Part shown: piece after piece, positions 1-64,000 of the stretch | Numbering within the stretch: the first letter of the stretch is position 1 | Layout: every line of letters begins with the position of its first letter | Assembly (NCBI GenBank): GCA_964455545.1 | Contig: CAYVWQ010000005.1 | Location: 24,005-88,004 of the forward strand | DNA length: 64,000 bases | Reading direction: 5' to 3' | Source: an uncultured Thermoleophilaceae bacterium | GTDB taxonomy: Bacteria > Actinomycetota > Thermoleophilia > Solirubrobacterales > JACPNS01 | Position numbers and translations under genes: made by a program | The notes under the pieces: generated by a model | Database searches by the model: none | What the model was told of the DNA's origin: nothing | Seen by the model: the letters and a program-made list of their open reading frames with translations, nothing else

Positions 1-29
1 TTCAATGCCAACCCTAAAGGAGATCTGCG

Positions 30-383
30 TCAGAGAACTTCGAGCACCCGCTCGAACGGCCGGCAAAGCACTGCCCTGCCGCCCTTCTCCGCGATCGGCC
101 GCTCGATCAGCTCGGGATCGTCGGCCATCAGCTGGATCAACTCGAGATCCGAGTGGTCGGAAGTCGCGAGGCCGAGCTCTTTGTACGCGGCCGCGCGCTT
201 GCGCAACAGGTCACGCGGGCCGATGCCGGCTTTGTCGAGCAGCTCGGCGATCTTCGCGGCCGAGAGCGGTTCGATGAAGTAATTGACGTCTTCGAATGCG
301 ACGCCCTTCTCCTCGAGCAGCGCGACCGTCTTCTTGCACGTCGTGCAGGTCGGCTTTTCGTAAATGGTCAGCTGGTCGGCCAT
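30..383 (-). CDS. ArsC/Spx-family thioredoxin-fold protein
   Basis: 117-aa ORF. N-terminal Cys motif IYEKPTCTTCKK and the size are typical of the ArsC/Spx/YffB family. High third-position GC. Confidence 0.75.
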   Translation of the reverse strand: MADQLTIYEKPTCTTCKKTVALLEEKGVAFEDVNYFIEPLSAAKIAELLDKAGIGPRDLLRKRAAAYKELGLATSDHSDLELIQLMADDPELIERPIAEKGGRAVLCRPFERVLEVL

Positions 384-428
384 CGTGGTCGCAGACTACT
401 GCGGGCGATGGCCGACCGCTGAAAGGAA

Positions 429-1613
429 CTACTCGCTCGGAACCTCGACGACGACGGCGTCGCCCTGGCCACCGCCGGAGCAGATGGCGGCGACGCCGAG
501 TCCGCCGCCGCGACGACGGAGCTCGTTGACGAGCGTGCCGATGATGCGAGCGCCGGAAGCGCCGATCGGGTGTCCGATCGCCACTGCGCCGCCGTTGACG
601 TTGACCTTGTCCTCATCGACGCCGAGCATGCGCATCGAGTTGAGCGTCACGCTGGCGAAAGCCTCGTTGATCTCCCAGAGGTCGACGTCTTCAGGCTTCT
701 TGCCGATCTTCTCGAGCGCGGCGATAGAGGCCTTGGCCGGGGTCTTTGCGAGATACGGGAAGTCATCGGCGATCGAAGCCTGCGAAAGGATCGTCGCGAT
801 CGGCTTCTTGCCGTTTTTCTCGGCCCACTCGTCGGAGGCGACGACGATCGCACCCGCGCCGTCGTTGACGCCGGGCGCGTTGCCTGCCGTGTGGGTGCCG
901 TCCTCCATGAAGATCGGCTTGAGCTTGCTGAGCGCCTCAAGCGTCGTGTCAGGGCGGACTGATTCATCGGTCTCGACGACGGTGTCGCCCTTCTTGCCCT
1001 TGATCGTCACCGGGACGATGTCCTCGGGCAGCTTGCCCTCTTCGTTGGCCTTTGCTGTCAGCTGGTGCGAGCGCACAGACCATGCGTCCATGTCCGCACG
1101 GGTCATCTCGAGTTCGGCCGCGACCTCACTGGCCTCGTGGGCCATGTGCTTGCCGGAGAAGGCGTTCGTCAACCCGTCGTTGATCATCGCGTCGATCATC
1201 TTGCCGTCGCCCATGCGGTATCCGAAACGGGCGTTCGGGAGCAGGTACGGCGCGTTGCTCATGCTCTCCATGCCGCCGCCGACACCGACCTCGATGTCAC
1301 CGGCACGGATCGCCGTGTCGAGCATGCCGACTGCACGCATTCCGGAGGCGCAGACCTTGTTGATCGTCTCGCTCGAAACTTCCTTGGGGATGCCGCCCTT
1401 GATCTGCGCCTGGCGCGACGGGATCTGACCTACGCCGGCCTGGAGCACATTGCCCATGACGACGTGGTCGACCTGCTCGCCCGAGACGCCCGAACGCTCG
1501 AGCGCCGCCTCGATCGCGATGCCTCCGAGCTCGACCGCCTTCAACGACGAGAGACCGCCGCCGAGCTTGCCGACGGGCGTGCGTGCGGATCCGAGGATGA
1601 CTGTCTTTGCCAT
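429..1613 (-). CDS. acetyl-CoA C-acetyltransferase (thiolase)
   Basis: 394 aa. Thiolase hallmarks: INKVCASGMRAV (active-site Cys), NVNGGAVAIGHPIGASGARI and CSGGGQG near the C-terminus. Confidence 0.95.
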   Translation of the reverse strand: MAKTVILGSARTPVGKLGGGLSSLKAVELGGIAIEAALERSGVSGEQVDHVVMGNVLQAGVGQIPSRQAQIKGGIPKEVSSETINKVCASGMRAVGMLDTAIRAGDIEVGVGGGMESMSNAPYLLPNARFGYRMGDGKMIDAMINDGLTNAFSGKHMAHEASEVAAELEMTRADMDAWSVRSHQLTAKANEEGKLPEDIVPVTIKGKKGDTVVETDESVRPDTTLEALSKLKPIFMEDGTHTAGNAPGVNDGAGAIVVASDEWAEKNGKKPIATILSQASIADDFPYLAKTPAKASIAALEKIGKKPEDVDLWEINEAFASVTLNSMRMLGVDEDKVNVNGGAVAIGHPIGASGARIIGTLVNELRRRGGGLGVAAICSGGGQGDAVVVEVPSE

Positions 1614-1750
1614 TTGAGGTGGCGTCCTTTCGAAAACTGTGGCTTGCTGGAAGGTGGGGTGGACGGCCTGTCAGCAGGCCGTATGGACGGGAGGGTACCG
1701 GCGTTTCGCCGATTGTGGTTGCATTTTACAACCACTTCATCCGGTGTGCC

Positions 1751-2236
1751 TCATTCGGGCCCGTCGAGACCGAGAAGAAATACGAGCTTCTCGGGGTTTT
1801 CCGGCGGCTGGTCGAGCAACGGCATCCGCTGAAAACCGAGTGACTGGTAGAGCTGGTGCGCCTCGACCTGCTCGGGACGGCTCCAGAGCCAGACCCGTCG
1901 CACCCCACGACCGCCGGCCGTCGCGACCGCAGCCGACACAACCAGCCGGCCGAAGCCGCGCCGCCTTGCCTTCTCGGCGACCGCGACGAGCACGATCTGC
2001 GCATCGTCGTCGTTCTCGGTCAAGTTTGCCGGGAAGCTGCCGTTGGCCGCGAGCACTGCGGTGGCGAGGATGTCGCCGCGTTCGACGACCGTGAAACACT
2101 CGCCGCGCATGATCGTGTGCGCGACTTCGGTGTCGGTGAAGCGGTCCGGCCGTGCGCGGACGGGACCGTCGATGAACGCCTCGTTCCAGAGCGCGGCAAG
2201 CGCGGCTGAATCCTGCAGATTCGCGACGCGGATCAC
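1751..2236 (-). CDS. GNAT-family N-acetyltransferase
   Basis: 161 aa. Acetyl-CoA binding motif A, VAVAEKARRRGFGRLVV (R-x-x-G-x-G). Confidence 0.8.
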   Translation of the reverse strand: MIRVANLQDSAALAALWNEAFIDGPVRARPDRFTDTEVAHTIMRGECFTVVERGDILATAVLAANGSFPANLTENDDDAQIVLVAVAEKARRRGFGRLVVSAAVATAGGRGVRRVWLWSRPEQVEAHQLYQSLGFQRMPLLDQPPENPEKLVFLLGLDGPE

Positions 2237-2245
2237 CGGGCTATC

Positions 2246-3709
2246 TTGACATCCATGCCTCAGACCATCGAAGTCACCACGCGCCAGGGCGATCCAGCCG
2301 AAACCTCAGCAGACACCCGCGTGGTCGGGATCTTCGAAGATCAGCCGAGTGGCATCGAGACGATCGACAAGCTGGTCGAGTCCGGCGAGATCAAGGCTTC
2401 GTACAAGTCGAGCGGCATTGCACATGCTCACGGCGCCCGCTTCATCGTCGTCGGCCTCGGCAAAGAGGACGACCTCACCACCGAGCGCGCCCGCGTCGTC
2501 GGCGCCGTCACGGTCGCGGCGGCCAAGGGCATCGGCGCCAAGGCGCTCTCGGCTTACATCCCGAGCCACACCGGTGCCACTGCGTCTGCCTTCGCCGAAG
2601 GCGCGATCCTCAAGAACTACAGCTTCGACGCCTACAAGAGCAAGAAGGATGACGACGATCCCGACGATGGATTCATCAGGTCGATCGAGATCGTCACCGA
2701 CGCGGACGCCGACATCGCCGACGCCGTGAAGCTCGGCGTCGCCGCAGCCGACGCGGCCAACCGGGCCCGCGACCTCCAGAACCAGCCCTCGAACGTCGCC
2801 ACACCGAGCTACCTGGCCGACCGCGCCGCCGCGATCGCCGCCGAGCACTCGCTCGAGTTCGACATCCACGACCGCGAATGGATCGAGAACAAGGGAATGG
2901 GCGCCTTCGCGGCCGTCGCCAAGGGCACCGCCGAAGAGCCGCGTCTGATCGTCCTGCGCTACAACGGCGCGGGCGCGAGTGGCCCGACGCTCGGCTTCGT
3001 CGGCAAGGCCGTCACGTTCGACACGGGCGGCATCTCGCTGAAGCCCTCGGCGAAGATGGAGGAGATGAAGTTCGACATGTCCGGTGGCGCCGCCGTGCTC
3101 GAGGCGACCGCGGCGATCGCCGCGCTCGGCCTGCCGGTCAACCTGATCTCCGTCGTCCCCTCGACGGAGAACATGCCCAGCGGCACAGCGACCAAGCCCG
3201 GCGACATCGTCACCGCCTACAACGGCAAGACGATCGAGATCGACAACACCGACGCCGAGGGGCGGCTGATCCTCGCCGACGCGATCACTTACGCGATCGA
3301 GCTCGGCGCCGAGCGCGTCGTAAACCTGGCCACGCTGACCGGCGCGATCATCGTCGCCCTCGGGAGCACTTACGCCGGCCTCTTCAGCAACGACGACGAC
3401 TGGGTCGCCCAGGTCGAGGCCGCGTCGGCCGCCACCGGCGAACTCGGACACCGACTGCCGCTGCACCCCGAATTCGCCGACCTGATCAAGGGCAAGTACG
3501 CGGACATCTCGAACGCCCCGGGCTCACGCAAGGGTTCGTCGATCACCGCCGCCGAGTTCCTCAAGAACTTCGTCGGAGACACACCGTGGACGCACGTCGA
3601 CATCGCCGGCACGGCCTGGGACCTCGGCCGAACCTACGTCGGCAACGGGGCGTCGGGATTCGGCACGCGCATGCTCGTCGAGCTCGCGCGGGCGCACGGA
3701 GAAAGCTGA
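2246..3709 (+). CDS. pepA: leucyl aminopeptidase (M17 family)
   Basis: 487 aa. M17 signature NTDAEGRLILAD and GKAVTFDTGGISLKP. Confidence 0.95.
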   Translation: MTSMPQTIEVTTRQGDPAETSADTRVVGIFEDQPSGIETIDKLVESGEIKASYKSSGIAHAHGARFIVVGLGKEDDLTTERARVVGAVTVAAAKGIGAKALSAYIPSHTGATASAFAEGAILKNYSFDAYKSKKDDDDPDDGFIRSIEIVTDADADIADAVKLGVAAADAANRARDLQNQPSNVATPSYLADRAAAIAAEHSLEFDIHDREWIENKGMGAFAAVAKGTAEEPRLIVLRYNGAGASGPTLGFVGKAVTFDTGGISLKPSAKMEEMKFDMSGGAAVLEATAAIAALGLPVNLISVVPSTENMPSGTATKPGDIVTAYNGKTIEIDNTDAEGRLILADAITYAIELGAERVVNLATLTGAIIVALGSTYAGLFSNDDDWVAQVEAASAATGELGHRLPLHPEFADLIKGKYADISNAPGSRKGSSITAAEFLKNFVGDTPWTHVDIAGTAWDLGRTYVGNGASGFGTRMLVELARAHGES

Positions 3710-3713
3710 CCGG

Positions 3714-5102
3714 CTACTTGCCGGAATTGCCGCGGCCGTTGGCGGCGCCGCCGCCCGAGGCGTTGTCGCCGCCCGAGCCGTTGCCGCCGCCGGAGCTGTT
3801 GCCGCCGGATCCGCCCGATTGATCGCCGCCGGATGAGTTCTGGCCGGCGGATTCGCTGCGGCCGGATGAGTTCGAACCCGACGAACTGCCGCCGTTTGAC
3901 CTGGTCGAGGCGCTCTGAGACTTCGAGGACGAATTGCCGCGGCCGTTGCCCTTCGCGGCGGCGCGGCGCTCGGCGGCGGCCTTCTTCTTGGCGGCAGCCC
4001 TGCGCTTTGCCTTGGCGGCCTTGCGCTTGGCTTTGGCCTTCGCCTTCGCGCGCTTTTCCGCCGCTCGTGCGCGAGCTCGGGCTTTGAGCGCCTCTGGATT
4101 GCCGGCGAGCCCTTCGGCAGCGGCCGACTCGGCGGACTTTCCAGCGCTTGAACCGTTCACCGAAGCCGTCTTCTCGGCGGCGGGCTCACCGCTCTTCCCG
4201 ACGATCTCCTCGCCGGCGACGACACCTCCGGTGCCGACGGCCGCGACGACCAGGACCGTGGCGGCGACCTTTCCGGCTACCGCTACGACGCCAGCTCCGC
4301 CGGCCGTCGCCGCGACTCCACCGGCAGCGGTGCCGCCTGCAACTGCGCCTCCGGCAGCGGCTCCTGCGCCCGCGCTTGCGGCTGCTCCCGTCGCAGCTGC
4401 GGCGGATGCCTTGCCGGCCCCGACCCATGTGATCGCGGTGATCGGCGCGGCGGCGGCGAGCTTTCGCTTCAGCTGCTTGCCGCGGATCCCGTTCGCGTCG
4501 GCCGCCGTCGTGACGGTCGCGCGCCCTCGCTTGATCAACTGGCGCGCACTTTCGGGTGTCGTCTCGAGCGTGTCGGCGATCTCGTCGACCGACAGGCCAC
4601 CCAGCTCGCGCATGACCAGGGCCTCGCGCTGCCGTTCGGGGAGTGAATTCATCGCCGTGACGAGCCACGCGAGTTCGGCGCGGCGATCGACCACCGACTG
4701 GAAGCTGACGACGGTCGCCGGCTCGTCCCGCTCGGTCGCGTCATCAAGCGACAAAGTTCGTTGGCGCATTCCGCGGATGTGGTCAAAGGTGTGGTTGCGG
4801 GCGATCCTGAACAGCCACGCCTTGAAGGAGCCATCGTCGTGCCGCGCGCCGAGATTGGCGTATGCCTTCTGGAAGATTTCCTGCGTCAGATCCTCGGCGT
4901 CGTCGACGTTGGCGCCGCGTCCGAGCAGGTGATAGACGAACGCGAAGATGTTCTGGCGGTATCGCGCGTGCAGGGTCGCGAATGCGTCCTCGTTGCCGCG
5001 GGCCGCGAGAGAGCAGAGCACCCGGTCCGGTTGCACGGACAGCATGCGGTTTGCGACCGCTGAGTGCAGCGGACGCGCGTCTGTTCTGGGTGAAGCTTCC
5101 AT
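3714..5102 (-). CDS. ECF-type sigma-70 family factor with fused C-terminal membrane anchor and low-complexity tail (sigma paralog 1)
   Basis: 462 aa. N-terminal ~200 aa has sigma region 2 (FAFVYHLLGRGANVDDAEDLTQEIFQKAY, WLFRIARNHTFDHIR) and region 4 (LPERQREALVMRELGGLSVDEIADTL...ARQLIKRGR). A Gly/Ala-rich hydrophobic stretch follows (VAATVLVVAAVGTGGVVAG), then a Lys/Ala-rich and Ser/Gly/Asn-rich tail. Confidence 0.85.
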   Translation of the reverse strand: MEASPRTDARPLHSAVANRMLSVQPDRVLCSLAARGNEDAFATLHARYRQNIFAFVYHLLGRGANVDDAEDLTQEIFQKAYANLGARHDDGSFKAWLFRIARNHTFDHIRGMRQRTLSLDDATERDEPATVVSFQSVVDRRAELAWLVTAMNSLPERQREALVMRELGGLSVDEIADTLETTPESARQLIKRGRATVTTAADANGIRGKQLKRKLAAAAPITAITWVGAGKASAAAATGAAASAGAGAAAGGAVAGGTAAGGVAATAGGAGVVAVAGKVAATVLVVAAVGTGGVVAGEEIVGKSGEPAAEKTASVNGSSAGKSAESAAAEGLAGNPEALKARARARAAEKRAKAKAKAKRKAAKAKRRAAAKKKAAAERRAAAKGNGRGNSSSKSQSASTRSNGGSSSGSNSSGRSESAGQNSSGGDQSGGSGGNSSGGGNGSGGDNASGGGAANGRGNSGK

Positions 5103-5171
5103 CCCTTATCTACTAACAAGACGTATCGCCACATGTTTTGTGTCACTTGAAAAATCCGGCCTGAGACGAAA

Positions 5172-5197
5172 AACGAGAACTGACTGCGACATGTTCC
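5172..5197 (-). promoter_or_regulatory. candidate ECF-type promoter GGAAC-N17-CGTT upstream of sigma paralog 1
   Basis: Minus strand reads GGAACatgtcgcagtcagttctCGTT. The -35 is at 5197-5193 and the -10 at 5175-5172, about 70 nt upstream of the ATG at 5102. Matches the AAC/CGT hallmark of ECF promoters. Confidence 0.4.
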
Positions 5198-5221
5198 GGC
5201 GCGGCGACCGTCTGTAACTGC

Positions 5222-5830
5222 ATGAACCTCAAGGCCAAGAAAATCACGATTCTGCTCACTCTCGTAATGCTTGTGTTCGCGGTGGTCGCGGCGCAGGCGT
5301 CCGCGGCTCCGAAGGACCGCAACAAGAACGGCATTCCCGACGCCTGGGAGAAGGCGCACGGAATTTCGCTCAAGAAGGACCGGGGCAACCGTGACGCGGA
5401 CGGAGACGGCGCGCGCAACCGCTGCGAGTACCAGGCCAAGACTGACCCGAACAACGCCGACAGCGACGCCGACCTGATCCCTGACGGCGACGAGGACACG
5501 GACGGAGACGGCGCCACCAACCGCGCCGAGTCAAATCTGCGCTCGAACTGCGGCAGGGCGAACAGCCACCTGCAGATCCGTCGCGCGACCGTGACGTCAT
5601 TCGCAGAAGGCGTCCTGACTCTGACGGTCCGTGGTGGCGGCACCGTGACCGCTCCGGTCTCGAGTTCGCTCAAGTGCGCCGTGAAGAAGTCAGGCGCTTC
5701 AAAAACGTCGAACGGCAAGGCCGACAGCAAAACGGCCGCATGCATCACCGCTGACCTGGTCAGCGGAACCGCCGTTCACAACGCCCGAACGAAGTCGGGC
5801 AAGTTCGCCGCAATCACTCTGGTCAAGTAG
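5222..5830 (+). CDS. secreted DxDxDG (thrombospondin type-3-like) calcium-binding repeat protein (paralog 1)
   Basis: 202 aa. Signal peptide MNLKAKKITILLTLVMLVFAVVAAQASA. Repeats DADGDGARNRCE, DSDADLIPDGDE and DTDGDGATNRAE. Four Cys conserved with the 7375-8076 paralog. Confidence 0.75.
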   Translation: MNLKAKKITILLTLVMLVFAVVAAQASAAPKDRNKNGIPDAWEKAHGISLKKDRGNRDADGDGARNRCEYQAKTDPNNADSDADLIPDGDEDTDGDGATNRAESNLRSNCGRANSHLQIRRATVTSFAEGVLTLTVRGGGTVTAPVSSSLKCAVKKSGASKTSNGKADSKTAACITADLVSGTAVHNARTKSGKFAAITLVK

Positions 5831-5874
5831 CGACGAGCAAGGGGACCTCGTCCACCCCGGCGAGGTCACGAGTG

Positions 5875-5908
5875 GGCGACGGCCGAGACCCGGAGCTCGG
5901 CCGTCGCC
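5875..5908. terminator. perfect 13-bp-stem hairpin between convergent genes (probable bidirectional terminator)
   Basis: GGCGACGGCCGAG acccggag CTCGGCCGTCGCC. Lies between the stop at 5830 (+) and the stop at 5918 (-). A second 7-bp hairpin (GACCTCG/CGAGGTC) sits at 5844-5867. No strong T-tract. Confidence 0.5.
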
Positions 5909-5917
5909 GCACGGATT

Positions 5918-7228
5918 TTAAGGGCCCGAGTCAACCCCCCCGGGCCCCGATTTGGTCCCAACACGACCGGCTCCGGAATCGGGCGAGCCCGATTCCGAGC
6001 CGGCGTCGCCGGTCTCCGAGCCCGAGCCGGACCCAGAACCACTGTGAGACCCGTCGTCTCGCGGTCGAGGCCCGCCATCTCGTGAACCCGAGCGTTCCGA
6101 TCCTTCGCGTTCGAACTGATCATCGCCTCTGAAGGTCGACCCGCGACGGCCGCCGCGGTCGTCCTGGCCCTCGGCCTCGGTCTCGCCGCCGCGACCGCGG
6201 CGGCCCTCGCTCGCCGCTCCCGATCCGCTGCCGCGATCTGGCCGCTTTGCGTCCTCGCCTTTCCCGCGCCGACTGCCGCCGGTGCGGTCGGCCACGTCGC
6301 GGATGACGGACTCGGCGGTCGTGGTGCCGGCGGGAACACGCGCGATCGGAGAGCCGGCCCTGTCCTGCGCGGCGGCAACGTCGGCGCTGTCGCTGGCAGG
6401 CGGCTTGGTGCGCTCGTGTTCGACGACGGCGGTCCCCCCTCCGACTGCGGCAACGGTCAGAAAAGTCGCCGCGACCTTCGCGAACGCCGCGCCGCCGCCG
6501 GCGGCAGCGCTCGCGGTCGCCGCGCCGCCGGTGAAAGTCATTCCGATACCGGCCGCGAGCGGCAGAACTGGCGCCGCCATCGCGAGATCGCGTCCCAGAT
6601 GCTTCTCGCGATAGCCATCTGCGGCCGCCGCTTCGGCGACCGAGCTGCGTCCGCGATTGATCAGCTTCTTCGTTGCCGAAACCGTGGTGTCGAGTTCGGC
6701 AGCGATCTCACGGTGTGAAAGCCCGCCCAACTCTCGCAGCAGCAGCGCTTCGCGCTGACGGTGCGGGAGCTCCGAGACCGTCGTGACAAGCCACGCGAGC
6801 TCGGCGCGCTGCTCGGCGCGGTCGTCCGTAGCGGCGCGGTGGTCGACGGCTTCGGTGGACATCTCTGCCTCGGCGTCGAGTGAACCGACCGGCCTGCGCG
6901 CGCGCATCACGTCGAACGTTCGATTGCGGGCGATCGCGAAGATCCAGTGCTTGAAGCTGCCCTCGAAGCCGCGTTCGCGAATCGCCGCGAACCCCTTCGT
7001 GAATGCTTCTTGTGCGATGTCTTCCGCGTCCTCGGAGCTCGCTCCCCTGCCCAGCAGGTGATAGACGAAGGCGAAGACGGGCTGGCGATAGCGCTCGTAG
7101 AGAACGTCAAAAGCGCTCGGGTTTCCGCGCGAGGCGAGGCGGCACAGCACCGGGTCAGGCTGTACGCGCAGGAAGCGGCTCGCCGCGGATCCTGCCGCGG
7201 GCGAGCTGTATGTGGGTGAAGCCTCCAA
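5918..7228 (-). CDS. ECF-type sigma-70 family factor with fused C-terminal membrane anchor and low-complexity tail (sigma paralog 2)
   Basis: The ORF is open to a TTG at 7282. The TTG at 7228 gives an N-terminus (L/M)EASPTYSS that aligns with MEASPRTD of paralog 1, is preceded by GGAG, and lies downstream of a promoter-like motif. Sigma regions 2 and 4 are conserved (FAFVYHLLGRGASSEDAEDIAQEAF; LPHRQREALLLRELGGLSHREIAAEL), followed by a hydrophobic Ala/Gly stretch and a Gly/Arg/Asp/Ser-rich tail. Confidence 0.8.
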   Translation of the reverse strand: MEASPTYSSPAAGSAASRFLRVQPDPVLCRLASRGNPSAFDVLYERYRQPVFAFVYHLLGRGASSEDAEDIAQEAFTKGFAAIRERGFEGSFKHWIFAIARNRTFDVMRARRPVGSLDAEAEMSTEAVDHRAATDDRAEQRAELAWLVTTVSELPHRQREALLLRELGGLSHREIAAELDTTVSATKKLINRGRSSVAEAAAADGYREKHLGRDLAMAAPVLPLAAGIGMTFTGGAATASAAAGGGAAFAKVAATFLTVAAVGGGTAVVEHERTKPPASDSADVAAAQDRAGSPIARVPAGTTTAESVIRDVADRTGGSRRGKGEDAKRPDRGSGSGAASEGRRGRGGETEAEGQDDRGGRRGSTFRGDDQFEREGSERSGSRDGGPRPRDDGSHSGSGSGSGSETGDAGSESGSPDSGAGRVGTKSGPGGVDSGP

Positions 7229-7250
7229 GAAGTCGCTCTCCAGACATTCA

Positions 7251-7276
7251 AGACGTTTCGACGGCGAGAAAGTCCC
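7251..7276 (-). promoter_or_regulatory. candidate ECF-like promoter GGGAC-N16-CGTCT upstream of sigma paralog 2
   Basis: Minus strand reads GGGACtttctcgccgtcgaaaCGTCT (7276->7251), 23 nt upstream of the TTG at 7228. Confidence 0.4.
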
Positions 7277-7314
7277 ACACAACCCTGAGAATTCCCTGAG
7301 ATGCGTCCAGCCGC

Positions 7315-7340
7315 GGGACCTTCGGGGCGCGAAGTCGTCT
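7315..7340 (+). promoter_or_regulatory. candidate ECF-like promoter GGGAC-N16-CGTCT upstream of secreted DxDxDG protein paralog 2
   Basis: Plus strand reads GGGACcttcggggcgcgaagtCGTCT. An AGGAG Shine-Dalgarno follows at 7364-7368 and the ATG at 7375. Same motif and spacing as the minus-strand site at 7276-7251. Confidence 0.4.
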
Positions 7341-7374
7341 TTGCATCTGACAGTCCACCGAACAGGAGATTCAA

Positions 7375-8076
7375 ATGCGACACAAGATCAAGTTTCAGTT
7401 GCTGGCGATCCTCGCTTTGGCCCTCGCCGGGATGGCGATCGGGCTCAGCCAGGCGTCGGCGCACGGAGGTGGCCACGGCGGCCGCATCGTCGACAGCGAC
7501 GGTGACGGCGCCAGCGACAAGTGCGAGGCCCGTGCAGGCACGTCGTCGAGCGACACTGACAGCGACGACAACGGCGTCGTCGACGGCCTCGAGGACACCG
7601 ACGGAGACGGCGCAAACAACGCGGCCGAGTCGGTCCTGCGCACCAACTGCAACCGCGCGAACACGCGCTGGAAGCGAATTCGCCGCGCCGAGGTCGAGAG
7701 CTACACGGACGGCGTGCTGACACTTTCGATCGGCAAGAACGGCGGCCTGCTCTCGGCACCGGTCAGCTCCCGCGTGATCTGCGAGATCGACGACTCAAGC
7801 GACAGCAGTGACGACGACTCCACCGCCAGCATCGCCCGACACGGCGAAGACGAGCCCGGAGATGACCGCGGCGGTGAACGTGGCGGCGACAGCGGTGGCG
7901 ACGACGGTGGCCAGCGCGGCGACCGCCCGTTCGGGCGCTTCGACGGCGACGACGAGGACGACACCGTTGCGTGCGTCACAGGGGACATCGTTGCCGGCGC
8001 CGAAGTCCGCTCCGCGAAGATCAAGAGCGGCAAGTTCGTCCGCATTCACCTCGCGGACCCCGAAGACTCCGAGTAG
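7375..8076 (+). CDS. secreted DxDxDG (thrombospondin type-3-like) calcium-binding repeat protein (paralog 2)
   Basis: 233 aa. Signal peptide MRHKIKFQLLAILALALAGMAIGLSQASA. Repeats DSDGDGASDKCE, DTDSDDNGVVDGLE and DTDGDGANNAAE. C-terminal domain is collinear with paralog 1 (GVLTL...APVSS...C...AC.T.D.V...KSGKF). Confidence 0.75.
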   Translation: MRHKIKFQLLAILALALAGMAIGLSQASAHGGGHGGRIVDSDGDGASDKCEARAGTSSSDTDSDDNGVVDGLEDTDGDGANNAAESVLRTNCNRANTRWKRIRRAEVESYTDGVLTLSIGKNGGLLSAPVSSRVICEIDDSSDSSDDDSTASIARHGEDEPGDDRGGERGGDSGGDDGGQRGDRPFGRFDGDDEDDTVACVTGDIVAGAEVRSAKIKSGKFVRIHLADPEDSE

Positions 8077-8100
8077 AAGCGATCGGATCCCGAGCAGAAA

Positions 8101-8134
8101 ATCCCCCGGTCCGCGAGGTCCGGGGGATTTTTTG
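8101..8134 (+). terminator. rho-independent terminator
   Basis: ATCCCCCGG tccgcgaggt CCGGGGGAT followed by TTTTTT, 25 nt after the stop at 8076. Confidence 0.75.
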
Positions 8135-8145
8135 CGGGTCAGAGT

Positions 8146-8187
8146 TTGTAACACCTTGTTACAATACTTTGTGACATCGTGTTACAA
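8146..8187. promoter_or_regulatory. two tandem 19-bp palindromic operator-like sites upstream of ndh
   Basis: TTGTAACA-cct-TGTTACAA (8146-8164, perfect 8-3-8) and TTGTGACA-tcg-TGTTACAA (8169-8187, one mismatch). Centres are 23 bp apart. AT-rich island immediately upstream of the start at 8201. Confidence 0.45.
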
Positions 8188-8200
8188 GCGCTTTGGGTAG

Positions 8201-9577
8201 GTGATGAAGATGGCTTTCAATGTGGTGATCGTCGGCGGCGGATTCGGCGGCTTCAACGCCGCGCGCAGGATCGAGAAGAGCGTCTCCCCCGACGCGGTCA
8301 AGACGATCCTCGTCTCTGAGCAGAACTTCCTTCTCTACACACCCTTCCTTCCCGAAGCCGCTGCCGGAACGCTCGAACCGCGTCACGTCGTCACCCCGCT
8401 GCGCGAGCTGCTCGACAACACCAGGCTGCAGCTCGGCTCGATGACCGGGCTCGACCGTGCGCGAAATGTCGTCACGATCCGCAACGCCGAAGGCGACCCG
8501 CAGGAAATCCGCTACGACCGCCTGGTGCTCGCTCCCGGGTCGATCTCCCGAACACTGCCGATCCCCGGTCTCGCCGAGCATGGCGCCCAGTTCAAGAGCC
8601 TCGCTGACGCGATCTGGCTACGCAACCACGTGATCCGCTCGCTTGAGCTGGCCGAGACGGTCAACGACCGTACGCGGCTCGACGAGCTGCTGACCTTCGC
8701 ATTCGTCGGCGGTGGCTACGCCGGACTTGAAGCGCTGGCCGAACTCCAGGACTTCGCCGTGGACGCGCTCGAGATGTACCCGGCAGCGCGCGAGCACGGG
8801 ATGCGCTGGATGCTCATCGAGGCCGGTCCCCGCGTGCTCAACGAGATCGACGCCGGCCTCGCCGACTACACCGTGCGCCAGTTGCGCAAGCGCGGGATCG
8901 ACATCCGCCTCGAGACGCAGCTGAAAGAGGTGACCGACCACGACATCCTGCTCTCGACCGGGGAACGTATTCCCACCCGCACGCTCGTCTGGACGGCGGG
9001 AGTCACGCCGAATCCACTCGTCCGCGAACTCGGACTTCCGCTGACTGACAGCGGGCGGATCGAGGTCGACGCGAACATGCAGGTTGCCGGCGCCGCCGAC
9101 ATCTGGGCGATCGGCGATGCCGCCGCCGTTCCGAACCCTTTGAACCCGGAGCGGCCGAGCCCGCCGACGGCTCAGCAGGCACGGCGCCAGGGCATCGCAG
9201 TGGGCCGCAACGTCGCCGCGTCGCTCGGGCGAGGGACGACGAGGCCCTACGCGTACAAGGACCGCGGCTCGTTCGTGAACATCGGCCGCTACAAGGCCGT
9301 CGCGATGGCCGGCCGGATAAAGCTGCGCGGCCCGCTCGCATGGTGGGCGGCGCGCACCTACCACGTCAGCCAGGTCCCAGGTCTGAGGCGCAAGTTCCGC
9401 GCGATCGTCGACTGGACGGTCAGCCTGCCGTTTTCGCGCGACGTCGCCGAAGTCGGCTCGATCGGCCACCCGCGCGGGCTGGAGGATCTGCCTCCTGCTG
9501 CTTCAGGAAACGCGACGGCGGCTCGTACTTCTGCAGCGGACCCGGGAGACGGTGCCGCTGGCGCTCCCAGATCCTGA
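8201..9577 (+). CDS. ndh: type II NADH:quinone oxidoreductase (NDH-2)
   Basis: 458 aa. Two dinucleotide-binding motifs (VVIVGGGFGG; FVGGGYAGLE) and GDAAAVPN. The start may be the GTG at 8201 or a nearby ATG at 8204 or 8210. Confidence 0.9.
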   Translation: MMKMAFNVVIVGGGFGGFNAARRIEKSVSPDAVKTILVSEQNFLLYTPFLPEAAAGTLEPRHVVTPLRELLDNTRLQLGSMTGLDRARNVVTIRNAEGDPQEIRYDRLVLAPGSISRTLPIPGLAEHGAQFKSLADAIWLRNHVIRSLELAETVNDRTRLDELLTFAFVGGGYAGLEALAELQDFAVDALEMYPAAREHGMRWMLIEAGPRVLNEIDAGLADYTVRQLRKRGIDIRLETQLKEVTDHDILLSTGERIPTRTLVWTAGVTPNPLVRELGLPLTDSGRIEVDANMQVAGAADIWAIGDAAAVPNPLNPERPSPPTAQQARRQGIAVGRNVAASLGRGTTRPYAYKDRGSFVNIGRYKAVAMAGRIKLRGPLAWWAARTYHVSQVPGLRRKFRAIVDWTVSLPFSRDVAEVGSIGHPRGLEDLPPAASGNATAARTSAADPGDGAAGAPRS

Positions 9578-9687
9578 CGCCGACGGTCAGGCCGATCGCG
9601 ATCAGCCGGCGATAGCGCCAGGCGAGTCGGACGAGTCTGTAGAGAACGGCGGGCATCAGTTGACATCATCGCGCATCGCGCGCAAGT

Positions 9688-10917
9688 TCAGCGACCTGCC
9701 AGCGCGCCGCTGACGCTGTTGACTGTTTCGCCGGCCGTGCTCACGACCGTCCCGGCGGTGTCGCCGACGGCCTCGCCAAGCGGCTTCTCGCCGTTCAGGG
9801 CGCCGCCCACGTCTTCGACGATCTCGCCCGGGAGGTCTGCGACAGGTTGTAAGGGCGATTCCGGTTCGCTCGTGTCTTTGCTCGGGGTCGCCGCCTGCGA
9901 CTCATCGGCCGCAGGATCCGCCGTCGGCTCAGTCCGGGTGGGAGAGCTGCCAGACGGTTTGGGCAGCGGCTTGCGCCGCTCGGCAACAAAATCGTCGCGG
10001 TTCTGCCGCGGAGAAGACTGCTTCGGCCTTTGCCTCTCTGGGCGTGCACTGCTGCTCACCGTGTGACCGGGGAGCCCTGCGGCCGGTTCTGGCTTCGCGG
10101 GCTCGTCCGCTCTGGCTTGCTTCTGACCAATCGTTCCTGCCGCACCGGCGAAGAGCAAAACGCTCGCGAGGGCTGCGGCGAGTTTCGCGGACACGATCGC
10201 CCCGCCGGTACCGGCTCCCGTGACCGCGACCGCCCCGGCCCCCAAACCGCCGATCGGAAGAATGGGCGCCGCTTCAAGCAACCCGCGGCGCAGGGAACCC
10301 GGAGCGCCGACGTCATCGGCCGCGGCCCGACGAACGCCGTCTCGTCCGCGGCCGATCAGCTGCCGCACCGAGCCCGGCGACGTACGCATCGTCTCGGCGA
10401 TCGACCCGTAGCTCAGGCCGCCGAGCTCGCGCAGCAGCAGCGCGCTCCTTTGGCGCTCTGGAAGTTCTGTGATCGCTGCCACCAGCCACTCGAGATCGGC
10501 GCGCACCTCGGCCGCAGCGACAGGCTCGTCGGAGCTTCGGGCTTGCGGTGTTGAAGCCGCCTCCTGTGATTCCAGCTCAACGGTCTCGGTCGGCGTTGCG
10601 CGCATGAGGTCGATCGCACGATTTCGCGCGATCACGAAAAGCCACTGCTTGAAGGATCCGTCGAAGTCTTGCGAGCGGACCGAGGCAAACGCACGAGCGA
10701 ACGCGTCCTGCACGACATCCTCGGTGTCTTCACGCCGGTGTCGGCCGCCGAGCATGTGGAAGACGAACGCCGAGAGCTGGCGGTGGTACCGGCGATGCAG
10801 CTCCTCGAAGGCGTGCTCGTTCCCCCACCGGCCGGCGCGGCAGAGCATCGAATCGGTCTGGACCGCCCAGACCTTCGCGCGCGGGACCGCGGCGCGACTG
10901 GAGGAGTCGATTGCCAT
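9688..10917 (-). CDS. ECF-type sigma-70 family factor with fused C-terminal membrane anchor and Pro/Ser-rich tail (sigma paralog 3)
   Basis: 409 aa. Sigma regions 2 and 4 (FVFHMLGGRHRREDTEDVVQDAF; LPERQRSALLLRELGGLSYGSIAETM), then LEAAPILPIGGLGAG...LAAALASVLLFAGAAG hydrophobic segments and a disordered tail. Confidence 0.85.
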   Translation of the reverse strand: MAIDSSSRAAVPRAKVWAVQTDSMLCRAGRWGNEHAFEELHRRYHRQLSAFVFHMLGGRHRREDTEDVVQDAFARAFASVRSQDFDGSFKQWLFVIARNRAIDLMRATPTETVELESQEAASTPQARSSDEPVAAAEVRADLEWLVAAITELPERQRSALLLRELGGLSYGSIAETMRTSPGSVRQLIGRGRDGVRRAAADDVGAPGSLRRGLLEAAPILPIGGLGAGAVAVTGAGTGGAIVSAKLAAALASVLLFAGAAGTIGQKQARADEPAKPEPAAGLPGHTVSSSARPERQRPKQSSPRQNRDDFVAERRKPLPKPSGSSPTRTEPTADPAADESQAATPSKDTSEPESPLQPVADLPGEIVEDVGGALNGEKPLGEAVGDTAGTVVSTAGETVNSVSGALAGR

Positions 10918-11174
10918 GTCTCAACCTGATCTGCCCCGGCGCGGAGACCGGCAAACAAAAAACTTTCCGCGGCAGCGTGATTTTTGCGTCGCACCTGCGT
11001 TCAAACACATGCACGCGGATAACACGTGTGCGCCGGATTCAATCGGCGGCGCGGCGGTGGGCCGTCGCGGCAGACCTAGGTCTGTGGCTCGCCGCCCGCC
11101 CGGTCCGGCGCAGATCAGGGGCAGAACCGGTGCGTCGCCCCCTCCTACCCCCCCTGGGGGCGGCGCCGGTTCAC

Positions 11175-12134
11175 TCAGAGCTCGGCGCGGCGTCGCAGGA
11201 TCTCCCTCGCGGCGCTTCCCGGGTCGAGCTTCCGTTCTACGACTTCGTCGAGCAACGCCTGGACAGCGGCGTCCTCGGCGATCGACTGCTCCAGCTCCGA
11301 ACGGAGGCTGATCGTGGCGAGCTCCAGCACTTCGTTGCGAAGATTGCGGCGGCGTCGCTCAGCGAGCGTGCCCTGCTCGGTGATGTGGGCACGATGTGCG
11401 TCGATCGCGTCGATCAGCTTGTCGATTCCGATGTCGTGCGCTGCCTGGGTCTGAATCACCGGCGGCGTCCAACCGTCGTCGGCGTGACCGAGCGCGAGCA
11501 CGCCCTTGATCTCGCGCACGAGTGTGTCCGTCATCGGGTGGTCGGCCTTGTTGACGACGATCACGTCGGGTATCTCCATCACACCGGCCTTCAGCGCCTG
11601 CACCGAGTCGCCACTTCCCGGCATCAGCGCGAGCACAATCGTGTCGGCGTGGTCGATCACGTCAATCTCGGCCTGCCCGACGCCGACCGTTTCGATCAGG
11701 ACGTTGTCGCGGCCGGCGGCGTCCATCAGCAGGGCGGCCTGCAGGGTCGCCTCCGAGAGGCCTCCGAGCGCGCCACGGTTGGCCATTGAACGGATGAACA
11801 CGCCCGGGTCGAGGAAATGCTCGGTCAGCCGGATGCGATCGCCGAGCAGCGCGCCTTGCGTGAACGGACTCGAAGGATCGATACTGAGCACTGCGATCGT
11901 CTCGTCCCGGGCCCGCAGGTGCTTTGCCATCACTCCGATCAGCGTCGACTTGCCGACCCCGGGAGGTCCCGTGAGACCGACCATCTTCGCCCTCCCGGTC
12001 TGCGGGTAGACCTCTTTGACCAGCTCCCAGCCGGTGGGGTCGTTGTTCTCGACGAGTGAGATCGCTCGCGCGAGTGCACGCTTGTCGCCTTCGACTAGGC
12101 GGCCTGCGAGGTCCTGTGCGGTCGAGGTGGCCAT
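11175..12134 (-). CDS. meaB: methylmalonyl-CoA mutase-associated GTPase MeaB/ArgK
   Basis: 319 aa. P-loop GPPGVGKST, DVIVVNKADH (NKxD) and overall ArgK/MeaB layout. Confidence 0.9.
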   Translation of the reverse strand: MATSTAQDLAGRLVEGDKRALARAISLVENNDPTGWELVKEVYPQTGRAKMVGLTGPPGVGKSTLIGVMAKHLRARDETIAVLSIDPSSPFTQGALLGDRIRLTEHFLDPGVFIRSMANRGALGGLSEATLQAALLMDAAGRDNVLIETVGVGQAEIDVIDHADTIVLALMPGSGDSVQALKAGVMEIPDVIVVNKADHPMTDTLVREIKGVLALGHADDGWTPPVIQTQAAHDIGIDKLIDAIDAHRAHITEQGTLAERRRRNLRNEVLELATISLRSELEQSIAEDAAVQALLDEVVERKLDPGSAAREILRRRAEL

Positions 12135-12143
12135 GCGGAGACG

Positions 12144-12878
12144 ATGGTATGCGCAGCGCCGGTCCTAGAGTTCCCGCCGATGAATCCCGGCGACGAGCAG
12201 CCGATCGTGATGGAATCCCCGGCGCCGCTGCGCGGCGGACCGCTGACGCTGCTGCGTTTCATGATCAAGAACCGCCTGTTTCGCGCGCGTTATCTCAAGA
12301 GCTACGCGCGGATGTTCTGGCACCGCGTGGTGCGCCGCCGCGCCCACGGCAAGAAGATCCACACGGACGGGCTGTGCTTCATCGGCAAGGATGTGGCAAT
12401 CGAGATCGGCCCGCTCGCTCACGTGTACCTCGAGCGTTGGAGCTGGGTCGGCAACCGCACGAAGCTGCGCGCACACGGCGGCTTCATCCGGATCGGCAGC
12501 AAATCGGTACTCGGCGAGGAGATCACCTTCAGCACCTACGAGGAGATCTCGATCGGACGCGAGTGCGTGATCGCCGACCGCGCGATGTTCATCGACTTCG
12601 ACCACATCACGGCCGACCCGGAGCAGGCGATCCGAAAGCAAGGCCTCTACAGCAAGCCGGTGCGAGTGGGGAACAACGTCTGGATCGGGTATGGCGCATG
12701 CATCCTGCGCGGCGTCACGATCGGTGACGGAGCTGTGATCGGCACGAACGCCGTGGTCACGAAGGACGTCCCGCCGAACGCGATCGTCGGCGGCGTGCCG
12801 GCGAGGGTGCTGCGGATGCGCGACGAGCCGAAGCGTCTGACCTGGAAGCCCGACCCGCCGCCGAAGCACCTGCGATGA
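12144..12878 (+). CDS. left-handed beta-helix (hexapeptide-repeat) acyl/acetyltransferase
   Basis: 244 aa. Hexapeptide repeats VGNNVWIGYGACILRGVTIGDGAVIGTNAVVTKDVPPNAIVGGVPARV. Exact start uncertain. Confidence 0.8.
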   Translation: MVCAAPVLEFPPMNPGDEQPIVMESPAPLRGGPLTLLRFMIKNRLFRARYLKSYARMFWHRVVRRRAHGKKIHTDGLCFIGKDVAIEIGPLAHVYLERWSWVGNRTKLRAHGGFIRIGSKSVLGEEITFSTYEEISIGRECVIADRAMFIDFDHITADPEQAIRKQGLYSKPVRVGNNVWIGYGACILRGVTIGDGAVIGTNAVVTKDVPPNAIVGGVPARVLRMRDEPKRLTWKPDPPPKHLR

Positions 12879-12904
12879 AGGAGCAGAATCGGTAAGTTGC
12901 GGTA

Positions 12905-13774
12905 ATGGCTGACAAGGTCTACCTCGACAACTCCGAGGCCACCGAGGCCTGGAACACGATCCTTTTCGACCGCTTCCGCGACTACCGGCACATCTTCGTC
13001 ACCGGCCTCGCTCAGTTCAGCGACGCCGCGCTCTCGATGCACCCACCGCAGGTCGGCGACCGCTGCATCGACATCGGCTGCGGATTCGGTGACACCACAC
13101 GCGAGCTCGCCGCGATCGCCGGGCCGACCGGGCACGCGACCGGACTCGACGCCGCCGAACGTTTCATCGAGGCCTCCCGCGAGGAGTCGGCGGGAGTGGC
13201 GAACGTCGACTTCGTCGTCGCCGACGCCGAGCGGGAAGTGCCAGGCGGCCCCTACGACTACGTCTTCGCTCGCATGGGCACGATGTTCTTCGCAAACCCG
13301 GTCGCCGCGATGCGCAACGTGCACGCGGCGATGAAGCCGTGCGGCCGCCTCTGCATGATCGTCTGGCGGCGCAAGCTCGACAACGAGTGGATGTACCGCT
13401 CGGAAGAGGTGGTCGACCGCCACGTCGACAAGCCGGACCCGGAGGAGTCGGACGAGTTGACCTGCGGTCCCGGACCGTTCTCGATGGCGAACGCCGACAC
13501 CACCAGCGACGTGCTGCGCGCCGCCGGGTTCGGCGCGATCGCCTTCCATCGCCTCGACCGCTCGTTCGCGATCGGAAGTGACATCGACGAGCTGATCGAA
13601 GGCGCGTTCGCTCTCGGCCCTGCCGCCGAAACGATGCGCCTCGCCGGCGAGGACGGCGCGCGCCTCAGACCGTTGATCGAAGCCGACCTACGCGAGATCG
13701 CCGTCGACTATGAGCAGCCCGACGGCAGCTATGCCGCGCCGTATTCGGCGTGGGTGGTGACGGCCTCTTCGTAG
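12905..13774 (+). CDS. class I SAM-dependent methyltransferase
   Basis: 289 aa. SAM motif I CIDIGCGFGDTT. Confidence 0.85.
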   Translation: MADKVYLDNSEATEAWNTILFDRFRDYRHIFVTGLAQFSDAALSMHPPQVGDRCIDIGCGFGDTTRELAAIAGPTGHATGLDAAERFIEASREESAGVANVDFVVADAEREVPGGPYDYVFARMGTMFFANPVAAMRNVHAAMKPCGRLCMIVWRRKLDNEWMYRSEEVVDRHVDKPDPEESDELTCGPGPFSMANADTTSDVLRAAGFGAIAFHRLDRSFAIGSDIDELIEGAFALGPAAETMRLAGEDGARLRPLIEADLREIAVDYEQPDGSYAAPYSAWVVTASS

Positions 13775-14937
13775 AGCCCGAGCGTCTGGCGCGCGATGTC
13801 GAGCCAGTCGAAAGTGAGCACGTGTTCCGAGGCTTCTGCGATCAGGCGGCCGCGCAGCTGTTCGTCGGTCAGCACCTTCGCCGCCATGTCGGCGAGCGAG
13901 CCGGGGTCCTTCGCCTGGAAGCGCAGTCCGACTTTCTCGTTCGAAACGATCTCGCGCAGCCCACCGGTGTCGGCGACTATGCAGGGGCAGCCGCTCGCCA
14001 TCGCCTCGAGCGCGACGAGGCCGAACGGCTCGTAGATCGACGGGACGATCGTCAGGTCGGCGATGCGGTACAGCGAGTGCAACACGTCATCGCCGATCCA
14101 GCCCAGAAACGTGCCGTGCTCCTTCAATCCGAGCTCGGCGGCCTGCGCCTTCAGCTCCTCCTCGTGGGTCCCTGAGCCGGCGACTATGAAGCGGACGTTT
14201 CCGACCTCCTCGATCAGGCCCGGCAGCGCCTCGAGCGCGAACTGAAACCCCTTCTCGTAGACGAGCCGTCCCACCAACAGCACGAGCTGTTCGTCAGGCT
14301 GCGCGAAGTTCGCGCGCAGCTCGTCGAGGTCGGCGACCGGTTGAAGGTCCTTTGGGTCGATCCCGTTCGGGATGACAGCGACGTCTTCCTCCTCGAGGCC
14401 GTATATGTCCGCAATGTGCTCGCGCATGTAAGAAGAGCAGGCGATCACGGCGTCGGCGCGGTTGGTGACCCATTTCTCGATCCCGTGAATGTGGCTCTGC
14501 GGATGCTTGTCGACCCAGCCCTGGTGGCGACCGAACTCAGTCGCGTGGATCGTCATCACGAGCGGTCGGTCGAAGCGGCGGGCGAGGTGGTCGCAGGCCG
14601 AGGCAACGAGCCAGTCGTGGCCGTGGATCACGTCAAAATCGATCTCGTCGCCGAGCGCGACACCGGCGCTGAGCATGTCGGTGTTCATGTGCTCGATCCA
14701 GGTGACGAACTCGCCGAGGTCGCGCGGCCGCGCCGGTTCGCGCACGCGGTGGACATGCACGCCGCCCAGTATCTGCTCCTCGCTGCCTGCACCGTCGCCG
14801 CGCGTGAGCACGTGGACCTCGACACCGAGGTCGACGAGGTTCTCGGCCAGCTTGCGGACGTGCCGGGCCAGACCGCCCTCGATGAGCGGCGGATACTCCC
14901 AGGAGAGGATCAGGGTGCTGAACGTGGTGTCAGGCAT
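13729..14937 (-). CDS. GT4-family (GT-B) glycosyltransferase, alpha-glucan/glycogen-synthase-like
   Basis: 402 aa. N-terminal EYPPLIEGGLARHV and C-terminal EPFGLVALEAMASGCPCIV (E-x7-E). Its start overlaps the upstream GH57 gene by 8 nt. Confidence 0.9.
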   Translation of the reverse strand: MPDTTFSTLILSWEYPPLIEGGLARHVRKLAENLVDLGVEVHVLTRGDGAGSEEQILGGVHVHRVREPARPRDLGEFVTWIEHMNTDMLSAGVALGDEIDFDVIHGHDWLVASACDHLARRFDRPLVMTIHATEFGRHQGWVDKHPQSHIHGIEKWVTNRADAVIACSSYMREHIADIYGLEEEDVAVIPNGIDPKDLQPVADLDELRANFAQPDEQLVLLVGRLVYEKGFQFALEALPGLIEEVGNVRFIVAGSGTHEEELKAQAAELGLKEHGTFLGWIGDDVLHSLYRIADLTIVPSIYEPFGLVALEAMASGCPCIVADTGGLREIVSNEKVGLRFQAKDPGSLADMAAKVLTDEQLRGRLIAEASEHVLTFDWLDIARQTLGLYEEAVTTHAEYGAA

Positions 14938-16399
14938 CGTGGGGGATCACGGCGAGGAGATCCTCGGAGCTCAACAGGGGGGCCAGCCCGCCTACCGCTT
15001 CCGGGTGATCTGTGTCCGCGCCGGGCTCGGATTCTCGCACAGACGAGATCGCGCCCTCAAACCCTTCGAGATGTCCGGCGAACCGCTCGTCCGGGTAGTC
15101 GCCGGCCTGCTCGCGATCGGCCATGAACGCCCAGTCGCTCGACTGCATCGCCATTAGCTCGCGCGCGGCGCGGCGGGCGGCCGGGCCGGATGCGTCGCCC
15201 AGGCGCAGCGCCTGTTCGAGCTCGAGCTCGGCAGCACGCGACTGCCAGGCGAACTCGGCGACCTTCGGAGCGTCCCAGGTGGCCAGCGACTTTTCTCGGC
15301 CCCAACTCGAACGCGCGAGCGGGCGTCGCACCGGCTCCGCGGCGCTGACGGCCTGTTCGAGCGTCACCAGTTCGACGCCGTAATCCGGGGCGAGCCGCAG
15401 AAGCTCGGCGAGCCACCACGGGCCCTCGTACCACCAGTGCCCGAACAGCTCGGTGTCAGCGGCGAAGACGATCAGCCCTTCGCGACCGCGTTCGCTCGCG
15501 TAGACCTCGAGACGCGCCGCGACGCTGCGGAGGAACGCTGCCGCGTGCGCGTGTGCCTGAGCTTTCGCGGCTCCCGGGTTCCAGCCCTCGCCGGCGTTGT
15601 TCCAGGGCAGCAGGTCGTGGATCGTGCGCGCGAAGCTGCTGCGGTAGGTGGCCATCGCCGGGTACGCGCCGGCGTCCCACACCTGTCCGATGCTGTGCCA
15701 GTCGATCGGCAGCGCGATGTTGCCGGCCGGGGTGCGCACTGGCTCCAGGTTGTCGAGCGACTCGAGCCCGAGGGCAGCGGACTGATCAACGCAGAAGTAC
15801 TCGACTTCGTTGCGCGCCAGAGCGGCATCGGTGCCCGCGTCGTAGGCGCACTCCGGTAGCCAAGCCCCGCGGGCAGGCCCGAACCGCCGTTCGTGTGACC
15901 GGCGACCTGTGCGGAGCTGCAGATCGAGGCCGAAGTCGCTGGCGAGCAGCGGCAGAATCGGGTGAGTCGCGGGGCCGCCGATCAGCTCCACCCCCGTGTC
16001 AGCGAGGTCATCGAACATCCGGTTCAGGTCGCGACCGAACTCCTCGTTGAAGCGGCGCGCCGCCGTCCGGTGATCATCGAGCTGGAGCGCGAGCGCCGCG
16101 TGGAGGTCCGGGCGCTCGACGGTGACGAACGCGGCCATGTCCTCGCCGAACACGTACTCCCTGCCGTCGTTCACCCAGGCGACGTACCGGTCGCCCGCGG
16201 CGCCACGCATCGCCTCGAACTGGTCGGCCAGCACCGGCGTGATCCCGATCGTCACCGGGTGACCGCGAACGGTGTCCGCAACTCGCAGATAGCACTCGCT
16301 GACGACCTCCCACAGCCACTGTTCGCCGAACGGCCACACACCGCGGTCCTCGACGTACGGCATGTGCGAGTGCAGGACTATCGCCAGCCGGCCTGCCAT
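14930..16399 (-). CDS. GH57-family glycoside hydrolase (branching-enzyme-like, DUF1957 type)
   Basis: 489 aa. N-terminal LAIVLHSHMPYVEDRGVWPFGEQWLWE is typical of GH57 alpha-glucan branching enzymes. Confidence 0.85.
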   Translation of the reverse strand: MAGRLAIVLHSHMPYVEDRGVWPFGEQWLWEVVSECYLRVADTVRGHPVTIGITPVLADQFEAMRGAAGDRYVAWVNDGREYVFGEDMAAFVTVERPDLHAALALQLDDHRTAARRFNEEFGRDLNRMFDDLADTGVELIGGPATHPILPLLASDFGLDLQLRTGRRSHERRFGPARGAWLPECAYDAGTDAALARNEVEYFCVDQSAALGLESLDNLEPVRTPAGNIALPIDWHSIGQVWDAGAYPAMATYRSSFARTIHDLLPWNNAGEGWNPGAAKAQAHAHAAAFLRSVAARLEVYASERGREGLIVFAADTELFGHWWYEGPWWLAELLRLAPDYGVELVTLEQAVSAAEPVRRPLARSSWGREKSLATWDAPKVAEFAWQSRAAELELEQALRLGDASGPAARRAARELMAMQSSDWAFMADREQAGDYPDERFAGHLEGFEGAISSVRESEPGADTDHPEAVGGLAPLLSSEDLLAVIPHDA

Positions 16400-16406
16400 G
16401 GAATCG

Positions 16407-17207
16407 CTAGCCCTTCGGACTACGGCAGACGGCCACGAAGTCGAGCGCGTCGGTCAGCAGCTCGTCGCTCGGCCCGGGAAAGATCTCGAAGTCGCGTTCA
16501 CTGATCGCCGGCGTGAAGCGGTCGTAGAACAGCTTCGAGATGCGCAGGCCCTTGTGGACAGCGTCCCAGCCGAGGTTCTCGATCGCATACTGATGCCAAC
16601 GCAGCTTGCCGGCGTGACGCACGCCGAAGATCTGCACGTCCTCAAACACCTCACGGCAGAGCTCGCGGAACTCCCCGGGCCGGTACTCCTTGACGTGCCA
16701 GGGATTCTCGGACTTCTCGGCGCCTTCAGGCGCGAGCGTCAACAGGTTTGGCGTGGATACGTAGGCGACGCCTTCCGGCTTCATGATCGAGGCGAAGTGC
16801 CGCAGGACGCCGGCCGGATCCTGCACGTGTTCGATCGTCTGCAGGAAGACGACGCAGTCGACCGGCGGCTCCTCGCGGTAGGTCTCGATCAGATCCCGGG
16901 CGATCGTCACCTTGTCGTTCTCGTACTTCGCCTTTGCGTGAGCATGCGCCTCGGGGTTGGCGTCGACGCCGGTCACGTGCTCGGCCTCGCGCGACAGCAC
17001 GGCACTGCCGTAGCCCTCGCCGCAGGCCATGTCAATCACCCGCATGCCCTTCACCCGCCGCGCGATCCAGTCGTAGACGACGAGGTGACGGCGGTACCAG
17101 TAGTTCTCCTCGGGCAGGTCCGGGAGCGTGCGCTCGCCGGTCAGCTCTAGCGGCGGGACGCCTGTCGGCTGATCCACCTGTACGTATTTCTGGGCTGCCG
17201 GGGGCAC
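16407..17207 (-). CDS. class I SAM-dependent methyltransferase
   Basis: 266 aa. SAM motif VIDMACGEGYGS. GTG start. Its stop is 7 nt upstream of the GH57 gene start. Confidence 0.85.
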   Translation of the reverse strand: MPPAAQKYVQVDQPTGVPPLELTGERTLPDLPEENYWYRRHLVVYDWIARRVKGMRVIDMACGEGYGSAVLSREAEHVTGVDANPEAHAHAKAKYENDKVTIARDLIETYREEPPVDCVVFLQTIEHVQDPAGVLRHFASIMKPEGVAYVSTPNLLTLAPEGAEKSENPWHVKEYRPGEFRELCREVFEDVQIFGVRHAGKLRWHQYAIENLGWDAVHKGLRISKLFYDRFTPAISERDFEIFPGPSDELLTDALDFVAVCRSPKG

Positions 17208-17233
17208 GGCGCCGCACTATAGTTGCGCCCCCC

Positions 17234-18172
17234 ATGGCCCTGACCGCAGACCAGATCCGCGAAGCCAACGTCGCCTACCACGACGCCGCCGCCGACGAGT
17301 ACGACGCCAAGTGGGGCATCGACTACGGCGAGCTCGGCATGAGCCAGGTGAGACTGAAGACCGACAAGGTCCTCGGCAAAGACGCGCACTTCCCGCGCGC
17401 GCTCGAGATCGGTTCGGGCACCGGCTATCTGTCGCTGAACATGATGCAGAACGGTCTGATCGACGAAGTCGTCTGCACCGACATTTCGCAAGGCATGCTC
17501 GACGTCGTCGAGGCGTCGGCCAAGCGGCTCGGCTTTGAGCGGCGCGTGACCACGCTTCACACCGAGGCCGAGGACTTCCCGTTCGAGGACGAGTCGTTCG
17601 ACCTCGTCTTCGGCCACGCGATCCTCCACCATCTGCCACACCTGCAGAAGTCGTTCGACGAGTTCTTCCGCGTGCTGAAGCCCGGCGGAAAGATCTTCTT
17701 CGCCGGCGAGCCGTCGGCGCGCGGCGACAGGATCGCCCGCTATCCGAAGCAGGTCGGCCACCGGCTCTCGCCGCTCTGGCGCAAGGCGCTCGGCGTCAAG
17801 CAGCTCTCGGTCCAGGAGGCCGAGAAGGTCGCCGCCGGCGAACGCTCACAGGAGTACATCGACGGGCATTCGGTCGAGCACCTTGTCGATGTCCACGCTT
17901 TCGTGCCGAGCGACCTCAAAGAGTTCGCCGAGATCGCCGGCTTCGACGACGTCGACGTGATCGGCGAGGAGCTCTCGGCCAACTGGTTCGGCTGGTTCAA
18001 CCGCGCACTCGAGGCCGACGGCGTCCCCGAGGACATCCCGTGGGGCTGGCGCCAGTACGCCTACCGCGGCTACCTCGGCTTTCAGAAGTTCGACCGGCTC
18101 GCCCTCGAAGGGCGCCTGCCGGCGAGCATCTTCTACAACCTGATGATCGGGGCCGAGAAGCCCGCGGGCTAG
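17234..18172 (+). CDS. class I SAM-dependent methyltransferase
   Basis: The ORF is open from 16934, but the first 100 codons are Arg/Pro-rich and antisense to the neighbouring gene. The ATG at 17234 gives MALTADQIREANVAYHD. SAM motif ALEIGSGTGYLS. Confidence 0.85.
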   Translation: MALTADQIREANVAYHDAAADEYDAKWGIDYGELGMSQVRLKTDKVLGKDAHFPRALEIGSGTGYLSLNMMQNGLIDEVVCTDISQGMLDVVEASAKRLGFERRVTTLHTEAEDFPFEDESFDLVFGHAILHHLPHLQKSFDEFFRVLKPGGKIFFAGEPSARGDRIARYPKQVGHRLSPLWRKALGVKQLSVQEAEKVAAGERSQEYIDGHSVEHLVDVHAFVPSDLKEFAEIAGFDDVDVIGEELSANWFGWFNRALEADGVPEDIPWGWRQYAYRGYLGFQKFDRLALEGRLPASIFYNLMIGAEKPAG

Positions 18173-18495
18173 ACGCTCGGCGGCCCGACCTGGATCGGGA
18201 AGCCACGCGCCGCCCAACCGGTGATGCCGCCGTCGAGGTTGTACGCGGTGGCGCCGGGGTGCTCCTGCTCGTAGATCGCTGACGCCGTCTGCGAACGCTG
18301 GCCGGTCGCGCACTGGAAGATCACCTTGTCGTGCTGGTCGACGAGCGACGGGTCGCCCTCGTAATCGGACAGTGGCACGAGCCGTGCGCCCTCGATGCGC
18401 ATCTCCTCCCACTCGTACTCCTCGCGGCAGTCGACGATGATCGCGTGCTCGTCCTCGACGAGGCGGTGGGCTTCCTGGGCTGAGACGTTTTCCAT
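18169..18495 (-). CDS. rhodanese-like single-domain sulfurtransferase
   Basis: 108 aa. Active-site loop CATGQRS. Confidence 0.85.
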   Translation of the reverse strand: MENVSAQEAHRLVEDEHAIIVDCREEYEWEEMRIEGARLVPLSDYEGDPSLVDQHDKVIFQCATGQRSQTASAIYEQEHPGATAYNLDGGITGWAARGFPIQVGPPSV

Positions 18496-18505
18496 GCGCC
18501 GAAGG

Positions 18506-19615
18506 TTACGCCGAGCTGCCGGCCAGGCGGTCGATCGCGGCGCCGAAGAAGGCGTTCTCCTCGTCGGTGCCGCACGTGACGCGAAAAGCGCCCGGCGCCC
18601 CGAACCCCGAGAGGTCGCGCACCGCCACGCCCAGACGCAGGAGCTTCTGCTCGACCTTCAGTCCGGTGCTCCCCCCGGCGGCCTCCGCGAAGACGAAGTT
18701 CGCGCGCGAGGCGAGCGGCTTGTGGCCGGCGAGCGAGAGGTACTTGAAGATCTGCGTACGTGCCTGCTTGACGTGCTCGACGCGGTCCCAGACTGCGGCC
18801 TGGTCCCCGAGCGACGCAAGTGCCCCGCGCTGTGCCGCAGCGTTGACGTTGAAGATGGGACGCAGTTTGTTGATCGCCTCGATCACCGCCGGTGAGCCGA
18901 AGCCGTATCCAATGCGCAAGCCGGCAAGTCCATAGATCTTGCTGAACGTGCGCAGCACGAGCAGGTTTTCGGTGCCCTCGCGGATCAGCTGCGGCCCTTC
19001 CGGCTCGTCGTCGCCGGAGGCGTACTCGGCGTACGCCTCGTCGAGCACGCAAAGGACGTGTGGCGGAAGTCCCGCGATGAACTCGCGGATCTGCGCTTTC
19101 GGCGCGAGCAGCCCGGTCGGGTTGTTCGGGTTGCAGATGAAGACGATCCGAGTCTTCGGGTAGATCGCGGCGTGGAGCGCCTCGAAGTCGATCTGCCACT
19201 CCCCCGTCAAGTCGACGGCGCGCGGTTCGGCCCCCGTCGCGGCGATCGACGACACGTAACTCGGAAACGACGGCCATGGGAAGACTCCGTTGTCGCCCTC
19301 CTCGAGGACGCTCAGCGCCGCGAATCGCAGCAGCTCGTCGGCGCCGTTGCCGAGCACGACGTTCTCAGGGCCGAGACCGTTCAGCGAAGCGATCCGCTCG
19401 CGCAGCTCCAAGGAGGCGGAGTCTGGATATCGCCGGTACTCATCGGGGTCTGCCGCGATCGCTGCCGCGGCTGCTGGGACCGGACCGAAGGCACCCTCAT
19501 TGGATGCGAGCTTGATCATCCGTTCGACCCCGAACTCGGCCTGCAACTGCTCGACCGGAGCCTGGGCCACGTACGGGCGCAGTTCGCTGACGTAGTCCTT
19601 GAACGGGGCGGGCAT
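18506..19615 (-). CDS. hisC: histidinol-phosphate aminotransferase
   Basis: 369 aa. PLP-lysine context RTFSKIYGLAGLRIGY and class II aminotransferase layout. Confidence 0.9.
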   Translation of the reverse strand: MPAPFKDYVSELRPYVAQAPVEQLQAEFGVERMIKLASNEGAFGPVPAAAAAIAADPDEYRRYPDSASLELRERIASLNGLGPENVVLGNGADELLRFAALSVLEEGDNGVFPWPSFPSYVSSIAATGAEPRAVDLTGEWQIDFEALHAAIYPKTRIVFICNPNNPTGLLAPKAQIREFIAGLPPHVLCVLDEAYAEYASGDDEPEGPQLIREGTENLLVLRTFSKIYGLAGLRIGYGFGSPAVIEAINKLRPIFNVNAAAQRGALASLGDQAAVWDRVEHVKQARTQIFKYLSLAGHKPLASRANFVFAEAAGGSTGLKVEQKLLRLGVAVRDLSGFGAPGAFRVTCGTDEENAFFGAAIDRLAGSSA

Positions 19616-19650
19616 CTGGCCAGCCTAGAGATCGCCTCCGTCGCGAGAAA

Positions 19651-20415
19651 TCAGCGAGATCCCGCGCGGCGGAAGGCCGCCGCCGTGGCCGGCACTGCGA
19701 CGGCGAGGATGCCGATGCACCAGATGATCGAAGCCGTGATCGAGTTTCCGGCTGGTAGGTCAGTCGTCAGCGAACGCACGGCGTCGACGACCTGCGTGAC
19801 CGGCTGGTGTTCTGCAAAGGCCTGGAGCGCGGCCGGCATCGTCGAGGGTTCGACGAACGCCGAACTGAGGAACGTCAGCGGCAGGATCACGATGAACGAA
19901 ATCTGCTGCAGCGCCTCGACATTGGGGATGTACAGCGCCAGCAGAGCGCCGAGCCAAGAGATCGCGAAGCCGAAGAACGTCATGATGCCGATTGCCGCGA
20001 GGTAGTCGAGAGCGGTGCCGCTCGGGCGGTAGCCGACGAGCAGCCCGACGCAGACCATCACGAAGATCGTGAACAGCGCGCGGAGAGCATCGGCGATCGT
20101 GCGGCCGATGATGATCGCCGGCCGCGACATCGGCAGCGTGAAGAAACGCTCGACGATGCCCTTCTCGAGGTCGTAGGCGAGCGAGATGGCCGTCGTCAGT
20201 GCACCGAAGCAGATCGTCTGGACGAAGATGCCGGCCATCAGGTAATTGACGTAGGACGTCCCGCTGATCTCGATCGCGCCGCCGAAGACGTAGCGGAAGA
20301 GCAGCACGAACATGATCGGCGAGACGGTTACGCCGACGAGGATTTCGGGGCTGCGGAAGGTATGCGTGACCGAGCGGCGGAAGAGCAGCCAGGTGTCTCC
20401 GACGAGGTGGCTCAT
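19651..20415 (-). CDS. ABC-2 type transporter permease
   Basis: 254 aa with about six hydrophobic segments. Its start overlaps the stop of the upstream ATPase gene by 4 nt. Confidence 0.85.
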   Translation of the reverse strand: MSHLVGDTWLLFRRSVTHTFRSPEILVGVTVSPIMFVLLFRYVFGGAIEISGTSYVNYLMAGIFVQTICFGALTTAISLAYDLEKGIVERFFTLPMSRPAIIIGRTIADALRALFTIFVMVCVGLLVGYRPSGTALDYLAAIGIMTFFGFAISWLGALLALYIPNVEALQQISFIVILPLTFLSSAFVEPSTMPAALQAFAEHQPVTQVVDAVRSLTTDLPAGNSITASIIWCIGILAVAVPATAAAFRRAGSR

Positions 20416-21389
20416 GCGTCGTCTTCCTCGTCATCCGCGACGTGCTCCCCGGTCAGTTTGAGGAAGACGTCGTCGAGGGTCGGACGATGCACGAAGACCT
20501 CCTCGATCACCAGGCCCTCGAAATCGAGCGAGTCGATCAGGCGGGCCACCTGGATGGCTCCGTCGGTGAGCGCGACGGTGATCCGCTGTTCGCGCTCGTC
20601 GCGTGACGTGATCTCGACGTTCTGCGCAGCAAGTTTCTCGGCCGCGCGGTCGAGCACGTCCCCCTCTCCACTGACCTTGAACTCGAGTTGCTGGCCGCCG
20701 ACCTCGTCCTTCAGCTCGTCAGACGTTCCGCGCGCGATCACGCGCCCGTGGTCGATCACGATGATGTCGTCGGCTAGCTGATCGGCCTCGTCGAGGTACT
20801 GCGTCGTGAGCAATACGGTGGTGCCGCGCTCGACGAGTTCTTCGATCTGTTCCCACATACCGATCCGGCTGCGCGGGTCGAGCCCGGTCGTCGGTTCGTC
20901 GAGGAAGAGGATCTCGGGGTCGGCGATCATGCTTGAGGCGAGGTCGAGGCGACGGCGCATGCCGCCCGAGTAGGTGCCGGCCGTGCGGTCGGCCGCGTCC
21001 TCGAGGTCGAAGCGCTTGAGCAGCTCATCCGCGCGCCGCTCGGCGTCGACCTTTGAGAGACGGGTGAGGCGGGCGACGAGGATCAGGTTCTCGCGACCGG
21101 TGAGCAGCTCATCGACGGCCGTGTCCTGACCGGTCAGTCCGATCTTCATGCGCACGGCGTTCGGGTCGGACGCGACATCGATGCCGGCGACGGTCGCCTG
21201 GCCGCCATCGGGCGAGAGCAGCGTCGTGAGCATGCGGACGGTGGTCGTCTTGCCGGCGCCGTTGGGTCCGAGCAACGCGGTGACCGTGCCGCGGGGAACC
21301 TCGAAGTCGACTCCGTCGACCGCCTTGGTGTCGCCGAAATGTTTGGTCAGTCCGGAAGCGCGGACCGCGATGTCGAGAGGCGCAGTCAT
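20412..21389 (-). CDS. ABC transporter ATP-binding protein (DrrA-like)
   Basis: The ATG at 21389 gives MTAPLDIAVRASGLTKHFGD. Walker A GPNGAGKTT, signature YSGGMRRRL, Walker B ILFLDEPT. The longer ORF to 21542 adds only an Arg-rich leader. Confidence 0.9.
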   Translation of the reverse strand: MTAPLDIAVRASGLTKHFGDTKAVDGVDFEVPRGTVTALLGPNGAGKTTTVRMLTTLLSPDGGQATVAGIDVASDPNAVRMKIGLTGQDTAVDELLTGRENLILVARLTRLSKVDAERRADELLKRFDLEDAADRTAGTYSGGMRRRLDLASSMIADPEILFLDEPTTGLDPRSRIGMWEQIEELVERGTTVLLTTQYLDEADQLADDIIVIDHGRVIARGTSDELKDEVGGQQLEFKVSGEGDVLDRAAEKLAAQNVEITSRDEREQRITVALTDGAIQVARLIDSLDFEGLVIEEVFVHRPTLDDVFLKLTGEHVADDEEDDA

Positions 21390-21427
21390 TCGGATTTGGG
21401 ATGTTACGTACCCACAGCGTCGTCTTG

Positions 21428-22960
21428 TCACACGACGACGAAGGCCCCACCACGACGCGGGTCGCCGCCGCCGGCCAGCTCGCCGCCGCGTTCGCGCCCG
21501 ACCGCTTGACAGCCACCGAAGAAGAGGTTGGCGCGATCCCATTGGGCAACGGGAGTTCCGGCCTTCTGGAGTTGCTCGAGCGCAAGTTCGTCGATGCCCG
21601 GCTCGGCCTGGACCATCCCGTTTTCGAAGTGGACGCGCGGTGCACGAACGGCATCGTCGACCCCCATGCCGCGATCGACGACGTTGACGATCGTCTGCAG
21701 CACGGCCGAGCGGATCCGGTTCGAGCCGGCCGACCCGAGCACCAGCGTCGGCTCGCCGCCGTCGAGCACCACGGTCGGCGACATCATCGAGGTGACGCGT
21801 TCACCGCCCCGGTTGTTCTCGACTCCGAGCGGGTTGAGGTCCATCTCCCCGAGCATGTTGTTCAGTGAGATCCCGGTGCCGGGGACGATCACGCCGCTGC
21901 AGGATCCGTTCGAGCACGTACAAGAGACGGCAAGGCCGTCGGCGTCGAGCACCGAGACATGCGTCGTCGAGCCGAGCCGGCTCTCCGGCAGCGCTCCGCC
22001 GCCCTGGACGGCTTCGTGCTCACCCGTGAGCCAGTCGGCGCCGGCGGTGAGGAACTCCTCCCAGAATCCCTCTCGCTGGAGGCCTTCGACGAACTCGCGA
22101 TCGCGTCCGCGATTCGCGAAGTCCATCGCCGCCACGAGGTCGGCGACACCCACCGAGTCCTTTTGACCAAGGTGCACGAGACTGTCCGCGATCAGCAGTC
22201 CCCCGGACGAAGGCGGCGGATTTGTGATCACGCGGCGGCCCCGGTAGGTCGTCTTCCCCGGCGTGCGATCGATCACCGCGTAGGACGCGAGGTCCTCGCG
22301 CGTGATCGTGCCCCCGTTGTCGATCACGAACTCGGCGACCTTCTGCGCGATCTCACCGGTGTAGAAGGGATCGGGGCCGTCCTGCGCAAGACGGTCAATC
22401 GCTTCGCCGAACTCGGGCAGCTTGAGGACCTCGCCGACCTGCGGCATGTTCCCGTCGGGCGCGTACACCGCGCGGCCTTCCGGCCAGGCCGTGAGGATCG
22501 GGGTGAGGATCCGGTAGAGGAACGCGTGCACCTCACTGGTCGGCACGCCCTCGCGACTGAGTTCGATCGCCGGCTTCGCAAGCTCGGTCATCGGCATCGT
22601 GCCGAATCGATCCAGTGCGCTCCAAAGTCCCGCTGCGGTCCCGTACACGCCGCAGGTCGCGGCACCGCCGTTGAACTGCTGCAGCGCGCCGTCGAAGTCG
22701 ACCATGAACTCAGTCTGGTCCGCCTCGGGCGCGACCTGGCGCGGCGAGCTGACGAAGAAATCGAGCAGGTGCGATTCGCCCGACGGAGTGTGGATCAGCA
22801 TGAATCCGCCGGCGCCGATGCCGGTCAGTGGCGACTCGGCGATGAAGCTGGTGAGGATCGCGCTGACGGCGGCGTCGACGGCGTTTCCGCCCTCGCGCAG
22901 CGCGCGTGCGCCGGCCGCGGCGGTCAGCTCATGGCCGGCGGCGACGGCTCCTCGTGACAC
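21428..22960 (-). CDS. ggt: gamma-glutamyltransferase family protein
   Basis: 510 aa. Autoprocessing Thr context GSTTHVSVLD and N-terminal AAGARALREGGNAVDAAV. No obvious signal peptide. Confidence 0.85.
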   Translation of the reverse strand: MSRGAVAAGHELTAAAGARALREGGNAVDAAVSAILTSFIAESPLTGIGAGGFMLIHTPSGESHLLDFFVSSPRQVAPEADQTEFMVDFDGALQQFNGGAATCGVYGTAAGLWSALDRFGTMPMTELAKPAIELSREGVPTSEVHAFLYRILTPILTAWPEGRAVYAPDGNMPQVGEVLKLPEFGEAIDRLAQDGPDPFYTGEIAQKVAEFVIDNGGTITREDLASYAVIDRTPGKTTYRGRRVITNPPPSSGGLLIADSLVHLGQKDSVGVADLVAAMDFANRGRDREFVEGLQREGFWEEFLTAGADWLTGEHEAVQGGGALPESRLGSTTHVSVLDADGLAVSCTCSNGSCSGVIVPGTGISLNNMLGEMDLNPLGVENNRGGERVTSMMSPTVVLDGGEPTLVLGSAGSNRIRSAVLQTIVNVVDRGMGVDDAVRAPRVHFENGMVQAEPGIDELALEQLQKAGTPVAQWDRANLFFGGCQAVGRERGGELAGGGDPRRGGAFVVV

Positions 22961-22966
22961 TTCGAC

Positions 22967-24511
22967 CTAGCCGCGCGGAACGAACTCGGGCACGTCCATG
23001 TCGGACAGCTCAACCGAGCTCTCACGACCGCGCGAGACACGGGGCTCACGGTCGGCGCGTGTCGCCTCGATCAGTGCGCTGCCGCGCGGTGCCTGGCTGC
23101 CGCGCACGCCGGACTGGGCGCCGCGCACGGTCTTCTGGCGGTGGTCGCCATAGCGCGTGGCGATGACCGTGACCCAGACCTGGTCGGTCAGCGACGGGTC
23201 GACCATCGCGCCGAAGATGATGTTGGCCTCGGGGTGCGCGGCCTCCTGGACGATCTTCGCGGCCTCGTTGACCTCCCAGAGGGAGAGGTCGGGACCACCG
23301 GTGATTGACAGCAGGATCGCGCGGGCACCTTCGATGCTGGTCTCGAGCAGCGGCGAGCTGACGGCCTGGTTGGCCGCTTCGACGCTGCGCGTGTCGGCAG
23401 AGCCGGCGCCCATACCGATTCCGAGCAGGGCCTGGCCCGCCTCGGACATGATCGTGCGGACGTCGGCGAAGTCGATGTTGATCAGGCCGGCCAACGTGAC
23501 GAGGTCGGAGATGCCCTGCACGCCCTGGCGCAGGACGTCGTCGGCGACGCCGAAGGCCTCGACCATCGAAGTGTTCTTGTCGAGGATCGACAGCAGGCGG
23601 TCGTTCGGAACGACGATCAGCGTGTCCACCTCGTCGGCCAGCGCCTCGACGCCGAGCGTTGCAGCGCCCTTGCGGCGCGTGCCCTCAAAGCCGAACGGCG
23701 TGGTGACGATGCCGACCGTGAGCGCGTCGACCTCACGCGCGATGCGCGCGACGATCGGTGCGGCACCCGTTCCGGTACCACCACCGGCTCCGGCCGTGAT
23801 GAAGATCATGTCGCTGCCCTTGAGCACGCGCTTGATCGCGTCGTAGTCGGCGACCGCCGCGCGGGCGCCCTGCTCCGGGTCCGCGCCGGCACCGAGGCCG
23901 CGCGTGATGTCGGCGCCGATGTGAAGCTTGATGTCGGCCGCACTGCCCTGCAGCGACTGCATGTCGGTGTTGATCGCGACGAACTCGACGCCGGTCACGC
24001 CGGCCTCGATCATGCGGTCGACGGCGTTGACGCCGGCACCGCCGACTCCGACCACACGGAGCACGGGCGTGACGACGCCGGTCGGCTGCTGGCTGAAGGC
24101 CGGGCCGTTCGGGTCGGGGATGTTGCGGCCGTAGTGAGCCGTCGGCTCGTCGGAGTTGCCGTCGAGGATGTCCGACGGGACGTGCATGTCAAAGACCTTC
24201 TTCAGGCGCTCCTTGGCCGGGACGTCGCTGGCGATCGTGTTCGCCTCGTTCTCGTAGCCACCGGCCTGGCCGGCTGCGGTGCGGGGACCGGCCTGCGGCT
24301 CGGCCGGGACGGCGGGCTCGGCCGGGGCCGGCTCTGTGGCCTGCGGCTGCTCGGGCTCGGGAGTGGCCTCGGGCTCAGGCGCCGGCGCGGCGGCCTCGGT
24401 CTCGGGTTCGGTCTTACGGAAGAGCGCAGCCAGCGGTCCCTCGCGCATCGAGGCACGCTTGTTCACTACCGGCTTGCCCTGGTCTTCAGGAGATCCGTTG
24501 TCAGTTGCCAT
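22967..24511 (-). CDS. ftsZ: cell division protein FtsZ with ~140-aa N-terminal extension
   Basis: [17 protein letters not shown], tubulin signature [10 protein letters not shown] and C-terminal peptide DMDVPEFV. The ATG at 24511 is preceded by AAGGAGG 9 nt upstream. The ORF stays open to 24556. Confidence 0.9.
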
Positions 24512-25286
24512 GCGCGATGACCTCCTTGGCCAACTCTCGGTAGGACTGCGCAGCAATCCCGTCTGGGTCGTACTTCAGCACCGACATGCCCTTCACCGGC
24601 GCCTCCGCGAAGCGGATCGTCTTCTTGATGCGAGAAGCAAAGACCCTGTCGCCGAAGTTCTCCTCGAGCAGCTCGATCGCCTCTTTGGCGTGGAGCGTGC
24701 GCGAATCGACCAACGTCGGCAGGATGCCTTCGATATCGACATCCGGATTCAGGTTCTCACGGATCATCTCGAGCGTGTTCTGAAGCTGGATGAGCCCTCG
24801 CATTGAGAGGTACTCACACTGTACGGGAACAATAACTTTGTCGGCGGCGGTGAGAGCGTTGATCGTCAGCAGGCCGAGGCTCGGCGGCGTGTCGATGCAG
24901 ATGAAGTCGTAGTCGCTGCGGACCTCGTCGAGCGCCTTGTCGAGGGCACGTTCGCGGCCGATCTGGGTCGACAGTGCCATCTCGGCGCCGGCCAGGTCGA
25001 TCGACGCGACGGCGACGTCGATCTCGCGGTGCACGATGATCTCGCTGATCGGTGTCTTGTGCACGAGCACGTCGTAGATGCTGGTCTCGACCGTGTCGGG
25101 GTCGACGCCCTGCGACATCGTCAGGTTGCCCTGCGGGTCCATGTCGATGCAAAGGACGCGGTGCCCCTCCTCGGCGAAGGCCGCGGACAGGTTGAGCGTC
25201 GTGGTCGTCTTGGCCACGCCGCCCTTCTGGTTGGCGAAGGCGATGACCTTGGCCTTCTTGGTCTTGTCCTGAGCTGATTCGGTCAT
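24501..25286 (-). CDS. ParA/Soj-family ATPase (orphan, no adjacent parB)
   Basis: The ATG at 25286 gives [29 protein letters not shown] (deviant Walker A KGGxxKT). 261 aa. The stop at 24501-24503 overlaps the ftsZ start. Confidence 0.9.
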
Positions 25287-25477
25287 GGTGCGGGTGCGGC
25301 TCCTGTGAGGAGTGGGCTTCAAAGTCGGATCGGGCCCGTCTATCAGGCCCGTTGGTGGCGTATTCGCAGGGGTTTGGGGTATTCCTGCACGAAGGTGATG
25401 TTGGATTTCCGCTCTGAGAGCGGGATCGCGGGGTGACCTCCAACAGCTCCTCCTCGGTCGACCCCATCCAGGCCCAG

Positions 25478-25575
25478 AATGGCTTCCGCCGGTTTTTGGG
25501 CGGAAGCCATTCGGTTCCGCCGGTTTTTTCGCGGAAGCCAATTCGGTTCCGCCGGTTTTTGGGCGGAAGCCATTC
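25478..25575. repeat. array of three tandem ~32-bp palindromic (REP-like) units
   Basis: Unit 1 is AATGGCTTCCGCC ggtttttg GGCGGAAGCCATT (perfect 13-bp stem). Units 2 and 3 are GGTTCCGCC...G(C/G)GGAAGCC with a one-base bulge. Period is 32 bp. The same family occurs at 36043-36134. Confidence 0.75.
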
Positions 25576-25623
25576 GGGTTGCTGTGGGTTTTCCGGGGTT
25601 GGGCGTCCGGGTAGCCTCAGGCC

Positions 25624-26577
25624 ATGGCTGACGCCCCGCCAGAGGACCTGTTTCAGCACCGGCTCCTCTTCGTGACCGGTAAGGGTGGCGTTGGCAAGAC
25701 GACCGTTGCCGCCGCGTTGGGACTCGCCGCCGCCCATGCCGGCCTGCGAACGATCGTCTGCGAGCTCGACGCACGCGAGCGCCTGCACAGCCTGTTCGAC
25801 GTCACGACACGCGGCTTCGAAGAGGTCGAGCTGCGGCCCGACCTGCACGCGATGGCGATCGACCCGGAGCACGCGATCGAGGAGTACCTGCTGCTGCAGA
25901 TCAAGGTCCGCCCGGTCTACGACATGATCTTCAAGAACCGGATCTTCGACTATTTCGCGGCCGCAACGCCGGGGCTGGCCGAGCTGGTGACGATCGGCAA
26001 GGTCTGGGAGCTGGCGCAACCGGACCGCCTGACCAAGAAGGCGCAGCCCTACGACCTGGTGATCGTCGACGCCCCCGCCACCGGCCACGCACTGGCGATG
26101 CTCGAGGCGCCCGAGACCTTCAAGAAAATCGCGCGCGTCGGGCCGATCCACCGCCAGGCCGGCTACATCCAGTCCTTCCTGCACGACCCGGCGACCACGG
26201 CAGTCATCGCCGTCGCGACGGCCGAGGAGATGCCGGTCAATGAAACACTCGACCTGCGCCGCGAACTCCAGGAGCGCGTCGGCCTCGACCTCGCGCTGAC
26301 CGTCGTCAACGCGCTCGAACCCGAGTACTTCAGCGCGAAGGAGATAGCCACTCTGCGCAAGGAGGAGCCGATCGCGCCGATCGAGGCGGCGATCCTCCAG
26401 TCCGAGCGGCACGACAGGCAGCGCGAGCAGTACGACCGCCTGATCGACGAGCTCGGCCGGCCGATCATCGATCTGCCGTTCATCTACGAGCGCGGGCTCG
26501 GTCGCCGCGAGCTCAACACGCTCGCCGACGAGCTCGCCGAGAAACTCGCACCGGCGCTCGCGAAGGCGGTCGGCTGA
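25624..26577 (+). CDS. ArsA/Get3-family ATPase (first of pair)
   Basis: 317 aa. P-loop FVTGKGGVGKTTVAAAL and ArsA-like layout (DAPATGH). Confidence 0.85.
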   Translation: MADAPPEDLFQHRLLFVTGKGGVGKTTVAAALGLAAAHAGLRTIVCELDARERLHSLFDVTTRGFEEVELRPDLHAMAIDPEHAIEEYLLLQIKVRPVYDMIFKNRIFDYFAAATPGLAELVTIGKVWELAQPDRLTKKAQPYDLVIVDAPATGHALAMLEAPETFKKIARVGPIHRQAGYIQSFLHDPATTAVIAVATAEEMPVNETLDLRRELQERVGLDLALTVVNALEPEYFSAKEIATLRKEEPIAPIEAAILQSERHDRQREQYDRLIDELGRPIIDLPFIYERGLGRRELNTLADELAEKLAPALAKAVG

Positions 26578-27665
26578 TGGACCTCGCAAAGACTCTCGAG
26601 CAGGTCGAAATCGCCGTCTGCGCCGGATCCGGCGGCGTCGGCAAAACGACCACGAGCGCCTCGATCGCGATCGGCATGGCGGCGCGCGGTCGCAAGGTCG
26701 CGGTGCTGACGATCGACCCTGCGAAACGCCTGGCGGACTCGCTCGGCCTCGCCGAACTCGGCACCGAGCTGAGGCAGGTCGACCCGAGGCTGTTTGACGG
26801 CTACGACCTCGAGCTGACCGGGGAGCTGCACGCCGCGATGCTCGACCCGAAACGCACCTTCGACGAACTGATCCTGCGCTACGCCCCCGACAACGAGACC
26901 TACGAGAACATCCTGAACAACCGGATCTACCAGGAGCTCTCCAACGCGATCGCCGGCTCACAGGAGTACATGGCGATGGAGAAGCTGCTTGAGCTGCACG
27001 AAAGTGGCAACTTCGACCTGCTGGTGCTCGACACACCGCCCTCGCGCAACGCACTCGACTTTCTCGACGCGCCGAAGCGACTCGCCCGCTTCATCGAGGG
27101 TCGCGCGCTCAGGGTCTTCCTCGCGCCGGGCCGCTTCGGGCTGAAGATCGCCGGCCGAGGCGGCAGCGTGCTGTTCTCGGCGCTGAAGAAGATCACCGGC
27201 GTCGACCTGCTCAACGATCTCTCGGAGTTCTTCGCCAACTTCGCAGACATGGCCAGCGGTTTCAGCGAGCGAGCTCAGCGCGTCGATGCTCTGCTGCGCG
27301 GCGACGACACGACCTTTCTGCTGATCTGCTCACCCGAGAACGAGCCGGTCGACGAGGCGATCTTCTTCCGGCGCATGCTCAAGGAGCAGAAGCTCCCGTT
27401 CGGCGGCGCGATCGTCAACAAGGTTCGTCCGAGTTACTACCGGGCCAAGAAGCAACTCCCGGACGACATCGACGAGGCGCTCGCAGCTCGGATCATGGAC
27501 AACTACGAGCGCCAGCGCCTACTCGGTGCCCGCGACGCCGACAACATCGCCCGGCTCGAGAAGTCACTCTCAGAGGCGAAGATGATCGAGGTGCCGCTGT
27601 TCTCCGACGACATCCACGGCATCGAAGGCCTCGTGCACATGGTCGACGTGTTGTTCGGCGACTGA
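26577..27665 (+). CDS. ArsA/Get3-family ATPase (second of pair)
   Basis: 362 aa. P-loop CAGSGGVGKTTTSASI, TIDPAKRLADSLG and DTPPSRNALDFL. The start overlaps the upstream stop (TGATG). Confidence 0.85.
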   Translation: MDLAKTLEQVEIAVCAGSGGVGKTTTSASIAIGMAARGRKVAVLTIDPAKRLADSLGLAELGTELRQVDPRLFDGYDLELTGELHAAMLDPKRTFDELILRYAPDNETYENILNNRIYQELSNAIAGSQEYMAMEKLLELHESGNFDLLVLDTPPSRNALDFLDAPKRLARFIEGRALRVFLAPGRFGLKIAGRGGSVLFSALKKITGVDLLNDLSEFFANFADMASGFSERAQRVDALLRGDDTTFLLICSPENEPVDEAIFFRRMLKEQKLPFGGAIVNKVRPSYYRAKKQLPDDIDEALAARIMDNYERQRLLGARDADNIARLEKSLSEAKMIEVPLFSDDIHGIEGLVHMVDVLFGD

Positions 27666-27666
27666 C

Positions 27667-30249
27667 TCAGACGCCGCCGCAGAAGTCATCGGGGTCGTCC
27701 GGGTCGGAGTCGACCACGGGACGAAACTCGATCGTCGCCGGTCCGATCTTCATCGTCCGGTCGTGCGCCTCCGGTTCGACTTCAGGCGTGGCTTCAGGAA
27801 ATTTCGCGACGACCACATCGGGGACCGATCGCAGTGGCGGCAGCAGGCGCGGGGCCGGCAACGGCTCAGGTTCGGTCTCGGTCTCGGTCTCGACCACGTC
27901 AGTCACGTCCGGCTCGGCCTCGGCGTCGATCACCTGATCGTCGCCCTTGCGCAGGAACTGCTCACTCCAGGCCAGCTGAGCGGCCTCTTCAGCCGAAGTC
28001 TCGGCGCCGAGCACGTCGTACTCGACGGTGAGCTGCGGGTCGACCGGCGCGGCGGGGTGAATCGGCTTCGAGACCTCAGGCTCAGAGGGCACGCCGCCGA
28101 AGACGTCCGGGTGGACGATGCGCTGCGCCGGCTGTTCCGGCTCGAGCGCGACAAGGTGCGGCTTGCCGTCGCGGCCGACGGGCGTGCTCACCGGCTCGTC
28201 GGCGTCGCGCGCCGGAGCCTGGAAGTTCTCGTCCATGATCTCGCGGAAACTCGCGCGCTGGTCCGAATCTTCGACATCGGCGTCGCTGCGCTGCGCGGCC
28301 GGCCCACGACCGAGCGGAACACCGAACTCCGGCACCGGGAAGGCCGGCGAGGATTCGTCGAGCGGAGCCGCTTCGGCCGCCCGCGCCGGACGCTCGGCGA
28401 CGGGCGCCGGCGCCTCGACAGGCTGGAAGTCGAAAGTGAAGCCGGTCGGCACCGCGGGCTGCGGATCTTTCGAGGCTCGGCGATCGGTGACGGGACGGCG
28501 CTCGGGGGTCGGATCCCATGACGGCACGACGGTCACGTCCTCCTCGGCCACAAACGGCTCGTCGGCGACGTCCTCGATCGAGAACTCCATCGACTCGCCC
28601 TCCATCGTGCCGGCCAGGGCCTGGTCGTAATCGTCCACGAGGTCGCCCGCGATTCGGTGCATCTCCGGCGTCGGCTCGGGAGCGGACTCCTCAACCGACT
28701 GCTGATCGGTCACGTACTCGCCGGTTGCGTCGACGACCTCGTCGGTCACGTCGGGCGCCGGCTGAATCTCTTCGGCCGGCTGCAGCGTCCAGACATTGTC
28801 GCCGGCGTCGCCCCGCGGAGCCTCTGCGGGCTCGACCCGCGCGTCGATCGCGCTGATCTCGGCGGTGTCGTCGAAGACGACGTCAAACTCGACGGTGGCG
28901 AGCGAGTCGACCCGGGTCTCGCCCGGAGCCGGAACCGGCTCCAGGTAGACGGGCTCCTCGACCTCGATCTCACTACCCGGCTGCTCGCCGTCGGCGGTGA
29001 GGATCTCGTCGGCGAGCGCCTTCAGGTCTGTCGAGAGGTAGCCGCAGACCAGGTCGTGCAGCAGAGCGCGAAGGTGACGCTCGACGCCGGCGATCACCTC
29101 GAGCGGAGTCATCTTTCCGAGTCGCTTGCGGTCGGCGCGTCCGACATGGCCGTCGACGGCAAGGCGTTCGAGTGCCAACGCCGCTTCAACTTCGTCACGC
29201 ACGATCAACCGCTCGTTCTCCTGTGCGCAGAGCGCCGAGACACGCGCGGGCAGCGCGGCCGTGCCGTGGTCGCCGCTCGCTTCGAGCAGCGCCTTGAGCG
29301 AAAGCATGAAGTCGGTGAGACCCTCGGCGGGAACGCCCCGCTCCAGGCCCATCTCAAAGCGCTTGAGCGCCCAAGAGATTCGCGTGCGGCGCTCGACGCG
29401 GCGAACCGCGTTGACGAACTGGCGCAGTTCCTCGTCGTCCTCGGCGCGCAGCTCCCATGCGTTCTCGCGGGAGCGACCGGTGAACGGCACTGAAACCTGG
29501 TGCCACGAGCCGGCGACCTCGGCCTGAGCGGTCATCCCGAGCGCGACGCTGCCGGGCCGGAACAGACGCAGTGCAGTCAACATCACGCGCGCCGACTGGC
29601 GCACAGCCGGCATCGGCGTCGGGGCGTCGCTCGGTGCGGTGACCGAGATCGAGCAGAAGCAGTCGGCACCCTCGGCGCCGTCGGAGAAGCGGTCGGCGCA
29701 GGTCGGGTCGAGTTCCTCCGCGGCGACGAGCTCAACGCCGCCGCCAAGGTTGATCGATCCGTCGGCGAGCGCGACGCCGTGGACCGGAATGAACACGGTG
29801 GTCACGAGGCGCTCGGCGAGCACGACCGACTCAAGCTCGGTGTACGCGCGCTCGAAGCGCTCCTCCCATTGTTCGAAGCGTTCGGCGTCCTGCCAGACGG
29901 CCGAGAGGAAAGCGAGCACGCCGAGGCGCGCGTGCGTGAGCTCACCGACGTCCAGGATCGGTTCGTCGCGGACGCGGAGGTAGGCGATCACGCCACGGGT
30001 GCGGGCGAGGTTCTGGGCGGCGTTCTCGAAGCCCGAGAGCGATCGAAGCTGATCGGCGTGCGACGAGACGAACTCGGCCGTGAGCGGCCGGTAGGCGAAC
30101 ATCGCGACGCCGCCGCGGGCGTCGGCGGGATGTGACGACTCCCCTACTTCGAAGGGGATCTCCGCACCGGAGTTGACGAGGTTTTCGAGCTGCAGCGACG
30201 CGTCTTCGGTCAGCGCGCGCAGCGAGTCGTGAAGCATTCGATCGCGCAT
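27667..30249 (-). CDS. hypothetical protein: ~430-aa N-terminal domain plus long acidic Pro/Glu/Asp-rich disordered C-terminal half
   Basis: 860-aa ORF with consistently high GC3 over its full length. No TM segment, no signal peptide and no motif I recognise. Confidence 0.7.
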   Translation of the reverse strand: MRDRMLHDSLRALTEDASLQLENLVNSGAEIPFEVGESSHPADARGGVAMFAYRPLTAEFVSSHADQLRSLSGFENAAQNLARTRGVIAYLRVRDEPILDVGELTHARLGVLAFLSAVWQDAERFEQWEERFERAYTELESVVLAERLVTTVFIPVHGVALADGSINLGGGVELVAAEELDPTCADRFSDGAEGADCFCSISVTAPSDAPTPMPAVRQSARVMLTALRLFRPGSVALGMTAQAEVAGSWHQVSVPFTGRSRENAWELRAEDDEELRQFVNAVRRVERRTRISWALKRFEMGLERGVPAEGLTDFMLSLKALLEASGDHGTAALPARVSALCAQENERLIVRDEVEAALALERLAVDGHVGRADRKRLGKMTPLEVIAGVERHLRALLHDLVCGYLSTDLKALADEILTADGEQPGSEIEVEEPVYLEPVPAPGETRVDSLATVEFDVVFDDTAEISAIDARVEPAEAPRGDAGDNVWTLQPAEEIQPAPDVTDEVVDATGEYVTDQQSVEESAPEPTPEMHRIAGDLVDDYDQALAGTMEGESMEFSIEDVADEPFVAEEDVTVVPSWDPTPERRPVTDRRASKDPQPAVPTGFTFDFQPVEAPAPVAERPARAAEAAPLDESSPAFPVPEFGVPLGRGPAAQRSDADVEDSDQRASFREIMDENFQAPARDADEPVSTPVGRDGKPHLVALEPEQPAQRIVHPDVFGGVPSEPEVSKPIHPAAPVDPQLTVEYDVLGAETSAEEAAQLAWSEQFLRKGDDQVIDAEAEPDVTDVVETETETEPEPLPAPRLLPPLRSVPDVVVAKFPEATPEVEPEAHDRTMKIGPATIEFRPVVDSDPDDPDDFCGGV

Positions 30250-30316
30250 GAGGGTGGAATTCCCCGCGCGCGAGCGGCATCCTTCCGGACGTGCGAGTTA
30301 TGGATACCTGCGTGCG

Positions 30317-30718
30317 TTACGCGGCCGCAGCGACTTTGCCAGTCGCGCTCTTGGCCGGTCGTCCGCACTTCTCGCCGAGCCATTCCTCGCCGTAGCCGCG
30401 CATCATGTTGACGATCGGCACGAGCCCCTCGCCCTTCTTGGTCAGCGCGTACTCGACGCGCGGCGGCACCTCGTTGTAGGTGCGTCGCTCGACGATGCCG
30501 TTCTCCTCAAGGTCGCGGAGGCGCAGGCTGAGCGTGCGCGGGCTGATTCCGCCGAGCGAGCGCTCGAGCTCGCAGAACCGACTGTCACAGGCTGCGAGGT
30601 CGCGGATGATGATCGCGGTCCACTTGTTGCAGAGGATCTCGGCAGTGGCACAGACGCCACACTCGGAATTGTCAACAGCTGCGGTGGCCATATACAAAGA
30701 ATAGCGCTGATACTTCAC
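30317..30718 (-). CDS. HxlR-family winged-helix transcriptional regulator
   Basis: 133 aa. KWTAIIIRDL...RFCELERSLGGISPRTLSLRLRDLEENGIVERRTYNEVPPRVEYALT. Confidence 0.85.
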   Translation of the reverse strand: MKYQRYSLYMATAAVDNSECGVCATAEILCNKWTAIIIRDLAACDSRFCELERSLGGISPRTLSLRLRDLEENGIVERRTYNEVPPRVEYALTKKGEGLVPIVNMMRGYGEEWLGEKCGRPAKSATGKVAAAA

Positions 30719-30744
30719 AAAGTGAAGCGCCGTGTCACGCGGGG

Positions 30745-32097
30745 CTACTGCTGCTGCGGCGGCTGAGCGCCACCACCCGGCACTGCCGGCTGCTGCTGGG
30801 CAGCCATGCGCTGGGCGAGCTCTTCCGGATCGAACTGCGGCACGGCGGGCTGTTCGACAGCCGGCGCGCCGACGCCGTTCATCATCTGCTGGCGCGCGGC
30901 CTCGGCGGCGCGACGCTGAGCGGCAGCCTGCGCCTCGGCCTCGGCGGCCGCGGCCTCAGCTTCCTTCTGAGCCTCGTGGTCGGCCTTGGCGGCCTCCATG
31001 ACCTTGTCCATCGAGCCGTCGGAACCGCCGGCGGCGACGGAGAGCTTGAAGTCGTTCGGGCTGGTGGCGGCCTTCATCGCCTCTTCCATCGTGATGTTGC
31101 CGGCCTGGAGGTGTGTCAGCAGGGCCTGGTCGAAGGTCTGCATGCCGTAGTAGGCACCCTCTGCGATCGCCTCTTCGATCTTTCCGGTCTGGTCCGGGTC
31201 GACGATCATGTCCTTGATGCGGTTGGTCGCGACCATCACTTCGACGATCGGTACTCGACCTTTGCCGTCGACCGTCGGGACGAGTCGCTGAGAAATGATG
31301 CCCTTGAGCGTTCCGGCGAGCATCGCACGCACCTGCTTGTTCTGGTGGAGCGGGAAGAAGTCGATGATTCGGTTGATCGTCTCGGTCGCGTTCAGGGTGT
31401 GCAGCGTCGAGAAGACGAGGTGGCCGGTCTCCGCGGATGAAAGCGCCGTCTGGACTGTCTCCTCGTCGCGCATTTCTCCGATCAGAATCACGTCCGGGTC
31501 CTGACGCAGGATTCGGCGCAGCGCTTTGCCGAACGACTCGGTGTCGGCGCCGATCTCGCGCTGCTGGATGATCGACTTGCTGTCGCGGTGGAGGAACTCG
31601 ATCGGGTCCTCGAGCGTGATGATGTGCTTCGCCTCGGCGTCGTTGATCTGCTTGATCATCGCGGCCAGCGTCGTCGACTTACCGGAACCGGTCGTGCCGG
31701 TCACGAGCACGACGCCGCGCTCTTCCTGGGCAAGCGTCTTGATCGACGGCGGGAGCATCAGTTCGTCGACGGTCTTGATGTCGATGCCGATCGCACGCAT
31801 GACGATCGAGCAGGACCCGCGCTGGGTGAAGGCGTTGACACGGAAGCGGGCGACGCCGGGGAGCGGGTACGCGAAGTCGACTTCGCCGTTCTGCTCGAAC
31901 TCGGTGAACTTCTCGGGCTTGTCGCGCGTGATGTGCCGCAGCACGTTCAGCGAGTCCTCCGGCATGACCTTGTCGGTGTCCGGGATCGGCGTCAGAACGC
32001 CGTTCAGGCGCATCATCGGCGGGGCGGGGACCTTGACGTGAAGGTCTGAGCCGCCCACGGTGAACATGTGCTTCAGTGCGGAGTCAACATCAACCAT
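30745..32097 (-). CDS. pilT: type IV pilus retraction ATPase PilT with ~90-aa Ala/Gln/Pro-rich C-terminal extension
   Basis: 450 aa. Walker A GTTGSGKSTT, Asp box/Walker B ILIGEMRD, His box TGHLVFSTLHT and a PilT-like N-terminus GGSDLHVKVPAPPMMRLNG. Confidence 0.9.
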   Translation of the reverse strand: MVDVDSALKHMFTVGGSDLHVKVPAPPMMRLNGVLTPIPDTDKVMPEDSLNVLRHITRDKPEKFTEFEQNGEVDFAYPLPGVARFRVNAFTQRGSCSIVMRAIGIDIKTVDELMLPPSIKTLAQEERGVVLVTGTTGSGKSTTLAAMIKQINDAEAKHIITLEDPIEFLHRDSKSIIQQREIGADTESFGKALRRILRQDPDVILIGEMRDEETVQTALSSAETGHLVFSTLHTLNATETINRIIDFFPLHQNKQVRAMLAGTLKGIISQRLVPTVDGKGRVPIVEVMVATNRIKDMIVDPDQTGKIEEAIAEGAYYGMQTFDQALLTHLQAGNITMEEAMKAATSPNDFKLSVAAGGSDGSMDKVMEAAKADHEAQKEAEAAAAEAEAQAAAQRRAAEAARQQMMNGVGAPAVEQPAVPQFDPEELAQRMAAQQQPAVPGGGAQPPQQQ

Positions 32098-32170
32098 GGT
32101 CTAGTGCGTATCGGCACTGGCCACGGTCTCTTTAGCCCCGGAACGCGTCCAGAAGCGCTGCTGTCAGCGG

Positions 32171-33310
32171 TTACGCGACCTCGCGCAGGCCCTGCGACCA
32201 GCTCAGCTTGCGCAGCTTGCGCAGCGAGTGCGTCTCGATGTGGCGAACGCGCTCGCGGGTGATGTTGAAGACCTTGCCGACCTCGTCGAGCGTCTTCGGT
32301 GCCTGGCCGCCGATCCCGAAGCGCAGTTCGAGCACGCGGCGCTCGCGATAGGACAGATTCGCGAGGGCGTTGTGCAGGTTCTGGGTGCGCAGGCTGTCGG
32401 CCGCCGCGTCGAACGGGTCAGGGGCGTTCTCGTCGGCGACAAACTGACCGAACTCGCTCTCTTCCTCGTCACCGACCGGCTTCTCGAGCGATACGGGAGT
32501 CTGGGCGAGGCGGCGAATCTGCTCAACCTCGGCGACGCTGATCTCGGTCGCGCGTGAGATCTCCTCGATCGTCGGCTCGCGACCGTACTCGCTGAGCAGC
32601 TGGCGCTCGGCGCGGGTGATCTTGTTCAGGCGCTCAACGACGTGCACCGGGATGCGAACGGTGCGCCCCTTGTCGGCCAGCGCACGAGCGATCGCCTGGC
32701 GGATCCACCAGGTCGCGTAGGTGCTGAATTTGAAGCCCTTGCGGTAGTCAAACTTTTCGGCGGCGCGGACCAGGCCGAGCGTGCCTTCCTGGATCAGGTC
32801 GAGGAAAGAGAGGCCCTGGTTGCGGTAGTTCTTGGCGATCGAGACGACGAGTCGGAGGTTGGCCTCGACCATCTTGTCCTTCGCGTCCATGTCGCCGCGC
32901 TCGATGCGCTTGGCGAGCTGGACCTCTTCGGCGGCCGTGAGCAGGTTGACGCGGCCGATCTCCTTGAGGAAAAGCTGGAGCGAGTCGGTCGTGCCGCCTT
33001 CGAGCGCCGGGCTCTCGGCGAGGCGGCTCTTCTTGCTGCGGCGCGCGATCGAAGCCGTCCAGTTGGCTTCGCCGGCCTTTGCGTCGCTGTGCTCCTCGTC
33101 CATCTCGTCGAGGACGTCGATGTCGGCGTTCTCGAGCCAGCCGCGGAGGACCTCGGGCTCGACGCCCTCAACTCCTGAGTCGGCGGCGAGCGCCATCGCT
33201 TCGCCGAGCGTCGTGATGTTGCGCTGGCGGCAAGTTTCGATCAGCAGGCGAGCCTCGTCCGTAAGTTCGGCTGATTCATCGTCGTGAATCTGAATACCAA
33301 TGGCCGCCAT
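32171..33310 (-). CDS. rpoD: RNA polymerase sigma-70 factor, RpoD/SigA family (group 1 or 2)
   Basis: The ATG at 33310 gives [11 protein letters not shown]. Region 2 [39 protein letters not shown]; regions 3 and 4 present. 379 aa. Confidence 0.9.
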
Positions 33311-33694
33311 GCAATCCCCACCTGTTCGGTTCGTAGCCCGCCGCGGCGCACACAACCACGGTAAAGCCAAAATTTCCCCATTTTTGCCGCCGTCGAAACG
33401 GCACTTTCACCGATTCACCCGCCTGGACTGGACGAATGTTCGACCCCGAAACCGACTCCGTTGGGGCTCTCCACCTGCCGGCTCCGTTTGATGGTGAGTT
33501 CGCCGTACAAACCTCGTTGCAGAGCGCAACCCCCTTCAAATCCATTCTAAGCAGATCAGAGCTTTTCGTGGGGTCGCATTCGAAATATTGGACTCCCGTA
33601 CATGGGGCGATGGACCCACGGACAGTGGACGGCGTCCAGTCGACCGCGAAATGCGTCCACCGATTCGTCTGATCGCGGTATTGTCCACTTCCGG

Positions 33695-35368
33695 ATGGCT
33701 GATGCAGCTACATCCGAGGGGACCGAATCGGCGGCGCCCGCCACGGTGCACGGAGGCAAACTCGTCGCCGCGCGCCTGAAGGCCGCAGGGACGTCGAAGC
33801 TCTTCACGCTGTCCGGTGGTCACATCTTCTCCGTTTACGACGGCTGCCGCGACGAGGGCATCGACATCGTCGACGTCCGTCACGAACAGACCGCCGCGTT
33901 CGCCGCGGAAGGGTGGGCGAAGGTGACGCGCGAGGTCGGCGTGTGCGCCCTGACGGCCGGACCGGGCGTGACCAACGGCATGAGCGCGATCACCGGGGCG
34001 TATGAGAACGAATCGCCGATGCTGGTGCTTGGCGGACGGGCGCCGGCGTTCCGCTGGGGACAGGGATCGCTCCAGGAGATCGACCACGTTCCATTCATGA
34101 AGCCGGTCACGCGATCTGCCGAGACGGCCGCGACGACCGATGGCATTCCCGCCGTCATCGACCGCGCGTACGCGGCCGCGGCCGGACCCCCGGGCGGACC
34201 TTCCTTCGTCGACCTGCCGATGGATGTTGTCTTCATGGAGGGCGCCCCAGCGACCGGGGCGCTCGAGCTTCCCGATCCGCTCCAGGCCGACCCGGCAGAG
34301 GGCGGTTTGATCGAGCGGGCCGCAGCGCTACTGGCCGGCGCCGAGCGCCCCGTGATCATGGCCGGCACCGGCCTGTACTGGGGTCACGGCGAGTCCGAGC
34401 TGCGCGCGCTTTGTGAGGAGCTGTCCGTGCCGGTCTTCCTGAACGGCCTCGGCCGTGGCTGCCTGCCGGCCGACCACCCGAACTTCTTCGCCCGCGCCCG
34501 CTCGGCGGCGCTGAAGGGCGCCGATGTCGCGCTCGTGATCGGCGCACAGCTCGACTTCCGCCTCGGCTTCGGCGGCTCGTTCGGCGACGAGACCGAACTG
34601 ATCCTCTTGAACTCCTCGCCCCCGAGCAAGCGGACCGAGCGCGCGGTGGCCGTCGAACTGGTCGGCGGGATCGCCCGCTCGCTCGCGGCGCTGCGCGAGG
34701 GCGGCGCCGGCAAGGCGGACGCCCGCACAGCCTGGATCGCCGAGCTGCGCGAAATCGAGAGCGAGAAACGCGCCGGTGAGGCCGAGGAGCTGGCCGATCC
34801 GCGAGCCCCCCTCCACCCCGTGCGCGTTTACAGCGAGCTCGCGCCGATGCTCGACCGCGACGCAGTGGTGGTGTGTGACGGCGGCGACTTCGTCAGCTAC
34901 GCCGGCAAGTTCATCGACACCTACGAGCCGGGCTGCTGGATGGATCCCGGTCCCTATGGGTGCCTTGGAACGGGCCCGGGCTACGCGCTGGCCGCGAAGC
35001 TCGCCAAGCCTGACTCGCAGGTCGTGATGATGATGGGCGACGGCGCCTTCGGTTTCGCCGGGATGGACTTCGACTCGCTGGTCCGCCACGGCGTGCCTGC
35101 GGTAGCCGTGATCGGCAACAACGGCATCTGGGCACTCGAGAAGCACCCGATGGAGTTCCTCTACGGCTACTCGGTCGCCGCCGAGCTGACGCCAGGCATG
35201 CGTTACGACCAGGTCGTTCAGACACTTGGCGGCCACGGCGAATTCGTCGAGCGGCCCGAAGACCTGCGCGGCGCACTCGAGCGCGCCTTTGAGAGCGGGA
35301 AGCCGGCGGTGGTCAACGTATTGACCGATCCGTCGGTGGTCTATCCGCGCTCGGCGAACCTGGCCTAG
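33695..35368 (+). CDS. thiamine-pyrophosphate-dependent enzyme, acetolactate-synthase-like
   Basis: The ATG at 33695 gives [12 protein letters not shown] motif [10 protein letters not shown]...VIGNNGIW. N-terminal pyrimidine-binding domain [11 protein letters not shown]...[14 protein letters not shown]. Confidence 0.85.
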
Positions 35369-35976
35369 CTGCGGCCCTCTTCCAGGTCTCGCATCCGGCA
35401 GTAGTTTTCGAATCGTTCGGCGTAGGCGTCGCGGCCGCCGAAGACCTCAAGGCCCTTCTCCACCTGGACAAACGAGTTGGACCGGCCGTTGACGTACTGC
35501 GAGTGCGAGGTGTCACGAAGGATCAGGTCCGGTTGTTTCGGATTCCGATGTACGTACATGATCGCGCGCTTGACGTCGGATCCGGTTGGGAGATAGTCGG
35601 CTTCGAAAGGCTTCAGAAAAACCTGCCCGCGATGGCCGGTGAGGTGGTTGTAGCGAAGTGCAAACGCCCGAAGTGCATTTGCCATAAAGCGCCTCAGTTC
35701 GCTGGCATCCTCGCCTTGGCGGGCGACCAGATGAGGGTGATTCGACATCGTGGCGACGGCCGCGACATCGATCCCCTTGAAAACCTCCGGACCGAATTTC
35801 GTCTCAGGCGCGCCGGGCAACCGTCGCTCGAGCGTCTGCAGCCACGCGGACTTCAGCTCAAGCGTCCGGAACGGACTCAGCCCAGGTAGCGCGTGCGTAT
35901 AGACGTGGTACCAGGCGTTGGGTCGGGGAAGCTGAAGCTCAACACGGCTCATCCCCTTCAGAAAACGTTTGCTCAT
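35365..35976 (-). CDS. IS200-like Y1 (HUH) transposase, REP-associated tyrosine transposase (RAYT)-type
   Basis: 203 aa. HUH motif MSNHPHLV, catalytic Tyr motif MYVHRNP, and intervening [19 protein letters not shown] typical of COG1943. A REP-like array lies 67 bp upstream. Confidence 0.8.
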
Positions 35977-36042
35977 ACATCGTTAAGGAGTCAGGACCGC
36001 GATGTTTACCCCCCTCCCGCAAAATGTTTCCCCACCCCAAAC

Positions 36043-36134
36043 TGGCTTCCGCCGGTTTTTTGGCGGAAGCCATTCGGTTCCGCTCGTTTTTGCGCGGAAG
36101 CCGGTGGCTTCCGCCGGTTTTTTGGCGGAAGCCA
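36043..36134. repeat. array of three tandem ~31-bp palindromic (REP-like) units next to the RAYT gene
   Basis: TGGCTTCCGCC ggtttttt GGCGGAAGCCA occurs at 36043-36072 and again at 36105-36134. A degenerate middle unit GGTTCCGC tcgtttttgc GCGGAAGCC separates them. Same arm sequence as 25478-25575. Confidence 0.75.
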
Positions 36135-36151
36135 GTCAAGCGACGGGTTGG

Positions 36152-36532
36152 CTAGAACGCGTCGTCGTGGGTCAGCAGGGCGAAGATCACTGCGAAGTCG
36201 AGGATCATCACCGTCACCGACCAGATCGGGTAGGCGCCGATCGAGAGGAAGTGGGCGATGCCGCTGAGTGAGGCCATCGTCACTGCGAGCACGAGGCCGC
36301 GCGGCTTGCGGGCGTGCAGCTCGAGCGCGGCGTAGATCTGGAGCAAGCCGATGATCAGGTAGGCGATACCCCAACCGGTCAGCGACTCGAAAAGGATCTG
36401 GTCCGTGTTGAAGCGGTCGTCACCGGTCAGGGCGGCGATGCCGTCGATCATCGAGAGGATTCCGGCGATCGCGAGGATCACCGTTGCGAAGGCGATCGGG
36501 CCGGCGGCGTACTTGCGGCTGTTGTCAGTCAT
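36152..36532 (-). CDS. small integral membrane protein (4 predicted TM segments)
   Basis: 126 aa from the ATG at 36532 (MTDNSRKYAAGPIAFATVILAIAGIL...). The rest of the 429-aa ORF is antisense to the ppx-like gene and is rejected. Confidence 0.6.
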   Translation of the reverse strand: MTDNSRKYAAGPIAFATVILAIAGILSMIDGIAALTGDDRFNTDQILFESLTGWGIAYLIIGLLQIYAALELHARKPRGLVLAVTMASLSGIAHFLSIGAYPIWSVTVMILDFAVIFALLTHDDAF

Positions 36533-36562
36533 GGTCGCGGATTCTAGGATCGCCGTCGGAGC

Positions 36563-37483
36563 ATGCGAATCGGAGCGGTGGACATCGGCAGCAATTCGAC
36601 GCGGCTTCTGCTCGCCGACGTCGACGACGGCGCGATCAACGAGCTCAGCCGCGAATCGATCGTCACCCGCCTCGGCGACGGCGTCGACAGATCGGGCGCA
36701 CTCAACGAGGCTGCGATGTTGCGCGTGATCGACGCGCTGCAGCAGTACGCCGGCGAGATCGCCCTGGCAAAGTGCGACCGGATCGGCGGCGTCGCGACGT
36801 CCGCCGTCAGAGAGGCAGAGAACGGCGCCGAGTTTGCCGAACGGATCGCCGCGGAGACCGGCATCGCGATCGACGTGATCGGTGGAGATCGCGAGGCGCA
36901 GCTCACCTTCAACGGTGCTTCGACCGGCGAATCGCTTGATGGGGACGGGCGCAGCGTGGTCGTCGACATCGGCGGCGGTTCGACTGAATTCATCGTCGGC
37001 GAGAACGGGCGGTTGCTCTTTCACGAGTCGACCCGGCTCGGCGCCGTCCGGCAGAGCGAGCGCCATCTGCACGGCGACCCGCCGAGCAACGACGAAGTCG
37101 ACGCGCTGCTCGGCGAGGCCGGTGCGATCATCGCCGAAGCCGTTCCCGCCGAGTTCCGCGCTGGCATCTCGCGTGGAATCGGAGTCGCCGGCACACCCAC
37201 GGTGCTGGCCGCGGTCGACCAGGCGCTCGTCCCGTTCGACCCTTGGAAGGTCCACGGCTACGCGATCACGCGGGCCGCGGCCGAGCGCATGCTCGCGCAG
37301 CTCTCGGCCCTGGCTCTGGCCGAACGCCGCGCGGTACCCGGCCTGCACCCGGATCGCGCTCCGACGATCGTCGCCGGCGCAGCGATCCTGCTCGCGACGA
37401 TGCGTGCCTTCGACCTCGCCGAGGTCACAGTCTCGGAGCACGACATCCTCTACGGCGTCGCGCTCGACATCGCCGGCCGCTAA
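36563..37483 (+). CDS. ppx: Ppx/GppA-family phosphatase (exopolyphosphatase-like)
   Basis: 306 aa. ASKHA phosphate-1 motif IGAVDIGSNSTRLL and DIGGGSTEF. Confidence 0.9.
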   Translation: MRIGAVDIGSNSTRLLLADVDDGAINELSRESIVTRLGDGVDRSGALNEAAMLRVIDALQQYAGEIALAKCDRIGGVATSAVREAENGAEFAERIAAETGIAIDVIGGDREAQLTFNGASTGESLDGDGRSVVVDIGGGSTEFIVGENGRLLFHESTRLGAVRQSERHLHGDPPSNDEVDALLGEAGAIIAEAVPAEFRAGISRGIGVAGTPTVLAAVDQALVPFDPWKVHGYAITRAAAERMLAQLSALALAERRAVPGLHPDRAPTIVAGAAILLATMRAFDLAEVTVSEHDILYGVALDIAGR

Positions 37484-38658
37484 GCCGGTTCGACGTCGGG
37501 GTCCAGCGACTTGTCGCTGATCGGGTCGGCCGTCGGCACGCCGCCTTCAGCGCGCCAGCGACGCACCTGTCCGAGCGCGCCCGACACCGTGGCGACCAGC
37601 GGCACCGCGAGGATCCCCCCGATCACACCGGCGATCGTCGTGCCGGCGAGAACGGTGGTCAGCGTGACCACCGGCACCAACGAGACGCGCTCGCCGACGA
37701 CCCTCGGCCGGATGAAGACACTGTTGATCTGCGAGAGCAACAGCATCACGACGATCATCGCGATCATCGTTCCGACTCCGCCGGAGACGAACGACATCGC
37801 CGCCACCAGCGCGCCGGACGCCCACGCCCCGATGATCGGCAGGAAGGCCAGCGCAAACACCACGAGTCCGAGTACGACCGCGAGCTTCACGCCGAAGAGA
37901 AAGGCGAACAGACCTACTCCGAAGCCGTACAGAGCCGCCATCTCGGCGGTGGCCTGCAGGTAGGTTGCGAGCTTCTTGTAGGCGGTCACTCCGAGCTCGT
38001 TGATCGCCGGGCGGTTGACCGGTGCGAAGAAGCCGAGCACCCACTGCCAGTAGCGACCGCCGTCGGCGAGCAGGTAGCCGGTCAGCACGATCGTCAGAGC
38101 AAAGGTCGCGATCGCCTGCAGCACGATCGGCACCGCCGCCTCGATGCCCTGCAGCAGGTACTGCTCGAGCTTCGGGATCGCCTGGTCGACCTTTTGGTGG
38201 ATGTCGGCGATCTGGTCCGGGGTCATGTTCAGCGGCGACCCGGCAAGCCAGTCGTAGAAGTGCTTGCCGACATCGTCGAAGCCGTTCTCGAACGCGTCGA
38301 GGTTGGAGATGAACGGCGGCACGGCGAGCACGATGAAGCCGCCGATCACGCCGAGCGCGACCAGCACGGTCAGGAATGACGCGATTCCGCGCGGCACCCC
38401 TTTGCGTTCGATCCACGCCGCCAGAGGCGAGAGGACCGATGAGATCAGAATCGCCAGCGGCAGCGGGATCACGACGAACTTCAGCTGGATCAGGATCAGG
38501 CAGACGATTCCGAACGCCGCGAGGCTGACGATGAAGCGCCACGACCACCCGGCGATCGTCCCGAGCGCGCCCCAGCGATCGTCGTGCGGCGAGTCCGGGG
38601 CGAACATCGACTTCTGCTCACTCATCGATGTCAATCCTGTCGCCCGCATCGGCGTCAC
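37480..38658 (-). CDS. AI-2E family transporter (PerM/UPF0118)
   Basis: 392 aa with multiple TM segments and the typical central loop. The start may be a later Met (38625 or 38607). Confidence 0.8.
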   Translation of the reverse strand: MTPMRATGLTSMSEQKSMFAPDSPHDDRWGALGTIAGWSWRFIVSLAAFGIVCLILIQLKFVVIPLPLAILISSVLSPLAAWIERKGVPRGIASFLTVLVALGVIGGFIVLAVPPFISNLDAFENGFDDVGKHFYDWLAGSPLNMTPDQIADIHQKVDQAIPKLEQYLLQGIEAAVPIVLQAIATFALTIVLTGYLLADGGRYWQWVLGFFAPVNRPAINELGVTAYKKLATYLQATAEMAALYGFGVGLFAFLFGVKLAVVLGLVVFALAFLPIIGAWASGALVAAMSFVSGGVGTMIAMIVVMLLLSQINSVFIRPRVVGERVSLVPVVTLTTVLAGTTIAGVIGGILAVPLVATVSGALGQVRRWRAEGGVPTADPISDKSLDPDVEPA

Positions 38659-40720
38659 CTGCCGGCGGGCGCGCGCCCTCCTCTTCGAGCCAGCCGACCA
38701 GCACCTCGTGCATGTGGCCGGCGCCGATTATCTCGTCGGGTGCCTGCGACCACTCGGACGGAACGAATGCGAACGGCTTGTTCTGGGTGCCGCCGAGCCC
38801 CCCGTGGGACCCGACGAGCTCCTCGAACGCGGCAACCTCGCCCGATTCTTCGTCGTATATCGACACGACGTAGATGTCCGGCGCGTCGGTGAATCCGGCG
38901 GCGCGCGCGAGGTGATGCGGCGCGTTCTTGCCGTAGTGCTTCAGCGGGTCGCTCCCCTCGATCTCGCCCGAGCCGAGATGGTGCACACCGTCGGCCCCGA
39001 TCGCGATCGGCCCCTCCGGCGTCTGAACGCAGATGAATCCCACACCGCTGTGCGTCGCGAGCGTCGTGATCAGTCCCGGGAACAGCCGCTCGATCCCGGC
39101 GCGGTCGAGGCGCTCGCCGTGCTCGGGGAAGTAAACGAGCCCGAGGTTGCCGGACGCGAGCACGATCACGTCGGGCTTGTCGCCCGCTTCCTCAATCTTC
39201 GACTCGGTCTCCTCGTTCTCGGCCTCGGGGCCCAGCCGCACCTCGTCGCCGCCGGGGTTGCGGCGCTCGACCTGGCGCCGCACCGCGGTGGCGGTCGCAC
39301 CCTCGGAAGAGGCGACCTGCGCGACGGCGGCGCCGATATTGCCCCACGCCTCGTCGGCGGATTCAACCGTCGCGACATCGTGGTCGGCGGCGATCGTCCG
39401 TTTGACGACGTCTTCAAGCGTCTCGCCGAAGCGCTGCTTGAAGGTCGCGCCCTGACTCTGGCCGTGGTCGGAGAGCACGACGAACTTGTAGGGGCGGGGA
39501 GCTGCCGCCGCGATTCGCTCGAGGCGGCCGAACTGCTGGTCGAGGCGGCGCAGCACGTCGAGCGCGTCGCGCCGTTCGATCCCCGAATGGTGTGCGACCT
39601 CGTCGTAACCGACGAACGTTGCGTAGCTCACCGGCACCCCCTCGAACATGTCGCCGACCAGCGAGAAGATGTTGAAGTCACGCATGATCACAGTCATGCC
39701 GCAGCGCAGCAGCGGATAGATGCCTCCGCGCGAGACGCGCGGCCGGATGTCGAGTTGGCGTTGCCGCCGCGCCTCGATCTTCTCGATGATGATGTCCCAG
39801 GCGCTCAGCGTGAGCGTGCGCGAGGGGTTGAACGGATCGGCGAAATAGGCGTAGAAGTCGCGCGAATAGAGCTTGTCGCGCACGCGACTGAGCGTCAGCA
39901 GAGAACGCGGTGCGTCGCCGGACATCAGGTTGCCGCGGCTGGTGCCACCGTACGCGAGCAGGCCCTTGCCGGTCGAGAGCCGCTTCTCGACCTCTTCGAC
40001 GTCCTTCGCGCTCGACGAGGTCATCAGCCTGCCCGTCGACCGCTCGTACCACCGGAAGGCCGGAATGTTCTCGTTGCTGCCGAGCAACAGCCCCGCCTGC
40101 GAAGCGCTCGTCTGCGAGGAGAGGTCGCACTCCCAGTTGATGATGCGGTGGCTGCCTTCGTTTAGCCAGCGGGCCATCGTCGGCATGTGGCCGTTGGTGA
40201 TCGCGCGGCGCATCACCGGCTCGGCGAGCCCGTCGATCTCGAGGAAGAACACCCCCGGCACGTCGGAGTGCTGAATCTCGCGACCCTGGCGTTTGACCAC
40301 GCGACGGATCGAGCGCAACACCACGCGTTCGTAGTACCAATCGCGCTCTCCGACTCCGAAAATCGACGTCACGAGGATGTTGCCGATCGTCAGCAGAATC
40401 ACCACGACGACTCCCGCGCCGGCGGTGACCCGCACTCCGTCGACGAACTCGCTCGCCATCGCGATCACGATCCCGGCCATCAGCACCGACCCGAGGCCGG
40501 CGGTGAAGACCGCGAAGCGGAGCGCCAGTGAAATCACGGACGGCCAGATCAAAGAGTTGAAGACCGAGATCGCCAGCGCGATGCCGATCGCGGCGCCGAA
40601 GTTCGGGACGTCGAAGCCCGGCATGGTCTGCGCCAGCAGCCAGACGATCAGGGCGTTGAACAGAATCAGCGCGGACGCGCGCCAGATGCTGCTCCAGACC
40701 GAACGCGCTGCGCCGCTCAA
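38618..40720 (-). CDS. membrane-anchored alkaline-phosphatase-superfamily (nucleotide pyrophosphatase/phosphodiesterase-like) protein with N-terminal holin-like 4-TM domain
   Basis: 700 aa. N-terminal hydrophobic domain (PGFDVPNFGAAIGIALAISVFNSLIWP...), then FFLEIDGLAEPV...WECDLSSQTSASQAGLL and VVLSDHGQS, typical of type I phosphodiesterase/AP family. TTG start overlaps the upstream stop. Confidence 0.75.
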   Translation of the reverse strand: MSGAARSVWSSIWRASALILFNALIVWLLAQTMPGFDVPNFGAAIGIALAISVFNSLIWPSVISLALRFAVFTAGLGSVLMAGIVIAMASEFVDGVRVTAGAGVVVVILLTIGNILVTSIFGVGERDWYYERVVLRSIRRVVKRQGREIQHSDVPGVFFLEIDGLAEPVMRRAITNGHMPTMARWLNEGSHRIINWECDLSSQTSASQAGLLLGSNENIPAFRWYERSTGRLMTSSSAKDVEEVEKRLSTGKGLLAYGGTSRGNLMSGDAPRSLLTLSRVRDKLYSRDFYAYFADPFNPSRTLTLSAWDIIIEKIEARRQRQLDIRPRVSRGGIYPLLRCGMTVIMRDFNIFSLVGDMFEGVPVSYATFVGYDEVAHHSGIERRDALDVLRRLDQQFGRLERIAAAAPRPYKFVVLSDHGQSQGATFKQRFGETLEDVVKRTIAADHDVATVESADEAWGNIGAAVAQVASSEGATATAVRRQVERRNPGGDEVRLGPEAENEETESKIEEAGDKPDVIVLASGNLGLVYFPEHGERLDRAGIERLFPGLITTLATHSGVGFICVQTPEGPIAIGADGVHHLGSGEIEGSDPLKHYGKNAPHHLARAAGFTDAPDIYVVSIYDEESGEVAAFEELVGSHGGLGGTQNKPFAFVPSEWSQAPDEIIGAGHMHEVLVGWLEEEGARPPAGDADAGDRIDIDE

Positions 40721-41514
40721 CTGTTCTCCCGTGGTGCGATCGTGACCTCGTCACCGGGTTCGATCAGCTCGACCCTGGCGTCGGAAGACGACTGCTCGAC
40801 GAACGAGCGGAACCTCCGGGGAGGGTCTACGAGCAGCTCCGGGCGGCGTTTTGCCATACCCGCCGGAAGATATCCGCCCCAGTGGACCGGTACGGCGACG
40901 CGTGGATCCAGCAACTCGACGGCCTTCGCGGCACGCTCGGGATCGAGGTGTCCGGTGCCGAGCTTCGGCCCCCAGCCCCAGACGGGAACGAGCGCGACGT
41001 CGAGTTCGGGCGCAAGTCCCGCCATCTCGTCGTACAGATCGGTGTCGCCTGCGTAGTAGACGGTCTGTCCCCCCTCGACGACGAACCCGATCGTCTCGGC
41101 CGGTGGGTTCCACGGCATCCGCTTGCCGCCGTGATCGGCATGGACCGCGCGGATGCCCAGTCCGCTCGCCTCGATCTCGTCGCCGTCGCTGACCCCGACG
41201 ACATTCCCGAACCCGAGACGCTTCATCAACTTGACGGAGTCCGACGGAACGACCGCGGTGGCCGACTTGTCGACCAGCTGGAGCGAGCGTTTGTCGAGGT
41301 GGTCGAGGTGACCGTGTGAGATCAGCAACACGTCCGGCCGCCCCCAACGCTCGATGTCGACGAGTGGTGCGTGGCGCTGCAGGTGGAGCAGGCTGCTGCG
41401 GAAGAGCGGGTCGATCAGCACACGTGCGCCCTCGAGCTCCACCAGCAACGTGGAATGGCCGGCGAACGCCACCGAAATTTCACCCGAATCTCTCACCGCC
41501 AGATTGTGACGCAA
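40717..41514 (-). CDS. MBL-fold metallo-hydrolase
   Basis: 265 aa. Metal motif LLISHGHLDHLD. Non-ATG start; the exact start is uncertain. Confidence 0.8.
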   Translation of the reverse strand: MRHNLAVRDSGEISVAFAGHSTLLVELEGARVLIDPLFRSSLLHLQRHAPLVDIERWGRPDVLLISHGHLDHLDKRSLQLVDKSATAVVPSDSVKLMKRLGFGNVVGVSDGDEIEASGLGIRAVHADHGGKRMPWNPPAETIGFVVEGGQTVYYAGDTDLYDEMAGLAPELDVALVPVWGWGPKLGTGHLDPERAAKAVELLDPRVAVPVHWGGYLPAGMAKRRPELLVDPPRRFRSFVEQSSSDARVELIEPGDEVTIAPRENS

Positions 41515-41531
41515 TGCGTAAGATGCCTCAC

Positions 41532-43007
41532 ATGAGCGAGCCAGAAGTCACCACGGAAGACGTCCAAGAAGCAGTAGAGACCACCGAGGCGCCTCCGGGG
41601 TACTCACCGTACAAGCTCGGGATCGGCGTGAGCGTCGTGATGGTGCTGGCCTCGATCAGCCTCTTCCTCGCCTTTCTGACGCTCTGGGCCGACCGCCAGA
41701 TCCTCGACTCGCAGCAGTGGACCGACACGTCGACCGAGGTGATCGAAGAGCCGGTCGTGCGCAACGCGCTGGCCACCTACCTCGTCGACCAGCTGTTCGA
41801 CGAGATCAACGTCGAGCAGGAGCTGAAGAACCAGCTCCCCAACGACTGGGACGTGCTCGCCAGTCCCGCAACCAGCGCGATGCACTCGCTCGCCCTCAGC
41901 GCGGCGAAGCAGGCGCTCGCTCAACCGGCGGTCCAGGCGGCGTGGAAGCAGGCCAACCTGCTCACGCACGAACAGTTGATCGCGATCCTCGAGGGCGGCA
42001 ACGACAAGGTCAGCACCGAGAACGGCGTCGTGACGATCAACGGCAAGCTGATCCTCTCCGATGTCGCGCGCCAGGTCGGACTGAGCCAGAGCCTCGTCGA
42101 CAAGATCCCGGCCGGCGCCGGCAACTTCGAGGTCTGGCGCTCGAACGATCTCGCAGCGGCGCAGAACGCCTACAAGATCTCGAAGGACCTGCGCTGGGTG
42201 TTCGCCGGCCTCGCCGCCCTGCTCTTCATCGTCGCGATCTGGCTGGCCGCCGGCCGACGCCGCCGCGCCGTCACCTGGATGGGCGTGTCGTTCATCTCGG
42301 TCGGCCTGCTCGTGCTGATCGCCGTCTCGCTCGCGAAGACGCCGGCGGTCAACGGACTGGCCCAGACGGCGTCCGTGAAGCCCGCCGTCGCCGAGATCTA
42401 CACGACCGTCACCGAACTGCTCAAGACGATGGCGCGGTCGATCATCTTCACCGGAGTCCTCGTGGTGCTGGCCGCCCTGGTGGCCGGCCCGTACCGCTGG
42501 GCGGTGGCGACCCGCCGCTTCCTCGCGCCCTACTTCCGGGACTATCTGCCGGTCTCGATCGCTGCTGCGCTGCTGCTGTACCTGATCATCATCTGGCTTG
42601 TCCCGGCGACCGGGTTCCGCCAGACCACCGGCCTGATCATCAACTCGATCCTCGCAATTGCCGGCTTCATCGCGCTCGTGCGGATCTCGCGCCAGGAGTT
42701 CCCCGATGCCGAACCAGTCGACTTCGGTGGCGTCGGCTCGTGGATGGGCGATCGCTGGACAAGCGCCCGTGGCTACGTCGAGGACAAGACGCGCGACGTC
42801 GAGATGCCGAAGTTCGGTCGCGGCGAGGAGACCACCAAGGTCACAAAGGTTGAGGAGCGGACCGTCGAGACGGACACTGCAGGCGCCCCGACCACCGAAC
42901 AGCCGACCGACAAGATCGGCGAGCTCGAGCGCCTCGCGCAGCTGCACCGCTCCGGTGCGCTGAACGACGCCGAGTTCGAGGCGGCGAAAAAGAACCTGCT
43001 CGGTTGA
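41532..43007 (+). CDS. integral membrane protein with C-terminal SHOCT domain
   Basis: The ATG at 41532 gives MSEPEVTTEDV. Several TM segments. C-terminal ELERLAQLHRSGALNDAEFEAAKKNLL matches the SHOCT pattern. Confidence 0.7.
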   Translation: MSEPEVTTEDVQEAVETTEAPPGYSPYKLGIGVSVVMVLASISLFLAFLTLWADRQILDSQQWTDTSTEVIEEPVVRNALATYLVDQLFDEINVEQELKNQLPNDWDVLASPATSAMHSLALSAAKQALAQPAVQAAWKQANLLTHEQLIAILEGGNDKVSTENGVVTINGKLILSDVARQVGLSQSLVDKIPAGAGNFEVWRSNDLAAAQNAYKISKDLRWVFAGLAALLFIVAIWLAAGRRRRAVTWMGVSFISVGLLVLIAVSLAKTPAVNGLAQTASVKPAVAEIYTTVTELLKTMARSIIFTGVLVVLAALVAGPYRWAVATRRFLAPYFRDYLPVSIAAALLLYLIIIWLVPATGFRQTTGLIINSILAIAGFIALVRISRQEFPDAEPVDFGGVGSWMGDRWTSARGYVEDKTRDVEMPKFGRGEETTKVTKVEERTVETDTAGAPTTEQPTDKIGELERLAQLHRSGALNDAEFEAAKKNLLG

Positions 43008-44909
43008 TCAGTCCGCAGTGGGCGGTGCGGAGGCGAGGATCTTCCGCACCTTGGCGGTCAGCGTCTCGAGGTCGTAAGAACCCTCGTGACGCCGCTCGTT
43101 GATGAAGAAGCTCGGCGTCCCGGTGACCAGACTCTCGTCTGCACTCTCGACGTCCTCGGCGACGCGATCGGCGAAGTCCCGCCCGCGTAGGTCCTCCCAG
43201 AAGCGGTCGAGATCGAGGCCGACTCGCTCGGCGTAATCGCGCAGGTCACGCATTTCGATTTCGTTCTGGTGATCGATCATCAGATCGTGCATCTCCCAGA
43301 ACTTGCCCTGTGCGGCGGCAGCCTCTGCGGCCTCTGCGGCGAGCTGGGCGCGCGGGTGGACGTCCTGCAGCGGCAGGTGACGCCAGACGTAGCGCAGCTC
43401 ATCGTCGAAGCGCTCGAGCAGCTCGCGCACCGAGTCCTCGGCGCGGCCGCAGTAGATGCACTCGTAGTCGCCGTACTCAAGCAGCGTCACGCGTGCGTCC
43501 ATCGGACCGCGGATGTGGTCGCGCTCGGGGTCGACCGCGCGCGCCAGGTCGGTCAGCAGAGCGGACGGAGTCACCGAACTCTCGCGTCGGCCGCCAAAAC
43601 GAGTCGTTGCCCAGATGATCGCGCCGCCCAGGGCCGTGGAGATCACCGCTGCGGCAAGGATGCCCACCTTGGCCTCGTCGAGCGTGCGGCCTTCGAAGGC
43701 GATCTCGGCGATGAACAGCGACAGCGTGAAGCCGATGCCGCACAGCGCCGCGGCGCCGAACACCGGCGGCAGCTCGACCGGAAGCGGCATGCGTCCGAGC
43801 CGCGGATGCGCGGCCGCGACGGTGGTGAGGCCGATGCCGAAAAGCTTTCCGAACACGAGTGCGAGCACGATGCCGATCGTCACCGAGGAGGTCAGCGAAT
43901 CGGCAAGCAGCGGGCCGTCGATCTTCACGCCGGCGTTCGCGAGCGCGAAGACCGGCACGATCAGGAAGCTCGTCCACGGGTGGAGACCGAACTGGAGCCG
44001 CTCGTTCTCGGACACCGCGTTCTGCACGTAGAGCCGCGCCGAGCGCGCGAGTTCAGCGGTCGGCTGTTCGCGGAACAACCGGGTGATCGCTGTCGCGCGC
44101 TCGAGGTCCTGGCGCGCCGGCGGGCGGGCGCTGATCGCCAGTCCGATCAGTACACCGGCGATCGTCGGGTGTACACCCGACTGCGACATCGCGATCCAGA
44201 TCGCCACGCCGATCAGCTCGTAAGGCCGACGACTGAGCGGACCGATCCAACGCACCGCGGCCGCGATCAGCGCGAGTCCGACGACAACGGCGAGCGCTTC
44301 GAACGAGATGTCACTGCTGTAGGCGAACGCGATCACCAGCAGGGTGCCGATGTCGTCCGCGATCACCAGCGTGAGCACGAACACGCGCAGACGCGCGGGC
44401 AGGCGACGGCCGAGCAACGCGAGCATGCCGAGCGCGAACGCGGTGTCGGTCGGCATCACCGTGCCCCACCCGTCGGCGTTCGGCCCGCCGGCGTTGAAGG
44501 CGAGGTAGATCACTGCGGGAAGCGTCATCCCGCCGATCGCCGCGAGCACCGGCACAGCCACGCGGCGTCGCTCGCGCAACTCGCCCATGTCGAACTCGCG
44601 CCGGACCTCCAGGCCGACGACGAGGAAGAAGAACGTCATCAGTCCGTCGTTGACCCAGTAGTGCAGGTCGCCGCCGAGGGTGTGCGTCCCGAGCGTGAGC
44701 GAGAAGTTCGTGTGCCAGAAGTTCTCGTAGCTGTCGCCGAAGGCGTTGGCCCAGATGAGTGCGGCAAGCGAGGCCGCCAGCAGCACGAAGGCGCCGCTGA
44801 CCTCGGTGTTCATGTACGAGCGCAGAGGCGCCGCGATGTTGCGAGTCCAGGCGGTGTGTCCGGTCAGGCCGCGGATCGCTTCGCCCGGTGTCGCAGCCGC
44901 CTCGTTCAT
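43008..44909 (-). CDS. nhaA: Na+/H+ antiporter NhaA fused to a C-terminal DsbA-like thioredoxin domain
   Basis: 633 aa. N-terminal ~430 aa is NhaA-like (WVNDGLMTFFFLVVGLEVRRE, LVIADDIG). C-terminal LLEYGDYECIYCG (CxxC) DsbA-like domain. Confidence 0.9.
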   Translation of the reverse strand: MNEAAATPGEAIRGLTGHTAWTRNIAAPLRSYMNTEVSGAFVLLAASLAALIWANAFGDSYENFWHTNFSLTLGTHTLGGDLHYWVNDGLMTFFFLVVGLEVRREFDMGELRERRRVAVPVLAAIGGMTLPAVIYLAFNAGGPNADGWGTVMPTDTAFALGMLALLGRRLPARLRVFVLTLVIADDIGTLLVIAFAYSSDISFEALAVVVGLALIAAAVRWIGPLSRRPYELIGVAIWIAMSQSGVHPTIAGVLIGLAISARPPARQDLERATAITRLFREQPTAELARSARLYVQNAVSENERLQFGLHPWTSFLIVPVFALANAGVKIDGPLLADSLTSSVTIGIVLALVFGKLFGIGLTTVAAAHPRLGRMPLPVELPPVFGAAALCGIGFTLSLFIAEIAFEGRTLDEAKVGILAAAVISTALGGAIIWATTRFGGRRESSVTPSALLTDLARAVDPERDHIRGPMDARVTLLEYGDYECIYCGRAEDSVRELLERFDDELRYVWRHLPLQDVHPRAQLAAEAAEAAAAQGKFWEMHDLMIDHQNEIEMRDLRDYAERVGLDLDRFWEDLRGRDFADRVAEDVESADESLVTGTPSFFINERRHEGSYDLETLTAKVRKILASAPPTAD

Positions 44910-44947
44910 CTGGACTCCGTTCTCATCAACGGATTATGGCTAGGTGA

Positions 44948-47900
44948 TCAGCGCTTGAAGTAGCCCTTGCCCTGAATCACGTCGTTGATCCACGCGCGAA
45001 GCTTCACTTTCTTCTTCCGCTTGACCGCGGCGCGGATCTGTTTGTAGACCGACTTCTTCAGCTTGAACGTGACGGTCTTCTTGCTGCTGGAGCCCTTCAG
45101 CGTGACGCCCTTGGGCCAGTAGTTGACGCCGCTTCCGGTGATGCCGATCGTCACCAGGCAGGTCTCGGTGCAGGTCGTCTTGAACTTCAGCTTGGTCTTG
45201 AGCTTGGTCTTCTTGGACACCGAGAGCTTGAGCTTCTTCGGCGCGGGGGGCGTCTCGCCGCCGGTCGAAGGCGGGAGCAGCGGCGCCTGGTGGGCGATCA
45301 GCACCGTCAAGCTGCCGGTGTTACCGGCGCCGTCAGTGCATGTGATCATGAAGCTGTTGACGCCGACGGCGAGGCTGACCGGCTGTCCGCTCGGGCGGTT
45401 ACAGGTGATTTTGCCGTTGGCCATGTGCGCATCGGTCTCGCTGACGTCGTCGACGACGCTGTAGGTCAGCGGCACAGAGTTCGCGTCGATGCTGGCGCCG
45501 TTGAGGCTCGTGGAGATGACCGGCGGAGTCGTGTCGGTCACGCCCTCCCAGTTGACGAGCGCGGCCGCGTTCGCACCGGTGGCGCCGTCAGCCGACGGAT
45601 TGCTCGTGCGCATGATGCGGATCGAGCTGATGTGATCCTCCCAGCGCGGAGCGAAGCGCTGATAGGTGCCGTTCGGCACCCGGATGCAGTCACTGAAGTC
45701 GTCGCCGCGGCAGAGGTCGGCCATGAAGCCCGTGTCGACCTTGATCGAGCTCAGCTGGTTGTCGCCGATGTCGGTGAGGTTGCCCTTCGAGGCGCGGTAG
45801 GAGCCGAGACCGAAGTCCTGGCTTGAACCGTTCTCGGCCGGGTTCGGGTCGGAGAGGTCGCGCTCCTGGAAGCCGCGCGCCGTGCGCAACTTGTTCTGCA
45901 GCGAGAGGCTTGCGCCGATCTGGACGGCCTTCGCGACGGACGGCGTGCCGTTCTGGTCCAGCAGGAACAGCCAGTAGTAGCCCGGCGGTGCCTCGTAGGG
46001 GTTTGCCGGCGTGTGGATCTTCGCGGAGGTGGCGCTGTTGATCGTCAGGTCGACCGGCACGAAACGCTGGGACTGGTCAAAGCCGTGCGTCGGCGCGCCC
46101 TGCTTGATCAGCACGGCCTTGCTCAGCGGCACCCCTCCCGACGCCTGCGTGTAGCTGATCGAGAGATCCTTGTCGTACTCGGTCGCAGGCAGGAACTGTC
46201 CTGCGTTGACGCCGCTCCCGTCGGTGTGGAGCGGGCCGGTGATCTGCGGACGCTGGGCGAGAGACTTGCGACTTCCGTCTGAATTGAAGAGGTACGGCGG
46301 CGAGTAGAACTCGAAGTTCGCCTGTGAGTATCCGGCCGTGGTGCAGGTGCTGCAGACGCCACCGCCGCCCGACATCACGCGTCCGTCGGCCAGCAGGATC
46401 GCCGTCGAGTGGTACTGGCGCGGGCGGTGCAGGTTCGCCATCACCTTCCACGTGTTGGTGTCCGGGTCCCACTGCTCGGCTGCGAAAACTGCGCGCTTGT
46501 AATTGACGAGCGTCTGGTTGATGTTCGCGTCGTTGCCGTCCATCGCTTCGCCGTCAGGTGTGTCGCCGGCGATCGCGGGCGTGATCTGCTCCGGGTTGAT
46601 CGCGTCGTCGTTGGCGTTCGTGGTCGACATGCCGCCGGATGAAAGGAGCTTGCCGGTCGGGAGGATCGTCAGGTTGGCCATGCGACGCGGGTAGTTCATC
46701 GAGGCGGCCTGCGTCGAGGTAGGCCAGCCCGGGTAGCGCGTGACCAGCACGTTGTTGTTGTACGGGTCCTCATCGCCGGTGGTAGCGCGCGCCGTGATCA
46801 GGGCGGCCTGCTTCGAGGAGCCGTTGTGCAGGTGGTTGTTGTTGCCGCCGGTGTCCTGGGCGGCCGCGTTGTTGCCGACACACCAGTCGATGTTCCAGAC
46901 CTCCGTGAGGTCGGCCGATCCCGTCCAGTTGCCGTTGCCGTCGTACTTGTAGGGGTTGCCGCCGGCGAATCCCTTGCAGACCCAGTTGGCGTCCGGTCCG
47001 GTCAGGTGCTGGTCGCCGCCGGCGTAGGGATTGGCCCCCGGGTCGGTGACGTCTCCGGCCGGGCAGGCGGCGGTCGCCGCGATGTTCGTTCCCGGCCACC
47101 CGGGCCCGCGGTTGCCGGCCGGAACCGTGAAGCAGTAGATCTTGTCGACGTCGCCGCCGGTGACGAGCACCTTGCCCGGCGCGTAGTAGGCGCCGGTGCC
47201 GTAGGTGCGCGTGATCGGATTGGCGCCGTCTGCACGCTTGGTCACGTAGCGGTCGCCGCCGTCATCCGACTCTGTCGTGTCGTTTTCCGGCTGATACGAG
47301 GCGTCGTCGCCGCCGGCCTGGTGCTTGCGCGAGTCGACCGTGAGCACGTTCTCCTCACGGCCGGCGTAGAGCAGGCGCCCGTCGACCCACGGGAAGATGA
47401 ACGGGTAGAGGCGCCAGGCGGGCACGCTCGGAAGGTTCTGGTTGTAGTACGGATTTTCGAGCGCGCCGAGCTTGCGGATCTTGTCGGTCGGGTTGTTCTC
47501 GTCCCAGGTCTGCGTGGTCGTCGGGTTGAGGCTGCCGTCGAGCGCGCCCGACTCGTAGTTCGAGGTGAACACCTCGGGAACGCCGTCGCCGGGCTGGCTC
47601 AGGTCGATGTTGCCGGCCTCGTCCTGCGGGTCACCGCCGACGATCATCGCCTCGCCGTTCCAGGTGGTGGCGACCGACGGGTACCAGCGCACGCGCGACA
47701 TGTCCTGGCTCTGGTCCCATGTGCCGGTACGCCAGTGGTAGACGAAAGTCGTCTTCAGACCGGCGAGCGCGACGTTCGCGTTGCCTCCGGCGAGCAGCAG
47801 GTCGCCGTTGGGCAGCTGCTGGAAGCCGGCGCAGAAGAGGTTGGCGCCGGGGACGTCCTTGCGGATGCCCTTGTAGCCGGGCTCTTCGGCGCGGGCCGGA

Positions 47901-48778
47901 TCCCACAGCAGCACGCGCGTGCCCTTCTTGTGGTCGACCTCCTGGTCGGGGTCGGTCATGTTGCCGCTGAAGTACCAGTCCCAGTAGATGACCTGACCGT
48001 TCGGCAGCATCGCCTCGAAGATCGGGATGATCCGCGGGTTCGGCGACCAGTAGCGCGAGTTGCCGGTCGGCGTGTTCGGATCGGCGGGATCCGAGTCGTA
48101 GTCGGCGCTCGTGTCGACGATCGGGTCGCCGGGGAACTGGATGTTCGGCGTGTCCTTGTACTGCGGGTTCGGGAATCCGTTCGGACCCGTCACGCCGGTC
48201 GGTGAGGGTCCGGCGACATATGAGTTGTAGGTGTCGTACTGCGGCGTGACCGGGTCGCTCCACTCGCCGTACTCGGCGGGGTTGCCGTTGTTGTTCACCG
48301 CAAAGGTCGACGCCGAACCCCGCGAGAGTGTCGCCTTGGCGAGCTGCTCCGAGTCTGGTGCCGTGATTTCGCCGCCGTCGCGGGCGACCGGCATGTCGCC
48401 GGTGGCCGACGCATAGCCGCCGGAACCGTCGAGCGAGTTCATCGGCATGCCGAGCGACTGCATCAGCACGCGCTCGCGGATCTCCTGATCCGAGAGCAGC
48501 ACAAGTCCGTTGTCCTCGGCGTACTTCTTCCAGCGCTTCTGAGCTGCCTTCTTGGCCTTGGCGGTCGCCACGGCGCTCTTGCGCGCGGCGTCGTACGAGG
48601 AGGTGAGTCCGTCGGCCTCGGCGTGGGCTTCGCTTCCGGCCGCCAGCTCGGCGTCGGAAACGCCCTCCTCATGCGCGGAAGCGACGACCGCGAACGCGGC
48701 GACACAGGCAAGCGCGAGCATCGTGGCTGCGGCCACTGCCAGCGCTTCGCGGATGCGACTTGTTGCGAAAAATTTCAT
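44948..48778 (-). CDS. large secreted galactose-oxidase/glyoxal-oxidase-like protein (Kelch propeller + DUF1929) with extra C-terminal domains
   Basis: 1276 aa. Signal peptide. PRQYHSTAILLADGRVMSGGGG and FEFYSPPYLF...GYYWLFLLDQNGTPSVA (DUF1929-like). Then a beta/gamma-crystallin-like segment (NQLSSIKV...DHISSIRI), a HYR-like segment (TCTDGAGN) and a Lys-rich tail. Confidence 0.8.
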   Translation of the reverse strand: MKFFATSRIREALAVAAATMLALACVAAFAVVASAHEEGVSDAELAAGSEAHAEADGLTSSYDAARKSAVATAKAKKAAQKRWKKYAEDNGLVLLSDQEIRERVLMQSLGMPMNSLDGSGGYASATGDMPVARDGGEITAPDSEQLAKATLSRGSASTFAVNNNGNPAEYGEWSDPVTPQYDTYNSYVAGPSPTGVTGPNGFPNPQYKDTPNIQFPGDPIVDTSADYDSDPADPNTPTGNSRYWSPNPRIIPIFEAMLPNGQVIYWDWYFSGNMTDPDQEVDHKKGTRVLLWDPARAEEPGYKGIRKDVPGANLFCAGFQQLPNGDLLLAGGNANVALAGLKTTFVYHWRTGTWDQSQDMSRVRWYPSVATTWNGEAMIVGGDPQDEAGNIDLSQPGDGVPEVFTSNYESGALDGSLNPTTTQTWDENNPTDKIRKLGALENPYYNQNLPSVPAWRLYPFIFPWVDGRLLYAGREENVLTVDSRKHQAGGDDASYQPENDTTESDDGGDRYVTKRADGANPITRTYGTGAYYAPGKVLVTGGDVDKIYCFTVPAGNRGPGWPGTNIAATAACPAGDVTDPGANPYAGGDQHLTGPDANWVCKGFAGGNPYKYDGNGNWTGSADLTEVWNIDWCVGNNAAAQDTGGNNNHLHNGSSKQAALITARATTGDEDPYNNNVLVTRYPGWPTSTQAASMNYPRRMANLTILPTGKLLSSGGMSTTNANDDAINPEQITPAIAGDTPDGEAMDGNDANINQTLVNYKRAVFAAEQWDPDTNTWKVMANLHRPRQYHSTAILLADGRVMSGGGGVCSTCTTAGYSQANFEFYSPPYLFNSDGSRKSLAQRPQITGPLHTDGSGVNAGQFLPATEYDKDLSISYTQASGGVPLSKAVLIKQGAPTHGFDQSQRFVPVDLTINSATSAKIHTPANPYEAPPGYYWLFLLDQNGTPSVAKAVQIGASLSLQNKLRTARGFQERDLSDPNPAENGSSQDFGLGSYRASKGNLTDIGDNQLSSIKVDTGFMADLCRGDDFSDCIRVPNGTYQRFAPRWEDHISSIRIMRTSNPSADGATGANAAALVNWEGVTDTTPPVISTSLNGASIDANSVPLTYSVVDDVSETDAHMANGKITCNRPSGQPVSLAVGVNSFMITCTDGAGNTGSLTVLIAHQAPLLPPSTGGETPPAPKKLKLSVSKKTKLKTKLKFKTTCTETCLVTIGITGSGVNYWPKGVTLKGSSSKKTVTFKLKKSVYKQIRAAVKRKKKVKLRAWINDVIQGKGYFKR

Positions 48779-48946
48779 ATGACTGGGGGCGATATCGCTG
48801 CCGAAAGCGAGATCAGCTTGCGCCGGACGAATCCGTGTCGACGCGCAAACATCACTGTAGTTGCGGAAAACCCTGATTGCAACCAGTTGATGCGGTTTGT
48901 GCAGCCACCGGACCGCAGTTGCCCGCCAACCGTTAGCTTGCCGTCA

Positions 48947-49555
48947 ATGACGGCGACGGCGAAGTTCTTCGAGCACGAGCTTGGAAGCAGTTGGATTCAG
49001 CGCGAACCGATGCAGCGTGCTTCCCACGCGCTCGTCGACGGCGCACAAGTCTGGCTCGTCGATCCGGTCGACAGCGACGGCGACGTGGAGCGGGCGATCG
49101 GCGGCCGCGAACTGGCCGGCGTGATCCAGCTGCTCGACCGGCACAACCGCGACTGCGTGGCGCTCGCAGAGCAGCATGAGGTCCCGCTGTTCCGGCTCCC
49201 GAAAGAACTCCCGGACGCGCCGTTCACGCCCTTCGGCGTCCTCGACCGCCCGAAGTGGCGCGAGGTCGGCCTGTGGTGGCCAGAACGCAGCGGGCTGGTC
49301 GTGAGCGAGTCGCTGATGACGGTTCCCGAACTTGCCGTCGCCGGAACCGGCGTCGGCATTCACCCGTTGCTGCGTCTGACACCGCCGCGTGCGTTCAGGC
49401 GTTTCCCGGTGGCTGGCCACCTGCTCCCCGGACACGGCGAACCGCTGCACCGCGACGACGTCGGCACCAGAATCGAGCAGGCGCTCGACAAATCGCGCCG
49501 TGACCTTCCCCGACTGATCCTCAAGACCCCGACGATTCTCAAGGAGCTCAGATGA
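48947..49555 (+). CDS. hypothetical protein (possibly degenerate MBL-fold)
   Basis: 202 aa from the ATG at 48947. Stop overlaps the next gene's start (ATGA). LLDRHNRD and LLPGHG are reminiscent of MBL motifs. Confidence 0.55.
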   Translation: MTATAKFFEHELGSSWIQREPMQRASHALVDGAQVWLVDPVDSDGDVERAIGGRELAGVIQLLDRHNRDCVALAEQHEVPLFRLPKELPDAPFTPFGVLDRPKWREVGLWWPERSGLVVSESLMTVPELAVAGTGVGIHPLLRLTPPRAFRRFPVAGHLLPGHGEPLHRDDVGTRIEQALDKSRRDLPRLILKTPTILKELR

Positions 49556-50910
49556 GCGAACGTGAACACTTTGACTCGATCGTGATCGGCGCCGGCCCGG
49601 CCGGCGAGGTCGTCGCCGGCGAACTTGCTGCGGGCGGCCAGAAGGTCGCGGTGGTCGAGAAGGAACGGGTGGCGGGCGAGTGCTCGTTCTGGGCCTGTAT
49701 GCCGTCGAAGACCCTGCTGCGACCGTCCGAGGTGCTGATGAGCGCCACCCGCGTCCCCGGTGCGGCCGAGGCCGTAGGCGGAAAGGTTGACGTGAAGGCG
49801 GCTCTGGCGTGGCGCGACCGCATGGTCAGCAACTGGGACGACTCCGGTTACGTGACCTGGCTGACAGACCGCGGCATCGAGCTGGTCCGCGGCGCCGGAC
49901 GGCTCGTCGGCGACGGCGGCGTGGACGTCGAGGACCGACGCCTCGCGGCAGACAACATCGTGATCGCGACCGGCTCGGTGCCGGTCGTCCCGCCGATCGA
50001 AGGACTCGCAGAAGCGCGCTTCTGGACCAACCGCGAAGTCACGGGCGCCAAAGAGATCCCCGAACGACTGTTGATCCTTGGCGGCGGAGTGGTCGGCGTC
50101 GAGATGGCGCAGGCCTACGCGCGGTTCGGCTGCTCGGTCGCGCTGATCGAAGCCGCCGAGAACATCCTCCCCGGCGAGGATCCGCGGGTCGGAGACTCGA
50201 TCGCCGCATCGCTGAAAGACGACGGCGTCGCTATTCACACCGGCGTCACGGCGACGCGGGTGCACGGCGGCGAGCACGAACAGCGCGTCGAGCTCAGCGA
50301 CGGAACCGAGCTGCGCGGCAACGAGTTGCTCGTGGCGACCGGACGCCGGCCGGCCACCGACGGCCTCGGCCTCGAATCGCTACCGGTCAAGCTCGAGCGC
50401 GGCGCGATCGAGGTCGACAAACGACTGCGGGCGGCAGACGGGATCTACGCGATCGGCGACGCAAACGGCATTCATCTCACCACGCACACGGGTAAGTACC
50501 AGGCGCGGGTGGCGGCCGCCGAGATCCTCGGACACGGAACCGACGCCGACTACTCGGCGATCCCGCGCGTCGTCTACACCGACCCGAATGCCTTCGGCGT
50601 CGGTCAGACCGGCGGCGCCGTCACCGGAACCGCAGGCGTCGCCGAGACCGCGGCCTCTTCGATCGTGCGCGTCGACTGGCGCAACGCACACGACGAGTTC
50701 CTCACGCTCGTCGGCGACGACAACGGACGGATCATCGGCGCCTTCGCCGTCGGCCCCCACGCGGCGGACTGGATGGGACAGGCGATCCTCGCGGTCAAGG
50801 CGAAGCTGGACGCGGCGACACTCGCCGCCACGATCCAGCCGTTTCCGTCGATGTCAGAGATCTTCACGCTCGCGGCGCGCGACCTGCTCGGCAACCTCGG
50901 TCAGAAGTAG
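49552..50910 (+). CDS. class I pyridine nucleotide-disulfide oxidoreductase (FAD-dependent; dihydrolipoyl-dehydrogenase/mercuric-reductase-like)
   Basis: 452 aa. IVIGAGPAGEV, redox CxxxxC GECSFWACMPSK, second Rossmann LILGGGVVGVE, and AIGDANG. Confidence 0.85.
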   Translation: MSEREHFDSIVIGAGPAGEVVAGELAAGGQKVAVVEKERVAGECSFWACMPSKTLLRPSEVLMSATRVPGAAEAVGGKVDVKAALAWRDRMVSNWDDSGYVTWLTDRGIELVRGAGRLVGDGGVDVEDRRLAADNIVIATGSVPVVPPIEGLAEARFWTNREVTGAKEIPERLLILGGGVVGVEMAQAYARFGCSVALIEAAENILPGEDPRVGDSIAASLKDDGVAIHTGVTATRVHGGEHEQRVELSDGTELRGNELLVATGRRPATDGLGLESLPVKLERGAIEVDKRLRAADGIYAIGDANGIHLTTHTGKYQARVAAAEILGHGTDADYSAIPRVVYTDPNAFGVGQTGGAVTGTAGVAETAASSIVRVDWRNAHDEFLTLVGDDNGRIIGAFAVGPHAADWMGQAILAVKAKLDAATLAATIQPFPSMSEIFTLAARDLLGNLGQK

Positions 50911-52811
50911 CCGTCGAAATCCCAGTCGGCGACCGTCGTGCGCTGGGTGTTCGGGTCGTAGTAGGTGAGCGAGAGCTGCTCGAGGCTGAAGTCGTCCGCG
51001 ACCGGCTTGAAGCCGCCGCCGAGCATCGCCATGTTGACGAGGCCGACGAGGTCGCTCGTGAACGGCGGTGGCGGCGTTGGCCCGCAGTCCTTGGCCTCGA
51101 ACGTCTGGCCCGCCAGTTCGACGTCGTACATCACCGCGTGCTCCCAGGCGCCGCCGGGAGCGCGGCGCAGTTCGATGTCGCCATCCGCGATCGCACCGCC
51201 CGATCCGCTCGCCTCATAGCGGCAGCCGCCCGGCGCCCCGATCACGTTCTTCACCTCGTGCTGGGTGACGTCCTTGAGCTTGTACCAGGCGTCGACGTAG
51301 CCGCCGGGACCGACGTTGACCGACTCGAGCTCGTACTCGGCCCACGCGTCGAAGTAGTCACTGGAGCCGGGGCCGGTCCCGGTCGCGCTGATGATCCCGG
51401 TGAAACGCTTGGGGACCTTGACGGGGTCGGCCTTCGCGTACCAGCCGCTCTCGGCGCGGCCGGCCGTGGACGTCGCGATCACGGAGCTGGCGGCCGTTGC
51501 GTCGTCACTGTCGCGCTTGTCCGCTCCGCGCGCCGAAAACGTCGCCGGCGCACCGGGATCTGACTGCGCCTTGTTCGCCGTGAACGAACCGAGCTCGACC
51601 GACTGAACGGCGAATTCGCCGCGCGCGACGCCGCCGGCGGTCGACACCACCGACCCTTCGACAGCTGCGCTGGCGCCCTCGGCGAGCCTGGCGATCGGAT
51701 CCGGGCTCCAGGTGATCCGAGCGCAGCCGTTGGGAATCGAGTACCAGCGGTACTCGTCGCCCTTCATGCGCCAGCGTGCGAGCTCGGCGGTCGCCGCCAC
51801 CCCTCCGGTCAGCTCGCCGTCCGCCGCAGCGCTCGCCGCGAGCTTGCGGGCTTCGGCGGCCTCGGCAACCGATGACATCCCCGCGACTTTCAAGCTGACG
51901 TCGCCTTTCGGCCCGGCGGTCGCGACGGGATCGCCATCCCTGGAGATCGTGTACGAGCCGGTGAGCGTACGGACGATCTGAGTGCCGCGGGCGTAGATCT
52001 CGTGCTTGGTCGTGGCCGTTGCCTCAACGTCGTGCAGGCGCGCGTCACGGCCGACGTGGCCTTCGGCCTTCAGGCTCTGGCTGGACTTGATCGTGTAGGC
52101 ACCGACCTGCTTGCCCTTGCGGAAAAAGCTCGTGGTGCCGCCGACCAGCGACTTGTACTCGATGAAGAGCCTGCCGTCCGCAGTCGGACACTCGACCTGC
52201 GGCACGATGCCGATGTCATTGATCGAGGTCGGCTGATAGCGCACGCTGTCGGACCCTTTCGAGACCTCCATCGTCACCTGCGCACTCGTCTGGCCGTCGT
52301 CGAACGCCTGCGCATCGACCTTGGCAGAGACCTTGACGCCTCCGGCGAGCGTGACCGACCCCGCATCCATGGTGATCGTGTCAACCACTACGCGACCGGC
52401 TGCGCCGCTCGCGCTGACGAGCGCCAACGGAGCCCGCCGCGCTCGCAGCGTCTTCGGTGAGGTGAGCTTCGACGTCGCCTCGGCCAGCAGTTCGTCGGCG
52501 AGTTTTGCGACCCGCGGGGTGGCGCGCCGGATCGCACGCGACTTCCCGAGCCGAGCCGCCTGCCTCTTTGCGTCCCGACCCGAGAACCACTCTTTCAGCT
52601 CTGCAGAGGCAGTCAGCTTCCCGCGCTTCATCCGCGGCCGCGCCGGGCGCAGGCAGACCGGCTTGCGGTTGGCCTTCCACGTGACCTTGCCGCGCTTGCA
52701 GGTAGCCGCGCCGCTGACCGTGGGGGCGACCAGCAGCGCCGCGACAGCGGCGAGCAGCACGACGAGCGACATCGCGGCAACTCTGAGTGAACGTGAGGGG
52801 TAAAACGACAT
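50901..52811 (-). CDS. secreted hypothetical protein
   Basis: 636 aa from the ATG at 52811. Signal peptide MSFYPSRSLRVAAMSLVVLLAAVAALLVAPTVSGA. No recognisable domain. Confidence 0.65.
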   Translation of the reverse strand: MSFYPSRSLRVAAMSLVVLLAAVAALLVAPTVSGAATCKRGKVTWKANRKPVCLRPARPRMKRGKLTASAELKEWFSGRDAKRQAARLGKSRAIRRATPRVAKLADELLAEATSKLTSPKTLRARRAPLALVSASGAAGRVVVDTITMDAGSVTLAGGVKVSAKVDAQAFDDGQTSAQVTMEVSKGSDSVRYQPTSINDIGIVPQVECPTADGRLFIEYKSLVGGTTSFFRKGKQVGAYTIKSSQSLKAEGHVGRDARLHDVEATATTKHEIYARGTQIVRTLTGSYTISRDGDPVATAGPKGDVSLKVAGMSSVAEAAEARKLAASAAADGELTGGVAATAELARWRMKGDEYRWYSIPNGCARITWSPDPIARLAEGASAAVEGSVVSTAGGVARGEFAVQSVELGSFTANKAQSDPGAPATFSARGADKRDSDDATAASSVIATSTAGRAESGWYAKADPVKVPKRFTGIISATGTGPGSSDYFDAWAEYELESVNVGPGGYVDAWYKLKDVTQHEVKNVIGAPGGCRYEASGSGGAIADGDIELRRAPGGAWEHAVMYDVELAGQTFEAKDCGPTPPPPFTSDLVGLVNMAMLGGGFKPVADDFSLEQLSLTYYDPNTQRTTVADWDFDGYF

Positions 52812-52947
52812 GGCGGAAACTCCTGTGTGCGAACGGTGGGATGGGATGCACACGTATCCTGCGCCGCCGGGCAGGGCGATTCGTAGGGGTCAACCCCTAA
52901 ATCGACCCCCCAAATCCGAATCGATGCCGCCCTAACGGCGGCGAGCC

Positions 52948-54273
52948 TCAGCTGCCGTCGACAGAGGAGACGTAGGCCGAGACGGCCTGGATCTCCTCGG
53001 GCGAGAGCGTGCCCTTGAACGGAGGCATACCGCCGCCGCCGTTCTCGACCTGCTTCTCGACGGTCGCCTGGTCGGCCTTGAGCGAATCGAGATTCGGGCC
53101 GACGTTGCCGCTCGTACCGGCTGCAGCCAACGTGTGGCAGCCGCCGCAGTTCTGGGTGAAGATCGTCTTGCCGTCGGCCGCGCCCGAGGGGACGCCGCCG
53201 CCGCTCGCGGCGCTCTCAGACTTCGCGGCGCTCTTGCCCTCGGTCTGCTTGGCGATCTTCGGCGCTTCGGTGCCGCCGATCGTGCCGAGTCCGCCGATCG
53301 TGAACGCCACGACCTGAGCCTTCTGGCCCTTCTTCAGGACGGCCGAGGCGGGGACGATCAGCGTGTTGTTCGATGCCGCCATCGGACCGGCTGCGCCGGC
53401 CGGGAGCTTCGACTCGAAGATCTGGTCGCCGCTGCCGGCGTTGAAGCCGTACACGTGCCCGTCGAGCGTGCTGGTGAAGACGATGTCGTTGACGACCGTC
53501 GCCGCGCCGAGCGGCACTGATGCGAGCTTCTTCGTCCAGGAGACCTTGCCGTTGCTCGAGTTGAGCGCGACGAGCTGACCGTTGTTCTTGTCGCTCGACG
53601 AGACCCTGTCGTAAAGCTCCTGCGGCGAAAGGCTCGAGAGGTCGTCGGGAACGTTCGCGACGGGGACGTAGATCGTGTCGTGGGCGGCCGCCATGTTCGC
53701 GATCACGCGGGCCTTCGAACCACTCGGGGCCTTGAGGTTGCGCGACCAGGCCTTGCTGCCCCCCTTGACGTTGAGCGCAGCGACGGTGCCGCCCTTGCCG
53801 CCGACGACGATCTGGTCGTCGTTGTCCCCGGTCGTGAGGATCGGCGAGGTGGCCGGCGAAAACTTGATCACCGATGCGGGCGAGAGGCCTCCGACGGCGC
53901 CGAGTGCGCGGTTGATCTTGAAGGTGACGCCGGGCTTGAGATCGCCCGTGCGGAAGTCGAGCGCGACGACCTTTCCGCCCGCAGTCTCAATGAAGACGCC
54001 GTCCTTGGTGATGTAGGGCGACGGCGCGCCGGCGCCGTTGCCGCCCTTGGCCTTGACGTCGGCCGTCCAACCGACGCCGATGTTCTGGGCGATGCCCGCG
54101 AAGATGCGGCCACCGACGTAGCGCGTGTTGCTCGCGTTCTGGTTCGGCTTGACCCACGTGTCCGCCGACGTCGCGTGCGAGCAGGCGCTGGCCGTGAATG
54201 CGGCCGCGGCGAGCAGCCCGGCGAGGGCGAGCGTGACGAGCAGGTTGGGACGGCGGCCGGAATCAGAGTGCAT
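52948..54273 (-). CDS. lipoprotein: PQQ-like/BamB-like beta-propeller fused to a C-terminal c-type cytochrome domain
   Basis: 441 aa. Lipobox-like LLAAAAFTASAC. Repeated G.V.A(L/F)(D/N)...G...W blades. Heme motif CGGCH with distal GGGMPPF. Confidence 0.8.
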   Translation of the reverse strand: MHSDSGRRPNLLVTLALAGLLAAAAFTASACSHATSADTWVKPNQNASNTRYVGGRIFAGIAQNIGVGWTADVKAKGGNGAGAPSPYITKDGVFIETAGGKVVALDFRTGDLKPGVTFKINRALGAVGGLSPASVIKFSPATSPILTTGDNDDQIVVGGKGGTVAALNVKGGSKAWSRNLKAPSGSKARVIANMAAAHDTIYVPVANVPDDLSSLSPQELYDRVSSSDKNNGQLVALNSSNGKVSWTKKLASVPLGAATVVNDIVFTSTLDGHVYGFNAGSGDQIFESKLPAGAAGPMAASNNTLIVPASAVLKKGQKAQVVAFTIGGLGTIGGTEAPKIAKQTEGKSAAKSESAASGGGVPSGAADGKTIFTQNCGGCHTLAAAGTSGNVGPNLDSLKADQATVEKQVENGGGGMPPFKGTLSPEEIQAVSAYVSSVDGS

Positions 54274-54360
54274 TTGGGCGTGAACCTTCGTGAGTTCGGG
54301 GGTCGAGAACGGGCTAAATCTACTCCACCGCCACGACGAGCGGGGCTCCAGGCGGGGTGA

Positions 54361-54873
54361 TCAGGCCGCGGCGAGGATGCGCACGGTCGAACCGGCCGTC
54401 GCGTCGGCGAGCGCGCGGAGGTACGCGAGCTCCTCGTCGGTGGGGATCCTGACCCCTTCGTCGCCGAAGGTGCCGGTTCCGAGCGCGCCGTAGAGGCCGA
54501 TGTCGTCGACGTTCATCGGGACGTTGACGATCGTGCGGTTGCCGAGCATCTCGACGATCTCGCGGTTGACGTTCGGGTCGGTCTGAGCGTCCTCGACGAT
54601 CTGGACGTCGCCCGACGCGACGAGCCGTTCGATGTAAGGGTCACCCGCAACCGGAACAACCTGCGCGGAATCCCAAAGATCCTCGCCGCCGGAAAGCTCG
54701 GCCGCAAGCACGCGGAAGGCGCTGCGATCCTGCGTGAGCACCGAGTACCAGGTCGAGTTGTAGCCGAGCGTGTTGCGCACCTCGACGGCGAGAAGTTCCA
54801 GCACATCAGTCAGCGTCGCGGTGGTCTCAAGCTGTGCCGCGAAGCGCTGCGCTCTCTGCTCGAGGGTGGCCAC
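54361..54873 (-). CDS. GAF-domain protein
   Basis: 170 aa. Stand-alone GAF-like fold pattern (assignment by eye, moderate). Confidence 0.65.
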   Translation of the reverse strand: MATLEQRAQRFAAQLETTATLTDVLELLAVEVRNTLGYNSTWYSVLTQDRSAFRVLAAELSGGEDLWDSAQVVPVAGDPYIERLVASGDVQIVEDAQTDPNVNREIVEMLGNRTIVNVPMNVDDIGLYGALGTGTFGDEGVRIPTDEELAYLRALADATAGSTVRILAAA

Positions 54874-54974
54874 TCAGCCACCATAAACCAACCATCGACG
54901 GCCGAGCACCAGACGCTCGCGTACACCGTTCCGCGAGCCCCATCCTTCGGTTGCGTGGTATTTTTAAAGGACGG

Positions 54975-55048
<74 letters not shown>

Positions 55049-55068
55049 TTTCTCGCTACGTCGACTCC

Positions 55069-55095
55069 CGCCCAGTGAAAGGGCGTATTTTTTTT
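55069..55095 (+). terminator. rho-independent terminator after the tRNA
   Basis: CGCCC agtgaaa GGGCG followed by TATTTTTTTT. Confidence 0.6.
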
Positions 55096-55105
55096 GTCGG
55101 CGCCA

Positions 55106-56188
55106 TCAGCCCACGATCTCTTCGAAGTTCTCAAGGAACCGCTCGACCAGGGCGGGATCGAACTGTGAGCCGGCGCCTTCGGACAGTTCTTGCCGCGCGA
55201 CGTGCAGAGGGAGCGCGTCTCGATATGGACGGTCGGTCGTGATCGCGCTGAACACGTCGACAATCTGCACAATCCGCGCCGACAGCGGAATTTCCTCTTC
55301 CTGGAGACCCCGCGGATAGCCGGCGCCGTCCCACCGCTCGTGGTGGGCATAGGCGATCTCGGCGCCGAGACAGAGAAGCGGATTGCTGGAACCCTGGAGC
55401 ATCCGGTAGCCGATCTCCGGGTGCAGCTCCATCAGTTCGCGCTCCTCCGCCGTTAGTGGACCCGGTTTCAGCAGGATGCTGTCGGGCACGCCGATCTTTC
55501 CCAGGTCGTGCATCATGCTGGCGATTCCAAGCTCTTTGGCCTCCTGCTCGGAGTAGCCCGCACGGAGCGCGAAGCGTTCGACCACCGCGACCATGCCGTC
55601 GATGTGGTCTGCGGTGACTCTGTCGCGTGCTTCCACGGCCAGGCTCAACTTGTTCAGCGTTTCGATTCTCGCCTTCTCGAGATCTCCCACCGCAGAACTG
55701 AGGGCGGAGGTCCGCTCCAGCAGTCGCTCTTCAAGCCTCCAGGCGTGCACGCGACTGGCAATCTCCAGCGTTCGCCGGCGTAGAGCGTTGGACACACTGA
55801 TCGCCAGCTCAACCGCCCTGAATGGTTTGACGACATAGCCGTACGCGCCGATGTTGAAGGCGGTTTCCGCGGTATTCACTTCGTCATTGCCGGTGACCAC
55901 GACCACCGCCGCATCCGGCTGGATCGAGGGGAGCTCGCGAAGCAACTCGAGCCCCGAATCGCCGCCGAGATCGAGGTCGCAGAGAACGAGATCGAAGTTC
56001 CTGCTCGCCATCAGGGATCGCGCTGCGCTGACGGTCGTAGCGGTCTCGCAGGCGCAACGCGACTGCAGGGCGCGGCGCATGATCTCGCATTGTTCGGGCC
56101 GATCGTCGACGATCAGAACCGGCGGAGAGCCGGTGTCCAAGGGGTACGCCATGCTGGCGGAGCCGGTGAGTGCTGTCGGCAGTGACAT
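55106..56188 (-). CDS. response regulator with HD-GYP output domain (c-di-GMP phosphodiesterase type)
   Basis: 360 aa. REC domain (VLIVDDRPE...DLVLCDLDLGG), then HD...HHERWDGAGYPRGL. Confidence 0.9.
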   Translation of the reverse strand: MSLPTALTGSASMAYPLDTGSPPVLIVDDRPEQCEIMRRALQSRCACETATTVSAARSLMASRNFDLVLCDLDLGGDSGLELLRELPSIQPDAAVVVVTGNDEVNTAETAFNIGAYGYVVKPFRAVELAISVSNALRRRTLEIASRVHAWRLEERLLERTSALSSAVGDLEKARIETLNKLSLAVEARDRVTADHIDGMVAVVERFALRAGYSEQEAKELGIASMMHDLGKIGVPDSILLKPGPLTAEERELMELHPEIGYRMLQGSSNPLLCLGAEIAYAHHERWDGAGYPRGLQEEEIPLSARIVQIVDVFSAITTDRPYRDALPLHVARQELSEGAGSQFDPALVERFLENFEEIVG

Positions 56189-56193
56189 CTTCC

Positions 56194-57756
56194 CTACTTT
56201 CTGACCGTTCGTTGAACTTCGCTCAGAAGCTGGTCCACCGAGAACGGCTTTTGGAGCACTCGGGCCGCGCGCCGATCCTCAGGCCCGTCGCCGACCATGA
56301 TTTCGCTGTAACCCGACATGAGGAGAACCGGAAGCTCCGGCCGCAGTTCAACCGCTCGATCGGCCACTTCGTCGCCCTGGAGACCGGGCATGACGACGTC
56401 CGTCAGCAGCATGGAAGCTCGCTCGTCCGGGTTCTGAAGAAACTCGAGCGCCGGTTCGCCGCGACTGAAGTCGACGACGTCGTACTCGCGGCGCTCCAGT
56501 GCGCGGATGATCATCCGCCGCACCGCATCGTCATCTTCCACCACGATCACGCGACTCCCCTTGCCGTTGGATCCGGCTTCACACCGGTTCGGCGGTTCCG
56601 ACTCTGCCGCCGCCCCGGACACGGGGAGAAGGATTGTCACCGTGGACCCGATCCCCGGTGTGGAATCGATGTGGACGGTCCCGCCGTGGTTGGTGACAGT
56701 TCCGTACACCGTTGCCAGGCCTAGCCCGGTTCCACGCATCCGGTCTTTGGTGGTGTAGAACGGCTCGAAGGCGCGCTCGATCGTTTCGCGGTCCATTCCC
56801 GACCCCTCGTCCGACACCGAAAGCTGAACGTAACGTCCAGGCTTCGGCCTGTCCGGATGCGTGCCGGAGTAACTCTCGTCAACCTCGACATTCGCGGTCG
56901 CGATGCTCAGCTTCCCACCGTCGGGCATCGCGTCCCGGGCATTGAGAGTCAGGTTGAGGATCGCACCTTCGATCTGGCTTGGATCGGCCACAACTGTCGC
57001 GAGCTTCGGCTCGAGCGTGGTTTCGAGCTCGAACTGTGCGCCGAGGGTGCGCTTGAGAAGCCTCTCGAGATTTTCGACGACCTCATTGGTGTTGATCGGC
57101 CGGCGATCCTCCGGCGACTTTCGACTGAACACCAGCAACTGCCTGGTCAACGAAGCGGCACGATCCGCCGCAGCGATGATCTGCTGAACATCTTCAGCCA
57201 CTTCGCCCTCGTCATCGATGCTCTCTGCGACAAACGCTGCGCAGTTGCTGATCACCGCGAGAAGGTTGTTGAAATCGTGGGCGATTCCTCCCGCGAGCTG
57301 GCCGATGCTCTCCATGCGGGCCGCCTGGTTTCTGGCGACGATGTCTTCGAGTCGCTTCCGCTCCTTCTCCGCCTTGATGCGTTCGGAGATGTCGCGAACC
57401 GACGCGATACGCACGGGGCCGCGTTCGAGTTCGGCGAGGGCAACGGTCGCCTCGAATGGAAACTCAGTTCCGTCGGCCCGGATCGCATGCATCGGGGCCT
57501 GAATGCCAAGCGTTCCCCCATCCTCCGGATTTGCAAAGAATTCGGCCCGGCTCTCCTTGAGCGAAGCCTGTTCGCTCGCGGGTATGAACTCGAATACCGA
57601 GCGACCGATCAACTCATCGAGCTCGACTCCCAGCAACTCGGCCGCTGCGGTGTTGGCCATGACGATCCGACCGTCTGGGATCGACGCGAAACTGGGATCG
57701 GGGATCAGTTCCAAGTACGTTCGGAACTCAATCGTCGCGTTATCTGCCCTGTCCAA
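56194..57756 (-). CDS. hybrid sensor histidine kinase (PAS - HisKA - HATPase_c - REC), cytoplasmic
   Basis: H-box GIAHDFNNLL, N box LNARDAMP, G boxes DEGSGM and GTGLGL, C-terminal REC (VIVVEDDDAV...LLTDVVMPG). The ORF is open to a GTG at 57891, but the first 45 codons have low GC3. The TTG at 57756 is preceded by GAAGGAG. Confidence 0.8.
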   Translation of the reverse strand: MDRADNATIEFRTYLELIPDPSFASIPDGRIVMANTAAAELLGVELDELIGRSVFEFIPASEQASLKESRAEFFANPEDGGTLGIQAPMHAIRADGTEFPFEATVALAELERGPVRIASVRDISERIKAEKERKRLEDIVARNQAARMESIGQLAGGIAHDFNNLLAVISNCAAFVAESIDDEGEVAEDVQQIIAAADRAASLTRQLLVFSRKSPEDRRPINTNEVVENLERLLKRTLGAQFELETTLEPKLATVVADPSQIEGAILNLTLNARDAMPDGGKLSIATANVEVDESYSGTHPDRPKPGRYVQLSVSDEGSGMDRETIERAFEPFYTTKDRMRGTGLGLATVYGTVTNHGGTVHIDSTPGIGSTVTILLPVSGAAAESEPPNRCEAGSNGKGSRVIVVEDDDAVRRMIIRALERREYDVVDFSRGEPALEFLQNPDERASMLLTDVVMPGLQGDEVADRAVELRPELPVLLMSGYSEIMVGDGPEDRRAARVLQKPFSVDQLLSEVQRTVRK

Positions 57757-57917
57757 GGTCTTGCTCCTTCTGTGCGAGTCCAGTCTCGAACTCGCCTGCT
57801 TCCATGCGTGACCCGTATGCCCGGATCGGTCACCCGCTACACAAACTGTCGGTTTCGTAGGTAATACGTATGGTGTAGAAAAGCGGATCACCGCCCTGCC
57901 GTCCTAATATCCGCGTC

Positions 57918-58448
57918 ATGAAAAAGGCGACTCGAACGGCGGTCCAGTTGGCGGTGGTCGCCGCCCTCTCGGCCCTGCTTCTGGTCGGAAGCGCGGCTTA
58001 CGCCGGCAAGCGCTTCGGCGCAACAGGCAGCGACGCGCCGGCAGCGTTCACCGCGACCAACAAGAGCGCAATCATCCTGACCGACGACTTCTCAGTTCGC
58101 ACAAAGCTCGTATCGCTCAAACTGCCGGCCGGGAGCTACGTGGTCAGCGGACAGGCCGGCGTTTTCGGCGCCGCCAGCGCCGGCGGAATGGTTCTGCACG
58201 TCGGGTGCACCGTTTCTCCGAGCGGCGGATCAACGCTGGCCGAAGCCGGCGCGACCGCCCCGAGCACGTATGGCACCGGGGAGGCGTCCACGTCCGTGCC
58301 TGTGAGTTTCAACTGGGTCAGTTCAACCCCACGCACGATCTCGCTGAGCTGCGGCGCGTCGTGGTCCGGGAACGCAGGCGGCGAAACGCTCGCGGTGTCC
58401 GGCAAAGGCGCTCGGCTCACCGCTGTCGCGGTCGGCAGCATCAACTGA
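57918..58448 (+). CDS. secreted hypothetical protein
   Basis: 176 aa. Signal peptide MKKATRTAVQLAVVAALSALLLVGSAAYA. Two Cys, beta-rich composition. A TAATAT hexamer ends 7 nt upstream of the ATG, so the mRNA may be leaderless. Confidence 0.6.
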   Translation: MKKATRTAVQLAVVAALSALLLVGSAAYAGKRFGATGSDAPAAFTATNKSAIILTDDFSVRTKLVSLKLPAGSYVVSGQAGVFGAASAGGMVLHVGCTVSPSGGSTLAEAGATAPSTYGTGEASTSVPVSFNWVSSTPRTISLSCGASWSGNAGGETLAVSGKGARLTAVAVGSIN

Positions 58449-58530
58449 CTCGACCATTTAAACTCCATCCCACTCGTGCCGGGCATCGCGGCACAACTCT
58501 CCCGCGAACCGCGTGCAAAGGATTTCACGG

Positions 58531-61500
58531 ATGATTCAGAAGTTGACCGGCGCCCTGCTGATCGCCGGCGCCCTGTCGGCAGCGTTCTCCGCTTCAGCGT
58601 TCGGAGCGTCAACCAAGCCCCTCCCGCTCGCCAAGAACGCACTGACGGAGCTTCGCTTCGAGTCGCCACGCTCGAAGCTCGTGACCACAAAAAGCGTGCG
58701 TGTCACCGTCCGCGTCCCGCAGCGAGTCAAGTCCTTCCGCGCCGTCAGCGGCGGCAAAGTGATCAGCGGTCGCTTCGTTCGGCGCGGCGACAACCTCGTC
58801 GCGAACCTGCCTGTCGGGAAGGTCCTGCGGCGCGGGGTCAACCACGTGAACCTCGTCGTCCGGACGAAGTCCGGCGGCAAGGCCGTCGGCGACCTGCGCC
58901 TGATCGTCGCGGCCAGGGGCAAGGCGCCGGCCAGCGCCAAGGTCGTCAAGCAGTCGACGCGCTACCTCGCCCAGATCAAGCTGAGCGCCCCGGCCGACCA
59001 CTTCGCCGTGCGACTCAACGGGCGGAGCATCACCGGCCGATTCAGCCCGCTCACCACGAAGCAGCAGTCGATGCCGCTCGCACCCGAAGAGGGCCTGCGC
59101 TTCGGCGTCAACACGCTCACCGTCACCGCCGCACGCTCAAACGGCCGCTTCCTGCGCAGAACGATCCGCTTCCGCGCGACCCGCTCGCGACCGCTCGCGT
59201 CGGCCGGCAGGGACCGCCGCGTGCGCGCTGGTGACAGCGTCCGGCTCAGCGCAAAGCACACCCTGCCCGGGTCCGGAAAACTCGGACTTCGCTGGCGCGT
59301 CAAGAGCACTCCCAAGGGTTCCCGCGCCACGCTCCTCCACCCGACCTCACCGCGGCCGATGCTCAAGGTGAGCCGGCCGGGCGAGTACAAGATCGAACTC
59401 GCCGCCTCGCGTGGCGGCCGCCGCGGCACCGACGTCACAACCGTGTCGGCCCAGCCGAACGTGCCGCCGCTCGGCGCGTCGGTGAACACACTCGCGCCGC
59501 AGGCCGGCGGCGGGTACGCGATCGAGGTCGGGGCCAACTGCATCGGCGGCAGCGCCGCTTGCGGCAAGATCGTCAGCCCCTACACGGCCGACAAGCCGGT
59601 GCAGATCATGGTCCTCGACCGCAGCACGCTCTCGCTGGTGCGCACGATCCCGCTCTCGGGATCGCAGACTGACGCGCTGGCCGCGATCGCGATCCTCAAC
59701 TCGCTGGCCGGCACGGGCAATCAGGTCGACTACATCTGCATCCTCGGTGCGATGCCGGGCGCGGAGGCCTATCCCGGCTACAAGCTTGCCGTCTCCGAGC
59801 TCACCGGCTCGACGCCCGACCTCGGATCGAGCGGCGGCTGGTCGGCGATCGGCATCCCGAACCAGAACCTCGACTCGGCGAACAACGTCACCGGGATGAC
59901 CAACTCCGACGCCAACCCGACCTTCGGCGCCGTCACCGGCAACCTCTCGGGCTACTTCTCGTTCGACGCCGTCGAGCAGATCTACAGCTTCAACGTCAGT
60001 CAGGCTCGCGAGTACCAGACCTCCACCGCCGCCTCGACGGCGACACAGAACACGATGAACATCGACGGAGTCAGCTACCAGTCGGCGCCGCTCAGCGCCG
60101 GATGCACCGGCGGCTTCCAACTGGTGACACTGCGCGGCTCGACGCTCGCGCCGACGACGACGCTGCCGGTCAATCAGACGTTCGATTCGAACTGCTCGAA
60201 CGTCGGGCTGGCCGAGATCGGACTGCTGAACCTCGACGCCGCCATCCAAGCCGCGGCCACCGCCAGCCCGACCGGAGCCGACGGACCGATGGTGGTCTTC
60301 CTGCAGAGCATCGGCTCGGCGTTCGCCCCCTCGCCGACGACGCCGTCGATCATCGCCGCGTCGGCGATTTCCGAGCAGATCGAGTCACTGGGTGGCACTG
60401 CCGACACGTTCATGACCGCGACGAACAAGCCGGCAGGCGGTTACGCCCTCGCCGGCGGATCGACCTTCACCCGCGAAGCCCCTGAGCTGACGCGTTCACT
60501 CACGTTCGCGCCCGAGGCGAGCGACCTGCAGACCGGATCGGCCGCGATGCTGAGCGGCCTGCTCTCGCTCAGTCGCTTCGGTCATTTCCAGCCCTCGAGT
60601 GGCGCGCCGACGTCCTCGCGGAACGGCGCGCTGAACGACATCGCATACCAGGCGCCGACGCCCTGGCCGTACAGCAGCACACAGAGCCAGAAGAACGCGC
60701 TGAAGTACATCAGCGACCACTACAACATCCAGTACAGCCCGGCGTCCTCCTGTTACAAGCCGGTAACCCCGGACGTGCGCTTCGAGTACTGCGACCTCAA
60801 CGCTCCGTGGAGCAGCCTGCTCGCCGATCTCCCGACCAAGGCCTGGACGTCGAGCTGCGGCTGCAAGAAGGAGGACTGGGGCCACCTCCGCAAGCAGATC
60901 CCGACGGAGATCCGTTCCGTCCAGCGGGTCTACAAGTTCGTCACTCTGGTTCAGAAGATCTACGGGACCGGCTCGGGCGAGTCGACCTATCTCGGAGTGA
61001 AGAAGATCGCGACCGACGTCAACAACGCGATCAATCCGCCGCCACGCTCGGACACGGGCGGATGGTGGAGTGACCTCGTAGCCAACGTCGCCAACGCCCT
61101 GTCGGTACTCGCACCCGAGGACAGTGCGCTCGAAAAGGTCTCGGAAGCCGTCTCGGCGATCGCGTACCTCGGTGAGGACGCGCTCACGACACCGCAGGGA
61201 TCGAGCACGCTCGGCCAGATCGTCAAGACCGAAGCCGCCGACCTGCCGACCCAGTCTGCCGATCGCTATCGCGCCGCGAGCCTCAACTTCGGCCACTTCG
61301 GCGACATCGTCGTGACCGACTGGGGCAAGCTCAGCGCCGTTGCGGCGAGCACCACGATCCAGCTCGACAGCAACACGCTGGCCGGTTCGTCGGGCTCGAT
61401 GATGGTCGGTGCCTACCGGTTCGCGTACAAGCGGATGCTCTCGGTGGCCTACGACACGCTCTCGCTGCCGCCCAACACCAATACGCCGGCGGCTACGACC

Positions 61501-61830
61501 GCGCCGGAGTACGGCTGCGAGCAGAACCCGGGCGACCCCAAGACGCTGATGTTCCCGTTCAGCTCGGCGGGCCCCGCGGCCTGGACTTCGATGCAGCGCA
61601 ACGGGCCGAGCCTGCCGGTGTTCGGCAACGTCGCGCCGTGGATGCTCGTCTGGGGCAAGAAGGGCCAGACGAGCGTGTTCGGCGTCCCGACCCCGCCGCA
61701 GAAGCTCGTCGAGAACCTTTTCCCGAAGATCACCTTCGACGCCAACGGCAACCCGTTGACGCTCGGCGAGTACGCACCCTGGATGATGCGCAAGAACTTC
61801 AATCAGGTGCCGTTCCCCTGCGGCATGTAG
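58531..61830 (+). CDS. large secreted hypothetical protein (two Ig-like repeats + PKD-like domain + ~800-aa unknown region)
   Basis: The ATG at 58531 gives signal peptide MIQKLTGALLIAGALSAAFSASAFGA; the ORF is open from a GTG at 58513. Internal duplication (..GGKVISGRF...LRRGVNHVNLVV.. versus ..NGRSITGRF...LRFGVNTLTVTA..). PKD-like AGRDRRVRAGDSVRLSA...PGEYKIELAA. Confidence 0.7.
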   Translation: MIQKLTGALLIAGALSAAFSASAFGASTKPLPLAKNALTELRFESPRSKLVTTKSVRVTVRVPQRVKSFRAVSGGKVISGRFVRRGDNLVANLPVGKVLRRGVNHVNLVVRTKSGGKAVGDLRLIVAARGKAPASAKVVKQSTRYLAQIKLSAPADHFAVRLNGRSITGRFSPLTTKQQSMPLAPEEGLRFGVNTLTVTAARSNGRFLRRTIRFRATRSRPLASAGRDRRVRAGDSVRLSAKHTLPGSGKLGLRWRVKSTPKGSRATLLHPTSPRPMLKVSRPGEYKIELAASRGGRRGTDVTTVSAQPNVPPLGASVNTLAPQAGGGYAIEVGANCIGGSAACGKIVSPYTADKPVQIMVLDRSTLSLVRTIPLSGSQTDALAAIAILNSLAGTGNQVDYICILGAMPGAEAYPGYKLAVSELTGSTPDLGSSGGWSAIGIPNQNLDSANNVTGMTNSDANPTFGAVTGNLSGYFSFDAVEQIYSFNVSQAREYQTSTAASTATQNTMNIDGVSYQSAPLSAGCTGGFQLVTLRGSTLAPTTTLPVNQTFDSNCSNVGLAEIGLLNLDAAIQAAATASPTGADGPMVVFLQSIGSAFAPSPTTPSIIAASAISEQIESLGGTADTFMTATNKPAGGYALAGGSTFTREAPELTRSLTFAPEASDLQTGSAAMLSGLLSLSRFGHFQPSSGAPTSSRNGALNDIAYQAPTPWPYSSTQSQKNALKYISDHYNIQYSPASSCYKPVTPDVRFEYCDLNAPWSSLLADLPTKAWTSSCGCKKEDWGHLRKQIPTEIRSVQRVYKFVTLVQKIYGTGSGESTYLGVKKIATDVNNAINPPPRSDTGGWWSDLVANVANALSVLAPEDSALEKVSEAVSAIAYLGEDALTTPQGSSTLGQIVKTEAADLPTQSADRYRAASLNFGHFGDIVVTDWGKLSAVAASTTIQLDSNTLAGSSGSMMVGAYRFAYKRMLSVAYDTLSLPPNTNTPAATTAPEYGCEQNPGDPKTLMFPFSSAGPAAWTSMQRNGPSLPVFGNVAPWMLVWGKKGQTSVFGVPTPPQKLVENLFPKITFDANGNPLTLGEYAPWMMRKNFNQVPFPCGM

Positions 61831-61849
61831 TCGTCGGGGGTTCTGTAGC

Positions 61850-63655
61850 GTGACGGCAATGGCCACGACCACGACTTCGAACATCCTGTCCCGCCGCGAC
61901 CTGCAGTTCCTGCTCCACGAGTGGCTGCGCGTCGAAAAGCTCGCGGAACGCGAAAAATACTCCGACCAGTCATCGGAGCTGTACGACGACGTGCTCGAAC
62001 TTGCCGAGCAGATCGCGACCGAGCAGTTCGCCCCGCACAACCGCGCCGGTGACATCGACGAGCCGCACATCGGAGACGACGGCAAGGTCGTCCTGATCCC
62101 GGAAGTTAAGGCGGCGCTCGATGCGTTCGCCGCGGCCGGCCTCGTCGGCACGACGATGCCGGAAAGCGTCGGCGGGATGGGCCTCCCCCACGTCGTCGGA
62201 ACGGCCGTCTCCTCGTTTTTCCAGGGCGCGAACATCGGCACCGCGGCTTATCCCTTCCTCACGATCGGCGCGGCCAATCTGCTGCTGGCGAACGGCTCCG
62301 AGGATCAGATCGAGACGTGGGTCAAGCCGATGGTCGAGGGGCGCTACTTCGGCACGATGTGCCTCAGCGAGGTTCAAGCCGGATCGTCGCTCGCGGACGT
62401 CGCCACTCGTGCCGAGCCACAGGAAAACGGCACCTATCGCGTGTTCGGCTCAAAGATGTGGATCTCTGGCGGCGACCACGAACTGAGCGAGAACATCGTT
62501 CACCTGGTGCTCGCGAAAACTCCCGGATCGCCCCCGGGCGTGAAGGGGATTTCCCTCTTTCTCGTACCGCGGTTTCTCGAGGACGGCGAGCGCAACGATG
62601 TCGTACTCGCCGGCGTCAACCACAAGATGGGATGGCGCGGAACAGTCAACACGGTGCTCGGATTCGGCGAGGGCGAGTTCACGCCGGTCGGCGAGCCGGG
62701 TGCCGTCGGCTACCTGGTCGGTGAGCCCAACATGGGCCTTGCGGCGATGTTCCACATGATGAACGAGGCGCGCATCGGGGTCGGTCTCGGTGCGACCTGC
62801 CTCGGCTACACCGGCTACTTGAAGTCACTTCGTTACGCGCGCGAGCGCCTGCAGGGACGGCCGATCACGGCGAAGGATCCTGCCTCTCCACAGGTTCCGA
62901 TTGTCGAGCACGCAGACATCCGCCGCATGTTGCTGGCGCAGAAGTCTTACGTCGAGGGCGCGCTTGCGCTCGTGCTCTACTGCGGCAGGCTCGTCGACGA
63001 CTCTGAGACGCTCGACAGCGACGAAGACCGCGCGAACGCGGAACTTCTGCTCGACGTGCTCACCCCGATCACGAAGAGCTGGCCGGCCCAGTTCTGCCTT
63101 GAGGCGAATTCGCTGGCGATCCAGATTCACGGCGGCTACGGCTACGCGCGCGAGTACGACGTCGAGCAGCACTACCGCGACAACCGCCTCAACCAGATCC
63201 ACGAGGGCACCCACGGAATTCAGGCGCTCGACCTGCTCGGCCGCAAGGTCACGATGCAGGGCGGCGCCGCGCTCGGACTCCTGGCCGAGACGATCGGCGA
63301 GTCGATTGCACGTGCGGAGGCCGCCGGCGGCGAAGCTTCCGAGTTGGCGTCAGAGCTGCGAACGGCGCTCGACAGACTGCTGGCCGTGACCGGCGGCGCG
63401 TGGGGATCCGGCGACGTCGAGGCGGTGCTGGCCAACGCGACGCCGTATCTCGAGGCGGCAGGCCACACCGTGATCGCCTGGATGTGGCTCGAGCAGTTCC
63501 TCGCCGCGGAAGGCAAGGAGGGAGACTTCTACGACGGCAAGCTCCAGGCCGCGCGGTACTTCTTCAGCGCTGAGTTGCCGAGGACCGGTCCGCAGCTGGA
63601 CCTGCTGGCGCGGCTCGATCGCTCCGCGCTCGACATGCGCGAAGACTGGTTCTAG
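61850..63655 (+). CDS. acyl-CoA dehydrogenase (long FadE-type with C-terminal extension)
   Basis: 601 aa. ACAD middle-domain pattern MCLSEVQAGSSLADV...KMWISGGDH and C-terminal QIHGGYGYAREYDVEQHYRDNRLNQIHEGT. Confidence 0.9.
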   Translation: MTAMATTTTSNILSRRDLQFLLHEWLRVEKLAEREKYSDQSSELYDDVLELAEQIATEQFAPHNRAGDIDEPHIGDDGKVVLIPEVKAALDAFAAAGLVGTTMPESVGGMGLPHVVGTAVSSFFQGANIGTAAYPFLTIGAANLLLANGSEDQIETWVKPMVEGRYFGTMCLSEVQAGSSLADVATRAEPQENGTYRVFGSKMWISGGDHELSENIVHLVLAKTPGSPPGVKGISLFLVPRFLEDGERNDVVLAGVNHKMGWRGTVNTVLGFGEGEFTPVGEPGAVGYLVGEPNMGLAAMFHMMNEARIGVGLGATCLGYTGYLKSLRYARERLQGRPITAKDPASPQVPIVEHADIRRMLLAQKSYVEGALALVLYCGRLVDDSETLDSDEDRANAELLLDVLTPITKSWPAQFCLEANSLAIQIHGGYGYAREYDVEQHYRDNRLNQIHEGTHGIQALDLLGRKVTMQGGAALGLLAETIGESIARAEAAGGEASELASELRTALDRLLAVTGGAWGSGDVEAVLANATPYLEAAGHTVIAWMWLEQFLAAEGKEGDFYDGKLQAARYFFSAELPRTGPQLDLLARLDRSALDMREDWF

Positions 63656-63690
63656 ACGCGCCGGTATGCGCTGCGGCCTATGCTGGCGGC

Positions 63691-63960
63691 ATGTGCCGCA
63701 ACATCAAGACACTCCACAATTTCGAGCCACCCGCGACCGAGGATGAGGTCCACGCCTCTGCGCTCCAGTACGTGCGCAAGATCAGCGGATCGACCAAGCC
63801 GTCGCAGGCCAACCAGGAAGCGTTCGACGACGCCGTCGAGAAGATCCGTGCTGTCACGCAGGAGTTGCTCGACCGGCTCGTCACAAGCGCGCCGCCGAAG
63901 GACCGCGAGGTAGAGGCGGCGAAGGCACGCGCCCGCGCCGAAGCTCGCTTCGCTGCCTGA
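63691..63960 (+). CDS. DUF2277-family small protein
   Basis: 89 aa. N-terminal MCRNIKTLHNFEPPAT is as I recall for DUF2277. Confidence 0.7.
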   Translation: MCRNIKTLHNFEPPATEDEVHASALQYVRKISGSTKPSQANQEAFDDAVEKIRAVTQELLDRLVTSAPPKDREVEAAKARARAEARFAA

Positions 63961-64000
63961 CTGGCTCGCTGAAGGTCAGAGCGCCGAGACGCCGTCGTAG

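Follow-up and report, generated by a model that had tools for sequence, protein, structure and literature searches.

A probable pair of back-to-back ECF promoters between a sigma factor gene and its divergent secreted partner in an uncultured Thermoleophilaceae bacterium

The gap at 7228–7375, between the gene of ECF sigma paralog 2 and the divergent gene of a secreted protein (partner 2), probably holds two independent ECF promoters placed back to back, most likely both bound by the paralog 2 holoenzyme. Coordinates refer to the window, the whole 64-kb stretch of DNA that was analysed (66.6% G+C). In the model that we favour, region 4.2 of paralog 2 would read the −35 box GGGAC(TTT) and region 2 the −10 box CGTC. 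Transcription from the sigma-side promoter would start at about 7244 (minus strand) and give a leader of about 15 nt with a GGAG before TTG 7228, and an active sigma transcribing its own gene would form a positive autoregulatory loop. From the partner promoter, transcription would start at about 7347 (plus strand), pass AGGAG and ATG 7375, and cover a monocistronic TSP3 gene up to the strong terminator at 8102–8133. No separate anti-sigma gene accompanies the sigma, whose hydrophobic extension probably inserts into the membrane; its release would proceed by proteolysis, as in the sigma/anti-sigma fusions that are the nearest described parallel. The tandem pair at 3714–5830 appears to be wired alike, but its −35 box is GACAC and its recognition helix has changed to match. 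We infer the identity of the holoenzyme, the transcription start positions and the positive feedback. Strong comparative evidence indicates that this uncharacterised clade has a conventional pair of autoregulated ECF promoters, with a textbook mechanism, and the analysis provides a comparatively supported promoter model for these ECF sigmas from the uncultured, poorly studied Solirubrobacterales/Thermoleophilaceae. The locus is laid out in Table 1.

Table 1 Features of the sigma/partner locus, in window coordinates
Feature	Position	Strand	Remarks
ECF sigma paralog 1, 462 aa	3714..5102	minus	
Pair-1 sigma-side promoter GACAC-N16-CGTCT	5119..5144	minus	context GTGACAC...GGCGATACGTCT
Pair-1 partner-side promoter GACAT-N16-CGTCT	5188..5213	plus	−10 box ends 8 nt before ATG 5222
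Partner 1, 202 aa, TSP3 repeats	5222..5830	plus	divergent from sigma paralog 1
ECF sigma paralog 2, 436 aa	5918..7228	minus	TTG start at 7226-7228; ORF list gave 5918-7282
GGAG ribosome-binding site	7238..7241	minus	9 nt before TTG 7228; read from sequence
GGGAC-N16-CGTCT copy, sigma side	7276->7251	minus	GGGACTTTCTCGCCGTCGAAACGTCT; spacer TTTCTCGCCGTCGAAA
Sigma-side −10 element CGTCT	7251..7255	minus	16 nt 3' of −35 box
Sigma-side −35 element	7269..7276 (GGGAC 7276-7272)	minus	extended to GGGACTTT
Direct repeat, 11-bp period, TCTCAGGGAAT-TCTCAG	7285..7301	minus	between −35 boxes; 8 nt upstream of sigma-side −35 box
GGGAC-N16-CGTCT copy, partner side	7315-7340	plus	GGGACCTTCGGGGCGCGAAGTCGTCT; spacer CTTCGGGGCGCGAAGT
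Partner-side −35 element	7315..7322 (GGGAC 7315-7319, plus CTT)	plus	partner-side consensus GCGGGACTTT
Partner-side −10 element CGTCT	7336..7340	plus	
AGGAG ribosome-binding site	7364..7368	plus	6 nt before ATG 7375; read from sequence
Partner 2, secreted protein	7375..8076	plus	divergent from paralog 2; ATG 7375
Intrinsic terminator of partner-2 unit	8102..8133	plus	TCCCCCGG-loop-CCGGGGGA then TTTTTT
ECF sigma paralog 3, 409 aa	9688..10917	minus	no divergent partner; upstream motif AAAGATCACGC

The sequence-only reading had described one copy of GGGAC-N16-CGTCT on each strand with identical 16-nt spacing, and an AGGAG and ATG 7375 downstream of the plus-strand copy; both descriptions hold. 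The window contains exactly two matches to the motif, compared with a mean of 0.38 in dinucleotide shuffles, and both lie within the 146-nt gap. Applying the usual ECF promoter offset of 6–8 nt, we predict transcription starts at about 7243–7245 on the sigma side (minus) and at about 7346–7348 on the partner side (plus). A simple consensus scan found no sigma-70-type promoter in 4900–8300, and an Rfam search of the region found no RNA family.

Could the two matches be a functionless coincidence? Two or more matches anywhere in the window did appear in 5 of 100 whole-window dinucleotide shuffles, but here they share one gap and lie on opposite strands. Because the motif had been defined after the sequence was viewed, we used a post-hoc control in which the 146-nt gap was shuffled and any 5-N16-5 word present on both strands was counted; such a shared word arose in 0.4% of shuffles (post hoc p ~0.004), or 1.4% when spacings of 15–19 were allowed. 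Conservation leaves coincidence with next to no probability. Related loci were gathered from species-representative genomes (L001–L004 being useful) and by exact look-up of homologous proteins; a scan of genome contigs with the sigma alignment gave four family loci among the 79 loci listed, generic ECF patterns having filled the listing. The locus is syntenic, with genes for MeaB, an NDH-2-type oxidoreductase, one to three sigma/partner modules, a peptidase M17 and a thiolase. Among 16 Thermoleophilia metagenome loci, which are phylogenetically related (L001 is close to L002, and L003, L082 and L086 are close) and nonetheless differ in their spacers, GG(G/A)AC-N16/17-CGTC is found in 15 in the 200 nt that precede the start of the sig2-type sigma, and all 16 carry it on the opposite strand, aimed at the partner. 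Shuffled regions yield it at 0.1–0.6% per strand per locus and at 0–0.03% on both strands, which effectively refutes chance. The sole sigma-side miss, L084, has GGGAC-N16-GGTCA.

In an alignment of 23 sig2-type sites the information lies mainly in the promoter elements, which have the ECF architecture proposed by the sequence-only reading: the core positions of GGGAC (1.7–2.0 bits), the TTT extension (1.3–2.0 bits) and CGTCT (CGTC, 1.7–2.0 bits) together span 1.3–2.0 bits, and the spacer 0–0.7 bits. The consensus is (G/t)GGGACTTTt-N12-CGTCT(t/a), usually preceded by GC on the partner side and usually followed by (A/T)TA on the sigma side. The two boxes are separated by 16 nt in 13 of the 16 sigma-side sites and in most partner-side sites, and by 17 nt in a few sites, on the sigma side in L088. 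The −35 core in the window is GGGAC, with GAC where ECF promoters canonically have AAC, and most members share this GAC; the canonical GGAAC is found in L087, L088, L090 and L091b, and GACAC in the paralog-1 type.

The mirrored copies are a bipartite 10-nt word repeated in perfect inversion, and their −35 boxes lie exactly 38 nt apart in 9 of 13 loci, as might be expected of half-sites in one palindromic operator for a dimeric transcription factor. We consider an operator very unlikely, since that distance is 32, 39, 48 or 60 nt in other loci, 2 nt in L091b and about 3 to 43 nt in the paralog-1-type pairs, and yet the spacing inside each half stays at 16 nt. Each half also has −35/−10 geometry, with the sigma-side half 7–24 nt before the start codon, and L086, from which the partner-1 gene has been lost, keeps a sigma-side copy alone. 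Because both the spacers and the distance between the boxes vary, two separate promoters are the better description.

The TCTCAG direct repeat (TCTCAG-N5-TCTCAG) between the promoters occurs once in the window. Of the 9 loci with a 38-nt gap, 8 have it at the same position, and orthologs at a greater distance lack it. It may be a transcription factor site, for example for an OmpR-type regulator, and its conservation suggests that a further regulator acts at the locus.

The plus-strand element has also to be weighed as a terminator or attenuator stem-loop, CTTCG-GGGCG-CGAAG followed by TCGTCTTT, with its likeness to a promoter being coincidental. This is hardly credible: a terminator scan does list 7320–7334 (plus), but the stem is only 5 bp long, the T-tract is weak, and five such sites were found where 3.2 were expected. 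No ortholog keeps the spacer hairpin or shows compensatory changes, whereas the flanking GGGAC and CGTCT are kept.

The start codon of paralog 2 bears directly on the sigma-side promoter, which overlaps the reading frame as called in the ORF list. When 32 family members are aligned, MEASP... opens nearly every full-length sequence, and initiation at TTG 7228 gives LEASPTY... (the L would be read as M), matching the MEASP... of paralog 1. Two database homologs with longer calls show ‘GTF...RL’ upstream, which is the translation of GGGACTTT...CGTCT. Across orthologs the sigma start codon follows the −10 box at 7, 13, 15, 16, 22 or 24 nt, and at about 95 nt in L089, so the distance varies without keeping the frame and the motif region is taken to be non-coding. 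Together with the MEASP termini of the homologs, this argues that the 7282 start is wrong and, judged by these alignments, the true start is TTG 7228. The sequence-only reading had rejected the longer start and noted the resemblance of the shorter N-terminus to paralog 1, and was right on both counts; its placement of the motif 23 nt upstream of the TTG stands as to position, and the interval that separates the −10 box from the TTG comes to 22 nt, a difference in counting.

The peptide M-E-A-S-P is near-invariant in all sig1- and sig2-type sigmas (7228->7214 and 5102->5088 in the window). Its codons vary synonymously, which indicates that selection acts on the peptide, and it might be a processing or degradation signal.

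Judged by its domain content, paralog 2 is an ECF (group 4) member of the sigma-70 family. It matches Sigma70_r2 (42.3 bits), Sigma70_r4_2 (50.9 bits), Sigma70_ECF (28.7 bits) and TIGR02937 (79.7 bits against a cut-off of 42.9). There is no match to Sigma70_r1 or Sigma70_r3, so that regions 1.1 and 3 are absent, and the sigma2–sigma4 linker is only about 30 aa long. The sigma2 plus sigma4 core spans residues 1 to about 205, and an AF2 model is confident to about residue 220 and of low confidence in the later hydrophobic segments. In the sigma paralogs the core is followed by a conserved short helix (LGRDLA.AAP), then by Gly/Ala-rich hydrophobic segments, one or two in number, and finally by a C-terminal tail of low complexity of about 150–200 aa (about 170 aa in paralog 2). 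The segments at about 215–236 and 250–272 reach Kyte-Doolittle 19-residue means of 1.6–2.2 in most homologs. Residues 200–436 of paralog 2 contain no cysteine, and hence no zinc-finger or ZAS motif; nor does the extension show a conserved His/Cys zinc-finger/ZAS column in the 32-homolog alignment. Neither a domain nor a carbohydrate-binding module came up when the sigma C-terminal extensions were searched against Pfam. Homologs of the sigma come only from Solirubrobacterales or Thermoleophilaceae metagenome genomes, whose annotation calls them no more than sigma factor or hypothetical protein.

Which sigma reads the boxes can be approached through the way in which the −35 box covaries with region 4.2 of the sigma beside it. 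GGGAC goes with T(T/S)VSA(T/A)KKLI.R(G/A)R in 11 of 11 loci, GGAAC with TTV(P/S)(S/G)VKQLI.RAR in L087 and L088, and GACAC with ..(K/R)QL(I/V)K(R/H)GR in 7 of 7 loci (K.AR in L085). The helix of paralog 2 reads ..TVSATKKLINRGR (..ATKKLI..). In a prospective check, three more sigmas were picked by their helix, with GGGAC predicted for P0073 and GGAAC for P0081, and no prediction made for P0060. P0073 (..AVKKLV..) has GGGAC on both sides and P0081 (..VKQLINRAR) has GGAAC on the sigma side, each as predicted. P0060 (..TKQLIKRGR) has GACAC-N16-GGTCT, the box of other sigmas with a QLIKRGR helix, and a second family sigma in its locus (..VKQLINRAR) has GGAAC. By pairwise alignment, K187 and K188 of the window sigma correspond to R171 and S172 of Escherichia coli sigma-E, which we take to lie in the DNA-contacting helix of the region 4/−35 DNA structure. 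This covariation is indirect evidence that each sigma reads its own neighbouring promoters, which is probable.

The −10 box CGTC is common to the sig1 and sig2 types, which differ in the −35 box, and the −10-reading loop IARN(R/H)TFD is shared by all types and by all three paralogs. Some cross-recognition between paralogs 1 and 2 is possible, given the shared CGTC and a score of 17 bits for the sig2 sigma-side site with the sig1 PWM. From the divergence of box and helix, there is probably little crosstalk between the duplicated modules. Rhodius et al. (2013, Mol Syst Biol) reportedly obtained orthogonal ECF sigma/promoter pairs in which sigma-specific −35/−10 combinations insulate paralogs. 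Like those pairs, GGGAC and GACAC here go with matching region 4.2 changes; the present case differs in being a natural tandem duplication within one locus, in which only the −35 has diverged and the −10 has been retained. The three natural −35 variants with their matched helices offer a small existing series with which the specificity of ECF promoters could be studied or engineered.

Shared loop and shared −10 box also leave room for the boxes to be genuine ECF promoters read by another sigma (paralog 1, paralog 3 or an unlinked factor), with paralog 2 as a target and not its own activator; overlapping promoter recognition by ECF sigmas is documented in Bacillus and Streptomyces (PMC6767563). 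We regard such an arrangement as unlikely, because helix and neighbouring −35 type go together in 20 loci and again in four further sigmas from three later loci, and the single-sigma genomes L083, L087, L088, L089 and L090 still carry both promoters. Control by paralog 2 itself fits the general ECF pattern of autoregulation and co-located targets (PMC7826278).

The local regulon of paralog 2 appears to be small. A PWM built from the 23 sites found only two sites in the window, at 33.6 and 24.1 bits; the next best site scored 9.4 bits, and mononucleotide shuffles of the window reach 7–18 bits with this matrix. The PWM found no sig2-type site of at least 15 bits outside the sigma/partner gaps in 258 kb of family loci, a scan that is partly circular because the training sites are the recovered matches. 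Because it detects no other sites, the regulon within about 10 kb on each side would consist of the sigma and its partner. A scan of metagenome contigs with GGGACTTTT-N12-CGTCT gave 120 single, unrelated matches, none of which adjoins a sigma or partner homolog or lies near any ECF gene at E <= 1e-3, and which are uninformative for the regulon. A PWM1 match at 39370–39403 (14.2 bits) was dismissed as it lies inside long ORFs.

Partner 2 begins with a signal peptide of the Sec type and contains calcium-binding repeats of the bacterial TSP3 kind; an acidic, RG-rich insert divides its small beta domain, in which cysteines are conserved. Partner 1 likewise has a signal peptide, TSP3 repeats and a small beta domain with conserved cysteines. 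The partner family comprises 54 clusters, all of them hypothetical proteins of Solirubrobacterales or Thermoleophilaceae MAGs. The terminator scan lists the minus-strand version of the hairpin at 8102–8133 that closes the partner-2 unit. A sigma with a probable membrane anchor next to a secreted calcium-binding protein makes the module a candidate self-contained envelope-sensing circuit.

The best PDB sequence matches of paralog 2 are E. coli sigma-E (RpoE) and Pseudomonas AlgU (8z6g/6in7, E = 6e-18; 1or7/6jbq, about 2e-17), at only about 67–68 bits and low identity. The −35 box of E. coli sigma-E is GGAACTT, which resembles the GGAACTTTT of the distant orthologs L087, L088 and L090. RpoE and AlgU differ in having a −10 box that is TCAAA-like, not CGTCT, and a separate anti-sigma, RseA or MucA, in place of a fused extension.

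Among actinobacterial ECF sigmas, the likeness is to sigma-E of Streptomyces coelicolor, with a −35 of GGGAAC/GGCAAC, a −10 of CGTCT and a spacing of about 16–17 nt; many of its S1-mapped or ChIP-supported targets carry GGGAAC-N17-CGTCT (PMC6767563). Here the −35 is GGGAC followed by TTT, one A fewer, and CGTCT comes after 16 nt. The regulon of sigma-E is large, about 90 promoters, and sigma-E is under CseABC control, whereas only two local targets of paralog 2 are detectable and the protein has a hydrophobic extension of its own at the C-terminus. Fusions of an ECF sigma to a regulatory extension that spans the membrane are known in IutY (ECF243) and in SCO4117 with ECF48, ECF52 and ECF53 (PMC8999054, PMC5826349), and such sigma/anti-sigma fusions are thought to be released by proteolysis (PMC8999054). 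Paralog 2 resembles IutY and ECF48/52/53 in combining an ECF core with a C-terminal extension that has hydrophobic, possibly TM, segments and in having no separate anti-sigma gene. Its extension differs from those of ECF48/52/53 in having a low-complexity tail and no cysteine, zinc-finger/ZAS feature, Pfam domain or carbohydrate-binding module, and because the zinc-finger/ZAS feature is absent paralog 2 cannot be placed in ECF48, ECF52 or ECF53.

A more far-reaching picture is tentative, and we think it somewhat doubtful. These sigmas would form a Thermoleophilia-restricted, undescribed group of membrane-anchored ‘one-component’ ECF factors with a minimal regulon of the sigma itself and a divergent secreted TSP3 protein, the latter a possible extracytoplasmic partner or ligand of the sigma tail. 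Tandem duplicates would be orthogonal via the −35 alone (GGGAC, GGAAC, GACAC) together with one or two helix substitutions, for example K188 to Q at the position of sigma-E S172, and a further factor would act on TCTCAG-N5-TCTCAG. Apart from the promoter model and the correction of the start codon from 7282 to 7228, the −35 variant series, the minimal two-gene module and the conserved direct repeat between the promoters are the more interesting secondary aspects of the locus.

The promoters of pair 1 follow the same plan. The sigma-side box GACAC-N16-CGTC has GACAC in six of seven sig1-type loci and GACAA in L084, is also found upstream of sig1-type partners where these are present, and shows 1.6–2.0 bits for CGTC in 12 sig1-type sites. 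Given the 8 nt between −10 box and ATG, the partner-1 mRNA is probably leaderless or nearly so. Most sig1-type sigma genes have only 11–16 nt from −10 box to ATG, and in several loci GAAGG directly abuts the ATG. In L082, an intact sig1-type reverse promoter, GACAC-N16-CGTCA (11598–11631, minus), has no partner-1 gene downstream and is directed at the sig2 gene, entering it from the 3' end; this promoter may be a relic or may act in antisense. The single sigma of L089 has its GGGAC promoter (~3935–3970) about 95 nt upstream of the start and, nearer the gene, a GCCGATACGTAT box resembling the sig1-type −10 context GGCGATACGTC; this arrangement may be a remnant of module fusion or loss. The tails of the sigmas parallel the inserts of their partners in composition: a strongly basic character (net +15 to +22) in sig1-type tails goes with Lys-rich inserts in partner 1, and sig2-type tails and partner-2 inserts are both Asp/Glu/Arg/Gly-rich.

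Paralog 3 is evidently wired differently from paralogs 1 and 2. Its upstream region lacks a −10 box of the CGTC type as well as a divergent partner gene and gave no match in Rfam, and at about 10960–11040 it holds two blocks conserved in five loci, AAAGATCACGC and, farther upstream, GCACACGT..CCGTGTACAT.

Elsewhere in the window, a tRNA gene at 54975–55048 (plus, 65.5 bits) is the only Rfam match. Between the partner-2 terminator and the NDH-2-like gene at 8201–9577, the palindromic words TTGTAACA, TTGTTACAA, TTGTGACA and TGTTACAA cluster at 8140–8195; TTGTWACAA is expected 0.01 times in the window. The cluster looks like a candidate operator, possibly Rex-like, and the same palindromic words precede the orthologous NDH-2 gene in L091.

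Follow-up and report, generated by a model that had tools for sequence, protein, structure and literature searches.

The 64-kb stretch of DNA analyzed here (the window) derives from a metagenome-assembled genome of a soil actinobacterium in the order Solirubrobacterales, class Thermoleophilia, a group that has received little study, and carries a compact six-gene locus predicted to act on sugars. On the plus strand, a gene for a hexapeptide (left-handed beta-helix) sugar O-acyltransferase (12144–12878, 244 aa) is followed, 26 nt downstream, by an accessory class I SAM methyltransferase gene (MT_A, 12905–13774, 289 aa). The latter is convergent with, and overlaps by 46 nt, a minus-strand run formed by a class I SAM methyltransferase (MT_B, 16407–17207, 266 aa), a GH57 alpha-glucan transglycosylase of the branching-enzyme type (14930–16399, 489 aa) and a GT4 retaining glucosyltransferase (13729–14937, 402 aa). 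MT_B lies upstream of GH57 across a 7-nt gap (16400–16406), and the GH57 stop and GT4 start overlap by 8 nt (14930–14937). Divergent from this run, and separated from it by a 26-bp intergenic region read directly from the sequence (17208–17233), is a third class I SAM methyltransferase with a C-terminal extension (MT_C, 17234–18172, plus strand, 312 aa). ORF and Pfam checks agree with the preliminary description as regards the six ORFs, their positions and domains, the gap and the overlap. The exact starts of all six ORFs also coincide with gene calls on one public NCBI contig (163,770 bp); the true start of the acyltransferase may be Met13, at 12180. GC3 values of 0.81–0.89 across all six ORFs are those expected of real genes at a genome GC of 67%, and the three methyltransferase domains are recognized by Pfam with E values of 1e-15 to 4e-24. 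According to Pfam, the window encodes no GT5 glycogen synthase, GH13 branching enzyme or ADP-glucose pyrophosphorylase.

Polymethylated polysaccharides are regarded as peculiar to mycobacteria and a few of their relatives. Reports of MGLP, the methylglucose lipopolysaccharide with which mycobacteria bind fatty acids, are limited to Mycobacterium and a few Nocardia (PMC4555173; PMC9883506), and in mycobacteria Rv3032 and Rv3030 have been genetically implicated in its elongation and 6-O-methylation (PMC4555173; PMC2674218). The host class considered here differs from mycobacteria; no MGLP-like polymer has been reported from it, and among the papers listed in the library searched, none names these Thermoleophilia genera together with polymethylated polysaccharides. 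A resemblance to the MGLP locus had been proposed in the preliminary description, and was assessed against the actual M. tuberculosis locus sequence (L005). Five of the six proteins match five genes within a single 10.4-kb stretch of M. tuberculosis (BLASTP E values of 1e-40 to about 5e-66), with 31–37% identity over near full length, and the sole match of each in that locus is the expected gene (Rv3038c in the case of MT_C). The resemblance thus holds for five genes and fails for MT_A, for which BLASTP recovered no match in the M. tuberculosis locus and which is an extra gene here. Reverse tblastn searches of the whole window with the M. tuberculosis proteins returned the same genes and no others. 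In phmmer searches, four of the five proteins (GT4, the acyltransferase, MT_B and MT_C) scored far higher against their mycobacterial partner than against any solved relative.

Both loci have the same core order on one strand (methyltransferase, GH57, GT4), as had been noted beforehand, with a hexapeptide acyltransferase and a UbiE-type methyltransferase nearby and the GH57 catalytic residues kept. They differ in that the M. tuberculosis genes Rv3037c, Rv3032A, Rv3033, Rv3035 and Rv3036c have no counterpart here, in the length of GH57 (around 30 residues shorter in the window) and in the position of the Rv3038c-like methyltransferase gene, directly adjoining and divergent here, yet 5.6 kb off in M. 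tuberculosis.

MT_B is 35% identical to Rv3030 over 258 of its 266 aa (BLASTP, E 1e-40) and reaches 130 bits against this partner in phmmer, as opposed to 45 bits against the best solved structure. Family-specific motifs are common to both proteins (LTGERTxP...ENYWxRRH, QxIEH, (S/T)TPN, NP(F/W)H and a C-terminal (D)F...LD), the N- and C-terminal ones falling outside the SAM fold. Among 1.84 billion representatives, the Mycobacteriaceae Rv3030 cluster (P0381) ranks in the top 150 for MT_B, and the MT_B family contains a Mycobacteriaceae cluster that is 75% identical to Rv3030. Orthology to Rv3030, which had been named beforehand as a test of the resemblance, is therefore supported both by membership of the same narrow subfamily and by the motifs outside the SAM fold. 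Few bacterial families are commoner than class I methyltransferases, GT4 enzymes and hexapeptide transferases, and the Pfam/NCBIfam matches of these genes are all generic, so that the mycobacterial likeness could in principle be a chance juxtaposition. This is contradicted by the five specific full-length best matches in one M. tuberculosis region with equal core order, by the narrowness of the MT_B family (164 representatives at E <= 1e-30 out of 19,825 methyltransferase matches at 1e-3) and by the repetition of the linkage in more than 100 independent loci. We consider chance juxtaposition to be effectively refuted on these grounds, with a negligible probability left to it.

Orthology to Rv3037c had likewise been named beforehand as a test, but MT_C does not correspond to that gene. 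Rv3037c, the methyltransferase listed for the MGLP cluster in the literature, is a THUMP-like enzyme; no window protein matches it at E 1e-3, and none of 80 metagenome loci has a match to it at E 1e-8. The homologue of MT_C is Rv3038c (37% identity over 306 aa, E 5e-60, BLASTP), with conservation along the full length, including an N-terminal YHDxxAxxYDxKWxI and a C-terminal VDxHxFxPxDL...FYN. The phmmer score of MT_C against Rv3038c is 179 bits, compared with 49 bits for the best solved structure (3bus); the D-glucose O-methyltransferase 6uv6 is among its top solved-structure matches. MT_A, recognized by Pfam as Methyltransf_31/25/11, has generic nearest solved structures, the best being phosphoethanolamine N-methyltransferases (49 bits). 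Outside the window it was seen only in L002, at 66% identity, and in L006, as a fragment where that locus is cut off; the remaining 79 genome loci and all 80 metagenome loci lack it. From this distribution, MT_A is regarded as a lineage-specific addition of the immediate clade of the window, outside the conserved module. No mycobacterial methyltransferase occurs among the solved-structure matches of MT_A, MT_B or MT_C.

The GT4 protein (Pfam Glycos_transf_1, 7e-44; Glyco_transf_4, 1e-33; also Glyco_transf_5) is 36% identical over 394 aa to Rv3032 (BLASTP, E 9e-66), the alpha-1,4-glucosyltransferase of MGLP elongation. Its phmmer score against Rv3032 is 212 bits, followed by MshA (119), mycobacterial GlgM (91) and PimA (90), and with 117 bits it does not reach the cut-off of the glgA model TIGR02095 (328). 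The acyltransferase (Pfam Hexapep, 6e-10) is 37% identical over 203 aa to Rv3034c (BLASTP, E 6e-41), bearing out the earlier comparison of this gene near the core with Rv3034c. The two proteins have in common a DFDH motif and a non-repeat N-terminal domain, and the phmmer score against Rv3034c is 130 bits versus 78 for the best solved structure, a maltose O-acetyltransferase; of the solved relatives, maltose and galactoside O-acetyltransferases are the closest.

The GH57 protein (Pfam Glyco_hydro_57, 4e-19; BE_C, 9e-10) keeps the catalytic Glu183 (WLPECAY) and Asp315 (DTELFGHWW) found in Rv3031 and in solved branching enzymes. It is 31% identical to Rv3031 (BLASTP, E 1e-48), with a score of 150 bits, equal to that of the Thermus branching enzyme (150) and close to that of the Pyrococcus enzyme (157). 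Since Rv3031 is no closer than true branching enzymes, its orthology to GH57 is a matter of position and synteny only. With the GH57 branching enzymes of Thermus thermophilus (TT1467), Thermococcus kodakarensis and Pyrococcus horikoshii (1ufa, 3n8t, 5wu7) it has in common a catalytic domain followed by a C-terminal BE_C and the motifs HxHxP, WLPE(C/M)AY and D(T/A)ELFGHWW (E 1e-42 to 7e-45 for the solved enzymes). Only the two ends align, however, the center of the protein (residues 188–270, approximately) being around 40 residues shorter, and the scores against the NCBIfam branching-enzyme models fall below both cut-offs (NF041566, 187.5 bits against 920; NF041133, 169.3 against 1000). A further difference from those enzymes is that the GH57 protein here is invariably accompanied by an Rv3030-type methyltransferase. 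Its equal likeness to true branching enzymes, together with public annotations of these genes as 1,4-alpha-glucan branching enzyme and glycogen synthase, could indicate that the glucan pathway of GH57 and GT4 is of the ordinary glycogen-like type, with no methylation, and that the methyltransferases and the acyltransferase are mere neighbors with unrelated substrates. GH57 genes that adjoin GT4 genes of unclear function are known in some archaea (PMC11046441), which would fit such a pathway.

The occurrence of the genes in other genomes bears on this alternative. Among 80 Thermoleophilia species loci, MT_C was found in 75, GH57 in 72, the acyltransferase in 61 and GT4 in 42, GT4 being absent from the other 38. 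MT_B is followed by GH57 in 72 of the 80, and MT_C is divergent beside MT_B in 75. Within this class the whole neighborhood is syntenic, including FtsZ, GGT, an aminotransferase and MeaB, so that adjacency could be historical, as the glycogen-like reading would have it, and linkage inside Thermoleophilia, taken by itself, is weak evidence of common function. In all 15 divergent metagenomic loci with room to test it, however, an MT_B-type methyltransferase is again followed by GH57. These divergent lineages (36–46% identity, GC 0.49–0.72) include Candidatus Solincola sediminis, of the class Ca. Geothermincolia; eight of them have GT4 after GH57 (L086, L089, L090, L093, L095, L096, L139 and L140), three have the acyltransferase (L086, L089 and L090) and one, L090, has MT_C beside it. 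The linkage of the module is conserved across at least three classes of Actinomycetota. Divergent lineages also carry added module genes, encoding FAD amine-oxidase-like, GalT-like transferase and CoA-ligase-like proteins. The placement of an Rv3030-type methyltransferase gene immediately before GH57, in most cases only a few nucleotides away, seen in three actinobacterial classes as well as in lineages of GC 0.49 to 0.75 with different flanking genes, argues against mere neighborhood. So do the specific mycobacterial-locus counterparts of MT_B, MT_C and the acyltransferase and the genetic tie of Rv3030 to MGLP methylation in mycobacteria. An unmethylated glycogen-like pathway is considered quite improbable in the light of these observations.

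The locus shows gene-for-gene homology, over five genes, with that of M. tuberculosis. The explanation we favor, with moderate confidence, is that it represents the Thermoleophilia version of the mycobacterial MGLP module and makes a methylated, acylated alpha-glucan. Judging from the predicted enzymes, the product is probably cytoplasmic, an alpha-(1->4)-glucan or oligoglucan that carries some O-methyl and O-acyl groups. The Rv3032-like GT4 would lengthen an alpha-1,4-glucan from a nucleotide-glucose donor, and the Rv3031-like GH57 would carry out an alpha-1,6 transfer, as a branching or primer-forming step. MT_B (Rv3030-like) and MT_C (Rv3038c-like) would be responsible for SAM-dependent O-methylation of glucose units, with a possible further methylation by MT_A limited to the small clade of the window. 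The Rv3034c-like acyltransferase, of the maltose/galactoside O-acetyltransferase type, would transfer short acyl groups from acyl-CoA onto glucose hydroxyls. By analogy with MGLP, the product may bind long-chain fatty acyl chains. A similar logic is seen in the mycobacterial MMP cluster (MeT1, ManT, MeT3 and MmpH), which combines a GT4-type alpha-1,4-glycosyltransferase with SAM-dependent sugar O-methyltransferases and yields a cytoplasmic product (PMC9883506), but which builds on mannose rather than glucose and lacks GH57 and a hexapeptide acyltransferase; its dedicated hydrolase, MmpH, has no counterpart here.

A different methylated or acylated glucoside, with another architecture and role, could also be the product, be it a short oligoglucoside, a glycolipid head group or a modified compatible solute. 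The short GH57 center and its scores far below the branching-enzyme cut-offs, the lack of an Rv3037c counterpart and the genes added to the module in divergent lineages are all in keeping with such a compound, as is the absence of MGLP primer genes, no gpgS, gpgP, octT or ggH-type gene having been detected by Pfam among the 45 genes of the 64-kb window. In mycobacteria too, gpgS (Rv1208), gpgP (Rv2419c) and octT (Rv2418c) are unlinked to Rv3030-Rv3032. To our knowledge Thermoleophilia do not make mycolic acids, and hence the mycobacterial role need not apply in them. However, the set of four enzyme types characteristic of the mycobacterial module recurs as a group, GT4 is nearest to an alpha-1,4-glucan-elongating enzyme, and Pfam scans of the locus reported no domains for export, lipid carriers or membrane anchoring, making a glucoside of this other kind unlikely, if less so than the glycogen-like pathway.

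Because a Thermoleophilia bacterium carries the core of the locus gene for gene, polymers of the MGLP kind are probably, as far as gene content can tell, far more widespread than the few known genera. It is conceivable, though we hold it only tentatively, that the module, consisting of an Rv3030-type methyltransferase, GH57, GT4, an Rv3034c-type acyltransferase and an Rv3038c-type methyltransferase, is an ancient trait of Actinomycetota, shared by Thermoleophilia, Ca. Geothermincolia and further uncultured lineages not known to make mycolic acids, and that Rv3038c, not Rv3037c, is the conserved second MGLP methyltransferase. If so, polymethylated polysaccharides would be neither a speciality of mycobacteria nor bound up with the mycolate envelope. 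Cultured and non-pathogenic carriers, such as Conexibacter stalactiti KCTC 39840 and Patulibacter minatonensis DSM 18081, are organisms in which to seek these polymers. The module addresses MGLP steps without an assigned enzyme, namely branching or primer extension, a second methylation and short-chain acylation; no published biochemical function was found in the literature for Rv3031, Rv3034c or Rv3038c. As a comparative filter on the mycobacterial pathway genes, it supports Rv3034c and adds Rv3038c, but not Rv3037c.

The conservation of MT_C marks out Rv3038c as a partner of the mycobacterial locus that is conserved but has been overlooked. Rv3038c is predicted to be essential, and was reportedly recovered of late in a screen for oleic-acid resistance in M. 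tuberculosis. MGLP has been proposed to sequester fatty acyl chains, which offers a possible explanation for the sensitivity of rv3038c mutants to long-chain fatty acids.

The intergenic region between MT_B and MT_C (17208–17233) gave no match in a sigma-70 consensus scan. It holds a palindrome, ACTATAGT, at 17216–17223, which presents the -10-like hexamer TATAGT on both strands, 10 nt from the ATG at 17234 and 8 nt from the GTG at 17207. Gaps of 20–30 bp with overlapping two-strand TANNNT hexamers were seen in many of 74 related loci, and the palindrome may constitute a back-to-back promoter for leaderless or near-leaderless mRNAs.

The locus consists of six open reading frames: a hexapeptide acyltransferase (12144-12878, + strand, 244 aa; Pfam Hexapep), the methyltransferase MT_A (12905-13774, +, 289 aa), a glycosyltransferase carrying the Pfam GT4 domain pair (GT4; 13729-14937, -, 402 aa), a glycoside hydrolase with Pfam GH57 and BE_C domains (GH57; 14930-16399, -, 489 aa), and the methyltransferases MT_B (16407-17207, -, 266 aa) and MT_C (17234-18172, +, 312 aa), which like MT_A carry a Pfam class I methyltransferase domain. 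The layout in the preliminary description was borne out, including the 7 nt gap between MT_B and GH57 and the 8 nt overlap between GH57 and GT4. A public NCBI contig of 163,770 bp carries gene calls for all six with identical starts, and they show the high third-position GC typical of real genes at the window GC of 67%; NCBIfam gave only generic, sub-threshold matches to them. The closest matches of GH57 are proteins from MAGs labelled Solirubrobacterales, Thermoleophilaceae or Thermoleophilia, and the nearest named loci among the best 80 of a genome scan are Solirubrobacterales MAGs, which places the host in the Thermoleophilia, a deep branch of the Actinomycetota, and not in Mycobacterium, Nocardia or Streptomyces.

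A real M. tuberculosis contig with the methylglucose lipopolysaccharide (MGLP) locus, L005, was reached via the database entry P0121 ('transferase [Mycobacterium tuberculosis]'), a protein 100% identical to an Rv3032 sequence that served as a probe for retrieval only. Gene order and Pfam content of this contig agree with Rv3024c-Rv3042c, and its genes comprise Rv3030 (methyltransferase), Rv3031 (GH57), Rv3032 (GT4), Rv3034c (hexapeptide protein), Rv3037c (THUMP-like) and Rv3038c (UbiE-type methyltransferase). By BLASTP, GT4 matches Rv3032 (36% identity over 394 aa, E 9e-66), MT_C matches Rv3038c (37% over 306 aa, E 5e-60), GH57 matches Rv3031 (31% over 494 aa, E 1e-48), the acyltransferase matches Rv3034c (37% over 203 aa, E 6e-41) and MT_B matches Rv3030 (35% over 258 aa, E 1e-40). 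The reverse search, with the M. tuberculosis proteins against the six frames of the window, recovered the same five genes and no others. The MGLP-like six-gene cluster initially proposed therefore holds for five genes, including the Rv3030 counterpart, while MT_A, without a BLASTP match in L005, is a clade-specific accessory. The expected counterpart of Rv3037c was not found, as no window protein matched it by BLASTP against L005; judged by its sequence, the conserved second methyltransferase (MT_C) is of the Rv3038c rather than the Rv3037c type.

Resemblance of MT_B to Rv3030 goes beyond the SAM-binding fold, both proteins having the motifs LTGERTxP...ENYWxRRH (N-terminus), QxIEH, (S/T)TPN and NP(F/W)H, as well as (D)F...LD at the C-terminus. 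A search of 1.84 billion representatives gave MT_B 19,825 matches at 1e-3 and only 164 at 1e-30, and a Mycolicibacter/Mycobacterium methyltransferase representative, 75% identical to Rv3030, was among its best 150 matches. Conservation between MT_C and Rv3038c is full length and includes the C-terminal extension, some 150 residues long. The three window methyltransferases gave no mutual matches at 1e-5, and a solved-structure search found no structure close to any of them. A tRNA-Gly(CCC) called by ARAGORN inside the MT_C coding sequence (17359-17435, +) was discarded as a false positive, with no Rfam match at gathering score or at E <= 1.

Phmmer bit scores for the M. tuberculosis partners, placed on the same scale as the solved-structure search, favor the mycobacterial protein for GT4 (212 for Rv3032 vs 119 for MshA, 91 for mycobacterial GlgM and 90 for PimA), MT_C (179 for Rv3038c vs 49 for the best solved relative), MT_B (130 for Rv3030 vs 45) and the acyltransferase (130 for Rv3034c vs 78 for maltose O-acetyltransferase). 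GH57 scores 150 with Rv3031, vs 157 and 150 with the Pyrococcus and Thermus branching enzymes, and its correspondence to Rv3031 comes from position, not from sequence closeness. The GH57 scores could also be accommodated by a plain glycogen-like pathway in which the methyltransferases are bystanders, an interpretation considered distinctly improbable. The catalytic residues Glu183 (WLPECAY) and Asp315 (DTELFGHWW) are retained, as in Rv3031; in contrast to solved branching enzymes, GH57 has a shorter central segment, and it falls far under the cut-offs of the curated NCBIfam branching-enzyme models. The 45 window genes include no classical glycogen genes.

Conservation of the locus was assessed in the best 80 of at least 390 species yielded by a genome scan (one genome per species) with the MT_B-family alignment A1 as query. 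Nearly all of these 80 loci are labelled Thermoleophilia, with one Acetobacteraceae and a few assigned only to Actinomycetota; the cultured species Conexibacter stalactiti and Patulibacter minatonensis are among them. MT_C, divergent from MT_B, occurs in 75 of the 80 and GH57, following MT_B, in 72, with the acyltransferase in 61 and GT4 in 42; MT_A reached the count threshold in none, only an end fragment being found in locus L006. The entire neighbourhood (FtsZ, gamma-glutamyltranspeptidase and an aminotransferase among others) is syntenic in the class, so that linkage within Thermoleophilia alone is weak evidence of shared function. This applies to the MeaB/ArgK-type GTPase (11175-12134, -), present in 56/80 loci, which was rejected as a module member since its synteny is general and neither the divergent lineages nor the M. 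tuberculosis locus have it. MeaB is probably a neighbour of the module, although it might be linked to acyl-CoA supply. Encoded on the other strand, it begins 9 nt away from where the acyltransferase is annotated to start, and its position is the same in those 56 loci.

Like MT_A, a PhoX phosphatase gene and a BcGHD-family (PF10022) gene are confined to the immediate clade of the window, and both are absent from the window itself. The former sits between the methyltransferase and GH57 in the closest relatives of the window (L002, 8291-9802; L006, 8934-10403), and the latter shares 4 nt with the end of GT4 in L002 (12631-14259). Two apparent fusions in another locus (L003, 10001-12331 and 12345-15231), a 776-aa methyltransferase-GH57 protein (P0098) and a 723-aa 'GT4-MeaB fusion', are assembly frameshift artefacts: in P0098 the last 49 methyltransferase residues run on in another frame, and on its contig the out-of-frame methyltransferase end stops about 30 nt before GH57 and MeaB is also split. 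P0098, at first sight a sign that the two enzymes are functionally coupled, is therefore given no weight.

The best 80 loci of the genome scan, nearly all of them Thermoleophilia, are uninformative on other classes, and a second MT_B-family profile (A2), meant to recover names from other phyla, again gave Thermoleophilia as its best 120 matches. Given the weak evidence that linkage in syntenic genomes provides, metagenome contigs were scanned with a query headed by a divergent member of the family. The divergent lineages among them show 36-46% identity to both the window protein and Rv3030, have GC contents of 0.49-0.72 and carry other flanking genes. In each of the 15 divergent loci with room for it, the methyltransferase is followed by GH57; GT4 is also downstream in eight, the hexapeptide acyltransferase is found in three, and in one it is adjoined by an MT_C-type gene. 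One lineage is Candidatus Solincola sediminis, of the class Ca. Geothermincolia, and another clusters with an 'Actinomycetota bacterium' protein. The module therefore spans at least three Actinomycetota classes. Other genes were seen in these divergent loci: a gene resembling FAD amine oxidases, which immediately precedes the Rv3030-type methyltransferase in three loci (L086, 444-1775; L089, 4680-5969; L093, 3912-5231), a GalT-like nucleotidyltransferase gene adjoining the acyltransferase (L089, 10610-11602) and a CoA-ligase-like gene of the NDP-forming acyl-CoA synthetase type between GT4 and the acyltransferase (L090, 3934-5331).

Taken at the level of homology to the mycobacterial MGLP module, the locus appears reasonably likely to encode a cytoplasmic pathway in which the MGLP-homologous enzymes would produce an O-methylated, O-acylated alpha-1,4-glucan; everything past homology, including the glucan product, its size, methylated positions and primer, is prediction. 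The M. tuberculosis cluster has been described as Rv3030-Rv3037c, with Rv3032 as the elongating alpha-1,4-glucosyltransferase, Rv3030 and Rv3037c as putative methyltransferases, Rv3034c as putative acetyltransferase and Rv3031 as potential branching gene (PMC2674218); genetic evidence links Rv3032 and Rv3030 to elongation and 6-O-methylation (PMC4555173), and Rv3031 was without biochemical characterisation as of 2019 (PMC6629080). A related methylated glucoside of different structure is rather unlikely as the product. The 45 window genes encode no GT81 glucosyl-3-phosphoglycerate synthase and no GpgP or OctT type protein, an absence that is not decisive because mycobacterial primer genes are likewise unlinked to Rv3030-Rv3032 (PMC2674218).

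An MGLP-like glucan would be of a known kind, in a class, the Thermoleophilia, where such a system is so far undescribed: MGLP is reported from all mycobacteria examined and a few Nocardia strains (PMC4555173, PMC9883506), and in a literature search no paper was found to mention polymethylated polysaccharides together with Thermoleophilia genus names. Cultured Thermoleophilia are now open to direct chemical test, and the set of genes assigned to the mycobacterial pathway is more sharply drawn. Rv3038c (L005, 15782-16837), the counterpart of MT_C, may be an unrecognised MGLP gene. The literature searched mentions it solely as a gene whose function is unknown and which is predicted essential; it is part of the gene set for oleic-acid resistance in M. 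tuberculosis, and its disruption sensitises the bacterium to oleic acid (PMC13279779). The rv3038c oleate phenotype would fit a role of this type if MGLP, as has been proposed, buffers fatty acyl chains.

The divergent start codons of MT_B and MT_C are separated by 26 bp (17208-17233), within which a perfect palindrome, ACTATAGT (17216-17223), gives each strand a TATAGT -10-like hexamer; in many related loci the gap is 20-30 bp and contains overlapping TANNNT hexamers. This arrangement suggests predicted back-to-back promoters giving leaderless or near-leaderless mRNAs. A scan for sigma-70 promoters and terminators found nothing that exceeded background. Elsewhere in the window, Pfam at 1e-6 gave no match to four large ORFs whose GC3 is of coding type (27667-30249, -, 860 aa; 41316-43007, +, 563 aa; 50901-52853, -, 650 aa; 58513-61830, +, 1105 aa), and a 1276-aa ORF (44948-48778) matches solely a galactose-oxidase-like E-set domain. 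Three ECF-type sigma factors (3714-5102, 5918-7282 and 9688-10917, all -) have long C-terminal extensions, for totals of 409-462 aa, and two of the three each have a small bacterial-TSP3-repeat protein as partner (5222-5830 and 7375-8076, +).

What the first reader, a model, noticed from the sequence alone, without database searches (positions are those of the whole stretch)
22967..25286. Orphan ParA-like ATPase translationally coupled to an FtsZ with a long N-terminal extension, outside any dcw context
Seen in sequence:
- The ParA/Soj-type gene (deviant Walker A KGGVAKTT) ends at 24501-24503, while ftsZ starts at the ATG at 24511. The genes overlap by 11 nt.
- A strong AAGGAGG for ftsZ is embedded in the parA 3' end.
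- No ftsQ, ftsA, sepF or mur genes are nearby. Downstream come ggt, an ABC exporter, hisC and a rhodanese.
- FtsZ has about 140 residues before the first GTP-binding strand ([10 protein letters not shown]). They include a short amphipathic-looking [11 protein letters not shown] element and a [28 protein letters not shown] linker. GC3 stays high through this region, so it is probably translated.
- The canonical C-terminal peptide (DMDVPEFV) is retained.

Established knowledge: ParA/MinD-family proteins position the Z-ring in several lineages, including MinD, MipZ, PomZ and the corynebacterial orphan ParA PldP. Actinobacteria lack Min and Noc.

Inference: this may be a dedicated ParA-like FtsZ-positioning pair, with the N-terminal extension as a candidate docking region.
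Basis: partly seen in the sequence, partly recalled or inferred. Interest (0 to 1): 0.65.

Follow-up and report, generated by a model that had tools for sequence, protein, structure and literature searches.

The report
ParA-coupled second FtsZ paralogue operon
This soil actinobacterium (class Thermoleophilia) carries, besides the usual cell-division gene ftsZ expected elsewhere in its genome, a second ftsZ that is always fused in one operon to a ParA-type positioning ATPase and bears a conserved N-terminal peptide that looks like a docking handle for that ATPase, an arrangement not found described in the literature searched.

Summary
A 261-aa ParA-like gene (25286..24501) overlaps by 11 nt a 514-aa ftsZ (24511..22967). 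AAGGAGG lies 9 nt upstream of the ftsZ ATG. No dcw gene occurs in the 64 kb window.

The pair is conserved. Every N-extended FtsZ locus I fetched with upstream sequence has the ParA gene directly upstream. The genes overlap by 11-29 nt in 32 of 33 measurable junctions.

The extension is translated. A 16-residue basic peptide ([17 protein letters not shown]) is nearly invariant, although its codons vary at synonymous sites. The rest of the extension is a variable acidic linker predicted to be disordered.

The main correction is that this is a second FtsZ. Two MAGs, one syntenic with the window, also hold a canonical ~380-aa ftsZ in mraY-murD-ftsW-murG-murC-murB-ftsQ-ftsZ. Six further pairs are inferred from neighbouring accession numbers.

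A short-extension sister family sits in parA-ftsZ-scpA-scpB-rluB. This marks the ATPase as the positional orthologue of PldP/Rv1708.

My best reading is that the peptide docks the FtsZ paralogue onto nucleoid-bound ParA, as in PomX/PomZ. That binding step is inferred, not shown.

The parts
24501..25286 (-). ParA-like ATPase gene (261 aa), PldP/Rv1708-type orphan ParA
   Evidence: Pfam AAA_31 1e-63. Best solved relatives are 4PFS/5IHP at 210 bits, M. xanthus ParA 8RAY at 204 bits and T. thermophilus Soj at 174 bits. It is 69-94% identical in all FtsZ(i) loci.
25203..25226 (-). Deviant Walker A, KGGVAKTT (residues 21-28)
   Evidence: Read from the translation. The motif is invariant in the 12 ParA sequences, from 12 loci, aligned in A3.
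24521..24527 (-). Shine-Dalgarno AAGGAGG for ftsZ, inside the parA coding sequence, 9 nt before the ATG
   Evidence: Sequence read. A Shine-Dalgarno-like site lies 6-12 nt upstream of the ftsZ start in 35 of 36 loci.
24501..24511 (-). 11-nt overlap of the parA stop and the ftsZ start (translational coupling)
   Evidence: Overlaps of 11, 14, 17 or 29 nt occur in 32 of 33 measurable loci.
22967..24511 (-). ftsZ paralogue, called 'type (i)' here (514 aa)
   Evidence: TIGR00065 at 395 bits against a cutoff of 295, plus Tubulin and FtsZ_C. Homologues 470-580 aa long cover 96-100% of it.
24410..24460 (-). Conserved N-terminal basic peptide, residues 18-34, [17 protein letters not shown]
   Evidence: M22 R23 E24 G25 P26 L27 L30 F31 T34 are invariant in 72 sequences. 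These invariant residues are encoded by 2-5 synonymous codons each, Met by ATG alone, across 34 loci. AF2 predicts a short helix at 28-31.
24218..24409 (-). Acidic Pro/Glu/Ala-rich linker, residues 35-98, variable in length and sequence
   Evidence: The Pro+Glu+Ala fraction is 0.66, with 13 D/E against 1 K/R. AF2 pLDDT is below 50. The whole extension ranges from 43 to 210 residues among relatives.
24182..24217 (-). Second short motif, residues 99-110 ([12 protein letters not shown]), lineage-restricted
   Evidence: R102 L103 F107 are invariant in A2. AF2 predicts a helix at 99-108. A motif search did not find it in the Gaiellales-like loci, the short-form locus or 11 other long-form loci.
23156..24061 (-). 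FtsZ GTPase and C-terminal domains, residues 151-452, with GGGTGTG and the T7-loop NIDFADV
   Evidence: Pfam Tubulin at 152-310 and FtsZ_C at 359-452. AF2 pLDDT is mostly above 85.
22973..22996 (-). C-terminal peptide DVPEFVPR (residues 506-513)
   Evidence: V507 P508 E509 F510 P512 R513 are invariant in A1. P508, E509, F510 and P512 remain invariant in the 72 sequences of A2.
25287..25623 (.). Divergent intergenic region upstream of parA. It is the presumed promoter region and contains three tandem 31-nt hairpin units. Whether it belongs to the module is uncertain.
   Evidence: Repeats at 25484-25577. No sigma-70 consensus match was found. A further copy of the hairpin lies at 36040-36075.

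Best explanation
**Shown**
- The locus is a two-gene operon conserved across the class Thermoleophilia.
- The first gene is a PldP/Rv1708-type ParA ATPase. The second is a second FtsZ paralogue translated from a start codon that overlaps the ParA stop.
- The paralogue keeps a complete FtsZ core and the C-terminal anchoring peptide.
- It also carries, on an acidic and variable tether predicted to be disordered, an almost invariant basic N-terminal peptide.
- In close relatives the canonical ftsZ remains in the dcw cluster.

**Inferred**
- The N-terminal peptide is the docking and ATPase-activating handle for the adjacent ParA.
- The ATP-bound ParA dimer sits on the nucleoid. This is suggested because the residue corresponding to the DNA-binding arginine mutated in M. 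xanthus ParA-R238E is kept.
- The peptide binds as a short helix in the hydrophobic pocket that chromosomal ParAs use for the ParB N-terminus.
- Filaments of the paralogue display many peptides, so they would behave as a ParA cargo, as the PomX polymer does with PomZ. Their position relative to the nucleoid would be set by the ParA ATPase cycle.
- Through co-assembly with the housekeeping FtsZ, or through shared C-terminal-peptide partners, this would pass positional information to the divisome.
- Whether the effect is positive (marking the site) or negative (sequestration on the nucleoid) cannot be decided from sequence.
For: - **Conserved adjacency.** Every N-extended FtsZ locus with upstream sequence has the ParA gene directly upstream.
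- **Coupled junction.** Stop and start overlap by 11-29 nt in 32 of 33 loci, with a Shine-Dalgarno site inside parA.
- **ParA is the more conserved partner.** ParA is 69-94% identical, against 47-82% for the FtsZ.
- **The peptide is the only universal part of the extension.** It is present in the long, Gaiellales-like and short forms, while the linker varies from about 20 to 190 residues.
- **Selection acts on the protein.** Residues are invariant while their codons vary at synonymous sites.
- **Charge pattern.** There are 5 K/R in 17 residues, set in an otherwise acidic extension.
- **Disorder.** AF2 predicts the extension as disordered apart from short helices at 28-31 and 99-108.
- **Pocket retained.** All six positions of the ParB-binding pocket of M. 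xanthus ParA (V116, L150, L152, L155, L187, L192; PMC12462528) are hydrophobic in all 35 linked ParAs. R238 is R or K.
- **General rule from the literature.** Partners that activate ParA/MinD ATPases use short, positively charged N-terminal extensions. PomX combines such a peptide, an Ala/Pro-rich unstructured region and a polymerising domain (PMC7993993).
- **Family links to division.** PldP and Rv1708 bind ParB, localise near the septum and affect division (PMC3989709; PMC7022226; PMC10482377).
Against: - No binding or structural evidence was obtained.
- A profile of ParB N-termini, built from sequences I recalled from memory, does not score the FtsZ peptide above background ORFs. A profile search of PDB found nothing. 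The resemblance to ParB is therefore limited to hydrophobic spacing and charge.
- The central basic residue is offset relative to ParB, and the long form has an extra Pro.
- Pocket residues do not co-vary with the short and long peptide variants.
- Operon linkage can reflect co-regulation without direct contact.
- A simple hydrophobic-moment calculation could not exclude membrane binding.
Confidence: 0.5

Rival explanations
1. The N-terminal peptide is a membrane-targeting amphipathic helix. The paralogue would be a self-anchoring FtsZ, in the way that other FtsZ proteins carry an amphipathic membrane-binding helix. ParA would be co-expressed without touching the peptide.
For: - The peptide contains L27, L30 and F31 flanked by R/K, and AF2 predicts a short helix.
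- The canonical dcw clusters fetched for this lineage have no ftsA between ftsQ and ftsZ, so an additional anchor is plausible.
- FtsZ proteins that bind membrane directly through an amphipathic helix are reported (Mycoplasma, 10.1101/2023.08.29.555414), and distinct membrane-tethering features are reported for the dual Odinarchaeota FtsZs (PMC12583498); I take both from the titles and abstracts listed.
Against: - Near-identity of 13-16 consecutive residues, including polar ones (R23, E24, G25, P26, T34), across sequences whose cores have diverged to about 60-66% identity is more than lipid binding usually requires.
- Only three large hydrophobic residues are present.
- The strict ParA coupling is left unexplained.
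- The hydrophobic-moment test was uninformative, since known membrane-targeting sequences did not stand out either.
Confidence: 0.15
2. The peptide binds something other than ParA or membrane. [quoted passage not shown] It could also be a site for the housekeeping FtsZ, for a kinase (the RASM serine), or for the neighbouring Get3/BagAB-like ATPases.
For: - A conserved N-terminal FtsZ peptide required for normal polymerisation is known in heterocyst-forming cyanobacteria (PMC6175996).
- S21 is nearly invariant.
- BagA/BagB-like genes lie divergently next to parA in many long-form loci.
Against: - The BagAB neighbourhood is absent from the Gaiellales-like and short-form loci, while the peptide and ParA are universal.
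- AF2 does not dock the peptide on the FtsZ core.
- None of these partners explains the invariant operon structure.
Confidence: 0.15
3. The pair does not act in cell division. A ParA plus a tubulin-family polymer might instead position or segregate another cargo, such as DNA or a cytoplasmic body, with the FtsZ paralogue serving as a track or scaffold.
For: - ParA-type ATPases position many kinds of cargo, for example chemoreceptor clusters and carboxysomes (PMC7993993).
- In the short form the pair is embedded beside the condensin genes scpA and scpB.
- A canonical FtsZ is available for division.
Against: - The paralogue passes the ftsZ equivalog model well above its cutoff.
- It keeps the divisome-binding C-terminal peptide D[VI]P[ES]F.
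- Its ATPase family (PldP/Rv1708) has division phenotypes.
Confidence: 0.1
4. This is the organism's only, housekeeping FtsZ, relocated out of the dcw cluster.
For: - It is a full-length, well-conserved FtsZ with a C-terminal peptide.
- The window holds no other ftsZ.
- I could not read the rest of this genome.
- For the short-extension sister lineage, the question of whether a second ftsZ exists is still open.
Against: - GCA_016213645.1, which is syntenic with the window, carries both this type and a dcw ftsZ on contigs of the same GC content.
- GCA_016650075.1 does too.
- Six more pairs have GenBank protein accessions 58-1061 apart. One pair includes P0024, which is 93% identical to the window protein.
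Confidence: 0.04

Closest known systems
PomX/PomY/PomZ of Myxococcus xanthus (PMC7993993)
   Same: - A nucleoid-binding ParA-like ATPase works with a polymer-forming partner.
- That partner has a conserved, positively charged N-terminal peptide followed by an Ala/Pro-rich unstructured region, and the peptide activates the ATPase.
- The system sets the division site.
   Different: - Here the polymer-forming partner would be an FtsZ paralogue itself, not a coiled-coil scaffold.
- I saw no separate gene for an additional activating or adaptor protein, such as a PomY counterpart, conserved next to the pair; I did not search for PomY homologues by sequence.
- I found no Pfam family in the extension and did not compare it with PomX directly.
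- The two genes are translationally coupled.
- No function has been tested.
PldP (C. glutamicum Cg1610) / Rv1708 / MSMEG_3743 orphan ParA
   Same: - It is a homologous ATPase with the same KGGVAKT Walker A as the M. smegmatis protein solved as 4PFS.
- In short-form relatives the gene occupies the position immediately upstream of scpA-scpB-rluB, with cmk and der further downstream. In M. smegmatis the PldP-type gene MSMEG_3743 neighbours scpA MSMEG_3742.
- The family has division phenotypes and septal localisation.
   Different: - In Corynebacterium and Mycobacterium no ftsZ is adjacent, and the known partners are ParB and ScpA.
- Here the gene is fused in an operon with a dedicated FtsZ paralogue, and in the window it has left the scpAB locus.
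- Identity to 4PFS is only 46%, barely above the 42-44% to chromosomal ParA/Soj.
- That 4PFS is MSMEG_3743 rests on my memory and was not verified.
MipZ of Caulobacter
   Same: It is a ParA/MinD-family ATPase that acts directly on FtsZ to position the Z ring in a bacterium lacking MinCD (my own knowledge; reviewed in PMC7022226).
   Different: - The window ATPase matches only the N-terminal half of the MipZ Pfam model (positions 2-136 of 262).
- MipZ inhibits the ordinary FtsZ and is organised by ParB. No FtsZ N-terminal handle or FtsZ paralogue is involved.
Dual FtsZ paralogues (archaeal FtsZ1/FtsZ2, Odinarchaeota FtsZs, plastid FtsZ1/FtsZ2)
   Same: Two co-existing FtsZ paralogues that differ in their features (PMC12583498, abstract).
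   Different: - This is a bacterial, class-specific duplication.
- The distinguishing feature is obligatory operon coupling to a ParA ATPase and a basic N-terminal peptide.
- Both paralogues keep a similar C-terminal peptide.
N-terminal peptide of FtsZ in heterocyst-forming cyanobacteria (PMC6175996)
   Same: A lineage-specific, conserved N-terminal FtsZ extension that matters for function.
   Different: - In the cyanobacteria it is the single housekeeping FtsZ, and no ParA partner is described in the abstract I read.
- The role there is in polymerisation.

Membership tests
FtsZ (TIGR00065 equivalog) | Whole-protein score above the curated cutoff, plus the Tubulin GTPase and FtsZ_C domains | tested here: met
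   395.2 bits against a cutoff of 295.2. Tubulin 1.3e-44 and FtsZ_C 2.8e-30.
FtsZ (TIGR00065 equivalog) | GGGTGTG nucleotide-binding loop and T7 loop NxDxxD | tested here: met
   G243-G249 and N345, D347, D350 are invariant in 72 sequences.
FtsZ (TIGR00065 equivalog) | Conserved C-terminal peptide for membrane anchors | tested here: met
   DVPEF(V/I/M)PR is conserved. Binding to SepF or FtsA was not testable.
Housekeeping dcw-cluster ftsZ | Located after ftsQ(/ftsA) in the mur-fts cluster | tested here: not met
   No dcw gene occurs in the window. None of 33 type (i) loci has a dcw gene within 8-10 kb, whereas about 50 of 51 other FtsZ loci do.
Housekeeping dcw-cluster ftsZ | Sole ftsZ of the genome | tested here: not met
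   This was not testable for the window's own genome. Relatives hold a second, canonical dcw ftsZ in the same assembly.
ParA/Soj-type deviant Walker A ATPases | KGGxxK[ST] with the signature lysine, and the ParA fold | tested here: met
   KGGVAKT. AAA_31 1e-63. Soj and ParA structures match at 1e-45 to 1e-61 over the full length.
ParA/Soj-type deviant Walker A ATPases | Basic residue at the position of the DNA-binding arginine of M. xanthus ParA (R238) | tested here: met
   R225 in the window protein, and R or K in all 35 relatives. DNA binding itself was not testable.
ParABS partition system | Cognate parB gene adjacent | tested here: not met
   The downstream gene is ftsZ and the upstream neighbours are divergent ArsA/Bag-like genes. 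No ParB-type GLGRGL motif was found in the window or the loci.
PldP/Rv1708 orphan ParA subfamily | Position immediately upstream of scpA-scpB | tested here: inconclusive
   Met in the short-form relatives L068, L090 and L091, apart from the inserted ftsZ. Not met in the window itself. In GCA_016213645.1 scpAB has no parA upstream, consistent with the gene having moved.
PldP/Rv1708 orphan ParA subfamily | Closer in sequence to PldP-type than to chromosomal ParA | tested here: inconclusive
   4PFS is the best PDB hit (210 bits against 204 for Mx ParA), but identities are 46% against 42-44%. No curated model exists.
PldP/Rv1708 orphan ParA subfamily | Division-site phenotype and septal localisation | not testable with these tools
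   Known for C. glutamicum and M. smegmatis only.
MinD | Score above the MinD equivalog cutoff | tested here: not met
   TIGR01968 scores 59 bits against a cutoff of 212.9. The C-terminus...AKEVIAHGN, shows no obvious amphipathic helix when read by eye.
MipZ | Full-length match to the MipZ model | tested here: not met
   PF09140 matches only profile positions 2-136 of 262 and is far weaker than AAA_31.
ParB-type ParA-binding motif (GLG[RK]GLxAL[LI]) | Sequence match to the motif | tested here: not met
   An HMM of seven ParB N-termini, written from memory, does not place the FtsZ peptide among the 45 best-scoring matches (the part of the ranking I inspected) in 9,778 ORFs. Only the hydrophobic spacing i, i+4, i+7, i+8 of the short form MKDGLSELF matches L11, L15, L18 and I19 of Mx ParB.
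ATPase-activating partners of ParA/MinD ATPases (generic signature, PMC7993993) | Short, conserved, positively charged peptide at the extreme N-terminus | tested here: met
   The motif starts at residue 3-5 in most relatives and at residue 18 in the window. It has 5 K/R in 17 residues. R23 is invariant and R19 and R32 nearly so in 72 long-form sequences; position 23 is K or R in the short form.
ATPase-activating partners of ParA/MinD ATPases (generic signature, PMC7993993) | Cognate ATPase encoded next to it | tested here: met
   ParA lies directly upstream in every locus with upstream sequence.
ATPase-activating partners of ParA/MinD ATPases (generic signature, PMC7993993) | The peptide binds the ATPase dimer and stimulates ATP hydrolysis | not testable with these tools
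This needs biochemistry or AlphaFold-Multimer.

The most novel reading that the evidence does not exclude
FtsZ itself has become the cargo and activator of a ParA ATPase. Filaments of a dedicated FtsZ paralogue would display ParA-activating peptides and be positioned on the nucleoid by a PldP-type ParA ratchet, and they would then nucleate or steer the housekeeping Z ring. This would be the first FtsZ carrying a ParA-activating handle. It would also give a molecular mechanism for the enigmatic PldP/Rv1708 family. In the short-extension lineage (parA-ftsZ-scpA-scpB), the handle-bearing FtsZ might even be the only FtsZ.
Probability: 0.3. Interest if true: 0.85.

Novelty: new variant of a known kind. 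Interest (0 to 1): 0.7.

Why it matters
- **An open question becomes testable.** How Actinobacteria choose the division site without Min or nucleoid-occlusion proteins is unresolved. The orphan ParA PldP/Rv1708 is a long-standing suspect without a known mechanism or direct divisome partner. This locus offers a concrete hypothesis: a specific 16-residue peptide on an FtsZ paralogue as the ParA partner.
- **The material is easy to work with.** The proteins are small and soluble, so they can be expressed and assayed outside the uncultured hosts.
- **A hidden FtsZ duplication.** A deep-branching, soil-abundant actinobacterial class has an FtsZ duplication. In at least four public records (P0022, P0024, P0035, P0039) the extended paralogue is annotated from an internal methionine, which removes the extension or the residues upstream of the peptide.
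- **A possible evolutionary path.** The short form embedded in pldP-scpAB suggests how the module arose, with ftsZ inserted behind pldP and the pair later moving away.

Tried and rejected
1. **Complex prediction.** I built peptide-linker-ParA-linker-ParA-linker-peptide chimeras from 12 loci (A3) to mimic a 2:2 complex.
2. **ParB-motif homology.** An HMM of ParB N-termini did not score the FtsZ peptide above background. A peptide-profile search of PDB gave only a chance hit at E=2. I therefore dropped the claim that it is a ParB-like motif and kept only the generic activator signature.
3. **Other carriers of the peptide.** A phmmer search with residues 1-40 against 1.84 billion representatives found only truncated FtsZ(i) fragments and one repeat-protein artefact. 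Power was low, and this gives no evidence either way.
4. **Hydrophobic moment.** The calculation, meant to separate a membrane helix from a docking peptide, was not discriminating.
5. **Window's own contig.** Lookup by exact protein found no record.
6. **Using the genome-contig scan to exclude a second ftsZ.** I solved the question instead through neighbouring GenBank accessions and assembly look-ups.
7. **Co-variation.** I compared the ParA pocket with the long and short peptide variants. The pocket is identical in both.
8. **Literature.** Searches for Thermoleophilia with FtsZ, for an FtsZ N-terminal extension with ParA, and for FtsZ paralogues in Actinobacteria found no description of this module.
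9. **Other checks.** The internal-Met start (MHVPSD) is rejected because residues 18-34 are under protein-level selection. A plasmid or mobile origin is rejected because the neighbours are housekeeping genes and the module sits in complete chromosomes.
Full report
**1. What is in the window**

Both genes lie on the minus strand. The ParA-like ORF runs from ATG 25286 to TGA at 24503-24501 (261 aa; Walker [11 protein letters not shown]). ftsZ runs from ATG 24511 to 22967 (514 aa). The two overlap by 11 nt. AAGGAGG at 24527-24521 lies 9 nt upstream of the ftsZ ATG.

The ATPase is a standard ParA-family protein. It matches AAA_31 at 1e-63, no NCBIfam equivalog reaches its cutoff, and MinD and MipZ are not met.

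The FtsZ passes the ftsZ equivalog model with 395 bits against a cutoff of 295. Its GTPase domain starts at residue ~151.

Pfam scans of 43 ORFs over the 64 kb window found ordinary housekeeping and metabolic genes and no mur/fts/sepF gene.

**2. The pair and the extension are conserved, so the extension is real**

The 120 best homologues come from Thermoleophilia metagenome-assembled genomes (MAGs) labelled Solirubrobacterales, Thermoleophilaceae or Solirubrobacteraceae. Almost all are 470-580 aa long and cover 96-100% of the query.

Contexts from five metagenome contigs and 28 species-representative genomes show the same parA-ftsZ-ggt block. These include MAGs labelled Gaiellaceae and Gaiellales.

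- Every N-extended FtsZ with upstream sequence has the ParA gene directly upstream.
- ParA is 69-94% identical while the FtsZ is 47-82% identical.
- The parA stop and the ftsZ start overlap by 11, 14, 17 or 29 nt in 32 of 33 measurable loci. A Shine-Dalgarno site lies inside parA.

In a 72-sequence alignment the residues M22 R23 E24 G25 P26 L27 L30 F31 T34 are invariant. K18 R19 A20 S21 A28 R32 are nearly invariant. Across 34 loci these invariant residues are written with two to five different synonymous codons each, Met with ATG alone. Conservation therefore acts on the protein, not on the DNA.

The peptide is a basic island, with 5 K/R in 17 residues. The rest of the extension is acidic and Pro/Glu/Ala-rich, and its length varies from 43 to 210 residues among relatives.

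AlphaFold2 with the 72-sequence alignment gives a confident FtsZ core. The extension has pLDDT below 50 apart from two short helices at 28-31 and 99-108.

A second motif (KERLKKVF) was found in only part of the long forms: a motif search missed it in the Gaiellales-like and short-form loci and in 11 other long-form loci. Only the N-terminal peptide is universal.

**3. The main correction: this is a second FtsZ**

The genome scan also returned Thermoleophilia-labelled loci with a canonical FtsZ of ~360-380 aa. They have no extension and no parA, and sit in mraY-murD-ftsW-murG-murC-murB-ftsQ-ftsZ followed by gcvT-gcvH-gcvP.

This 'type (ii)' FtsZ is highly conserved, at 79-97% identity. It is found in MAGs bearing the same family names as the extended 'type (i)'.

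None of 33 type (i) loci has any dcw gene within 8-10 kb. About 50 of 51 other FtsZ loci do.

Direct linkage comes from two assemblies.

- **GCA_016213645.1.** Contig JACQZY010000027.1 carries a block syntenic with the window: sigma factor, T2SSE ATPase, HxlR, a large unannotated protein, bagB, bagA, then divergently parA, ftsZ(i), ggt, ABC transporter, aminotransferase, rhodanese. Contig JACQZY010000014.1 carries the dcw cluster with ftsZ(ii). The two contigs have 65.5% and 65.3% GC.
- **GCA_016650075.1.** This assembly, from an independent project, also holds both types.

Six further type (i)/(ii) pairs have GenBank protein accessions only 58-1061 apart. One pair includes P0024, which is 93% identical to the window protein. 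Accession proximity is an inference. The two assembly look-ups are direct.

The window's own genome could not be read. A second, dcw-located ftsZ there is very likely but not shown.

Core identities fit an old duplication.

| Comparison | Core identity |
|---|---|
| type (i) vs type (ii) | 61% |
| type (ii) vs Rubrobacter FtsZ | 74% |
| short form vs type (ii) | 68% |

In a rough neighbour-joining tree all ParA-linked FtsZs form one clade. Type (ii) groups with Rubrobacter inside the Actinobacteria.

**4. Origin, and identity of the ATPase**

A sister family has only a short extension: 389-411 aa, with N-terminus M[AV]DRPSMKDGLxELFRRTD followed by ~20 residues.

Its conserved context is ruvCAB-queH-queA-tgt-yajC-parA-ftsZ-scpA-scpB-rluB, with cmk and der further downstream. 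The parA/ftsZ overlap there is 17 nt.

From my own knowledge of the M. tuberculosis genome, Rv1708-scpA-scpB-rluB-cmk-engA is the PldP/Rv1708 locus. PMC10482377 confirms that MSMEG_3743 neighbours scpA (MSMEG_3742). The ATPase is therefore the positional orthologue of PldP/Rv1708, with ftsZ inserted behind it.

In GCA_016213645.1, scpA-scpB lies 6 kb downstream of the dcw ftsZ and has no parA in front. This is consistent with the parA-ftsZ(i) pair having moved away in the long-form lineage.

By sequence alone the assignment is weak. Identity is 46% to the M. smegmatis structure 4PFS, against 42-44% to chromosomal ParA/Soj.

**5. How it most likely works**

The shown elements are these:

- the obligatory coupled operon;
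- the paralogue status;
- the conserved basic N-terminal peptide on a tether predicted to be disordered;
- an intact FtsZ core and C-terminal peptide.

The ATPase also keeps two features of chromosomal ParA.

- All six residues that form the ParB-peptide pocket of M. xanthus ParA (PMC12462528) are hydrophobic. In the window protein they are M103, L137, L139, I142, M174 and L179. They are invariant or conservatively substituted in all 35 linked ParAs.
- The residue corresponding to R238, the position mutated in the ParA-R238E variant used in that study, is R or K in all of them.

[quoted passage not shown] PomX combines such a peptide with an Ala/Pro-rich unstructured region and a polymerising domain (PMC7993993).

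From this I infer that FtsZ(i) filaments are a multivalent ParA cargo and activator. They would be positioned with respect to the nucleoid by the ATPase cycle. They would influence the housekeeping Z ring by co-assembly or by sharing C-terminal-peptide partners.

PldP and Rv1708 bind ParB and have division phenotypes. A handle borne by FtsZ would short-circuit that link.

I put about 0.5 on direct peptide-ParA docking with a role in spatial control of division.

**6. Weaknesses**

- The peptide is not detectably a ParB-type motif. Only the hydrophobic spacing of the short form matches.
- No complex model could be computed.
- A membrane-targeting role could not be excluded by calculation.
- I found no other carriers of the peptide, but the search had low power.
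- Whether the short-form lineage has a second ftsZ is unknown.
- Whether cultured Thermoleophilia carry the module was not determined.

**7. Novelty**

Full-text searches found no paper describing FtsZ in Thermoleophilia, an FtsZ paralogue coupled to ParA, or an FtsZ bearing a ParA-type handle.

Four public records annotate the gene from an internal methionine. P0022, P0024 and P0039 lose the whole extension, and P0035 starts at the M of MREGPL. This hides the feature.

I class it as a new variant of a known kind. It is a ParA/MinD ATPase plus a partner bearing an activator-type peptide, and the partner is unusual in being an FtsZ paralogue.

Noticed in passing
window 25474-25578 and 36040-36075: There are three tandem 31-nt units (TTCCGCCGGTTTTTGGGCGGAAGCCATTCGG) in the parA-bagA intergenic region. 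Each forms a hairpin with 14-nt arms and a T-rich loop. A near-identical hairpin lies in another intergenic region 10.5 kb away. None is expected by chance. This looks like a REP-like dispersed palindrome or a bidirectional terminator element.
   Followed up: partly
window 25624-27665 (+): A pair of Get3/ArsA-fold ATPases is most similar to mycobacterial BagA/BagB, though below the NCBIfam cutoffs. It is divergently adjacent to parA. The neighbourhood is kept in most Solirubrobacterales long-form loci but not in the Gaiellales-like or short-form loci, so it is probably not part of the module.
   Followed up: partly
window 27667-30249 (-): An 860-aa acidic, Pro/Glu-rich protein has no Pfam or NCBIfam hit. 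It is conserved in synteny next to the Bag-like genes in relatives (831 aa in L001, 948 aa in L086). It lies beside HxlR, a T2SSE-type ATPase and a sigma-70 factor.
   Followed up: no
window 44948-48736 (-), 50901-52811 (-), 58513-61830 (+): Three large ORFs (1262, 636 and 1105 aa) have high GC3 and essentially no family assignment. The only hit is a galactose-oxidase-like E-set domain in the first.
   Followed up: no
P0022, P0024, P0035 and P0039 (public records); L086 9947-11692: Four public annotations start the extended FtsZ at an internal methionine. P0022, P0024 and P0039 are 404, 381 and 377 aa, and P0035 starts at the M of MREGPL. This removes the extension, or the residues upstream of the peptide, from database entries.
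   Followed up: partly
L086 11762-12463: In GCA_016213645.1 a small ORF plus a PIN-domain gene, which looks like a toxin-antitoxin pair, is inserted between ftsZ(i) and ggt. It is absent from the window.
   Followed up: no
L087, L040, L055 versus L062: The dcw clusters fetched for Thermoleophilia run murB-ftsQ-ftsZ without ftsA and are followed by the glycine-cleavage genes gcvT, gcvH and gcvP. The Rubrobacter locus has ftsQ-ftsA-ftsZ-yfiH-ylmE-sepF...divIVA.
   Followed up: partly
L007 (CAMCUD010000008.1) and P0335: Records labelled 'Bifidobacterium breve' and 'Deltaproteobacteria bacterium' carry the Thermoleophilia-type parA-ftsZ module. These are probably mislabelled or mis-binned MAG contigs.
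   Followed up: no
window 54975-58000: A tRNA gene (54975-55048) is followed by a 3-kb stretch of lower GC (59-63% against 66.6% for the window). The stretch encodes a response-regulator/HD-domain protein and a PAS hybrid histidine kinase. This looks ordinary.
   Followed up: yes
P0022 and P0067 (accessions MBJ7458367.1 and MBJ7459944.1): Two different type (i) FtsZ records (89% and 95% identical to the window protein) have accessions 1577 apart under the same organism name.
   Followed up: no
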